Assembly (NCBI RefSeq): GCF_000260965.1
Contig: NC_017856.1
Span: 1,410,001-1,442,000, forward strand
DNA from: Methylophaga frappieri
GTDB taxonomy: Bacteria > Pseudomonadota > Gammaproteobacteria > Nitrosococcales > Methylophagaceae
Direction of reading: 5' to 3'
Length of the DNA stretch: 32,000 nucleotides
The notes beneath the pieces were generated by a model. It was not told the origin of the DNA, did no database searches, and worked only from the letters and a program-made list of their open reading frames with translations. Below are positions 1 through 32,000 of this stretch, piece after piece (positions within the stretch are counted from its first letter, which is position 1; every line of letters begins with the position of its first letter). A program made the translations under genes and the position numbers.

Positions 1-955
1 ACAAAATGCGACCCAGTGGATTTTTAGCTGATGGCTTATCTGCGCGCTTCTGCTGTCGGCGCACGCCACGCTCGGTGACGAACAAAATGACAAATCGTAA
101 CAAGGCAATCAGCAACCCGATCACACCTAGCGCGATAATAATGTAACCAATCCAGCCACCTTGTTGGATGCGTTCTTTGAGATTAGGCGTTTGTACCAGC
201 AATGCCATGATGGCGCCGCGCGTGGGGTCCACTACGGTCGGCTGCCAAGTGTTGGGTTCCGCCTGCTCAAACTGTGTCGCCAAATCCTGTAAACGTGGTA
301 CAGGCTGCCTCGCCAACTCCACTAAATCTTGAGTTTCAGGTAAATAGCGCAAATATTTTCCATCCGCAAAGAAAGTAAACACACCAACGCGGGTCACCGC
401 TCTGTCTTCCACTTCACCGGTTGCGGTAATAACTGGCGTGGTAAATGTTTCCACCTTGCCTGATTCCGTCATCTCTTGCTGCAGTGTCAGCCAAAGTTGT
501 TGTAACTCATCAATGGTAGGCTGCTGGCGACGCTCAGACAAAGCTTGGAGGAAAGCGTTTCGTTCTGGGTACTGGAGACTGGTAACCGAGGTTTCTAACG
601 CGCCGCGACTGTCATTAGCAATTTGCCGTACCGTTCCAAACAACTCTCCTAAGGAGCCCGAACGTTCTTGCAATAAAGATTCTTGTTCAGCAAGCAATTC
701 CTCGTTGGCTTCAAATTCGCCATTCAACTGCTCGCCACGACGCTCCTGAGCCGCCAGTTCAGCTTTTGCCTGCTCCAATAATTGCGCCTGCTGATCACGC
801 TCTGCAATAAAGTTTTGCAAACGCAGCTCATTTTGCTGTTGCTCGACGACGCGATCTTTTTTTACTTGCTCAAGCAATTCATCCAGGTTACTTGGTGTTT
901 GCGCCAGCAACACCGGGCTGAACAGAGAAAGAAATAAGGCAATACTCCGGATCAT
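1..955 (-). CDS. MotA/TolQ/ExbB proton-channel family protein with a long N-terminal extension (TonB2-type system). The 3' end runs off the window.
   Basis: Absent from the ORF track because it is open at the window edge. Reverse-strand translation from the ATG at 955 gives MIRSIALFLSLFSPVLLAQTP (signal-like). A ~270-aa coiled-coil-rich region follows, then the TM helix GWIGYIIIALGVIGLLIALLRFV. ATGA start/stop overlap with the upstream gene at 952-955. Confidence 0.7.
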   Translation of the reverse strand, partial: MIRSIALFLSLFSPVLLAQTPSNLDELLEQVKKDRVVEQQQNELRLQNFIAERDQQAQLLEQAKAELAAQERRGEQLNGEFEANEELLAEQESLLQERSGSLGELFGTVRQIANDSRGALETSVTSLQYPERNAFLQALSERRQQPTIDELQQLWLTLQQEMTESGKVETFTTPVITATGEVEDRAVTRVGVFTFFADGKYLRYLPETQDLVELARQPVPRLQDLATQFEQAEPNTWQPTVVDPTRGAIMALLVQTPNLKERIQQGGWIGYIIIALGVIGLLIALLRFVILFVTERGVRRQQKRADKPSAKNPLGRIL

Positions 956-1737
956 TGCGCCGCTCCTGCAGTTTTAACCGGCAAGATCAGTAAATCCGGT
1001 GGTAATTGTTTTCGAGCAACTTTGAGCGCTTCAGCGATCCCCTGATTGTATTCGCTACCGAGTTGCTGCCAGCTGTTTTGTTGATTATCCCAAATGCCGG
1101 CACTACGTCCGTCTAAGGAAAGGTAATAAAGGTTTAATCTGCCAATACGCAAAAAATCCACATTGCGAATGGTGCCGTCGATCTCGGCTTCACCCTGATA
1201 AGCTTCAATGGTACGACCATATTCAGTTTCAACCTGATAAGCCTCCAGAATACGACGATATTTTTCAGACAGATTAACGTCTGATCGATCCATCAGCGTT
1301 TTTAACTCGGCAATTCTATCGGCACGTTCTTCCGGCAGAAATGGAATATCAAGTGCTACAAACTGCTCCAGCACATCAATCATCTTCAACATCATTGGTA
1401 CAATGTCACGCTGTGTGGTGTCAATATTCGCCAACTGATTCTCAATTGACGTCAACTCATCCTGCTGAGAACTGACCAATTGTTCCAATTGGGTATTGTA
1501 GGCTTCAAGACTCTCACTTTGACGTAGCACAGCACGATATTCGTTAAGCAACGTCCGCGTTTCGTCATCTAAATTGTCGATTTCAGATTGCGTGCGCTGA
1601 GCAGCTATTTCGGTCGCGACTTGTTCATCAACCGCCTGATCGACTGCACCAGACCAAGTGGCGCTGAAAGGAAGCATGATGCCACCAGCGACGACTAAAA
1701 ATCGCCAGCGCATCAATCCCTGGAAAGTGTTAAGCAT
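952..1737 (-). CDS. Coiled-coil periplasmic protein of the kind (DUF3450-like) that precedes long ExbB in TonB2-type operons
   Basis: ORF 952..1770. Codon 1770 is TTG. The in-frame ATG at 1737 (GGAA 9-10 nt upstream) or at 1713 is more likely. Signal-like MRWRFLVVAGGIMLPFSATWSGA. The rest is heptad-rich. Stop overlaps the exbB-like start. Confidence 0.6.
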   Translation of the reverse strand: MLNTFQGLMRWRFLVVAGGIMLPFSATWSGAVDQAVDEQVATEIAAQRTQSEIDNLDDETRTLLNEYRAVLRQSESLEAYNTQLEQLVSSQQDELTSIENQLANIDTTQRDIVPMMLKMIDVLEQFVALDIPFLPEERADRIAELKTLMDRSDVNLSEKYRRILEAYQVETEYGRTIEAYQGEAEIDGTIRNVDFLRIGRLNLYYLSLDGRSAGIWDNQQNSWQQLGSEYNQGIAEALKVARKQLPPDLLILPVKTAGAAQ

Positions 1738-1844
1738 AAATTCGGTTCCTGTTGTCAGGGCTGAAATCAATTTGGCATCTTAGCAGGAGGGGAAGTTATT
1801 TGGAAGTGTTAATGAGATTAATTATCATTAACCCGAAACAAGAC

Positions 1845-1875
1845 AAAAAAAAGCCAGATCCGGTTGGGATCTGGC
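1845..1875 (-). terminator. Rho-independent terminator downstream of the response-regulator gene
   Basis: Perfect 9-bp stem gccagatcc (1853-1861) / ggatctggc (1867-1875) with a 5-nt loop. An A8 run at 1845-1852 gives a U-tract on the minus strand. Confidence 0.7.
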
Positions 1876-2049
1876 GTAAACCTTCTAGGAAGGAGAGAGA
1901 AATATTAAGACTATAGAAGCTGAACATCCTATCGACTTTAGAAACATTATAGGAATTCTAGCCTCTGTCGCCATGAGCGACTTCTCCCAATAACAACAGG
2001 AAAAAATTCCTGTAAGTGACTAATTTTGTGATGTTTTACGACAATTTTG

Positions 2050-2685
2050 TTACGAAGACAAACCATGACTGATTGCAAAACGCATCAACTCGGCAGTTTT
2101 ACTGATATCCAGTTTGCTTTTTATCTGGGTCAGATTATTGGCAACCGTTTTGTAACTGATTCCTAATACTTCTGAAATATCATTCATGCTCTTGCCTTCA
2201 CCTAGCAAACGCAAAATCTCCAATTCACGTCGAGACAAGTCACTGAGGGCACTGGTACCCGAATCAATATTCAACATAGCCAGCTGCTGTGCCATGTCAG
2301 GGCTTAAATACACTTTACCCTCCAGCACTTTTCCAACAGCTTCGACCAGATGATCTGCCGCATTATTCTTAGTGATATAGCCGCGCGCGCCAGCCTGCAT
2401 GGCCCGAGAAGCAAATACTGGATCTTCATGCATACTGAACATCAACACTTTGGCAGTGTCCCGATTGGCACGGATCCGGCGCAGGACTTCAAGTCCGCCC
2501 ACGCCAGGCAAAGTAATATCAAGCAACACCATATCCGGATAGATTTCTTGAAACAAACGGTATCCCTCTTCGCCCGTTTCCGCTTCAACCACCGTGGCAG
2601 AGGGTATTTGTTGAATCAACTGCCGGCAACCGGCACGCACAATTGGATGGTCATCAACAACCAAAATCGTTATAGCTGGTTTCAT
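2050..2685 (-). CDS. NarL/LuxR-family response regulator (REC + HTH)
   Basis: ILVVDDHPIVRAG ... DMVLLDITLPG receiver motifs. C-terminal LSRRELEILRLLGEGKSMNDISEVLGISYKTVANNLTQIKSKL LuxR HTH. ATG at 2685 (MKPAITILVVDDH). An alternative GTG lies at 2697. Confidence 0.9.
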   Translation of the reverse strand: MKPAITILVVDDHPIVRAGCRQLIQQIPSATVVEAETGEEGYRLFQEIYPDMVLLDITLPGVGGLEVLRRIRANRDTAKVLMFSMHEDPVFASRAMQAGARGYITKNNAADHLVEAVGKVLEGKVYLSPDMAQQLAMLNIDSGTSALSDLSRRELEILRLLGEGKSMNDISEVLGISYKTVANNLTQIKSKLDISKTAELMRFAISHGLSS

Positions 2686-2686
2686 A

Positions 2687-4021
2687 TCAATCTTCACTTT
2701 TCACCGGAATTAATACCCGAACCTGCAAACCAAGCCCTTCTTCGGTATCAAAGGCAATTCTACCACCAAGCGCGGAAACCCGCTCTCGCATTCCGATGAG
2801 GCCGAACCCCTTGATCACCGAATCGTTATCAAGCCCCCGGCCATCATCAGTTACTGAAACTTTAATATTTTCTTTTTCTCGTCTCACTTCGACTCTGACA
2901 TGGCTGGCCTGAGCGTGACGAACACAGTTGGTGGTACACTCCTGAACCACACGATAGATAGTCACCTGTTGTGTATCAGAAAGCGTATTCAATTCACCAG
3001 AAAAATCCCATTCCCAATCAATTTCAGGTTGTCGATCACGCCAATTATGCAACATATCGCGCAGTGCATCGGTTAAGCCAAGATCATCCAACGTCATTGG
3101 CCGCAGACGGCTCAGCATTTTTCGAACCAACGACTGGATATGAGTGGTTATCAGCTTTACAGAGCTGACTTTTTCTTCAATATCCGGCAGCGAGTTATCA
3201 ATCGCAATTCGTTCAATTTCGCCCAGATCAACACGAATACCAAATAAACATGGCGCCAGCTCATCGTGTAGTTCGCGGGCGAGATCACGACGTTCTGACT
3301 CTTGCACCGTCAGCATGTTACCGGCCAGTGCATGATTTTCGGCCATGGTATTTTCAAGAACGCTGGCCATATGGTTGAATCGAATCTGGATCGGTGTCAG
3401 TTCTTTTGCCCCACCAGAGTTAACACGTGCCGTAAAATCACTGTTTTCGAGTCTCGCTAATGCATCAGATAATTCACCAAGCGGTCTAAGGCCTTGCCTG
3501 AGCGCCATATAAACAAGTATGAGAATTAATATCAGGAAAAAACCACCTAATACCATCAACACCTGCATATCACGCCAGACTTCGGTCACCTCATCACTCG
3601 GGTCTGCCTCGACAACGAGATAGCCAAAAGATTGGCTACCCTTGGTTATCAATCGACGAAAGGCCACCGCTTCAGGCTCCATGATACGAATGAACCAGTC
3701 CGGCGCATCCGGTTTGTTGAAAAACGCCATACGCTCTTCCTGGCCGATTAATGGCTGACCATTCATATCTTCAAACCAAGCGCGGATATGCCGCGTATGC
3801 CGAACACTATCCACAATGAGCGTCAAACGCTCACTGAGATCATTTGAAAACCGCAACGTCGGCAGCGCATTAATCAACAAACCGCGTGCTAACTGTGTGC
3901 TGGACACCATTTCTGCGGCGATGGCTTGACGGGCGTTCTGCACCATAAAGTAACCGGCAGCAAAAAAATTGATGATCAAAATCAGCGACACAATAAATAA
4001 AAGTCGCAGCTTCAGGCTCAT
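2687..4021 (-). CDS. Sensor histidine kinase, NarX-like (2 TM + periplasmic domain, HAMP, HisKA_3, HATPase_c)
   Basis: H-box RELHDELAPCLFG. N/G boxes QECTTNCVRHAQAS ... DDGRGL ... GFGLIGMRERV. TM helices at aa ~8-28 and ~155-175. N-terminus paralogous to the kinase at 22156-23877. Confidence 0.9.
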   Translation of the reverse strand: MSLKLRLLFIVSLILIINFFAAGYFMVQNARQAIAAEMVSSTQLARGLLINALPTLRFSNDLSERLTLIVDSVRHTRHIRAWFEDMNGQPLIGQEERMAFFNKPDAPDWFIRIMEPEAVAFRRLITKGSQSFGYLVVEADPSDEVTEVWRDMQVLMVLGGFFLILILILVYMALRQGLRPLGELSDALARLENSDFTARVNSGGAKELTPIQIRFNHMASVLENTMAENHALAGNMLTVQESERRDLARELHDELAPCLFGIRVDLGEIERIAIDNSLPDIEEKVSSVKLITTHIQSLVRKMLSRLRPMTLDDLGLTDALRDMLHNWRDRQPEIDWEWDFSGELNTLSDTQQVTIYRVVQECTTNCVRHAQASHVRVEVRREKENIKVSVTDDGRGLDNDSVIKGFGLIGMRERVSALGGRIAFDTEEGLGLQVRVLIPVKSED

Positions 4022-4101
4022 ATAAAATCGTTATCCTGCTGTGTTAGGCTAAAGGCTGTTTAATCAAGCATTATCGCACATATCAGACAGGATCTTATTT
4101 C

Positions 4102-5388
4102 ATGCAGGCAAACCGTAATCAACAACTTTTTTCTGCGGCACAAAAGCATATCCCCGGCGGTGTTAATTCTCCGGTGCGAGCATTCAAAGGCGTCGGCGGA
4201 GATCCGGTTTTTTTTGCCAGTGCCAAAGGCGCTTATCTGACTGATGCAGAAGGCAAAAAATACATTGATTACATCGGTTCATGGGGCCCTATGATTGCCG
4301 GCCATGCCCATCCTGAAATCATTACGGCGGTTCAACAGGCCTGTGAATCCGGACTCAGTTACGGCGCACCGACTGCCATCGAAACTGACATGGCGGATCT
4401 GCTTTGCCAATTAGTACCGTCAATGGAAATGGTGCGCATGGTGAACTCAGGGACAGAAGCCACCATGACCGCAATCCGGTTGGCACGCGGTTATACTGGC
4501 CGAGACAAAATCGTCAAATTTGAAGGCTGCTATCATGGTCATGCGGATGCCTTGTTAGTCAAGGCTGGTAGCGGCGCGTTAACGCTGGGTACTCCCTCTT
4601 CAGCTGGCGTGCCCACCTCAGTAGCGGAACACACGATCACGCTTCGTTTCAACGATATCGAGGCAGTTCAGCAGTGTTTTGCTGAGCTAGGTGAACAAAT
4701 TGCCGGCATTATCGTCGAGCCAGTCGCTGGCAATATGAACTGTATCCCTCCCGTGCCCGGATTTCTGGAAGCGTTAAGACAAACTTGTGATGACTACGGC
4801 AGCGTCTTGATTTTTGATGAGGTCATGACCGGGTTTCGGGTGGCATTGGGCGGCGCCCAAGAAAAATATGGTGTCACCCCAGATCTGACCACCTTAGGCA
4901 AAATTGTTGGTGGCGGCATGCCCGTTGGCGCCTTTGGTGGTAAACGTGAGGTGATGGAATATATTGCACCACTTGGTCCGGTTTATCAGGCAGGCACCTT
5001 ATCTGGCAATCCGATTGCCATGGCCGCGGGGATTGCTACGTTGAAATTGATTCAAGTCTCAGGGTTTCACGAACAACTTGCCAAGCAAACACAGCGATTA
5101 ACCCAAGGTTTACAGCAACTTGCGAATCAAGCCGACATTGCGCTGACGACGCATCAGGTAGGAGGCATGTTTGGCTTTTTCTTTACCGATACGCCAAAAA
5201 TTGAATTTTTCGAACAAGTGACACAATGTGACATGGATCGGTTTAAACGCTTTTACCATGCCATGTTAGCTAACGGCATTTATCTAGCGCCCTCTGCCTA
5301 TGAAGCTGGATTTGTCTCCATAGCACATCAAGACGCCGAAATTGATGCGACATTAGCTGCCGCTGAAAAAGCTTTGGCAACACTCTAA
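4102..5388 (+). CDS. hemL: Glutamate-1-semialdehyde 2,1-aminomutase
   Basis: 428 aa. N-terminal LF..A...[12 protein letters not shown] and the class-III aminotransferase region [12 protein letters not shown] ... [17 protein letters not shown], which contains the PLP lysine. Confidence 0.95.
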
Positions 5389-6834
5389 GTGGAAACGCTT
5401 TACTGGCACGATTATGAAACATCGGGGACGGATCCACGGTTTGATCGTCCCATGCAATTTGCCGGTATTCGCACAGACACCGATCTTAATGTCATCGGTG
5501 AGCCATTGATGATTTACTGTAAACCGTCTGATGATTTTTTACCCCACCCCCAAGCCAGTCTTATTACCGGCTTAACACCACAAAAAGCGGCGGAATTGGG
5601 GGTAAATGAAGCGGCGTTCATTGAACGCATTCATCAGGAATTATCCCAGCCAGGCACCTGCGGCGTTGGCTACAACAGCCTTCGCTTTGACGATGAATTT
5701 ACGCGATTTACGTTGTTTCGCAATTTTCACGATGCTTACGCCCGTGAGTGGCAAAATGGTAATTCCCGATGGGATATCATCGATATGGTTCGATTAACCC
5801 GCGCCCTGCGTCCCGAGGGCATCAACTGGCCAGATAATGAGCAAGGCAAACCGAGTTTTCGACTAGAAGCATTGACCGCAGCTAACCAGATTGAGCATAC
5901 GGGAGCCCATGATGCCTTGGCGGATGTCTATGCCACTATCGAGATTGCCAAAAAAATTAAATTCGCGCAGCCCAAACTATACCATTTCGTTTTTCAACAT
6001 CGACGCAAGCATCAGGTTGCTCCGCTGCTGAACTGGCAAGATCAAAAACCCGTGATACATGTTTCTCGCATGTATCCTGCCGAATATTGTAGTACTGCCA
6101 TGGTAGTGCCACTCGCGCCCGATCCGACAAATAAAAATGCCATCATCGTTTACGATCTTCGGTATGACCCTGAGCATGTAATTCAGCTTGATGCCGACAC
6201 CTTACGCGAACGTTTATTTACATCGACTCATGAATTGTCGGCAGATCAACCTCGCCCGGCTTTAAAAACCATCCATTTGAACAAGTGTCCTATTGTTGTT
6301 CCTGTCAAAACACTGGATGATGCCGCAGCGCAACGCTTACAAATTGATTTGAAAGTACATCAGGCGAATCTGCAAAAATTACAAGCCACACCTAATCTGC
6401 GGGCCAAGCTTAGTCAGATTTTTACCCCACCGGAGTTTGCACCTGTCACGGATCCCGAGGCCAGCTTATACAGCGGTGGCTTTTTCAGTGACCGTGACAA
6501 ACAGCACATGGCAACTATTAGACAAAGTACGCCAGCGCAATTACAGGGTTTGACGTTGCCATTTGAAGATGTGCGGCTTGCGGAGTTGTTATTCCGCTAC
6601 CGGGCACGAAATTGGCCAGACACCTTAACTTCAGAAGAGCAAGAAGTCTGGCTGACTTATCGCCAACAGCGTTTGGCTCACCATACGCACCCCGCTATTT
6701 TGAATTTTGAAAGGTTCGACGAGGCAATTGCGGTTTGCCGACAACAGATTGATGCGATAGAACAACACCAGATTTTAGATGCCTTGGCTGATTACGCTGA
6801 GAAACTCCGACAATCGCTGGCTTTTAACGACTAA
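5389..6834 (+). CDS. sbcB: Exodeoxyribonuclease I
   Basis: 481 aa. YWHDYETSGTDPRFDRPMQFAGIRTD and HDALADVYATIEIAK are the DEDDh exonuclease motifs typical of ExoI. GTG start directly after the hemL stop. Confidence 0.9.
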   Translation: METLYWHDYETSGTDPRFDRPMQFAGIRTDTDLNVIGEPLMIYCKPSDDFLPHPQASLITGLTPQKAAELGVNEAAFIERIHQELSQPGTCGVGYNSLRFDDEFTRFTLFRNFHDAYAREWQNGNSRWDIIDMVRLTRALRPEGINWPDNEQGKPSFRLEALTAANQIEHTGAHDALADVYATIEIAKKIKFAQPKLYHFVFQHRRKHQVAPLLNWQDQKPVIHVSRMYPAEYCSTAMVVPLAPDPTNKNAIIVYDLRYDPEHVIQLDADTLRERLFTSTHELSADQPRPALKTIHLNKCPIVVPVKTLDDAAAQRLQIDLKVHQANLQKLQATPNLRAKLSQIFTPPEFAPVTDPEASLYSGGFFSDRDKQHMATIRQSTPAQLQGLTLPFEDVRLAELLFRYRARNWPDTLTSEEQEVWLTYRQQRLAHHTHPAILNFERFDEAIAVCRQQIDAIEQHQILDALADYAEKLRQSLAFND

Positions 6835-6864
6835 TTTGTTAAATAGCAACAATTCTCATATGCA

Positions 6865-6893
6865 TTAACATCTTGTTGTTTATTGTGTACAAT
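6865..6893 (+). promoter_or_regulatory. Putative sigma70 promoter of the TonB-dependent receptor gene
   Basis: TTAACA (6865-6870), a 17-nt spacer, then TACAAT (6888-6893), ~44 nt upstream of the ATG at 6937. Confidence 0.4.
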
Positions 6894-6936
6894 TTGCCTA
6901 GTTCACCTCTTTTCAAATACTGATCAAGGAAATGCT

Positions 6937-9060
6937 ATGGGCAAACGTACCGTTTTATATGGCCTTCTATTTGGGGCAATGGCGCCTGGAATTGCTTTTT
7001 CCGATGACACGACGACTGAACTTTCCCCTGTCATTGTCACCGGTCAAAAAATTGAGCGTACGCAAATGGAAACCGTTTCCAGCGTCCGTGTTGTGGATAG
7101 TGAAGAGCTGGAAAACGGCACTCGCAACGACAACCTTTACGAATTAATCGAGATGTTGCCAAACGTCACGAATACCAGTGGCTTTAACAGCTTGGCCATT
7201 CGTGGCATCGCCAATGCAGGACCAACTGGTGCTGATAACGGTGCCAGTACCATTGGGATCTACATTGATAACGGTTTACTTACTGCTCGCAGTATTCAAG
7301 ACAATGCCATTAGTACTTGGGATTTGGAGAGCGTTGAAGTATTACGCGGCCCACAGTCGACTACTTCTGGTCGTAATTCTTTGGCCGGTGAAATCAGACT
7401 GAAAACCAAAGATCCCGAATTTAGCAGCAACGGTGCGGTCAAAGCGGCTTATGGCGAGGATAACACCTACCAAACCGCCATTATGCAAACTGGCCCTATC
7501 ACAGATAATCTGGCCTATCGCGTTACCGGTGACTATCAAAGCACCGATGGTTACGTTGACAATGACATCTTAGATGATGATGACTTTAACCGTAATCATA
7601 ATGCCAATATGCGCGGTAAGTTACTTTACCTCTTACCCAGCGATGGTGAAGTCATGCTGACGTTAAATCATAATCGTTTTAAAGAGCATGGTGATGCGGC
7701 GATTGATGATAATCGCAGTGGACGCGAAAGTCGCTTGAACTACCCGAGCCGCTGGCGTACGGAGAGCACAACAGCGTCGCTTGATATCATCCAACCCTTA
7801 ACTGATACGCTAACTTTCGAGTCCCGCACTGGCTATGTTTACAGTGATTTTGAGCGGGATAGTGACTTTGATGGCAGCCCAGGTGATGGCTTACTTGTTC
7901 AGGAAACGGATGAGTACAAGTTCAATCAGGAGTTTCTGCTGCAATATGAAAAAAACCGTCTCCGCTCGGTTACCGGTTTGTTTCTCGCTAAAGGTCGGCT
8001 GGATGATGCGTATACCACAGCAAATGTGGGGCTGGATCCCGGTATTGGTTTCCCCATTCTTCTGAATTCCTCCAACTTTACCGAGGAAGAATATAAAACC
8101 GCGGCACTATTTACGGACATTGATTTTCAGTTAACTGACAAACTGACTTTATTAGCTGGTTTGCGCGCGGATTATGAAAAACGGGAAAGTGATGTGCGGA
8201 CGACGATTGAACGTGCAGCAACTTACGGTCCTTTTGATCCAACCATTGATGCTGGTCTTGCCGCATTGATTGGTCCGGGACAACAATCTGGGGACGAGAG
8301 TTACTTCAATCTCCTACCGAAACTGGGTTTCAATTACATGTGGTCAGACACCCTGTCGACTGGTTTTGTCGTGCAACGTGGTTATCGGCCAGGTGGGGTG
8401 TCAACCAACCCGATTCGGGGGCAAGTGCAAGCGTATGACGAAGAGTTCACAACCCATTATGAAGCTTCATTACGCTCACTACACTTAAATAACCGCCTGA
8501 ACTTCAACGTCAACGTATTCTTCACGGACTGGAAAGATCAACAGGTCACGATTGCCCCGGCAGGCGCCATTCACCCGCTGGATAGGTTTGTCGTTAATGC
8601 CGGTGAATCTCACCTGTATGGTTTCGAAATTGAAGGTAAATTTGCGGTAAATCGTCGCTGGGATGTATTCGGTGGCATTGGCTACAGCAAAACTGAATTC
8701 GATAAATTCGAAAATAATGGCATTGATTACAAAGGTGAAGAATTCCAGTACGCGCGAAACTGGACAGCTAACCTCGCCAGCACCTACCGCTTTGACAGTG
8801 GCTGGTTTGTCAACGGCAATATCTCTTATGCCAGTGAAGGCGAAGAGAGCCTTGGTACGCCAAATACCGAACTGGATGCCTACGCATTGGTTAACCTGAA
8901 AATTGGTTACGAACAAGATCAATGGGGTGCGTATCTGTATGCCAACAATCTGTTTGATAAAGATTACCGCACAGAACGTACCGCCAGTAACTCGCAATAT
9001 GGGAGTGCCGTTTATGGTGATCCGCGGGTAATTGGTGTGGTTGCAACCTTGTCCTGGTAA
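6937..9060 (+). CDS. TonB-dependent outer-membrane receptor
   Basis: ORF 6883..9060. The likely start is ATG 6937 (AAGGA at 6926-6930), giving signal peptide MGKRTVLYGLLFGAMAPGIAFS. TonB-box-like ELSPVIVTG. Plug motifs IEVLRGPQST. C-terminal ...VVATLSW ends in an aromatic residue. Confidence 0.9.
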   Translation: MGKRTVLYGLLFGAMAPGIAFSDDTTTELSPVIVTGQKIERTQMETVSSVRVVDSEELENGTRNDNLYELIEMLPNVTNTSGFNSLAIRGIANAGPTGADNGASTIGIYIDNGLLTARSIQDNAISTWDLESVEVLRGPQSTTSGRNSLAGEIRLKTKDPEFSSNGAVKAAYGEDNTYQTAIMQTGPITDNLAYRVTGDYQSTDGYVDNDILDDDDFNRNHNANMRGKLLYLLPSDGEVMLTLNHNRFKEHGDAAIDDNRSGRESRLNYPSRWRTESTTASLDIIQPLTDTLTFESRTGYVYSDFERDSDFDGSPGDGLLVQETDEYKFNQEFLLQYEKNRLRSVTGLFLAKGRLDDAYTTANVGLDPGIGFPILLNSSNFTEEEYKTAALFTDIDFQLTDKLTLLAGLRADYEKRESDVRTTIERAATYGPFDPTIDAGLAALIGPGQQSGDESYFNLLPKLGFNYMWSDTLSTGFVVQRGYRPGGVSTNPIRGQVQAYDEEFTTHYEASLRSLHLNNRLNFNVNVFFTDWKDQQVTIAPAGAIHPLDRFVVNAGESHLYGFEIEGKFAVNRRWDVFGGIGYSKTEFDKFENNGIDYKGEEFQYARNWTANLASTYRFDSGWFVNGNISYASEGEESLGTPNTELDAYALVNLKIGYEQDQWGAYLYANNLFDKDYRTERTASNSQYGSAVYGDPRVIGVVATLSW

Positions 9061-9077
9061 TTGCCCTCAGCCAAGAC

Positions 9078-9108
9078 AAAAAAAGGCCGGCATTGTCCGG
9101 CCTTTTTT
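9078..9108. terminator. Bidirectional rho-independent terminator between convergent genes
   Basis: aaaaaaaGGCCGGcattgtCCGGCCtttttt: a GC stem at 9085-9090/9097-9102 flanked by A7 and T6 runs. Confidence 0.8.
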
Positions 9109-9178
9109 ATGATTTGTCATTGCTGCTCATGGGCACTCATATCAGGGTCTGGCGCGCCATTTTTCAATCAGAGCAGGC

Positions 9179-9730
9179 TTACACAATCAATTTAGCAAGG
9201 GTTTTAAAGTCGGGATGCAGCGCATCACCCAGCCATTCGAATAAAACGGATTCCACGTTACTAATGCTGACCCCGGCAAGTCTCATACGATGCAGCGCAT
9301 TGTATTGATTACCTTTCATACGTGAGCTAACCGCATCTTCGACCACATAAACCTGATAGCCCTGATTTTGTAAATCAAGTGCCGTCTGAAGAATGCAGAT
9401 ATGAGTTTCCATCCCGGTTAGGATGATTTGTTTTCGTTTTACTTTCGCTAAAGCTTGTTTAAAAGGCGCAACATCCGCACATGAAAAAGCTGTTTTTTCA
9501 ATTATCTGTGTGCCAACAGGCAGCTTTTCAGCCAAAGCGGGCTCGGTAACACCAAGTCCTTTAGGATATTGCTCTGTCACTAAAACGGGCACACCAAGCA
9601 CATCCGCAGCGGTAGACAGAATATTAACCTGCTCTATTACCCGATCCCTTACTCCTTTAGGCATCGCCGTCGCCAGTTTCTGTTGAATATCCACGACCAC
9701 CAGGACACTGTCTGCGGTCTGCGCCTTCAT
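9179..9730 (-). CDS. Isochorismatase-family (cysteine) hydrolase
   Basis: 183 aa. VLVVVDIQQKL ... ILTGMETHICILQTALDL is the typical isochorismatase-like Asp/Lys/Cys arrangement. Confidence 0.8.
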   Translation of the reverse strand: MKAQTADSVLVVVDIQQKLATAMPKGVRDRVIEQVNILSTAADVLGVPVLVTEQYPKGLGVTEPALAEKLPVGTQIIEKTAFSCADVAPFKQALAKVKRKQIILTGMETHICILQTALDLQNQGYQVYVVEDAVSSRMKGNQYNALHRMRLAGVSISNVESVLFEWLGDALHPDFKTLAKLIV

Positions 9731-9763
9731 GATACGGCTCCTCGTTTTGATGAAAACACTGCG

Positions 9764-11080
9764 TCAACGACCAGCGTTTAACCAAGCATTGACTTGTTGT
9801 AAATCAGTGACTGTAACGATGCCAGCGGCTTGTTTCAAGCGTAATGTATCAACAATATAGCTATATCTTGCTTGGGCAAAGTCACGACGAGCACTAAATA
9901 ATTCGCGCCGAGCATTCAGCACATCCACAGTGGTTCTTGTCCCAACAGTAAAACCAGCTTCAGTGGCTTGTAATGCTTTTTCATTCGAGCGCACAGCTTG
10001 CGCAAGTGCCTGAACACCACTAATACCTGACAAAACACTGTTATAAGCTTCACTGGTTTGTCTCAAGACTGCCCGCCGTTGTTGTTCTTCGAATTGCATT
10101 GTTTGGTCCAAACGGTGACCCGCTTCCCGCGTCCGTGACAGCACACTCCCACCAGCATAAATTGGCAAGGTGAACTGCAAGCCAAGAATTTCCTGATGGC
10201 TTTGAGTTTGACCACTGATGTTACTATCACTCTGTGATTGATAACTTTTTTGGGCGATAAAATCGAGAGCAGGGTAATGACCGCTGCGTTGCAACTCAAT
10301 GTTTTCTCTAGCAAGCTCGACGTCGGCACCGACAACTAACAAACTGGGGTTTGTGACCAATGCCGAGTCACGCCATTGCTGGATATCCTCAGGCTCAGGT
10401 CGAACCAACGGTACCTCAGCCGTTAATGTTGCTAAATCATCCGGGTAACGCCCGGTCGTTTCTCTTAATAGTTCCTGGCTGTTTGCCAGCGCATTTTTAG
10501 CCGTAATCACCGCAGCATTGGCTAAATCATAAGCGGCTTGGGCTTCGGTGACATCGGTAATCGTAGCTAAGCCAACCTCAAAGCGTTTTTCTGCTTCATC
10601 AAGCTGCTCATTAATGGCTTCACGCTCAGCTTCAGCGAACTGTAAATCATCTTCAGCAGCCAATACGGTGAAATAAGCTTCTGCAACCCGCACTATCAAT
10701 GCTTGCGAGACAACCTGATAACGGGCTTCAGCGCCATCAATCGCAATATCTGCCTGACGGTTCTGAACAAAATTTTCGCGTCGATAAACCGGTTGAATCA
10801 AACTGAGCGTATAGCCTCGATCCAGCGAATCAAACTTACCAGAAAACTGTTGAGACGAATTATCCGTAAAAATTTTGTTCACATTTGCCGTCAGACCAAT
10901 GTTAGGTAAGAACAAAGCATCTGCTTGTTCGGCCAATTCGGCGGTGGCTTGACGGTCAGCCGCTTGCGCATATAACTGGGGATCCGATTGTAAAGCTAAA
11001 TCGTAGCTATCTAACAAATCCTGATTAGCAAAGAGCGTTGGAGAGAAAATAAATAGCCAAGCAGCACTGAAACGTTTCAT
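9764..11080 (-). CDS. tolC: TolC-family outer-membrane channel
   Basis: 438 aa. Signal peptide MKRFSAAWLFIFSPTLFA. Two OEP repeats (LLDSYDLALQSDPQL...; ...LNARRELFSARRDFAQARYSYIVDTLRLKQAAG). Confidence 0.9.
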   Translation of the reverse strand: MKRFSAAWLFIFSPTLFANQDLLDSYDLALQSDPQLYAQAADRQATAELAEQADALFLPNIGLTANVNKIFTDNSSQQFSGKFDSLDRGYTLSLIQPVYRRENFVQNRQADIAIDGAEARYQVVSQALIVRVAEAYFTVLAAEDDLQFAEAEREAINEQLDEAEKRFEVGLATITDVTEAQAAYDLANAAVITAKNALANSQELLRETTGRYPDDLATLTAEVPLVRPEPEDIQQWRDSALVTNPSLLVVGADVELARENIELQRSGHYPALDFIAQKSYQSQSDSNISGQTQSHQEILGLQFTLPIYAGGSVLSRTREAGHRLDQTMQFEEQQRRAVLRQTSEAYNSVLSGISGVQALAQAVRSNEKALQATEAGFTVGTRTTVDVLNARRELFSARRDFAQARYSYIVDTLRLKQAAGIVTVTDLQQVNAWLNAGR

Positions 11081-11086
11081 AGTTGG

Positions 11087-11410
11087 TCAATACACCTTCA
11101 TATTGGTATCAATTTTTGCCGCCCAGCCGTTCATACCATCTTCTAAATTAATGATATCGGTAAACCCCGCCTGCTCTAAAAAGTATCCTACTTGCATGCT
11201 GCGGTAACCTGAGCGACAAATCAGCACCATCGGACTGGCTTTATGCGCAACAAGTTCATCAATACTGCCAGGAATATGATTCATCGGAATATGCACCGCG
11301 CCATCCAGCATGCCATTGACCAATTCATGGGTCTCACGTACATCAATCAAAATGGCATCTTCATGCTCAGCCAGCCATGGAGCTAAGCTTTGTGCAGACA
11401 TTTGTTTCAT
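11087..11410 (-). CDS. Single-domain rhodanese-like sulfurtransferase
   Basis: 107 aa. Active-site loop CRSGYRS. Confidence 0.85.
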   Translation of the reverse strand: MKQMSAQSLAPWLAEHEDAILIDVRETHELVNGMLDGAVHIPMNHIPGSIDELVAHKASPMVLICRSGYRSMQVGYFLEQAGFTDIINLEDGMNGWAAKIDTNMKVY

Positions 11411-11424
11411 TATCGTTTCCGTCG

Positions 11425-12081
11425 TTAAAATGCAAACTCAGGTCGCTTTTCTGCGCCCAGTAAGTAAGGCGCTACGGTTTCAAATAACACATTGGTCTGC
11501 CATTCACGTTCACTAATACGTGTCACGCGTTGAAGTTGCATTGCTGGTGCTTCACCAACAATGGCGATGAGTCGACCACCAACGTGGATTTGCTCAAGAA
11601 ATGCCGATGATACCACTGGAACTGCAGCGGTTAAGATCACCGCATCAACCCTATCGGGCAGTGGCCAACCATTAACAGCATCACCAACTGAGAAATCAAT
11701 ATTGTTCAATCGTAACAACTGCAGGCGCCGCAGCGCACTATCACTCAGCGCTTGATAAAACTCAACGCTATAAACCTTTGATGCAAGTGATGCGAGCAGC
11801 GCCGTAAAATAACCGCTGCCAGTACCGACTTCCAGCACGACATCTTGATTACTCAGCTGTAATGCTTGCAGCATTCTGGCTTCTTGTAATGGCGATAACA
11901 AATATTGATCACAGCCAATGGCTAAGGCGGTATCAGCGTAGGCCAGTTCTGCCAATTCCGGCGCAACAAAATCTGCCCTGTTGATCTTTTCCAGTGTCTG
12001 TAACACTGCCGGATCTGACACATCATTAGGACGCAATTGCTGCCAGATCATATTGCGATGCGCATTACTTTCGGCAGTCAT
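11425..12081 (-). CDS. Protein-L-isoaspartate O-methyltransferase-family protein
   Basis: 218 aa. SAM motif VLEVGTGSGYFTALLA. The methyltransferase / rhodanese / tolC gene order is a conserved gammaproteobacterial arrangement. Confidence 0.8.
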   Translation of the reverse strand: MTAESNAHRNMIWQQLRPNDVSDPAVLQTLEKINRADFVAPELAELAYADTALAIGCDQYLLSPLQEARMLQALQLSNQDVVLEVGTGSGYFTALLASLASKVYSVEFYQALSDSALRRLQLLRLNNIDFSVGDAVNGWPLPDRVDAVILTAAVPVVSSAFLEQIHVGGRLIAIVGEAPAMQLQRVTRISEREWQTNVLFETVAPYLLGAEKRPEFAF

Positions 12082-12226
12082 GTTTCCCCCGGACAGATCA
12101 ATAACAACGCTGGAAAGGCTTAAGGATAGGGGGTTTACGTGATAGGCGCAAGCGCATTCTAAGGCATTATTATCAACCAGCCTTGCGCGTTTAATGCATC
12201 TTTAATTTCAGATTAAAGCCATCGCA

Positions 12227-13045
12227 CTACTTTTTGCCGGGCTTGCTACCCCGAAACAATGGCTCGTGCACCGACTCACGAGAAAATCGCCAACAAGCGA
12301 CCATAACGGCAACAATAGAAAAAACGATGATGACCATCAAATCCGTTGTCACCGAAAAATCCGCCTGGCCGCTTTGGCTAGCATGTTTAAGTAAGTCGAC
12401 GCCGTAACTAAACGGGTTGACCAACACGACATAGCGCAACAAATCCGGCAATTGTGTCACTGGATATAAGGCACCACTGAGGAAAAAAACCGGAAAAATG
12501 ACGAAGTTCATGATCACGGCAAAGTTATCCAGCGTATGCGACCAGACCGCTATCAAGGCGCCCATTGACGCGCACAATACGGCGGTAAGCGCTGCTGGGG
12601 CAAGTAACATCAGAGCGAACTGCCAGTCGAGCAACCCAATCAACACCAAAATCAGCAATAACAATATCGCTTGAACCATGGCGATAATCACCGCGGCAAT
12701 CAACTTGGCAACGACTATCCAGCCATGTGCGATAGGCGCGATCATCATCATGCGCATAACACCAAACTCTTTGTCATAAACCAACGTTAACGCCGATAAC
12801 AACGCGGCAAATAACAAAGTCATAGCGACCACACCGGGCACCAGAAACTGTAGATACTGAGATTGCTGCTCAATAGCCAGCATACTGCCAACGCCAGATC
12901 CGATAACTAAAAGCCAAATTAATGGCCGTACCATGGCACTCAGCAAACGGCCACGCTGCCGGAACGTTTTGTTGAGTTCACGGCGCGTCACTGCTTTAAC
13001 GGCTAGCCAACTCACAGGCTCATCCCTTGTTGTGTTACGGTCCAA
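12227..13045 (-). CDS. ABC-2-type transporter permease
   Basis: 272 aa with about six hydrophobic helices. Overlaps the end of the upstream ATPase gene by 34 nt. Confidence 0.85.
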   Translation of the reverse strand: MDRNTTRDEPVSWLAVKAVTRRELNKTFRQRGRLLSAMVRPLIWLLVIGSGVGSMLAIEQQSQYLQFLVPGVVAMTLLFAALLSALTLVYDKEFGVMRMMMIAPIAHGWIVVAKLIAAVIIAMVQAILLLLILVLIGLLDWQFALMLLAPAALTAVLCASMGALIAVWSHTLDNFAVIMNFVIFPVFFLSGALYPVTQLPDLLRYVVLVNPFSYGVDLLKHASQSGQADFSVTTDLMVIIVFSIVAVMVACWRFSRESVHEPLFRGSKPGKK

Positions 13046-13938
13046 AGATATACATCATTCAGGTTGGGCCGACGCCATTGCATCGAAATGATCTTATTCC
13101 CTAATGCACGTTGTAACGCAGAAAAATCGGTCTCTGGTTCTGTTACGCGAAAGGTCAAATGTTGATCTTCAACCAGCGGCATGCCAAATTGTGATGCGAG
13201 TTGTTGGCTGACTTGTTCTGGCTCAGCACAATTCAACTCCAAGATATACGAGGCAAGATCACGCATCAGACGCGCAGGTTTACCACCCTTCTGCAGTTTC
13301 CCTTGTTGCATGAAGTCAACCGAATCACAGGCTTCAGCTTCTTCCAGATAATGTGTCGTCAAAAAAACCGTCATCCCCTGTTCACGGCGTAACTGCTCAA
13401 TAAAGCGCCATATTGCGCGGCGGCTAGGCACATCCAGGCCAATAGTTGGTTCGTCCAGAAACAGCACTTTGGGTCGGTGAAGCACGCCACGGGCAATATC
13501 TACTGCACGCCGTTGTCCGCCTGACAAGGCTGCCAGCTTTATATGACGCTTTTTATCGAGATTAAAAATCGACAGCAAAGTATCGATTCGTTCATTGGTT
13601 TCAGCAGGCAACATGCCATACAGTGCACCGGCAAATTGCAGATTTTCATCAACCGTCATCATGCGATCTAATGCCGAATCTTGAAAGACCAGGCCAACCA
13701 GACTGCGGATATAAACCGGATTCTCCGTTAAAGCGTGGCCACTAATTAAGGCTTCACCCGAAGAGGGACTTGTCATCGTGGTCAGCATGTGGATGGTGGT
13801 GCTTTTACCTGCCCCGTTCGGCCCCAGCAAACCAAAACATTGACCAGCCTTAATTTGCAAATCAAGGTCATTGACCGCAGCAGTCTCACCAAAGTACTTA
13901 GTCAGACCGTGACAAGCTATCGCGTAATCAGAGTCCAC
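13012..13938 (-). CDS. ABC transporter ATP-binding protein (ABC-2/DrrA-like)
   Basis: Walker [10 protein letters not shown], signature LSGGQRR, Walker B VLFLDEPT. Its start overlaps the pqqE stop by 11 nt. Confidence 0.9.
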
Positions 13939-15121
13939 TGATTGCTTTAGAGTTTTTAGGGTTACGGAAAACTAATGGTTTCGCATCACCTGCTGATTTA
14001 TTCGCCTCATCACGTCCGCGCTGAATGGCTTCCGAAATCAGATGATGGTGCGGTGATTTATCACAGACCGGGTCAGCCGCAGCAGGATCACCAGTCAACA
14101 TGTAGGCCTGACAACGACAACCACCAAAATCCTTGGTTTTCTCACTGCAACTGCGGCAGGGCTCCTTCATCCATTCATAACCACGGAAGCGGTTAAAGTC
14201 CGTTGACCCATTCCAGATTTCATCAATGGAATAATCGCGAATATTGGGTAAGGCCATACCCGGTAATTGTCTTGCCGCATGACAAGGTAATGCCGTACCG
14301 TCTGGTGTAATGGTCAAAAACACATTACCCCAGCCATTCATGCAAGCTTTTGGCCTTACCTCATAATAATCCGGCACCACGTAGTAAATTTTCATGTTGC
14401 CTTTTTGTTTTTCCTGGTATTCATGAGCAATGGCTTCAGCGCGTTCCAGCTGTTCTTTCATTGGTAACAACTGATCACGATTATGCATTGCCCAACCGTA
14501 AAACTGAGTCGTTGCCAGCTCGACGTAGTCGGCATCTAAATTGATCGCCAAGTCCAGTATTTCGTCGATTTGATCAATGTTCTGACGATGGGTGACAAAG
14601 CACAAGACCATCGGATAACCCGCCGCTTTAACGGCTCTGGCCATATCAATCTTGTGCTGAAAAGCATTGGTACCAGCGATCAGGTTGTTCAAATCCTCGG
14701 AGCTCGCCTGAAAGCTCACTTGGATATGATCCAGACCGGCCTCTTTAAATGCTTTGGCGCGATCTTCATTCAAGCCAATACCTGAAGTAATCAGGTTAGT
14801 GTAAAACCCCATATTACGGGCTTCAGTAATCAATTCGATAATGTCGGGGCGAGCAAGCGGCTCACCACCAGACAAGCCAAGCTGAGTGGCACCCATTGCC
14901 CGCGCCTGCTTGAATACATCAACCCATTGCGCCGTGGTTAATTCACTTTTGATCTTGGCAAAGTCCATCGGGTTTGAACAATAAGGACATTGCAACGGAC
15001 AGGCATAGGTCAATTCCGCCAACAACCATAGCGGCTGTCGGATATTACTCCGATCCGTCATGCTTAATGAACCGGCAATACTGCCGGGCGCTTTATTTTG
15101 TTCTGATCCAGTCGTTGTCAT
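13928..15121 (-). CDS. pqqE: PQQ biosynthesis radical-SAM protein PqqE
   Basis: [21 protein letters not shown] (CxxxCxxC) plus a C-terminal SPASM cysteine cluster. ATG at 15121 is preceded by GGAGGA. The ORF-track start at 15172 is probably too long. Confidence 0.95.
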
Positions 15122-15377
15122 GGGCTTCCTCCAAAAACTGATAAACATCATCGTCCAGATCTGCGCCATCAAAGGCGGCTTTTAGATCCGCTATCAGTTC
15201 ACCAACTGTTAGTTCTCTCTCACTGATCCGCTTGATAATCTCCGCAGCGGCCGGGTTTAACTTCACCATGCCTTCTGGATAAAGCAGTACATGGCAATTT
15301 TGTGCTGGTTCCCATTGAAATCGGTAACCTAACGCTAAATCCAATACCGTATTATCGTTAAACTTGTGTTCGCTCAT
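15093..15377 (-). CDS. pqqD: PQQ biosynthesis peptide chaperone PqqD
   Basis: [52 protein letters not shown] overlap with the pqqC stop at 15374-15377. Confidence 0.9.
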
Positions 15378-16105
15378 TTTTCTACATCCATACAATAAGG
15401 TGGTCGTTCTTCAATATACGCCATCCACATTGCATCCAGCATCGTCCATAAAATATCGAGTTTGAATTGCAACAGATCCAGAGCGCGCTGCTGCTTCTCA
15501 CGGGTATCGCAATAATCCAACGTAATTTGTAAGCCATGTTCAACATCACGGCGCGCTTCGCTTAACCGCTTTCTGAAATAGCGGTAGCCTTTTTCGTCAA
15601 TCCACGGATAAAGCGATGGCCAGTTATCGAGTCGGGCCTTATGAATTTTCGGTGCAAATAATTCCGTCAATGAAGAACCTGCGGCTTCTTGCCAATTGGC
15701 TCGCCGGGCAAAATTAACATAGGCATCGATTGCAAATCTTACGCCGGGTAGTACATGTTGGTAAGACGTTAACTCTTCGCGGGTCAGGCCAACGGCCTCA
15801 CCGAGTTGCAGCCAGGCTTCAATACCGCCTTCTTCCCCGTCATAGCCATCATGGTCGAGAATACGTTGCACCCAATGTTTCCGAACTTCGGCATCTTCAC
15901 AGTTCGCCATGATTGCCGCATCTTTAACCGGGATGGCAGTTTGATAATAAAACCGGTTCGCCACCCAGCCCTGCACTTGTTTTTGCGTTAACTTGCCATC
16001 ATGCATCAACTTATGAAAAGGATGATTGATGTGATAGTACTGTTCTTTGTCGCGCAACTTCTGCTCGAATACTTCACGTGACCATAGCGTATTATCAGTT
16101 GTCAT
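15374..16105 (-). CDS. pqqC: Pyrroloquinoline-quinone synthase PqqC
   Basis: 243 aa. [33 protein letters not shown] is typical of PqqC. Confidence 0.95.
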
Positions 16106-16116
16106 CGGCCTTCCTC

Positions 16117-17031
16117 TTAATATTCCAAGTCCATACCATCATAAGCAAGCTCAATACCCGCCTCATTAAGAATCTTTCTCTCGGGAGAGTCTTCGTTCAA
16201 GATTGGGTTGGTGTTGTTTATGTGAATCAATATCTTGCGTGGTTTTTCCAAGCTATTAAGAATACTGACCGAACCACCTGCTTCGGATTGATTGATATGA
16301 CCCATTTCGGTAGCACGTTTATCGCTGATACCTTCTCGCGACATCTCATCATCAGTCCAGACTGTGCCATCCATTAAAATGCAGTCGGCATCGCGCATGT
16401 AATTTAGAACATGCTCTTCGACGATCCCTAAACCCGGGGCATAAAATACATTTTTCCCGGAACGGGTATCGTGAATACGAATGCCAATATTATCGCCGGG
16501 CACCGTGTTATGCCGATGCGGTGAGTAAGGCGGTGCTTCACTTTTCAACGGCACCGCCGTAAATTCCAGACCCAACGCTGCGGGCATGGTAAAAGGCTGT
16601 TGATCGGTTTTGATTTCATGCCAATTGACGCCACGGAAATGGCCCAAAATATTGAAGATTGGCAAGCCCGTGGTCATATCTTCATGTACCGCTTCAGTGC
16701 AATAAATATCCCAAGGCTGATTATGTTCACGCAGCGTGAACAGACCTGTGGTGTGATCTATCTGCGCATCTGTTAATAAAATCGCTTTAATGGCAGTATC
16801 ACGAACCTGTCTTGCCGGCTGGATAGCCGGAAAAGCATCCAGTTGCTTTTTGATATCGGGAGAAGCATTAAACAAAATCCAGTCTTCACCATTCGCACTC
16901 ACCGCAATCGATGACTGGGTTCTGGGTAAGGCATTTACGGTGCCTTCTCTAACGCCTTTACAGTTATTGCAGTTACAGTTCCACTGGGGAAAACCACCAC
17001 CTGCACCCGATCCCAAAACGTGAATGAACAT
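16117..17031 (-). CDS. pqqB: PQQ biosynthesis protein PqqB (metallo-beta-lactamase fold)
   Basis: 304 aa. [24 protein letters not shown] is the PqqB N-terminal signature. Confidence 0.95.
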
Positions 17032-17113
17032 AACTTCTTCCCAAAATTCGATAAATAAATGGCAATTGACGCAATTTGATTAAACACATTAATTGTCATT
17101 TATTAACCGGAAA

Positions 17114-17140
17114 TGTCCGGGACAGGAGGCGTCCCGGACA
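17114..17140 (-). terminator. Stable hairpin between pqqA and pqqB (partial terminator or RNA stabiliser)
   Basis: Perfect 10-bp stem tgtccgggac (17114-17123) / gtcccggaca (17131-17140) with a 7-nt loop. Only a short U-tract (UUU) follows on the minus strand. Confidence 0.45.
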
Positions 17141-17156
17141 CCTTTCCACAACGCTA

Positions 17157-17228
17157 TTAACGGTTGTTGATGTACATTGTTACTTCAAAACCGAAACGCA
17201 TATCTGAATATTCTGGTTTAGTCCACAT
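17157..17228 (-). CDS. pqqA: PQQ precursor peptide PqqA (23 aa)
   Basis: Too short for the ORF track. Reverse-strand ATG TGG ACT AAA CCA ... = [23 protein letters not shown] with the conserved E-x3-Y (EVTMY) cross-link residues. GAGGAA lies 7 nt upstream. Sits immediately upstream of pqqB. Confidence 0.9.
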
Positions 17229-17395
17229 AATCTTATTCCTCTCTTGTGAAAAATTAATTTAACCGGCTGAACATCAGCAGGCAGAAACGATATTAATCCG
17301 CTTGCCGGAAATTCACGTCAGCAATTAACGCCTTAACTATCGGGATTTTCCTGAATGCTTTTCAGGATAGTCATTCCGGGCACTTTCCTCAAAAC

Positions 17396-17434
17396 AAAAA
17401 AACCCGATGCCAATCGGCTACCGGGTTCTTTTTT
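17396..17434 (-). terminator. Rho-independent terminator after the PQQ dehydrogenase gene (bidirectional in form)
   Basis: Imperfect hairpin aacccg..gcc aatc ggc..cgggtt (17401-17427), flanked by A7 (U-tract on the minus strand) and T6. Confidence 0.65.
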
Positions 17435-17473
17435 GCTTCGTATATTTAATCAATCAATATACGCATGGCCTTA

Positions 17474-19252
17474 TTACAGGCTGAACACACTCAATACACC
17501 ACCCAGGTTTGTCCAGCTAGACAGTGAACGGTAGGCACCAACCGCACCCAAACCATCTGAATCATTTTCCAGACTTGGGATAGCCATACCGATACCAGCC
17601 CAACCACCGACACCTGACAAGATAGAAATGTACTGCTTACCATCATGCTTGTAAGTGTTCACGTTACCGATGATCCCTGATGGCGTTTTAAACCGCCACA
17701 GTTCACGGCCTGATTGTGCATCTACCGCTTTCAAATGACCTTCAAGCGTACCGTAAAAAACAACATCCGAAGCGGTCGCTAACGCACCAGACCAGACCGA
17801 GAAACGTTCCGGGTTAGACCAAACGATCTTACCTTCGCGTGCATCCCAGGCAATGAAGTTACCCAAGTGTGTACCACCTGGTGCTGGATACATTGCTAAT
17901 GTCGCGCCCACATACGGCTGACCAGCGACGTATTCCACTTCAAATGGCTCGTAGTCCATGCACACATGGTTTGTTGGCACATAGAACAGGCCTGTACGCG
18001 GTGAGTATGCCGCTGGCTGTTGGTCTTTTGTGCCCAATGCTGCCGGACAAATACCTGTCGTATTCACATCCTCACCATTTCGGGCAGTGGAGTACTTAGC
18101 AACACGGTCATGACGACCTGTTTCCAAGCTGACACCATTTGACCAGTTCACCGCTGGGTCGTATTTTTCTGCAACCAGCAATTCACCATTCACCCGGTCT
18201 AACGTATAGGCAAAACCATTGCGGTCAAAGTGAACGACTGTTTTACGCATTTTGCCGTTGACTTTTTGGTCAACCAAAATGTTTTCGTTAACACCATCAT
18301 AGTCCCACTCATCATATGGTGTCATTTGGTAGACCCATTTCGCCATACCAGTATCTAAATCACGTCCCCACATGGACATTGTCCATTTATTATCACCAGG
18401 ACGTTGTACTGGGTTCCAGGTTGATGGGTTACCATTACCATAATAGAACTGATTCAAGTCCGGGTCATATGAATACCAACCCCAAGTGGTACCGCCACCA
18501 ATTTTCCATTGATCGCCTTGCCAGCTTTTCAGGGATGAGTCCTTACCAACTGGTTTCAGCATAGATAATGTATTTTCAGGATCCACCAGCATTTCGTCAT
18601 CAGGACCGGTGCTGTAGGCTTTGTAAACAACGTTACCATCTAAGTCATAAGCTTGGACATAACCACGAACACCAAACTCACCCCCTGAAATACCGACAAT
18701 GATCTTGTCATCAAAAACGTGGGCAGCAGCAGTGCTGGTCGCACCTACTTTAGGATCATCACGTTTATCCGACCAAACCTGTTCACCGGTCTCCATATCC
18801 AATGCCACTAACGTGGTATCAGCCTGGTTCAGGAAGATTTTACCGTCAGCATAAGACAGACCACGGTTCACCGTGTCACAACACATGACTGGGACGGTTT
18901 CATCGTAGTTTTGGCTTGGCTCATATTTCCATTTGATTGCCCCATCATTGTTCAAATCAAGTGCAAAAACAATGTTTGGAAACGGGGTATGAACATACAT
19001 CGTACCGTCCATAACCAATGCGTTACCCTCATGACCACGGAGAACGCCTGTGGAGAAGGACCAAGCCATATTCAGATCTTTGACATTTTCTTTATTAATT
19101 TGCGTTAGCGTACTGTAACGATGATTAGCATAGTTACCAGCCGGCATAACCCAATTGTTTTCGTTTTTTTGCATGTCCAGCAGTTCATCAGCGGCTACCA
19201 GCCCTGGTGCTGCCAGTCCCATCATGGCAATTGATAATGTTTTCAGCTTCAT
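17474..19252 (-). CDS. xoxF: PQQ-dependent methanol/ethanol-family dehydrogenase, lanthanide-type (XoxF/PedH-like)
   Basis: Vicinal disulfide VMCCDT. Catalytic region [12 protein letters not shown] (codons at 18293-18307 read TGG GAC TAT GAT GGT), with the extra Asp two residues after the catalytic Asp. ATG at 19252 (AGAGGA upstream) gives signal peptide [21 protein letters not shown]. Assignment to xoxF rather than a pedH/exaF clade is not resolved. Confidence 0.85.
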
Positions 19253-19446
19253 AAAGTTATCCTCTATATTGTTATTCATGAAAGCAATCGCTGCTGCATT
19301 TTCATGAGAGTATGACTTTATGCCGGTTATACCTATAAATCATTAGGAGTTAGTCCTGCAATAAATGGGAAAAACTCCCGAACAAGACGGAGAGCAAGAG
19401 CTAGCAATGTCTTTGTTATTTTCGCGCTTCGGGAAAAATGTCCCGC

Positions 19447-20085
19447 TTAATTTTGATCAATGACGTTGTACTTAATAGCTAATCGCACTAATTCAACCGA
19501 GGAATTAAACCCAAGCTTGTGTTTGAGCACCGTTTGGTAATTAGCAACGGTTTTTTGGCCTAGACTGAGACGGTTCGCAATTTCATCCAGAGGCAAGCCC
19601 TCCGCCAGTAAACGAAATACCTCAAATTCACGCACGCTAAGGCGTTGAGTGGGATCATCACTACCAGAAACGCTTTGAATCGCAATACGTTGGGCCATTT
19701 CTGCACTAAGGTACGTTTTACCCGTTTCCATAATATGGCGTATCGCAGTTAACAATTCACTGACCTCGCCAGATTTACATAAATAGCCAATCGCACCCGC
19801 ACTCATTGCTTGAACGGCAAGTGCCACATTTTCATGCATGGAGAACATAATAACTTTTGCCTGCGTATAGCGTGTTCGAATGCGCCTGAGAGCTTCCAAC
19901 CCACCAATTCCAGGCATCGTCATATCCATGACCAATATGTCTGGGATCAGCTCAGTATAAAGTTGGTATGCTTGCTCTCCACTGCTGGCCTCACCAATAA
20001 CACGCATATCTGGATTACGCTCAAGCATTCTTGCCAGCCCTGAACGAACAACTTCATGATCATCTGCTAACAATACATTTATCAT
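19447..20085 (-). CDS. NarL/LuxR-family response regulator
   Basis: MINVLLADDHEVVRSG ... DILVMDMTMPG. LuxR HTH LSVREFEVFRLLAEGLPLDEIANRLSLGQKTVANYQTVLKHKL. Confidence 0.9.
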   Translation of the reverse strand: MINVLLADDHEVVRSGLARMLERNPDMRVIGEASSGEQAYQLYTELIPDILVMDMTMPGIGGLEALRRIRTRYTQAKVIMFSMHENVALAVQAMSAGAIGYLCKSGEVSELLTAIRHIMETGKTYLSAEMAQRIAIQSVSGSDDPTQRLSVREFEVFRLLAEGLPLDEIANRLSLGQKTVANYQTVLKHKLGFNSSVELVRLAIKYNVIDQN

Positions 20086-20094
20086 AATGATTAC

Positions 20095-21444
20095 TTATCC
20101 CAGTGCGTTTGGAATACGTAGTGACACATGCATTCCTTCTTCATAAGCAGCACTCACAGAAAACTCACCTTTCAAAGTTTCAACCCTTTCTCGCATTGCT
20201 AATAAGCCAATTCCGGGGGTTATAGCATCTAAATCACAGCCTTTACCATTGTCTGAAATTTCAATTGACAATGTTTCACCTTGCAAAGAGAGTGTAATCC
20301 AGACTAAGACAGCAGGGCCAGCATGACGACTAATATTCGTCAGACATTCCTGTACAACACGGTAAGCCGTGAGCTTTATTGTATCGTCAAGATGATTCAG
20401 CTCTTCTTCAGCTAGTAAAATTAATTGATGATGAGTATGGCGTTGTTGCCAATCTGTCGTTAATTCTTTCAGGCTTGCTGTCAGGCCAACACTATCTAAT
20501 GAGGGCGGCCGCAATCGTTGTAACATCGAGCGAACAATGTCTGTTAATTCGCGATTAATTGTCTCAATAGATTGCGCCGCTTGTTTGGCCTCTTTTAAAT
20601 CACTAGCCCCTCTGATTGCCGCAGTATCAAACCGAATGGCAGTCAAATGCTGACCTATCTCATCATGCAGTTCAGCGGCGAGACGCTTACGCTCATCTTC
20701 GTGCAGACTCAATAGTTTGTCGTTGAGTTGACGCAATTCCTGATTGTAATTTTGGAGGCGTCGCCCGATATCACCAATTTGATCGCGCAATCCAAACAGG
20801 CTGTATGGTTGCTCTTTTCGTTTCGACTTTTTACCTGAGTCTGATAATTGGCGATATACCCTGAGAAGATTTTCTGTTGGCTTTAAAATAAGCGAAGCAA
20901 CCATGGCAATGAGAAAACTTACTAATGCATAAATCAACATGAGGGGCAAAATCATGCGAGTGCTGGTTTGCCATATTTCTGTCACCTCACTACTTAGATT
21001 CGGTTTAATTCTTACTTGCCCAATCAGCTGGCCGCCAAGGAAAACAGGCTTATATATTGTGTCCTCATGCAAATAGCCAGACAACAGTCTATAAAACCAT
21101 TCTGGCATCAATTTATCTGAAACGGTTTCATCAGGGTAATTGGCATCCAACAATTCACCATCGGCGCTGAGAAAAGCAATTTCAATATGTCGTAAAGCAC
21201 TCAGGCGAGATAAATCAAATAAGCGTGACAACGTCCCATTGGTCGGCATTTGTCCAAAATTACGAAAATCATTTTGCAACCGACTGGTTTGTGACTCAAT
21301 AAGATAATCAGACAAGGCGGAAGTCATGGTCAAATCAGTATGCACGCGATCTCGTAGATCTCTTAATGCTAAATATTCCGCGATAACGATACCGACGAAA
21401 AAAATAATTACCGCAATTAAATTGAACCTAAACAACAACCTCAT
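20095..21444 (-). CDS. Sensor histidine kinase (2 TM, HisKA_3, HATPase_c)
   Basis: H-box AELHDEIGQHLTAI. QECLTNISRHAG ... DNGKGC ... GIGLLAMRERV. Codon 21450 is TTG. ATG 21444 with AGGGG upstream is preferred. Confidence 0.9.
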   Translation of the reverse strand: MRLLFRFNLIAVIIFFVGIVIAEYLALRDLRDRVHTDLTMTSALSDYLIESQTSRLQNDFRNFGQMPTNGTLSRLFDLSRLSALRHIEIAFLSADGELLDANYPDETVSDKLMPEWFYRLLSGYLHEDTIYKPVFLGGQLIGQVRIKPNLSSEVTEIWQTSTRMILPLMLIYALVSFLIAMVASLILKPTENLLRVYRQLSDSGKKSKRKEQPYSLFGLRDQIGDIGRRLQNYNQELRQLNDKLLSLHEDERKRLAAELHDEIGQHLTAIRFDTAAIRGASDLKEAKQAAQSIETINRELTDIVRSMLQRLRPPSLDSVGLTASLKELTTDWQQRHTHHQLILLAEEELNHLDDTIKLTAYRVVQECLTNISRHAGPAVLVWITLSLQGETLSIEISDNGKGCDLDAITPGIGLLAMRERVETLKGEFSVSAAYEEGMHVSLRIPNALG

Positions 21445-21524
21445 AGCCAACCCCTGATACTGCTTCTTATAAATGCAATTACAGCAATAATCATGATACC
21501 CAGCAGGGGCGGACAGCCATCTAT

Positions 21525-22169
21525 TTAAGCATCAAGCAAACCGCTCCGTATTGCCAATCTTGCCAGCTCTGCAGCATTCGACACATTCAATTTTTGCTTG
21601 ATATTAGTGTGATGCGTACCCACCGTTTTTGGGCTCAGATTAAGAATATCGGCAATGTCGTTAACCGTTTTCCCTTCCGCTAATAGACGAAACACTTCAA
21701 ATTCACGCTGACTCAGCACATCCAATGGACTTTCCGAGCCGGTCAGTTTCTGCATGGCAATCTGCTGGGCAATTTCCGGAGCGATACACGTTCTACCCTG
21801 CGCCACAATATCCACGGCTTTAAGCATTTCTTCCGGCGCGCTGCGTTTGGGAATAAAACCCAAAGCACCCGCCTGCATAGCCCGGGTGGTAAAAACACTG
21901 TCTTCATGAACGCTCAATACCAGAATCTTGGCATTCGGTTCCCGAGCCACAATACGCTCAATGGCACCAACGCCACCTATTCCAGGCATCGAAATATCCA
22001 TCACCACTACATCCGGATGATATTTATTAAAATCTTGTACGGCCTGTTCACCCGACCCGGATTCTGCAACCACCTCAAACTTGTCACCATCTTCCAGCAG
22101 CCTACGGAAGCCTGCTCTGACCAATTCGTGATCGTCGACCAGTAATACTTTAATTTTACTCAATGCCAT
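21525..22169 (-). CDS. NarL/LuxR-family response regulator
   Basis: KVLLVDDHELVRAG ... DVVVMDISMPG. LSQREFEVFRLLAEGKTVNDIADILNLSPKTVGTHHTNIKQKL. ATG 22169 has better SD spacing than 22175. Overlaps the end of the kinase gene. Confidence 0.9.
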   Translation of the reverse strand: MALSKIKVLLVDDHELVRAGFRRLLEDGDKFEVVAESGSGEQAVQDFNKYHPDVVVMDISMPGIGGVGAIERIVAREPNAKILVLSVHEDSVFTTRAMQAGALGFIPKRSAPEEMLKAVDIVAQGRTCIAPEIAQQIAMQKLTGSESPLDVLSQREFEVFRLLAEGKTVNDIADILNLSPKTVGTHHTNIKQKLNVSNAAELARLAIRSGLLDA

Positions 22170-23877
22170 GTTCATTTTCCGTTTGCAGCGGTATTGTCAC
22201 TTTGAGCTTCACACCCTGCCCTAATTGACTCTCTAACGTAAAGCTACCTCCCATACTTTGCGCTCTTTCCCGCATACCCAGCAAACCAAAATCAACATCT
22301 GAATGAAAATCATGTACTTCCATGCCTTTACCATCATCACAAATGCGGATTTCCAGATACGGCTCTTCGGCATCCTGCTCACGGGTAACACTCACTTCAA
22401 TACGACTGGCCTGAGCATGTCTGACCGCATTGGTAATTGCCTCCTGCACAACACGAAACACGGTCATATTACAGGCTTCGTTCAGGCCGGATACGGCATC
22501 ATCAATTGTCATATCAAACTGGATTTCCGGCTGCCGCTCACGCCAATTTTTGATCGCTTCTTCCAGCGTCGCTTTCAGCCCCAGATCATCCAGCGGACTT
22601 GGCCGCAAACGGGTAATCATATTATGCACAACATCATAGATATGACTGGCGGTATCAATGATCGCCTGAGCACTTTTGAATAACTTGGGCTCGGTTTCCA
22701 AAGTGCGGTTTCGAATCAAAACCGCATCCGTTTTGATCGCCGTCAAACATTGACCCAGTTCATCGTGAAGTTCTCGCGCCAAATGTCGGCGCTCGGCTTC
22801 TTGTGCCTGCTCCAGATGCTTGGTCAATAGCCGGTTTTCATGCAATTGCGCTTTGGCTTTTTCTGCCTGCTTGTGCTGAGTGATATCTCTTAGAGTACAA
22901 ATGACCCCAATAATGCAACCATCGTTTTCCTGTAACGGCACGGTAGACATCAAAAGTGAGACAACCTCACCATTTGGTGTGACCAAACTGGTTTGCAGGT
23001 TTTCCACCGCCTGGCAGCCCTCAATGATACGAATAATCTGGCCACGATTTTCCTTTAATCCCAGCGCCGTTAACGATTCTCCCATCAACACCGGTGTTTG
23101 GTTCGCAAACAGCCTTTCAGCGGTGGCGTTACAGAAAGTAATGTAACCCGCATGATCCAAAGATAAAATGGCATCTCCAGACTGTTTTACCAGCGCTGCC
23201 AACCGGCGGTTTTCGACACTGCTAAGTTGTAACGCTTCGCCCATCCGGTTGAATGTCTGACTGATCTGATCCATCTCAGCCAACGAAAAATGTGGCAGGC
23301 GTAAATGCAAATCCCCGCGCTCCATACCCGACAGGGCATCCAGTAATCGCTGCAGGGGACGCATCAACCAGCCGACTCCCCAGTAAATCAACACCACGAC
23401 AAAGACAAAAATGACCAGTCCCAGCGCCATAATGTCTCGTATGTCCCGCCAGCGTTCGGCAATCTCCTGAATCGGCGCAGCATAGATAACCATGTGACCA
23501 TCGCCAAAGCGGCGCGACAAGGGACTGATTTCCGGAAACAATATTCTGACAAACCATCCCGGCGGCTGCTCTTTAATCCTGTTCTCAGGCTGGCCTTCAA
23601 ACATCAGTCCCTGCTCATCAAACATCAAAATATGCAGACTGCGCATCTCACTGAGCGCAATAACCAGCTCTTTCATATGCTCGCTGACGGGTCTATCACG
23701 ATTCAGCCGCGCTCCAGCCAGCGTCACCGTAATAATATGTGCGGTTGCATCCATGGTGTCTTGGACTTCAGACTTGACCGACTGACGCGCGTTGGAAATC
23801 AGCACCCAGGCACTTGCTAACACCGACAAAAACAGCAGCAGCGCAAAAAAAAGATTAACTTTTAACTTTAAACTCAT
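22156..23877 (-). CDS. Sensor histidine kinase (2 TM + periplasmic domain, HAMP, PAS, HisKA_3, HATPase_c)
   Basis: 573 aa. H-box RELHDELGQCLTAI. QEAITNAVRHAQAS ... DDGKGM ... FGLLGMRERA. PAS-like segment between HAMP and H-box (SGDAILSLDHAGYITFCNATAERLF...). ATGA overlap with the soxZ-like stop. Confidence 0.9.
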   Translation of the reverse strand: MSLKLKVNLFFALLLFLSVLASAWVLISNARQSVKSEVQDTMDATAHIITVTLAGARLNRDRPVSEHMKELVIALSEMRSLHILMFDEQGLMFEGQPENRIKEQPPGWFVRILFPEISPLSRRFGDGHMVIYAAPIQEIAERWRDIRDIMALGLVIFVFVVVLIYWGVGWLMRPLQRLLDALSGMERGDLHLRLPHFSLAEMDQISQTFNRMGEALQLSSVENRRLAALVKQSGDAILSLDHAGYITFCNATAERLFANQTPVLMGESLTALGLKENRGQIIRIIEGCQAVENLQTSLVTPNGEVVSLLMSTVPLQENDGCIIGVICTLRDITQHKQAEKAKAQLHENRLLTKHLEQAQEAERRHLARELHDELGQCLTAIKTDAVLIRNRTLETEPKLFKSAQAIIDTASHIYDVVHNMITRLRPSPLDDLGLKATLEEAIKNWRERQPEIQFDMTIDDAVSGLNEACNMTVFRVVQEAITNAVRHAQASRIEVSVTREQDAEEPYLEIRICDDGKGMEVHDFHSDVDFGLLGMRERAQSMGGSFTLESQLGQGVKLKVTIPLQTENEHGIE

Positions 23878-24191
23878 TGTACTGTGGTTTCAGCCGCCCC
23901 TTTGCCACCGGTGTTATCCACCCAGCGCAATTTGATTTTATCGCCAACGACGCCTCCCTGCAGCTGAAAGGCGAAGAAAGGATTACGTGAGGTTGCTGTG
24001 CCACATTTCACCGTCAGCACTTCAATCTCATTGCGCCAGAGTCGAATATCCTGAATAAACTTAGCCGGAATCAACTCTCCTTCCGTGTTTTCACCACGGC
24101 CCGTGTGCATGGGATGTGCTAATAAAATCCGAATCAGCGTGTCGCCATCATGCAGTTTGGCACGAATACGATCTTTGCCTTTCACCGCCAT
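23874..24191 (-). CDS. soxZ: SoxZ-like sulfur-carrier subunit
   Basis: IRAKLHDGDTLIRILLAHPMHTGRG ... PAKFIQDIRLWRNEIEVLTVKCGTATSRNPFFAFQL is the SoxZ fold pattern. TGATG overlap with soxY-like at 24191. Confidence 0.75.
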   Translation of the reverse strand: MAVKGKDRIRAKLHDGDTLIRILLAHPMHTGRGENTEGELIPAKFIQDIRLWRNEIEVLTVKCGTATSRNPFFAFQLQGGVVGDKIKLRWVDNTGGKGAAETTVQ

Positions 24192-24679
24192 CAGGCACAT
24201 CCTCCAATGTCAATCTCGACAAACCTTTTCGCAATGTATAACTGATTTTCTGCCCGGATCACGGCAATAATGTCTGCATCCTCAGCCACCTTAATCAGCG
24301 TTTTGAATGGCAACATAACCGCGCTATGCAGGGTCATACTCATCGCCAGCGGCGATGGATTTTTATCCACCAGCAAGGCAAGATGTTCAATATTTTTCAG
24401 CGTGGTGTTGACTTCAACCGGCACCGTCGCGCCATTCACGGCATAAGTCGGCGGCGCACCAACGGTGAAGCTGACACTGTCATCATCAATCGTTTCTGCT
24501 TGGCCAAGTAACGCTTTCAATGCATCTTCCAGCGTCTTCGCCGCAAAGGCTTCTCGCGGCCAATGTGCCAATACTTGCTTTGGCAGTAGCAGGCCACTAG
24601 CAGCGACACAGGCCAGTGTCGCTGCCGATACACCTTGCTTCAACCAATAACGGCGAGTTTTATCAAAATGGCTAGTCAT
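24191..24679 (-). CDS. soxY: SoxY-like sulfur-carrier subunit with Tat signal
   Basis: Twin-arginine motif TRRYWLKQG. C-terminus ...EIDIGGCA* places the carrier Cys near the C-terminus, whereas canonical SoxY ends GGCGG. ATGA overlap with the bepA-like stop. Confidence 0.75.
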   Translation of the reverse strand: MTSHFDKTRRYWLKQGVSAATLACVAASGLLLPKQVLAHWPREAFAAKTLEDALKALLGQAETIDDDSVSFTVGAPPTYAVNGATVPVEVNTTLKNIEHLALLVDKNPSPLAMSMTLHSAVMLPFKTLIKVAEDADIIAVIRAENQLYIAKRFVEIDIGGCA

Positions 24680-26124
24680 CGTTGTCTTTCCATCAGCGCC
24701 AGTTGGTCTTCCACTTGTTTAAGGCGTGAATTAATTCGTGCCTGTTGATAAGCATCGCCTTTGGCATGGTCCGCTGCAATACGCAACTGGTCTGCCGCCG
24801 CGGCGATTTGTCCAGACTGATAATACGCCTCTGCCAGCCAAAAATGTGACTGACTTCGGTTGCCCATTTGCTCATGTGCTTTGCCAAGTAAGCGATACAC
24901 TTCTTGTGAGTTTTCGCCAATATCGATCAGGCGTTGCAATAATTTCGCGGCTTGACTGGGCTGGCCTGTGCGTAACTGCAAATCAACTTGCTCCAATGTT
25001 AAGGCACGATCATCAGGATAAAGCCGCTGATTATCCTGATAAATTGCCAACGCCCTGCTGGTGTTTCCCACGGCAATTTCCAAATCGGCAAGGGTCAACT
25101 GATAACTGAGTCTATCGCCATCTTTTTCTACCAGCGGCATTAACGCTTTTCTCGCTTCGCTTGTTTGATTGGCTTTTAACAAGGCCCGTGCATAACCGTA
25201 TTGCAATACTTCCTGATCATGATCGTCTGAATTTTCTCGCCGTTTTTTTCGATATTCCTCCAGCGTGGCCTGCAAATCATCACTGGTCATCACCCGTAAT
25301 TTTTCGCGCATCAGATAGAACTGTTTGGTGTCGCGCTGATTGCTGACAGACGGATAATCTTCTGCTCGGGCACGCGTTTCAGCGATACGGGACCCCGTAA
25401 TCGGGTGAGTCCGCAAAAACTCCGGCACATGGGCGCCGCCATAAAAGCGACCCGCTACCTGTAATCGCTCAAAGAACCGCGGCATTGCATAAGGGTCAAA
25501 ACCCGCACTGACCAAGGTCTGCATGCCCAGACTATCCGCCTCCGCTTCGTGTGCCCGCGTGTAATTCAACTGCATTTGTACCGCGCCGCCCTGCACTGCC
25601 ATCATCGCGGCACTGCCGGCACTGGGATCAGCGATACCAAGCAGCGCAGCAGCGATCATAGCGGCTGTTAGCGGCACACTTAACCGCTCACTTTTTTCAT
25701 AACCACGCAAAATATGACGCTGGGTAACGTGAGCAATCTCATGCGCAATAACCGACGCCATTTCATCTTCGGTTTCGGCGGTCATCATTAACCCACTATG
25801 TACCCCCACAAATCCACCTGGTGCGGCAAACGCATTGATTGACGGATCTTCGACCATAAAAAAAGTATACGGTAAGGCTGGCTGATCACTGGCTGCCGCG
25901 AGCCGATAACCCAGACTGCGCACATAATCCTGCACTTCCGGATCGGCAACAAAGTCGACCTGTCGCTGCAATTGCCAATAAAAACTCTGGCCAACCTGAT
26001 ACTCCTCAATTGGAGACACCAACTCGCCGGCACTGTCCCCCATTTCAGGCAACTGAATATTCAGATTGGCCTGGGTGCCTGGTATGACCAGAAACAAAAT
26101 CAAACTGATAATGTGTTTTTTCAT
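24676..26124 (-). CDS. bepA: Periplasmic M48 zinc metalloprotease with C-terminal TPR domain (BepA/YfgC-like)
   Basis: 482 aa. Signal peptide MKKHIISLILFLVIPGTQA. LPEMGDSAG ... INAFAAPGGFVGVHSGL ... HEIAHVTQRH (HExxH) ... EAEADSLG, collinear with E. coli BepA. TPR-like C-terminal half. Confidence 0.85.
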   Translation of the reverse strand: MKKHIISLILFLVIPGTQANLNIQLPEMGDSAGELVSPIEEYQVGQSFYWQLQRQVDFVADPEVQDYVRSLGYRLAAASDQPALPYTFFMVEDPSINAFAAPGGFVGVHSGLMMTAETEDEMASVIAHEIAHVTQRHILRGYEKSERLSVPLTAAMIAAALLGIADPSAGSAAMMAVQGGAVQMQLNYTRAHEAEADSLGMQTLVSAGFDPYAMPRFFERLQVAGRFYGGAHVPEFLRTHPITGSRIAETRARAEDYPSVSNQRDTKQFYLMREKLRVMTSDDLQATLEEYRKKRRENSDDHDQEVLQYGYARALLKANQTSEARKALMPLVEKDGDRLSYQLTLADLEIAVGNTSRALAIYQDNQRLYPDDRALTLEQVDLQLRTGQPSQAAKLLQRLIDIGENSQEVYRLLGKAHEQMGNRSQSHFWLAEAYYQSGQIAAAADQLRIAADHAKGDAYQQARINSRLKQVEDQLALMERQR

Positions 26125-26237
26125 AACGCGTTTAGACTTGGCCCAATAAGCGCGGTTCCAAAAAACTCGCCATGCGAAAAATAACTGATACGTTTATCAT
26201 GGCCCCTTGTTTTCTAGAATTATTCGGAGACAGCAGT

Positions 26238-26474
26238 ATGTCAGATTTTGCTGCAGAAATTGATACCTCCGGGCTCAATTGCCCCCTACCGGTTCTCAAG
26301 GCCCGTCAAGCATTAGCGGAACTGACAACAGGCCAACAGTTACATCTAATCGCCACGGATAAAGGTGCAGCTAAAGATATTCCTGCGTTTTGCAAAATGA
26401 CCGGAAATGCGCTGATTGACAGCAGTGAAACCGACGACAAACTGCACTTTATCATCGAAAAAGGCGGCATCTGA
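26238..26474 (+). CDS. TusA/SirA-family sulfurtransferase
   Basis: 78 aa from ATG 26238 (GGAGA at 26226-30). Active-site motif LNCPLPVLKA (CPxP). Confidence 0.8.
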   Translation: MSDFAAEIDTSGLNCPLPVLKARQALAELTTGQQLHLIATDKGAAKDIPAFCKMTGNALIDSSETDDKLHFIIEKGGI

Positions 26475-26938
26475 TGACTAAAAAAATGGCGATCATTGCC
26501 AGCAAAGGCACGCTGGATGGGGCTTACCCCCCATTTTTACTAGCATCAACCGCGGCAGCACTTGGTTTCGAAGCCAAAATCTTTTTTACCTTTTACGGCC
26601 TACAACTTCTTAAAAAAGACTTAAGCCCAAAAGTCTCCCCACTAGGCAATCCTGCCATGCCAATGCCTGTGCCAATGCCAAATTTATTGCAGATTTTGCC
26701 GGGGGTCGAAGCCTTTGCCAGTTGGATGATGCGGCGGAAATTAAAACAAAAAGGCGTCGCCAGCCTGACCGAACTACGCACTATCTGTTTGGACTCTAAT
26801 GTCGAGCTGATTGCCTGCCAAATGACGGTCGATCTGTTTGACTTCAAAAACCACGATTTTATTGATGGTATCAGCCATGGCGGCGCCGCAACCTTTCTGG
26901 CTTTTGCCAGCGAGGCCGATATTACCCTTTATATCTGA
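26474..26938 (+). CDS. DsrE/DsrF/DsrH-like family protein
   Basis: 154 aa. MAIIASKGTLDGAYPPFLLASTAAALGFEAKIFFTFYGL ... ELIACQMT (candidate active Cys). TGATG coupling with the tusA-like gene. Confidence 0.65.
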   Translation: MTKKMAIIASKGTLDGAYPPFLLASTAAALGFEAKIFFTFYGLQLLKKDLSPKVSPLGNPAMPMPVPMPNLLQILPGVEAFASWMMRRKLKQKGVASLTELRTICLDSNVELIACQMTVDLFDFKNHDFIDGISHGGAATFLAFASEADITLYI

Positions 26939-26958
26939 TCTTAAAAACGAGGCCCGGC

Positions 26959-27585
26959 ATGCAATTTATCTGGAAAACATTTCTCAAAGGACTGGCGGCC
27001 TTATTGCCAGTGGGCCTGACGCTTTACATCATATACTGGTTAGCCCTGTCTGCAGAAAAAGCGGTTAGCCCTATTCTAAAAGCCATTTTGCCTGAGCATC
27101 TGTATTGGCCGGGAATGGGATTATTGGCTGGTATTGGTTTGATTTTTGCCGTTGGTATCGCCGTTAACGCTTGGTTGATTAAACGCCTGTTCGACTTGGG
27201 TGAATCCCTGCTCGAACGTATACCACTGGTTAAATCCATTCATGGCGCCTTACGCGACTTTATGCATTTCTTTTCGCGTGACAAACAACGTGAAAATCTC
27301 AATCATGCGGTGGCCGTTACTATTAATGGCGTTCACCTGATAGGGTTTCAGGTACGTGACAATATTCACGGCTTACTGGAAAACGAAGAAGATACCGAAG
27401 ATCGAGTAGCCGTCTACCTGCCGATGAGTTATCAAATTGGCGGATACACGGTATTGATACCTCGCAATCAGGTGCAAGCCCTAGAACTAGGCACTGAAGA
27501 TGCCATGCGTTGGATTCTGACGGCCGGCCTCTCTACTAGTGATAAACACTTAGAAAGATCGCCCATCATACAAACCCCAGACTAA
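26959..27585 (+). CDS. DUF502-family membrane protein
   Basis: 208 aa. Two N-terminal TM helices and the LLERIPLVKSIHGALRDF motif typical of DUF502. Confidence 0.75.
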   Translation: MQFIWKTFLKGLAALLPVGLTLYIIYWLALSAEKAVSPILKAILPEHLYWPGMGLLAGIGLIFAVGIAVNAWLIKRLFDLGESLLERIPLVKSIHGALRDFMHFFSRDKQRENLNHAVAVTINGVHLIGFQVRDNIHGLLENEEDTEDRVAVYLPMSYQIGGYTVLIPRNQVQALELGTEDAMRWILTAGLSTSDKHLERSPIIQTPD

Positions 27586-27592
27586 ACCGGCA

Positions 27593-27642
27593 TGGCGTCC
27601 CCGGCAGGAGTCGAACCTGCGACCTTCCCCTTAGGAGACGGA
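27593..27642 (-). tRNA. 3' fragment (anticodon loop to CCA) of a tRNA-Arg(CCU)-like gene. Truncated, acting as an att-type junction.
   Basis: The minus strand reads ..CTCCTAA GGGGA AGGTC GCAGG TTCGACT CCTGC CGGGGAC G CCA: T-arm, acceptor 3' strand, discriminator and CCA. No GTCCCCG 5' acceptor strand and no D-arm exist upstream, where there is only AT-rich sequence. Confidence 0.7.
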
Positions 27643-27821
27643 TTTAACCTTTTGTTTTATATAGGGTGAATTTGCAACACACTGATTTTTAAGTCACTTA
27701 GTATAACGTCATATCACACTAAGTCACTACTAATCATCGTGTTAGTGTCCCAAAATTGTCCCAAATCCAAACCGGCGAATGAAGCACATGAAAACTGGTT
27801 AAAAGTAAAGCTGCGGAAAAA

Positions 27822-28283
27822 TTAATTGTGTTTTTTTAACTCCGACTGCAGTTCGTTGAGTTGAGCTTGAAACTTGTCTCTGCGCTCGCGGAACTCTTTC
27901 ACTCTTTTTAGTAAGTAGGGTGATGGCTCTTTTGCAATGCTGTTCTCAAGAGCAACTATTTCGACCTCGTATTTACTAATTTGCTTTTGTGAGAATGCTA
28001 TTTCAGTTTTTAAATCACGAACTGCCCCTACCTCAGGGTTAAGTACAGACATAACTGGCCCCAAAGAGATAACAACTACAAATAAGATCACTAAATAACT
28101 GAAAGCAGATAAACCACCACCTGTCGTATACATAGTGGTTCCACAGTACGGGCATATATGCTCTATTTTCTTTTTCGTGAAGAATGAGCCTGTGTGCCAA
28201 AGCCTCGGTGTTGCTCGCTTTCCACAGTTCTTACACTCAACTCTTTGATCTGACATATTCAAAGTCCTTTTTTGATAGTTCAT
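27822..28283 (-). CDS. Hypothetical zinc-ribbon / single-TM / coiled-coil protein
   Basis: 153 aa (or 144 aa from M10). CKNCG...x22...CPYCG cysteine pairs. Hydrophobic segment LSAFSYLVILFVVVISLGPVMSVL. C-terminal heptad-rich, charged 70 aa. AGGA 5 nt upstream of ATG 28283. Confidence 0.6.
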   Translation of the reverse strand: MNYQKRTLNMSDQRVECKNCGKRATPRLWHTGSFFTKKKIEHICPYCGTTMYTTGGGLSAFSYLVILFVVVISLGPVMSVLNPEVGAVRDLKTEIAFSQKQISKYEVEIVALENSIAKEPSPYLLKRVKEFRERRDKFQAQLNELQSELKKHN

Positions 28284-28334
28284 CCATGTCCTGACCTAAA
28301 GTCAGTTCGAAATAGTCATTATTTCCGTCATAAA

Positions 28335-29831
28335 TCAAACTGCCGCAGCTTGCTTATCATCGTCAGTATTCATATCCGTGTCACACTCGACCCAGCGAAA
28401 ATTGTCACTTACAGCGATATCATCAAGAGCTGGTTGAATGACAAACTTGGAGGAACTTGTATTGTGAGCAGGCAGAGGCTCTTTCAATGCCTCCAGAACC
28501 TGTATTGAACTGAGAGAATATTCAAAACAGCTATATAGCCGAGATAGTATTTTATAAACCAAGAGATCCATTTGAGAGTCACTTGGTATTTGCTTTTCAA
28601 CTCCATACCTTCTGTGATTTAACACCTCAAAAATTAGTGTATAGGCTGCGTTTTTAACCCCTGTCCCGCCGTACCCCCATGAATAGTGGTTATCCAGTCT
28701 CTTTTTTGGAGCACGGCAAGCTATTAACTCTGGTGAGCCACCATTGATTATTTTTACAATTCTTCTTGGATTGGATGATTCTTCAGGAAGTAAACGAAAC
28801 GTTAACAAATCACGACTTTCAAAACTAATTGGTTCACTCAATGAGTTTTTCATCCTAATGTGATCTTTGTGAACTTTAGGCACAAATACTTCTTCAGACG
28901 CACCGCTCACTCTGAAAGTAGCGTTAATCTGCTCAGAATCAACGGTCAGAGATTCGAGCGGTTCATTTAATTGCTTGTTGCCTGACAAAATTGCTTGTAA
29001 TAATTTTTCGCTGTTCAATATCTCGTCAAACCCACCGTGAGTACTGTCATCCCGATATAGTTCTACCGCGTCGTTCTCGGGTAACAGCAAAAACCTACCA
29101 ATCGCATTAAGCAAATTTGGGCATGTCCCCATGTACTCCGCTTTATCCGAATAGTCGAGTGGGAAGGTCAAACCGAAGCCGAAATTTTGTCTGTATAAGT
29201 TTGCTGTAACTATTAGCGTTGAGCACAAAAGATCTATATACCAATCAAGGCAATCGCGCTCCAGAAACGTTTTTTGCTGAGCAACACAACAGAGATAAAG
29301 TGGTATTGCTGAATGGCCGTGCGTCTGTAACTTAGATAGAGAAATATCTTGTAGCTTGCTAACTAAATTACATTCATTACCTTCAATGATTGAAGAGATT
29401 TCCCAGCGGGCCGCAACTCTCTCCAAGTAACCGCGAGCAAAGTTTTTTTGTTCGTCAGTACTGAATAAGGTGGGATGTCTGTTTGGCTGAATTGAGCAAC
29501 AATAATAGTCAATGGCATTTAAAAGGGAATGTAGCGGTTCATCACTGTAATCTGTTTTGAGCCATTTAGCGGCTGAAGGACAAGCTTTCAATAGCCGATC
29601 AAGCTTTTCTCCTTTCGGGTAGTTCGACTTATTAACCCATTTCTTGATCGTTTTTACTTCAGGGGGTGTCAGTCCAGCATCCATGTGAAGTGTTTCAATC
29701 CCCTCGCACAAATCAGTCTCAGTCACTTCACCCACATAGCCTTTCTCTGATAGCTCAAGGGTTAAATGTTTTAACCAGATCGCTTGCCTGATTTCCCACG
29801 TAGGTAAATATTGGATAGCTCGTCGTTCCAT
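28335..29831 (-). CDS. Hypothetical 498-aa protein with no recognisable catalytic motif
   Basis: ORF 28335..29855. Codon 29855 is TTG. ATG 29831 (AAAGGA upstream) is preferred. Possible XRE-like HTH around GLTPPEVKTIKKWVNKSNYPKGEKLDRLLKA. C-terminal SWGYGGTGVKNAAYTLIFEVL motif. 51 nt upstream of, and co-oriented with, the zinc-ribbon gene. Confidence 0.65.
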   Translation of the reverse strand: MERRAIQYLPTWEIRQAIWLKHLTLELSEKGYVGEVTETDLCEGIETLHMDAGLTPPEVKTIKKWVNKSNYPKGEKLDRLLKACPSAAKWLKTDYSDEPLHSLLNAIDYYCCSIQPNRHPTLFSTDEQKNFARGYLERVAARWEISSIIEGNECNLVSKLQDISLSKLQTHGHSAIPLYLCCVAQQKTFLERDCLDWYIDLLCSTLIVTANLYRQNFGFGLTFPLDYSDKAEYMGTCPNLLNAIGRFLLLPENDAVELYRDDSTHGGFDEILNSEKLLQAILSGNKQLNEPLESLTVDSEQINATFRVSGASEEVFVPKVHKDHIRMKNSLSEPISFESRDLLTFRLLPEESSNPRRIVKIINGGSPELIACRAPKKRLDNHYSWGYGGTGVKNAAYTLIFEVLNHRRYGVEKQIPSDSQMDLLVYKILSRLYSCFEYSLSSIQVLEALKEPLPAHNTSSSKFVIQPALDDIAVSDNFRWVECDTDMNTDDDKQAAAV

Positions 29832-29954
29832 GATTATAAAAATCCTTTCTGTCAAGAAAATTAGCCAAATTTCTTAACTTTCGTAAATTCCTGTCTCCCA
29901 ATGCTAAGCGTTCATATCATCAACGGCAACTTTACAACACGTTGAGATAAGTCC

Positions 29955-30152
29955 ATGCATCAGAAAGATATCAAGTTACTGACCGTGCCAGAATTGGCCG
30001 AGATTCTGCACATGACCGCAGCAACAATCAGAAACAGGTTAAGTCGTGGTGAGCCGATGCCACCATCTATCAAAGTTGGGCACAGACGCTTATTCCCTGA
30101 AAGAGAGCTAAACGACTGGATTATGTCGAAGATTGATTCCATCGAATCATAA
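29955..30152 (+). CDS. alpA: AlpA/excisionase-family HTH DNA-binding protein
   Basis: 65 aa. LLTVPELAEILHMTAATIRNRLSRGEPMPPSIKVGHRRLFPERELNDWI is the MerR-superfamily excisionase/AlpA pattern. Confidence 0.8.
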   Translation: MHQKDIKLLTVPELAEILHMTAATIRNRLSRGEPMPPSIKVGHRRLFPERELNDWIMSKIDSIES

Positions 30153-30191
30153 GTCTTTTTTGAGCATTCTTTACTTAGTGACGCTCACGTT

Positions 30192-31067
30192 TTGACTTCT
30201 CAAACTGAAGCTCTTAGCGCAGAAGAGAAAAATGTCCATAGGTTTATAACTCAAGCCTCAGACATCAACTCAATAAGTGCTCAAGAAGCAGGGAGTCGGG
30301 CATATATGCCTAGGTCATTAGTTTTGGCGACACTTCCCCACAGTAAAAGACAAGATCCTTTTTTTGTTCGCAAAAATGGGAATTTCAGCCTTGCACTAAT
30401 GGCACACCCCGATATCGGCCTTCCCTACGGAAGCTTGCCCAGACTTTTGATTGCATTTCTAACTACAGAAGCTGTAAGAACGAACAGTCGTGATATTGAG
30501 CTTGGTAAATCACTATCTGACTTTCTTACCAAACTGAAAGAAACACCCAACGGAGGGCCAGGGGGAGGCATTACCAGGGTAAAAGAGCAAATGAGACGTT
30601 TGTTCTCAACTCGAATTTCTTGCACATACACTAACAAGAATCTCGTAAGTGGAACTAACTTAGATATTGTTGATAGCTATGATCTGTGGTGGCACCCTAC
30701 ATCTCCAGATCAATCGTCCCTATTCAAAAGTCATGTATGCCTAAATGAAGGTTTTTTCAAAGAAGTGACCCAAAGACCCGTTCCAATTGATATGAGAGCC
30801 CTAATGGCACTTAAAAAGTCTCCTCTGGAAGTGGATATCTATTGTTGGCTGACATATAGAATGAGCTACCTTGAGCGTACAATAGTGATCTCATGGCAAG
30901 ACCTTCAAATACAAATAGGAAGCTCCTACGCAAGAATGAGAGACTTCAAAGCAAAGTTCATTCAACATCTGAATCGAGTTTTGGCCGTATACCCTTCTGC
31001 AAGAGTGAGGGCTGTTAAGAACGGTTTAGAGCTAAAACCAAGTTTGACGCACATTCCTAAACGCTGA
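30192..31067 (+). CDS. repA: Plasmid/ICE-type replication initiator (RepA-like)
   Basis: 291 aa. LPYGSLPRLLIAFLTTEAVRTNSRDIELGKSLSDFLTKL resembles the conserved core of 'plasmid-encoded RepA' proteins found on ICEs and plasmids. Iterons lie immediately downstream. The start is uncertain (TTG at 30192, no clear SD). Confidence 0.7.
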   Translation: MTSQTEALSAEEKNVHRFITQASDINSISAQEAGSRAYMPRSLVLATLPHSKRQDPFFVRKNGNFSLALMAHPDIGLPYGSLPRLLIAFLTTEAVRTNSRDIELGKSLSDFLTKLKETPNGGPGGGITRVKEQMRRLFSTRISCTYTNKNLVSGTNLDIVDSYDLWWHPTSPDQSSLFKSHVCLNEGFFKEVTQRPVPIDMRALMALKKSPLEVDIYCWLTYRMSYLERTIVISWQDLQIQIGSSYARMRDFKAKFIQHLNRVLAVYPSARVRAVKNGLELKPSLTHIPKR

Positions 31068-31119
31068 TTTTCACAAGCCAGACTCATGTGGACAAAGTTG
31101 TTAGTGATGAAAGATATCC

Positions 31120-31201
31120 ACGCATTAACGGTCGCGTTAGAAGCTTATTTTTACGCATTAACGGTCGCGCTAAGTTCGTTTTTTACGCATTAACGGTCGC
31201 G
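31120..31201 (+). repeat. Three direct 17-bp iterons, ACGCATTAACGGTCGCG
   Basis: Exact copies at 31120-31136, 31153-31169 and 31185-31201 (spacing 33 and 32 bp, about 3 helical turns). Copies 2 and 3 share an extended TTTTTACGCATTAACGGTCGCGC. Confidence 0.9.
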
Positions 31202-31253
31202 CCATTAACCCTCAAAGCCATACTAGGCAAGGCTTTCCAGCCCCCTCCTATAG

Positions 31254-31279
31254 TATTACCTGTAGTTATTACCTGTAGT
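31254..31279 (+). repeat. Tandem 13-bp direct repeat, TATTACCTGTAGT x2
   Basis: 31254-31266 and 31267-31279 are identical and adjacent. Confidence 0.85.
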
Positions 31280-31294
31280 TAGTTCGCTAAATTA

Positions 31295-31303
31295 TGTGGA
31301 TAA
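31295..31303 (-). promoter_or_regulatory. Consensus DnaA box
   Basis: TGTGGATAA is the reverse complement of TTATCCACA, a perfect 9/9 match. It lies 94 bp from the last iteron. Confidence 0.6.
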
Positions 31304-31400
31304 CTAAAAGTTTTCTCGAAATCTGCTCAGATCAAACGTGTTTGGTTTTCATATGATCAGAATAATTTCTGAGCATCGGTCTACCAATACTGTGGGGATA

Positions 31401-31680
31401 GAGTGGACAATTTACGTGTAGCGTGTGTGATAGACGAAATAGGCGTGTGTAATAGCCGAAGCTATTCACTGCTTATGCAGGATGACATTGCAGATCTCAC
31501 TCATACTAACTCCACAACATTGTTTTTACAGGGTTTACACGGTATCAGGGAGCTACAATCTCAAGATTAGGAGTAACCATATTTAGCTCCAATAAAGCCA
31601 AATAAACCAACAAAACGTGTGTGATAGACGAAAAAGCGTGTGTAATAGACGACGCTATGAGTGGACAAATTCCGTGTTGT
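31401..31680 (+). repeat. Second repeat family: four 18-bp (G/A)CGTGTGT(G/A)ATAG(A/C)CGA(A/C) sites in two pairs, plus two GAGTGGACAA motifs
   Basis: 18-mers at 31421-31438, 31443-31460, 31615-31632 and 31636-31653 (21-22 bp apart within each pair). GAGTGGACAA at 31401-31410 and 31659-31668. Confidence 0.8.
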
Positions 31681-31855
31681 AAATGAATCTAGTGACCGAA
31701 CAGAGCTATGTTATTACCAGAAACTGTAGTTTTATTTGTCGAAAACTACAGACTCAATGCAAGAGCATGGTAAACATGTACGAGGTTATTAGTGTTAGTA
31801 CCAAAGGTGCTTAGACCACGATGTTTCATAGTGATAAATAAATTGGAATTGAACT

Positions 31856-31898
31856 AGGCTGCCATCCATCTAGTTAGGTAAATTATGGATGGCAGCCT
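31856..31898. repeat. Perfect 14-bp inverted repeat (hairpin or operator)
   Basis: AGGCTGCCATCCAT (31856-31869) / ATGGATGGCAGCCT (31885-31898) with a 15-nt loop. No U-tract on either strand. Confidence 0.8.
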
Positions 31899-31929
31899 AA
31901 TACACTGTTAGGCAACAATAAGTCCATTT

Positions 31930-32000
31930 ATGACAAAAATAGAATATACAAATTTGCAAGATCTTGATCAGGGTGAATTGCTTTCAGTCTTAAATAAAGA
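31930..32000 (+). CDS. Partial ORF of unknown function, running off the window
   Basis: ATG at 31930 gives MTKIEYTNLQDLDQGELLSVLNK... Only 23 codons are visible. Confidence 0.3.
   Translation, partial: MTKIEYTNLQDLDQGELLSVLNK

Follow-up and report, generated by a model that had tools for sequence, protein, structure and literature searches.

A conserved gene unit beside xoxF and pqq in Methylophaga frappieri joins an orphan SoxYZ pair to BepA-like protease and MoxY-type sensor kinase genes

The canonical SoxYZ pair, as found in Paracoccus pantotrophus and Chlorobium (families TIGR04488 and TIGR04490), consists of SoxZ and a SoxY with a twin-arginine motif, a Cys at the tip of a GG-C arm and the C-terminus GGCGG, and the system to which it belongs also contains SoxAX and SoxB. 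Another family, TIGR04557, holds fused proteins of about 226 aa with both a SoxY-like and a SoxZ-like module, encoded near genes of PQQ-dependent dehydrogenases; its function is unknown. In Methylophaga, soxY, soxZ and soxH have been reported from six of six genomes and soxCD from three, while soxA, soxB and soxX were found in none of them, M. frappieri JAM7 included (Kroeber and Schaefer, 2019; PMC6548844, Table S8). M. frappieri, M. nitratireducenticrescens and M. lonarensis are the species reported to lack soxCD (PMC6548844). We describe here how, in these marine methanol users, an orphan sulfur-carrier pair is joined to a methylotrophy regulator operon, in a layout that recurs in about 60 species.

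The window, by which we mean the whole stretch of 32,000 nt that was analysed, covers positions 1,410,001-1,442,000 of M. frappieri NC_017856.1 (GCF_000260965.1). Five genes follow each other on its minus strand in the order M48 protease (bepA-like), soxY, soxZ, kinase HK1 and regulator RR1, and a second kinase-regulator pair, HK2-RR2, lies 74 nt past RR1 (Table 1). The translation of xoxF has a WDYDG (DYD) motif and vicinal Cys residues (CC), and a terminator-like hairpin with a T-run is found past this gene at 17404-17417. The pqq genes were named by homology to Pfam-annotated genes of two other loci (L001 and L003); the ABC transporter pair scores 218 bits against TIGR03864 and 158 bits against TIGR03861, both under cutoff. 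Divergent from the five genes are tusA and dsrE2. For tusA a start at 26172 is possible, however 26238 is favoured because the proteins of relatives have 77-78 aa; the product reaches 56 bits against the NCBIfam TusA model (cutoff 78).

Table 1. Features of the locus (positions within the window).
Feature	Position	Strand	Evidence or remark
tusA-like sulfurtransferase gene	26238..26474	+	Pfam TusA 77.9 bits; divergent from operon
dsrE2, cytoplasmic sulfur-relay carrier	26474..26938	+	NCBIfam NF047629 DsrE2 246.9 bits (cutoff 210); Pfam DrsE_2 165 bits
bepA-like periplasmic M48 metalloprotease, C-terminal TPR; operon gene 1	24676..26124	-	Pfam M48 126 bits, plus TPR
soxY, Tat-signal carrier protein ending GGCA (Cys161)	24191..24679	-	PF13501 84 bits
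soxZ	23874..24191	-	PF08770 90 bits; TIGR04490 94.3 bits (cutoff 76)
HK1, MoxY/MxaY-type sensor kinase	22156..23877	-	Pfam domains HAMP, PAS, HisKA_3, HATPase
RR1, NarL/LuxR-type response regulator	21525..22169	-	Response_reg and GerE
HK2, second kinase	20095-21450	-	HisKA_3/HATPase
RR2, second regulator	19447-20085	-	Response_reg/GerE
xoxF-type PQQ methanol/ethanol dehydrogenase	17474..19279	-	TIGR03075 725.8 bits
pqqA, pqqB, pqqC, pqqD, pqqE and PedABC-like ABC transporter pair	12227..17228	-	homology
pqqA	17157-17228	-	peptide of 23 aa

Judged by their sequences, the two carrier proteins are a diverged true SoxYZ. Both fall into the canonical families and SoxZ passes its equivalog cutoff, whereas SoxY remains below its own (104.5 bits against TIGR04488, cutoff 125) and, in contrast to the canonical protein, ends in GGCA or GGCG. 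Cys161 lines up with the carrier Cys in SoxY proteins of known structure, and a twin-arginine motif (TRRYWLK) is present. By analogy with canonical SoxYZ, SoxY probably carries SoxZ, which has a clade-specific extra Cys, to the periplasm. A preliminary description of this DNA had named the family 'quinoprotein dehydrogenase-associated SoxYZ-like carrier' (TIGR04557). Its genomic setting is similar, but SoxY and SoxZ score only 54.8 and 44.1 bits (cutoff 140), the true SoxY and SoxZ models score higher and the proteins are unfused, which rules out membership. In M. thiooxydans, fused soxYZ genes are found apart from this pair, in other parts of the genome (PMC6548844). In agreement with that description, SoxA, SoxX, SoxB, SoxC and SoxD are not encoded by any window ORF of at least 90 aa. 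It had also pointed out that a full sox cluster elsewhere, lacking a SoxYZ of its own, would make the pair simply canonical; the published absence of soxA, soxB and soxX from six Methylophaga genomes speaks against this, and an orphan pair is supported.

By alignment and domain content, the first gene codes for a full-length BepA-type protein. The alignment with E. coli BepA (6sar, E 3.7e-70) spans the whole length, and the protein shares with BepA (YfgC), the beta-barrel assembly-enhancing protease, the M48 domain with HExxH, the C-terminal TPR and an N-terminal signal peptide, which would be of the Sec type. HExxH and the downstream E..AD motif are kept in the M48 proteins of 67 of 67 relatives. 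Unlike E. coli BepA, the protein stays below the NCBIfam equivalog cutoff (396.7 against 570 bits), as do its homologs in all clades at a similar level (361-413 bits), and its gene is translationally coupled to soxYZ.

All four junctions of the unit overlap, as already described. Stop and start codons share ATGA between the M48 gene and soxY (24679-24676, minus strand) and between soxZ and HK1 (23877-23874). The soxY stop TGA (24193-24191) and the soxZ ATG (24191-24189) have nt 24191 in common, and a GGAGG precedes this ATG by 9 nt. An alternative in-frame soxZ ATG at 24200 was rejected, since GGAGG is too near and the -1 ATG is the start in 62 of 67 relatives. The HK1 stop TAA (22158-22156) is overlapped by RR1, which starts with the ATG at 22169 (overlap of 14 nt) or with the one at 22175 (20 nt). 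We compared the locus across 67 species-representative genomes with this type of SoxY. The TGATG junction of soxY and soxZ (-1 nt) is kept in 62 of the 67, and the soxZ/HK1 overlap (-4 nt) in 55 of 59. The five-gene order is found in 59 Methylophagaceae genomes, in the arrangement tusA-dsrE2<>M48-soxY-soxZ-HK1-RR1; seven genomes are without kinase and regulator, and one contig ends too early. Because the same order recurs in 59 of 67 species genomes, the arrangement is not due to chance. No convincing internal terminator was found within the five genes, and this, together with the overlaps, suggests that they are co-expressed, presumably from a single transcript that would start in the tusA/bepA divergent region, with coupled translation. 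Gene order and overlaps in relatives thus support a conserved, translationally coupled unit adjoining xoxF/pqq, in line with the preliminary description, and the linkage to the kinase, which it had proposed to survey in relatives, is conserved in 59 genomes.

The seven exceptions are informative about the parts of this unit. In these genomes soxZ is followed by msrA/PCMT-rhodanese-TolC, exactly the block from HK1 to the ABC transporter is missing at the locus, and SoxY ends in GGA, GGD or GGN without the carrier Cys. SoxY Cys and the HK1/PQQ block are thus both present in 59 genomes and both absent in seven, with no exceptions, and this perfect co-occurrence suggests that the Cys is linked to the PQQ/kinase block. 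The Cys-less clade keeps soxYZ coupled to the protease gene, and its SoxYZ is under purifying selection (dN/dS 0.086 for SoxY and 0.092 for SoxZ in an unsaturated pair, L071-L072). In neighbor-joining trees built from between one and three proteins, with the root placed by outgroups of about 35% identity, this clade is nested inside kinase-bearing clades (bootstrap 100/100 for M48 alone, 95/100 for the concatenation). The joint loss happened only once in evolution (n=1), and a general shift in lifestyle might account for it.

A likely origin of the pair is indicated by more distant loci. The outgroup L079 has tusA-dsrE2<>M48-soxX-soxY-soxZ-soxA-soxB, Sedimenticola has M48-soxY-soxZ, and tusA is the divergent neighbour in nearly all relatives as well as in L079. 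The pair is therefore probably derived from a genuine soxXYZAB operon. On the other side, what comes after HK1-RR1 is in every case either pqq or HK2-RR2-xoxF-pqq; HK2-RR2 occurs in about half of the relatives and is missing where RR1 leads straight to pqq, about half of the loci lack an adjacent xoxF, and the pqq and ABC transporter genes are present or absent together with HK1-RR1. The protease and SoxYZ had been described as hard-wired to the kinase. As a description of one single invention this does not hold: protease-SoxYZ exists kinase-free in a nested sublineage, the outgroup has soxXYZAB at this place, and the kinase pair moves with pqq.

HK1 consists of a transmembrane segment, a LapD/MoxY periplasmic domain, a second transmembrane segment, HAMP, PAS, HisKA_3 and HATPase. 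Taken by themselves, its first 159 aa reach 25.9 bits with LapD_MoxY_N (cutoff 25), a model that also matches the paralogous kinase HK3, and the domain aligns weakly to the periplasmic domain of a LapD homologue (4u64). It is strongly conserved (motifs ALSExRSLHIL, PPxWF and RFGxGHMVIY) and contains no Cys in 60 of 60 sequences. This excludes that a thiol or persulfide is relayed covalently to the kinase. RR1 proteins across Methylophagaceae are 79-94% identical to the window protein.

Taken as a whole, these data may be best explained by a composite operon in which SoxYZ has two roles and the Cys arm is tied to PQQ/XoxF-containing cells, an explanation to which we give about an even chance. 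The operon would be specific to Methylophagaceae and assembled from three older pieces. A BepA-type M48/TPR protease gene, divergent from the cytoplasmic sulfur-relay genes tusA-dsrE2, would be one. soxY and soxZ would be the sole survivors of a soxXYZAB set directly behind it, where soxX, soxA and soxB were lost and soxY came to overlap the protease stop codon. HK1 and the LuxR-type RR1, heading (HK2-RR2-xoxF)-pqqABCDE-ABC transporter, would be the third. One role would be independent of the Cys and paired with the BepA-like protein, and would persist in the sublineage without kinase and pqq. The other would depend on the Cys and be retained only together with the PQQ/kinase block; here the Cys arm may bind sulfane or thiol species in the periplasm, an activity that would matter only in PQQ/XoxF-containing cells. 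HK1 would sit in the inner membrane with its Cys-free periplasmic domain, and RR1, by its position, may control the pqq/xoxF genes immediately downstream. SoxYZ would no longer take part in thiosulfate oxidation in Methylophagaceae. That it is an ordinary carrier of that pathway, with SoxAX, SoxB and SoxCD encoded elsewhere in the genome, is hardly credible: the SoxZ score, the GGC arm and Tat signal of SoxY and the soxCD genes of three Methylophaga species would fit, but soxA, soxB and soxX are reported absent in six of six genomes and soxCD in M. frappieri itself, SoxY misses its cutoff and the GGCGG end, and M. thiooxydans does not oxidise thiosulfate to sulfate (PMC6548844).

Direct signalling from SoxYZ to the kinase is plausible, and the tight, conserved soxZ/kinase overlap fits direct functional pairing and history equally well. 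SoxYZ could be a periplasmic co-sensor for HK1, its Cys arm becoming loaded with a sulfane or thiol adduct, derived for instance from sulfide or polysulfide that oxidation of DMS or methanethiol yields, and its loaded or unloaded form binding the LapD/MoxY-type domain non-covalently to set RR1 activity and the choice between pqq/xoxF and mxaF. Conservation of the ATGA coupling, the perfect association of Cys and HK1 and the conserved periplasmic domain point this way, and LapD, the characterised member of the fold, binds a periplasmic protein (PMC3032553). During growth of M. thiooxydans on DMS compared to methanol, soxY and soxZ are up 2.1-2.5x, the two xoxF genes of the cluster 4x and 18x, and pqqBDE 2.7-3.8x, and mxaFI is down 15-19x (PMC6548844, Table S6 and text), a contrast that has other explanations too, such as the absence of methanol. 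Nevertheless, we regard the co-sensor as fairly unlikely. SoxYZ is maintained by selection beside the BepA-like gene without a kinase, HK1-RR1 moves with pqq instead, the MoxY-type paralogues HK2 and HK3 have no SoxYZ partner, the Cys-free domain leaves only non-covalent contact, and in place of the Trp with which LapD binds LapG, HK1 has His and HK3 has Ser. MxaY of M. buryatense is a histidine kinase acting upstream of mxaB, and the part of that report available to us mentions no carrier protein (PMC5018670). With background divergence controlled, SoxYZ distances also correlate better with M48 (partial r 0.59) than with the HK1 periplasmic domain (0.23), although such mirror-tree values are weak evidence. 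The same values favour a purely historical adjacency, where SoxYZ is an accessory of the BepA-like protease/chaperone or acts independently in the periplasm, the PQQ block behind it is read through, and one sublineage lost the Cys with a change of its sulfur lifestyle and not through the loss of pqq or the kinase. Coupling of M48 with soxYZ predates the kinase link and has a broader distribution (L079, the Sedimenticola locus L086 and the Cys-less clade), the Cys-less genes remain under purifying selection, and the co-loss is one event. However, the 4-nt overlap has been kept in 55 of 59 species although the proteins diverged to 60-80% identity, the Cys/kinase association has no exceptions and the region is co-induced on DMS, and we consider mere history unlikely.

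By analogy with the context-defined 'quinoprotein relay' SoxYZ-like carriers, SoxY-Cys might instead help in maturation or redox control of periplasmic quinoproteins, for example by acting on the disulfide between the vicinal Cys residues of XoxF/MxaF or on a thiol adduct related to PQQ, while the BepA-like protein would serve as chaperone. In favour, the Cys is retained only alongside the pqq block, XoxF here has the adjacent CC pair, and TIGR04557 is defined by its association with quinoprotein dehydrogenases. We know of no biochemical precedent for such a helper, the pair lies outside TIGR04557 and xoxF is often not adjacent, which makes this quite improbable. soxH-like genes, universal in Methylophaga, would fit it, but the fused SoxYZ of M. 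thiooxydans could fill the role (PMC6548844).

Compared with known sensor systems, HK1 is, by domains and placement, a MoxY/MxaY-type sensor that always travels with pqq genes. MxaY/MxaB of Methylotuvimicrobium buryatense and MoxY/MoxX of Paracoccus denitrificans, which we group with PedS2/PedR2 and ExaDE of Pseudomonas as the closest regulators, likewise have a membrane kinase with a LapD/MoxY-type periplasmic domain (PMC5018670). They also share with HK1-RR1 the HisKA_3 core, the adjacent LuxR-type regulator and the site beside PQQ dehydrogenase or pqq genes. HK1 differs from them by an extra cytoplasmic PAS domain and by a start that overlaps soxZ, and the soxYZ genes in turn differ from canonical ones by their overlaps with the protease gene before them and the kinase gene after them, and by a related sublineage without the SoxY Cys. 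A kinase and a LuxR-type regulator adjoin soxYZ in two Chromatiales loci as well (L081, L084). There the kinases, which we take to resemble the sulfur-oxyanion sensors ThsS/ThsR and TtrS/TtrR, precede the sox genes and carry a binding-protein-like periplasmic Phosphonate-bd domain and HisKA, unrelated to the sensor domain of HK1.

The soxYZ genes of M. frappieri lie between the gene of a BepA-like M48 protease and those of a histidine kinase (HK1) and its response regulator (RR1), followed downstream by a second such pair (HK2-RR2), xoxF and the pqq genes. Direct reading of the minus strand bears out each of the operon junctions listed in the preliminary description (see table). A GGAGG motif stands 9 nt ahead of the soxZ ATG; an alternative in-frame ATG farther upstream touches this motif, and its use as a start is not conserved. 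In a promoter and terminator scan of 17-27 kb the matches were no commoner than in shuffled sequence and cannot address internal promoters, and no convincing internal terminator was found in this region. A clear hairpin with a T-run lies behind xoxF and before pqqA. The other minus-strand terminator-like matches between the start of the bepA-like gene and xoxF are low-scoring only, two of them inside ORFs and one a hairpin in the RR2-xoxF intergenic region.

Features of the soxYZ locus and its surroundings
Feature	Window position	Strand	Remark
Peptidase_M48 + TPR protein	within 21525-26124	minus	482 aa ORF
SoxY	within 21525-26124	minus	162 aa ORF
SoxZ	23874-24191, within 21525-26124	minus	105 aa ORF
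HK1	within 21525-26124	minus	573 aa, HAMP-PAS-HisKA_3-HATPase kinase
RR1	within 21525-26124	minus	~214 aa, LuxR/NarL-type response regulator
M48/soxY junction	24679-24676	minus	ATGA
soxY/soxZ junction	24193-24189	minus	TGATG
Alternative soxZ start	24200	minus	in-frame ATG
soxZ/HK1 junction	23877-23874	minus	ATGA
HK1/RR1 overlap	ATG 22169 or ATG 22175	minus	14 nt or 20 nt
HK2-RR2	19447-21450	same as operon	downstream
XoxF-type PQQ dehydrogenase	17474-19279	same as operon	TIGR03075, 726 bits
pqqA	17157-17228	same as operon	pqqBCDE also downstream
ABC ATPase/permease pair	12227-13938	minus	after pqqE
TusA-family gene + dsrE2	upstream of operon	divergent	
HK3/RR3	2050-4021	minus	HK3 at 2687-4021
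TonB-dependent siderophore-type receptor	6883-9060	plus	between ExoI and isochorismatase gene
Low-GC stretch	27800-32000		
RepA_C plasmid-replication-type protein	30192-31067		
Unannotatable ORF	28335-29855		506 aa
Hairpin + T-run	17404-17417	minus	clear
Terminator-like match	25438-25423	minus	low-scoring, inside ORF
Terminator-like match	22971-22955	minus	low-scoring, inside ORF
Hairpin	19379-19367	minus	low-scoring, RR2-xoxF intergenic region

The ABC pair resembles the transporter of a PQQ-dependent alcohol dehydrogenase system (TIGR03864, 218 bits; TIGR03861, 158 bits; both below cutoff) and is gained or lost along with HK1-RR1-pqq. On the far side of the operon, the dsrE2 product passes the NCBIfam DsrE2 cutoff of 210 with 247 bits. 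Beyond it, the low-GC stretch (0.39-0.42, compared with about 0.47) encodes a 153-aa ORF besides the two tabulated ones and is probably an integrated mobile element; M. nitratireducenticrescens has a TonB receptor and CobN at the same position.

This organization is widespread in the group. The SoxY relatives found all belong to Methylophaga or Methylophagaceae. A SoxY-alignment scan covering one genome per bacterial species yielded 80 loci, which were annotated by BLASTP against the proteins of the window. The order tusA-dsrE2, divergent from M48-soxY-soxZ-HK1-RR1, is found in 59 of the 67 genomes with this SoxY type (about 60 species), while seven are devoid of HK1-RR1 and in one the contig is too short to tell. 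Conservation of the kinase linkage, which the preliminary description had made a touchstone of its reading, is thus evident. The ATGA overlap of soxZ with HK1 recurs in 55/59 genomes and the one-base overlap of soxY with soxZ in 62/67; since both order and overlaps are conserved, the observation generalizes well past the M. frappieri genome. Downstream of RR1 the relatives carry either HK2-RR2-xoxF(-pqq) or pqqA-E directly; pqq lies downstream in every case, xoxF in roughly half of these loci.

The two carrier proteins were compared with known SoxY and SoxZ families. SoxY scores 104.5 bits against TIGR04488 (SoxY_true_GGCGG), below the equivalog cutoff of 125, and ends in DIGGCA instead of the canonical GGCGG arm; its cysteine is present and, in alignments with SoxY proteins of solved structure, falls on their carrier cysteine, and the relatives end in GGCA, GGCG or GGCS. 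Judged from the motif, SoxY has a twin-arginine export signal (TRRYWLK, with R9 and R10 unchanged throughout alignment A1). SoxZ scores 94.3 bits against TIGR04490 (true SoxZ), above the cutoff of 76. At one position of SoxZ the window protein has Leu (IRLWRN) where all other relatives, canonical SoxZ included, have Cys (IRCWRN), and a second SoxZ cysteine (KCG) is restricted to Methylophagaceae clades; because of this Leu, the SoxZ of M. frappieri cannot make the Cys-Cys pair that is possible in others. The family of quinoprotein dehydrogenase-associated SoxYZ-like carriers named in the preliminary description does exist (TIGR04557); in it SoxY and SoxZ are fused into one polypeptide, and the cutoff is 140 bits. 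The two unfused genes of the window score 54.8 and 44.1 bits, and by score as well as by architecture they are not members. As in TIGR04557, a PQQ-dependent dehydrogenase is found in the SoxYZ neighbourhood, with xoxF 4.6 kb downstream.

The protease aligns with E. coli BepA over its whole length (6sar, E 3.7e-70). It combines an M48 domain containing HExxH with a C-terminal TPR, and HExxH together with the downstream glutamate motif is kept in 67/67 relatives. Against the NCBIfam BepA model (NF052400) it reaches 396.7 bits, below the equivalog cutoff of 570, as do its counterparts in the sister clade and in the outgroups (361-413 bits); the best 120 matches of a homologue search were all Methylophaga orthologues.

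Two outgroups bear on the origin of the arrangement. A gammaproteobacterial MAG (L079, 2361-9978) has tusA-dsrE2 divergent from M48, which is followed directly by genes in the sox-type order X-Y-Z-A-B: the place of SoxX is taken by a small c-type cytochrome, SoxY and SoxZ come next, and behind them stand a cytochrome with a SoxA/TsdA domain and, at the place of SoxB, a 5'-nucleotidase-type protein. Sedimenticola selenatireducens (L086) has M48-soxY-soxZ, and in both outgroups SoxY has the canonical GGCGG end. These gene orders suggest that the bepA-like gene may have been linked to sox operons from of old, and they make the Methylophaga soxYZ look like the remnant of a sox operon behind a BepA-type gene.

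Seven genomes of Methylophagaceae/Piscirickettsiaceae (L065-L067 and L069-L072, among them OX044353.1 and JAIBDY01; soxY at about 4680-5153 in L065) carry the unit without the kinase. Behind soxZ they have msrA and/or PCMT-rhodanese-TolC-isochorismatase...ExoI-HemL-DUF3450, genes that in the window border the pqq/ABC block on its far side, and precisely HK1-RR1-(HK2-RR2-xoxF)-pqqABCDE-ABC is missing. In the same seven genomes SoxY ends in GGAV, GGDA, GGNP, GGNA or GGDI, with Ala, Asp or Asn for the cysteine, whereas GGC[AGS] is kept in all 59 kinase-bearing genomes. The TonB-dependent receptor is also missing between ExoI and the isochorismatase gene in this clade, and DUF3450 and hemL adjoin there without HK3/RR3, a third MoxY-type pair that separates them in the window. 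The cysteine-less soxYZ genes still overlap the protease gene and are under purifying selection, not decaying: in the one unsaturated pair, L071-L072, SoxY has a dN/dS of 0.086, SoxZ of 0.092 and the M48 protein of 0.126. Measured against the M48 protein, their evolution is slightly quicker than in the cysteine-bearing clade, with distance ratios of 1.13 and 1.30 compared with 0.89 and 0.78. In neighbour-joining trees rooted on the two outgroups the seven form one clade nested inside kinase-bearing Methylophagaceae (bootstrap 100/100 with M48 columns alone, 95/100 with M48, SoxY and SoxZ). Read most simply, block and cysteine disappeared together from a single sublineage in one event, which is suggestive only, as these are distance trees with distant outgroups. 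Since SoxYZ is kept under selection without kinase and without cysteine, one of its roles seems to need no cysteine and to go with the BepA-type gene, and the cysteine seems to matter only in genomes that carry the PQQ/kinase block. The claim that protease and SoxYZ are hard-wired to the kinase is not supported: outgroups and kinase-less genomes point to an older, separable protease-SoxYZ unit.

The N-terminal 159 aa of HK1 match Pfam LapD_MoxY_N marginally (25.9 bits, cutoff 25; 23.0 bits in a full-length scan), while the paralogue HK3, whose N-terminus closely resembles that of HK1, matches it clearly (53.4 bits). Both matches together identify HK1 as a sensor of the MoxY/MxaY type, and further features of this type are found: a HisKA_3/HATPase kinase, an adjacent NarL/LuxR-type regulator and a location beside PQQ-dehydrogenase and pqq genes. 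The same family includes the kinase of the lanthanide switch in Methylotuvimicrobium buryatense (PMC5018670). The periplasmic domain of HK1 (residues about 29-145) is a well-conserved member of the LapD fold family and contains no cysteine in 60/60 sequences, which rules out that SoxY relays a thiol covalently to HK1; with neither sulfur nor disulfide transfer from SoxY, signalling would be possible via non-covalent binding only.

Methylophaga species rank among the main consumers of methanol and DMS in the sea. In M. thiooxydans, expression values for DMS and methanol, respectively, are 117 and 46 for soxY, 128 and 61 for soxZ, 2199 and 121 for xoxF MDMS009_1767, 1533 and 380 for xoxF MDMS009_2058, 170 and 64 for pqqB, 351 and 93 for pqqD, 436 and 126 for pqqE, and 823 and 12390 for mxaF (PMC6548844 Table S6). 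Both xoxF genes are reported near pqqBCDE (PMC6548844), in agreement with the cluster in locus L017; protease, kinase and regulator have no entries in the published expression tables of that study. The values fit a co-regulated region responding to growth on sulfur compounds, although the DMS and methanol conditions also differ in respects other than sulfur.

How did such an operon come about? We lean, with about even confidence, towards a composite origin: a soxXYZAB set behind the bepA-like gene would have decayed until soxYZ remained, and soxYZ would have come to adjoin the MoxY-type regulator that belongs to the PQQ block. That SoxYZ is an ordinary Sox carrier is hardly credible. As the preliminary description had stated, no ORF of the window encodes SoxA, SoxX, SoxB, SoxC or SoxD; SoxZ does score as true SoxZ, and soxY, soxZ and soxH occur in 6/6 Methylophaga genomes and soxCD in 3/6, while soxA, soxB and soxX are absent from all six, M. 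frappieri JAM7 included (PMC6548844 Table S8). The literature thus gives no sign of a full sox cluster elsewhere that this pair could serve. A role tied to the quinoprotein system, also proposed earlier, holds in part: SoxYZ is an orphan pair, and the role of its cysteine tracks the PQQ/XoxF block and not the Sox pathway, which is a correlation only. As a specific form of it, participation of SoxYZ in quinoprotein maturation seems quite improbable to us; xoxF follows in about half of the loci.

Direct co-sensing is possible, if rather unlikely. Here orphan SoxYZ would be a periplasmic sulfane-sulfur reporter for the MxaY-type kinase HK1; once loaded with a persulfide or thiol at Cys161, SoxY would bind differently, and non-covalently, to the LapD/MoxY-fold sensor domain, and in marine methylotrophs PQQ synthesis and the choice between XoxF and MxaF would then follow the status of reduced sulfur (DMS, methanethiol, sulfide). 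The expression values and the retained cysteine may be read alongside it. Background-corrected mirror-tree partial correlations, which are crude, confounded and given little weight, favour M48 as the partner of SoxYZ (0.59) over the HK1 periplasmic domain (0.23) and HAMP-PAS (0.12). HK1-RR1 always stands directly upstream of pqq/xoxF and is missing where these are missing, so by position it belongs with them. That its adjacency to SoxYZ is purely historical we judge unlikely. If co-sensing were true, a carrier protein would have been reused as a signalling ligand, and a first input would be identified for a MoxY/MxaY-family sensor. Published work on the orphan SoxYZ of Methylophaga concerns presence of the genes only, and the seven genomes that jointly lost regulator/PQQ block and carrier cysteine provide a natural experiment. 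The locus thereby bears on SoxYZ-like proteins outside the Sox pathway and on the signal sensed by MoxY/MxaY-type kinases. The composite origin would, even without a functional link, be a clear case of operon decay (soxXYZAB to soxYZ) and re-fusion with neighbours.

No account of SoxYZ arranged with BepA in this way was found in the searchable literature, and its components are of known kinds. A different manner of joining a two-component system to soxYZ is seen in two Chromatiales loci (L081:5298-10817 and L084:4036-10491), where the sensor comes first: a kinase of 733 aa, which combines PAS with a Phosphonate-bd domain in the periplasm and which we take to be ThsS/TtrS-like, and a LuxR-type regulator lie directly upstream of soxA-soxY-soxZ. 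Capture of a protease by HK1 in the manner of LapD was also considered and rejected. LapD binds a periplasmic protease via a tryptophan (W125, LapG-binding) in its GWxQ loop (PMC3032553), whereas HK1 has GHMV and HK3 GSQS at this position, with His and Ser, respectively, for Trp, so that this mechanism is not transferable. The fold family matches weakly, and PxWF, the structural motif close to the membrane, is kept in HK1.

What the first reader, a model, noticed from the sequence alone, without database searches (positions are those of the whole stretch)
27822..29855. Orphan two-gene cargo operon between the att junction and alpA: candidate new anti-phage or satellite-control system
Seen in sequence:
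- Two co-oriented minus-strand genes 51 nt apart sit in the AT-richer DNA just inside the tRNA-fragment junction. They are transcribed divergently from alpA-repA.
- Gene 1 (~498 aa) has no Walker A, HExxH, HxH, DEDD or other catalytic signature I can recognise. It has a possible XRE-like HTH near aa 50-95 and a C-terminal SWGYGGTG..AAYTLIFEVL motif.
- Gene 2 (144-153 aa) combines a 4-Cys zinc ribbon (CKNCG / CPYCG), one TM helix and a long coiled coil.

Established knowledge:
- The att/int-proximal accessory slots of phage satellites and integrative islands are hot spots for anti-phage systems.
- Small membrane proteins are frequent abortive-infection effectors.
- Large divergent HTH proteins opposite the excision/replication module can be Stl-like master repressors that sense helper-phage proteins.

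Inference: this is either a sensor (498 aa) plus membrane effector defence pair, or an island master repressor with a membrane partner. I cannot assign either protein to a characterised family.
Basis: partly seen in the sequence, partly recalled or inferred. Interest (0 to 1): 0.85.

Follow-up and report, generated by a model that had tools for sequence, protein, structure and literature searches.

The report
Mobile-element regulator beside unrelated cargo gene
The two neighbouring genes are not a system: the large one is a rare, uncharacterised probable DNA-binding regulator that always sits back-to-back with the excision gene alpA, and the small membrane gene is unrelated cargo brought next to it by a deletion.

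Summary
Two minus-strand genes (498 aa; 144-153 aa) lie just inside a tRNA-Arg(CCT) 3' fragment, in AT-richer DNA of Methylophaga frappieri, divergent from alpA-repA.

The "two-gene system" reading fails. In 12 related loci (17-85% identity) the 498-aa homologue is always divergent from alpA plus a replication initiator. The zinc-ribbon gene never accompanies it there. A near-identical copy of that gene lies downstream of a type III restriction-modification cassette, on a contig that does not reach gene 1. In the window gene 1 ends with the last six codons of res, joined across a 9-nt microhomology. The 51-nt spacing is therefore a deletion scar.

Gene 1 has a TP901-1 CI/XRE-like helix-turn-helix, a central all-helical domain and a C-terminal DUF6166 domain. 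A confident model (pLDDT 81) has no PDB or viral match. The family has only 15 representatives among 1.84 billion proteins. Relatives carry relaxase, coupling protein and type IV secretion genes, so the element is conjugative or mobilisable, not a phage satellite.

Best reading: gene 1 is the element's master regulator, probably a repressor of alpA. Gene 2 is an orphan cargo gene in a defence hotspot. Interest is moderate.

The parts
27593..27644 (-). 3' fragment (anticodon loop to CCA) of tRNA-Arg(CCT). It is the att repeat that marks the left end of the integrated element.
   Evidence: No tRNA is called in the window. The stretch is 85% identical to the 3' 52 nt of the tRNA-Arg(CCT) of L002 and is aligned.
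27645..27768 (.). Conserved terminal arm of the element, with a tandem TTTGGGAC repeat at 27747-27765. It is a candidate binding region for integrase or an excision factor.
   Evidence: It is 70-89% identical to the element ends of L001, L004, L006 and L007. TTGGGACAATTTTGGGACAC is exact in L007, L008, L019 and L020, 12-50 nt after the gene 1 homologue's stop.
27822..28256 (-). Gene 2, 144 aa (the ORF extends to 28283, 153 aa). It has an N-terminal 4-Cys zinc ribbon, one TM helix and a C-terminal coiled-coil-like helix. It is an orphan cargo gene.
   Evidence: Only 3 relatives were found among 5.8 billion proteins. Against L011 it shows 11 synonymous and 6 non-synonymous codon changes, with all Cys kept. 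It has no PADLOC, Pfam or PHROG assignment.
28335..28356 (-). Deletion scar. The last six codons plus stop of a type III res gene (KQAAAV*) now form the end of gene 1. The 9-nt microhomology TAAGCAAGC lies at 28348-28356.
   Evidence: The blastn break-points are window 27592-28356 = L011 and 28348-31746 = L006. Res of L011 ends ...LIKQAAAV.
28335..29831 (-). Gene 1 (Q7C_1417), 498 aa. Domains: a CI/XRE-like HTH (aa ~35-95), an all-alpha central domain (aa ~99-310), a DUF6166 alpha/beta domain (aa ~340-455) and a disordered, non-conserved tail (aa 457-498).
   Evidence: The AF2 model has pLDDT 81 and pTM 0.84. The divergent pairing with alpA is conserved in 12 loci.
29832..29954 (.). Divergent control region between gene 1 and alpA. 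It contains an imperfect dyad, GTCAAGAAAATT / AAATTTCTTAAC, at 29851-29878. This is the candidate operator region.
   Evidence: The region is conserved between the window and L002 although the two proteins are only 46% identical. The window dyad alone is within chance (67 of 300 shuffles). Dyads in L014 and L017 exceed all 300 shuffles.
29955..30152 (+). alpA-like excisionase/regulator (HTH_17). It is the conserved divergent partner of gene 1.
   Evidence: E 1.2e-9. It is 47-100% identical across all loci.
30192..31067 (+). Plasmid-type replication initiator RepA (RepA_C).
   Evidence: E 3e-31. It is about 50% identical to plasmid RepA proteins. Other family members have unrelated initiators in its place.
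31115..31657 (.). Iteron-like direct repeats downstream of repA, a probable origin of replication: 3 x 23 nt at 31115-31202 and 4 x 21 nt at 31422-31657.

Best explanation
The region holds two unrelated genes at the int-distal end of a plasmid-like integrative conjugative or mobilisable element inserted in tRNA-Arg(CCT).

**Gene 1 (498 aa)** is a backbone gene. It pairs a CI/XRE-type helix-turn-helix with a family-specific all-helical domain and a C-terminal DUF6166 domain.
- Shown: it is always transcribed divergently from alpA.
- Inferred: it is the element's master regulator, most likely a maintenance repressor. It would bind the 123-bp divergent region as an oligomer and keep the alpA-repA (excision, replication, transfer) operon silent. 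It would be inactivated when its C-terminal domains sense a signal, by analogy with CI/MOR of TP901-1, ImmR/xis of ICEBs1 and Stl/str of SaPIs.
- Not shown: DNA binding, repression and the signal.

**Gene 2 (144 aa)** is independent cargo in the variable slot between gene 1 and the element's terminal arm.
- Shown: in relatives that slot holds type III R-M, a PDC-S15 gene, or nothing.
- Shown: gene 2 came to lie 51 nt from gene 1 when a 94-aa-gene/mod/res cassette was deleted across a 9-nt microhomology.
- Inferred: its topology is a cytoplasmic zinc ribbon, one TM helix, and a coiled coil outside.
- Its function is unknown. A stand-alone membrane exclusion or defence factor is the most plausible guess.
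For: **Synteny**
- Gene 1 homologues at 85, 79, 46, 39, 37, 29 and 23% identity all lie divergent from an HTH_17 (alpA) gene.
- L018-L020 add three more loci with the same arrangement.
- AlpA stays 47-100% identical while the initiator switches family (RepA_C, RPA, HTH_36, none).
- In L015 a tyrosine integrase follows directly.

**HTH**
- The N-terminal profile hits the TP901-1 CI N-terminal domain first (E 0.0014-0.008). LexA-like XRE, P22 C2 and HigA2 follow at weaker E-values, interspersed with unrelated chains.
- P0023 hits HTH_3 at the homologous residues (E 5.6e-4).
- Five of 19 members hit phrog_3037, annotated as a transcriptional repressor.
- Foldseek gives weak matches to HTH_XRE, PlcR and ComR.

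**DUF6166**
- 17 of 19 members match, five of them above the gathering score.

**No sign of an enzyme**
- Across the wider family only Y387 and G389 are invariant. M1, P72, W197, L206, G235, W385 and G386 are kept in at least 90% of members. No conserved catalytic polar residues are seen.

**Deletion scar**.

**Slot contents**
- L001, L007 and L020 are empty.
- L004 holds R-M plus PDC-S15 (E 6e-69).
- L006 holds R-M plus a 218-aa gene.
- L011 holds R-M plus gene 2.

**Element type**: relaxase/MobC, TrbL and T4CP in relatives, and a plasmid-type RepA.
Against: - Every HTH hit is below curated thresholds. The window protein itself gives no HTH_3 hit, and hhalign against a small XRE alignment gave probability 5%.
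- The dyad in the window's intergenic region is no better than chance.
- No σ70-like promoter passed the scan in the 123-bp region.
- A confident model finds no structural relative, so the central and DUF6166 domains say nothing about function.
- Conserved synteny shows a backbone role, not specifically repression.
- For gene 2 the only functional evidence is guilt by association.
Confidence: 0.55

Rival explanations
1. Gene 1 and gene 2 form a two-gene anti-phage system, a cytoplasmic sensor plus a membrane effector, carried as cargo.
For: - The genes are co-oriented, 51-78 nt apart, with no terminator-like site between them.
- They lie at an att-proximal position that holds defence genes in relatives.
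- Neither matches a known family.
Against: - No pairing is seen in any other locus that carries a gene 1 homologue.
- In L011 gene 2 lies after res. In the relatives that carry both gene 1 and this cassette (L004-L006), the cassette separates gene 1 from that slot by about 5.3 kb.
- The adjacency is a deletion scar that also rewrote the C-terminus of gene 1.
- Gene 1 co-varies with alpA, not with cargo.
- PADLOC gives no hit for gene 1. For gene 2 it gives only weak LmuB hits over the zinc-ribbon-to-coiled-coil stretch.
Confidence: 0.04
2. Gene 1 is a backbone protein with a non-regulatory role. Examples are an establishment or anti-defence factor, an exclusion or maintenance protein, or a replication or transfer accessory. 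Its weak HTH would then be incidental or used for another DNA transaction.
For: - The HTH evidence is marginal.
- At 498 aa the protein is unusually large for a repressor, and two thirds of it has no recognisable fold.
- It is the terminal gene next to att, a position where leading-region or establishment genes can lie.
- DUF6166 has an invariant glycine-rich WGYxG loop before a helix. From general structural knowledge such a loop could bind a phosphate or nucleotide ligand.
Against: - It is conserved with alpA rather than with the initiator, the T4CP or the relaxase, all of which vary or are missing.
- Divergent transcription from a shared short control region is the classic switch layout.
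- No conserved catalytic residues are seen.
Confidence: 0.25
3. Gene 1 is an Stl-like master repressor of a phage satellite and is inactivated by a helper-phage protein.
For: - The layout is that of stl/str-xis-rep in SaPIs: a divergent HTH protein with a large C-terminal domain opposite alpA-rep.
- alpA is the induction switch of Gram-negative PICIs (background knowledge).
Against: - Relatives encode relaxase, MobC, TrbL, a VirB5-like protein and a T4CP, and no capsid, packaging or primase-helicase genes were seen.
- No relative was found in 2.9 million IMG/VR contigs or in 50,697 phage records.
- RepA is of plasmid type, with iterons.
Confidence: 0.06
4. Gene 2 is a stand-alone membrane defence or superinfection-exclusion gene. 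This concerns gene 2 only and is compatible with the best explanation.
For: - It occupies the same slot as PDC-S15 in L004 and lies downstream of type III R-M in L011.
- It appears to be under purifying selection (11 synonymous against 6 non-synonymous codon changes, Cys kept).
- It is a small membrane protein with a zinc ribbon.
Against: - It has no homology to any defence family. The weak LmuB, Snf7 and Rz hits are zinc-ribbon or coiled-coil noise.
- Only 3 relatives exist, and one of them (P0012) replaces the coiled coil with two TM helices.
- No structure model was made.
Confidence: 0.2

Closest known systems
CI repressor of lactococcal phage TP901-1 (N-terminal domain; PDB 3zhm, 5a7l, 6tri, 3zhi)
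   Same: It is the best sequence match of the gene 1 N-terminal profile: profile positions 33-98 against chain residues 13-78, covering the GI..tLs.wvN...P....l..L.k...vs..WL pattern. From background knowledge, CI also sits in a divergent genetic switch (CI/MOR).
   Different: - E is only 0.0014.
- TP901-1 CI is about 180 aa with a helical oligomerisation C-terminus.
- Gene 1 is 498 aa with an unrelated central domain and DUF6166.
- Its partner is an AlpA-type excisionase, not MOR.
- The host element is conjugative, not a phage.
ImmR of ICEBs1, SetR of SXT, and Stl of SaPIs (master repressors of integrative elements)
   Same: - The gene is divergent from the excision/replication operon and sits near int/att (an integrase lies directly next to it in L015).
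- The protein has an N-terminal HTH followed by a larger C-terminal part.
   Different: - No sequence or fold similarity was detected.
- There is no ImmA-like protease partner and no S24 peptidase domain.
- The inducing signal is unknown.
- Function was not tested.
RRNPP regulators (PlcR, ComR)
   Same: They have an XRE-type HTH followed by a large all-helical sensor domain. They appear among the top Foldseek matches (5jub, 3u3w).
   Different: - The matches are not significant (E 1.5-1.8, probability 0.05-0.06, TM 0.11).
- No TPR repeats were recognised.
- Gene 1 has an additional alpha/beta DUF6166 domain.
Pfam DUF6166 (PF19663)
   Same: The C-terminal domain carries the invariant WGYxG loop and the following helix. 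17 of 19 family members match and five exceed the 27-bit cutoff.
   Different: - The window protein itself scores only 12.7 bits.
- DUF6166 has no known function, no solved structure and no paper in the searched library.
- The Pfam model is a 93-position domain, whereas here it is the C-terminal domain of a 450-545-aa protein.
Small zinc-ribbon membrane proteins (TIGR04104 cxxc_20_cxxc, DUF983, LITAF-like) and i-spanin Rz (for gene 2)
   Same: The architecture is CxxC...CxxC followed by a TM helix (TIGR04104, E 9e-4). A type-II membrane anchor with a coiled coil is reminiscent of Rz (phrog_739, E 0.0097).
   Different: - All hits are far below the cutoffs.
- There is no o-spanin, holin or endolysin nearby.
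- Relative P0012 lacks the coiled coil.

Membership tests
Known anti-phage defence systems (PADLOC-DB 2.0) | A significant match of a component protein to a defence-system HMM | tested here: not met
   Gene 1 and 18 relatives give no hit apart from one Cas3-HD match at E 0.03. Gene 2 gives only LmuB at E 1.8e-4 over the zinc-ribbon-to-coiled-coil stretch.
Two-gene system (conserved operon) | The two genes are neighbours in most genomes that carry either one | tested here: not met
   None of the gene 1 loci with readable downstream DNA carries gene 2. In L011 gene 2 lies after res, on a contig that does not reach gene 1.
XRE/CI-type HTH (Pfam HTH_3, PF01381) | A match above the gathering score (23 bits) or a significant profile/structure match to an XRE domain | tested here: inconclusive
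   - The window protein gives no Pfam hit. P0023 scores 20.3 bits (E 5.6e-4) at the homologous residues.
- The N-terminal profile against PDB puts TP901-1 CI first (E 0.0014), with other XRE repressors among the weaker hits.
- hhalign against four XRE domains typed in from memory gives E 0.0074 and probability 5%.
- Foldseek gives HTH_XRE at probability 0.60.
DUF6166 (PF19663) | A match above the gathering score (27 bits) | tested here: inconclusive
   - The window protein scores 12.7 bits (E 0.14), below the cutoff.
- Full-length homologues P0016 (36.3), P0021 (32.7), P0022 (32.6), P0020 (30.8) and P0024 (30.0) pass it.
- 17 of 19 members match at E <= 0.1.
- Membership therefore rests on homology to members that pass.
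Master repressor of an integrative element (functional class: CI, ImmR, SetR, Stl) | The gene is divergent from the excision/replication operon across relatives | tested here: met
   12 loci at 17-85% identity.
Master repressor of an integrative element (functional class: CI, ImmR, SetR, Stl) | Operator sites in the shared control region | tested here: inconclusive
   - The window dyad at 29851-29878 is within chance (67 of 300 shuffles).
- Dyads in L014 and L017 exceed all shuffles.
- A TAAAGAA-like half-site occurs at a similar position in 4 of 6 loci.
Master repressor of an integrative element (functional class: CI, ImmR, SetR, Stl) | Represses excision/replication genes and is inactivated by an inducing signal | not testable with these tools
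   This needs reporter fusions, EMSA and deletion or induction experiments.
Phage satellite (PICI/SaPI-like) | Carries helper-phage exploitation genes (packaging or capsid redirection, primase-rep) and no conjugation genes, and is found with phages | tested here: not met
   - Relatives carry relaxase/MobC, TrbL, a VirB5-like protein and a T4CP.
- There are no relatives in IMG/VR or GenBank phages.
- The M. frappieri island beyond 32000 was not seen.
Integrative conjugative/mobilisable element (ICE/IME) | An att repeat at a tRNA, a tyrosine integrase, a relaxase with a T4CP (IME), and a T4SS as well (ICE) | tested here: met
   - The att fragment is in the window.
- An integrase is present in L015, a T4CP in L001 and L014-16, and relaxase/MobC/TrbL in L004-L006. 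L004-L006 are 88% identical to the window over 28348-31746.
- These features are met in relatives. The window itself ends before these genes.

The most novel reading that the evidence does not exclude
The HTH/helical/DUF6166 protein is a new class of signal-sensing master switch for plasmid-like integrative elements. Its structurally unmatched central domain and the glycine-rich WGYxG loop of DUF6166 would detect a small molecule or a protein from a helper conjugative element or an invader, and so release alpA-driven excision, replication and transfer. That would give DUF6166 its first function. Separately, gene 2 would be a new single-gene membrane defence or exclusion factor.
Probability: 0.2. 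Interest if true: 0.6.

Novelty: new variant of a known kind. Interest (0 to 1): 0.35.

Why it matters
**If the regulator reading is right**
- It defines the control switch (gene 1/alpA) of a small, previously undescribed family of tRNA-Arg-integrated, plasmid-like mobile elements. The loci with recognisable host DNA lie in the same sulfur-oxidation gene neighbourhood as in Methylophaga.
- It gives a first functional context to DUF6166 and to a confidently modelled fold with no solved relative.

**A methodological lesson**
- Tight spacing of two orphan genes at an island end can be a recent deletion scar rather than an operon.
- Here the deletion even rewrote a protein's C-terminus with six codons of a restriction enzyme.

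**For defence-gene discovery**
- The slot between gene 1 and the terminal arm is a compact, well-delimited cargo hotspot. Depending on the relative it holds type III R-M, PDC-S15, a possible HEPN gene, gene 2, or nothing.
- That makes gene 2 a cheap candidate to test, but on association only.

Tried and rejected
**Family scans**
- Pfam, NCBIfam, PHROGs and PADLOC scans of both proteins gave no assignment.

**Structure**
- The first AlphaFold run, with 9 sequences, was poor (pLDDT 44), and its Foldseek search was meaningless.
- The second run, with 19 sequences, was confident (pLDDT 81, pTM 0.84). It still gave no significant PDB or BFVD match.
- Sequence-profile searches of PDB with the full-length and DUF6166 profiles gave only noise.

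**Homologue searches**
- The third homologous-protein run, with the wider alignment, returned nothing new because of the candidate cap.
- The GTDB genome-contig scan found no relative, not even M. frappieri. Looking up P0001 by exact sequence also failed. Absence from that collection is therefore not evidence, and the rest of the island beyond 32000 could not be fetched.

**Literature and RNA**
- Searches for DUF6166/PF19663 and for a described M. frappieri island found nothing relevant.
- Rfam found no RNA family in the region.

**Regulatory DNA**
- The σ70 promoter scan found nothing in the divergent region and no more sites than the shuffles gave.
- The window dyad is not significant.

**Weak hits dismissed**
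- An Rz-like spanin or CwlO-like role for gene 2 was rejected. These are coiled-coil hits with no lysis genes nearby.
- The LmuB hit of gene 2 was rejected as zinc-ribbon/coiled-coil noise.
Full report
**Where this is.** The window is Methylophaga frappieri chromosome. The 498-aa protein is 100% identical to NCBI protein Q7C_1417.

**1. The observation**

All the described features exist.
- Gene 1 is 28335-29831 (-), 498 aa from the ATG. The longer TTG ORF of 506 aa is not supported, because all homologues align from the ATG.
- The gene 2 ORF is 27822-28283 (-), 153 aa, which gives the 51-nt gap. The supported start is the ATG at 28256 (144 aa). NCBI uses that start. In the 93%-identical locus L011 an extra A breaks the frame of the upstream ATG.
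- GC drops from 0.47-0.52 to 0.39-0.42 at about 27500.
- ARAGORN finds no tRNA gene in the window. However, 27593-27644 is the 3' part, anticodon loop to CCA, of a tRNA-Arg(CCT) that is called in related locus L002.
- alpA (HTH_17, E 1e-9) and repA (RepA_C, E 3e-31) are divergent from gene 1.
- Gene 2 has CKNCG and CPYCG, one hydrophobic span (Kyte-Doolittle peak 2.41) and a charged helical C-terminus.
- Neither protein is assigned by Pfam, NCBIfam, PHROGs or PADLOC.

**2. The two genes are not a pair**

Gene 1 belongs to a very small family.
- The word-indexed search found 9 proteins among 5.8 billion.
- An exhaustive HMM search found 15 representatives among 1.84 billion.

I read the surroundings of homologues at 85, 79, 46, 39, 37, about 30, 29 and 23% identity.
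- In every case the homologue is transcribed divergently from an HTH_17 (alpA) gene, which is followed by a replication initiator.
- In no case is a zinc-ribbon/TM gene next to it.

Downstream of the homologue there is one of three things.
- Nothing: in L001, L007 and L020 the conserved terminal arm with TTGGGACAATTTTGGGACAC follows within 12-50 nt.
- An integrase (L015).
- A cassette made of a 94-aa gene plus type III mod and res, followed by a further variable gene. In L004 that gene is PDC-S15/FRG (E 6e-69). In L006 it is a 218-aa protein with weak HEPN-like hits.

Gene 2 has only three relatives.
- The near-identical one (L011-L013) lies after res and directly before the terminal arm.
- That contig starts inside the 94-aa gene and does not reach gene 1.

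**3. The adjacency is a deletion scar**

- blastn shows window 27592-28356 collinear with L011 (92.7% identity), running from the end of res through gene 2 to att.
- Window 28348-31746 is collinear with L006 (88% identity), running from gene 1 to beyond repA.
- The two alignments overlap in 9 nt, TAAGCAAGC.
- In the three-way alignment the window follows L006 up to this microhomology, which in L006 lies 38 nt after the gene 1 stop. It then follows the last codons of res of L011.
- Res of L011 ends ...KQAAAV*, and so does the window's gene 1.
- The ancestral gene 1 stop (TAG in L006) is GAG in the window. The ORF therefore reads 17 codons further, to the res stop.
- This tail is unaligned in the family and has pLDDT below 50.
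- Because a piece of res coding sequence is present, the window state derives from a cassette-bearing ancestor by a deletion of about 5.3 kb, not the reverse.
- The genes may now be co-transcribed, since no terminator-like site lies between them. They are not an evolved operon.

**4. What gene 1 is**

With the 19-sequence alignment AlphaFold gives a confident model (pLDDT 81, pTM 0.84). It has three parts.
- Helices up to about residue 95.
- An all-helical block at about 99-310.
- An alpha/beta domain at about 340-455.

(a) The C-terminal domain is DUF6166.
- 17 of 19 members match and five exceed the 27-bit cutoff. The window protein alone scores 12.7 bits.
- Y387 and G389 of the WGYxG loop are the only fully invariant positions in the wide alignment. 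W385 and G386 are kept in at least 90% of members.
- DUF6166 has no solved structure and no literature in the searched library.

(b) The N-terminus looks like a CI/XRE helix-turn-helix.
- A profile of residues 1-118 finds the TP901-1 CI N-terminal domain first (four PDB sequences, E 0.0014-0.008, profile positions 33-98). A LexA-like XRE protein, P22 C2 and HigA2 follow at weaker E-values, interspersed with unrelated chains.
- Member P0023 matches HTH_3 at the homologous residues (E 5.6e-4).
- Five members weakly hit a PHROG repressor family.
- Foldseek lists an HTH_XRE protein (probability 0.6) and, non-significantly, PlcR and ComR.
- Each line is sub-threshold. Their convergence on one domain type at one position is what I rely on.

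(c) The whole model has no significant match in PDB or BFVD.

(d) No conserved catalytic-type residues exist across the family.

**5. What the element is**

- RepA is about 50% identical to plasmid RepA proteins. It is followed by iteron-like repeats.
- Relatives that are 88% identical to the window through 31746 carry TrbL, a VirB5-like protein, MobC and a relaxase.
- More distant relatives carry a TraG/TrwB coupling protein, and one carries a tyrosine integrase.
- No relative of gene 1 occurs in IMG/VR, GenBank phages or PLSDB plasmids.
- The element is therefore an integrative conjugative or mobilisable element, not a phage satellite.
- The part of the M. frappieri island beyond 32000 could not be fetched.

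**6. Mechanism proposed**

- Shown: the conserved unit is gene 1 back-to-back with alpA. AlpA stays 47-100% identical while the initiator changes family.
- Shown: the short control region is well conserved between the window and L002 although the proteins there are only 46% identical.
- Inferred: gene 1 is the element's master regulator, most likely the maintenance repressor of the alpA-rep operon. Its helical and DUF6166 domains would serve for oligomerisation and signal sensing. The model is the CI/MOR, ImmR/xis and Stl/str switches.

Candidate operators are weak evidence.
- The window dyad (29851-29878) is within chance.
- The dyads of L014 and L017 are not.
- A TAAAGAA-like half-site recurs in 4 of 6 loci.

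I put 0.55 on this overall reading. The 'not a pair' part taken alone I put at about 0.85.

**7. Gene 2**

- It is a real gene. Against L011 it shows 11 synonymous and 6 non-synonymous codon changes, none of the non-synonymous ones in the coiled coil, and all Cys are kept.
- The conserved module shared with P0012 is the zinc ribbon, then TMYTTGGGL, then the TM helix.
- Its slot is a defence hotspot. A stand-alone exclusion or defence role is plausible (about 0.2) but rests on association only.

**8. Verdict**

- The headline interpretation, a two-gene cargo system for anti-phage or satellite control, is not supported.
- This is a new variant of a known kind: a mobile-element switch regulator built from a rare, structurally unmatched HTH-DUF6166 protein.
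- Interest is moderate (0.35).

Noticed in passing
window 31115-31202 and 31422-31657: Iteron-like direct repeats lie downstream of repA: 3 x 23 nt at 32-33-nt spacing and 4 x 21 nt in two pairs. There is also a 20-nt inverted repeat at 31850-31904. This is a probable oriV, and perhaps oriT, in the ORF-poor stretch 31067-32000.
   Followed up: partly
window 27746-27765 (minus strand); L007 5460-5479; L020 11546-11565: The tandem motif TTGGGACAATTTTGGGACAC is exactly conserved at the element's terminal arm in loci whose gene 1 proteins are only 30-37% identical. It is a likely arm-type site for the integrase or AlpA.
   Followed up: partly
window 28335-28400: Gene 1 lost its ancestral stop (TAG in L006, GAG here) and now ends with six codons and the stop of a deleted type III res gene. 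It is a chimeric C-terminal tail created by deletion.
   Followed up: yes
L020 3969-8409: On the other side of alpA-rep this relative carries a 776-aa ATPase-like ORF and a 707-aa UvrD-like helicase ORF in tandem, which look Gabija-like by eye. No HMM check was run.
   Followed up: no
L001 1-3386: A relative of the element in the same chromosomal site carries an MmeI-type restriction-modification enzyme and a Fic protein at its far side, so it has further defence or toxin cargo.
   Followed up: no
L002 3125-3199: ARAGORN calls a complete tRNA-Arg(CCT) immediately after the gene 1 homologue, whereas the window has only the 3' half at the equivalent place. The att repeat may span the whole tRNA there, or that element may be oriented differently.
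   Followed up: no
L004/L005/L006 (e.g. L006 7844-8128): A conserved 94-aa ORF with no Pfam or PADLOC hit always precedes the type III mod gene. It may be a controller or accessory protein of the cassette.
   Followed up: no
window 23874-27585; L001, L007, L020: Elements of this family are inserted at one chromosomal site, next to a DUF502 gene (absent from L001 and not seen in L020), DsrE-like and TusA-like genes, an M48/TPR peptidase and soxYZ. This holds in several related metagenomic genomes, so the insertion site is conserved in this sulfur-oxidation neighbourhood.
   Followed up: no
Genome-contig collection / exact-sequence index: P0001 comes from an NCBI genome. Even so, the GTDB-representative scan found no relative and the exact-sequence lookup found no record. 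Absence in those two resources is not informative for this family.
   Followed up: no
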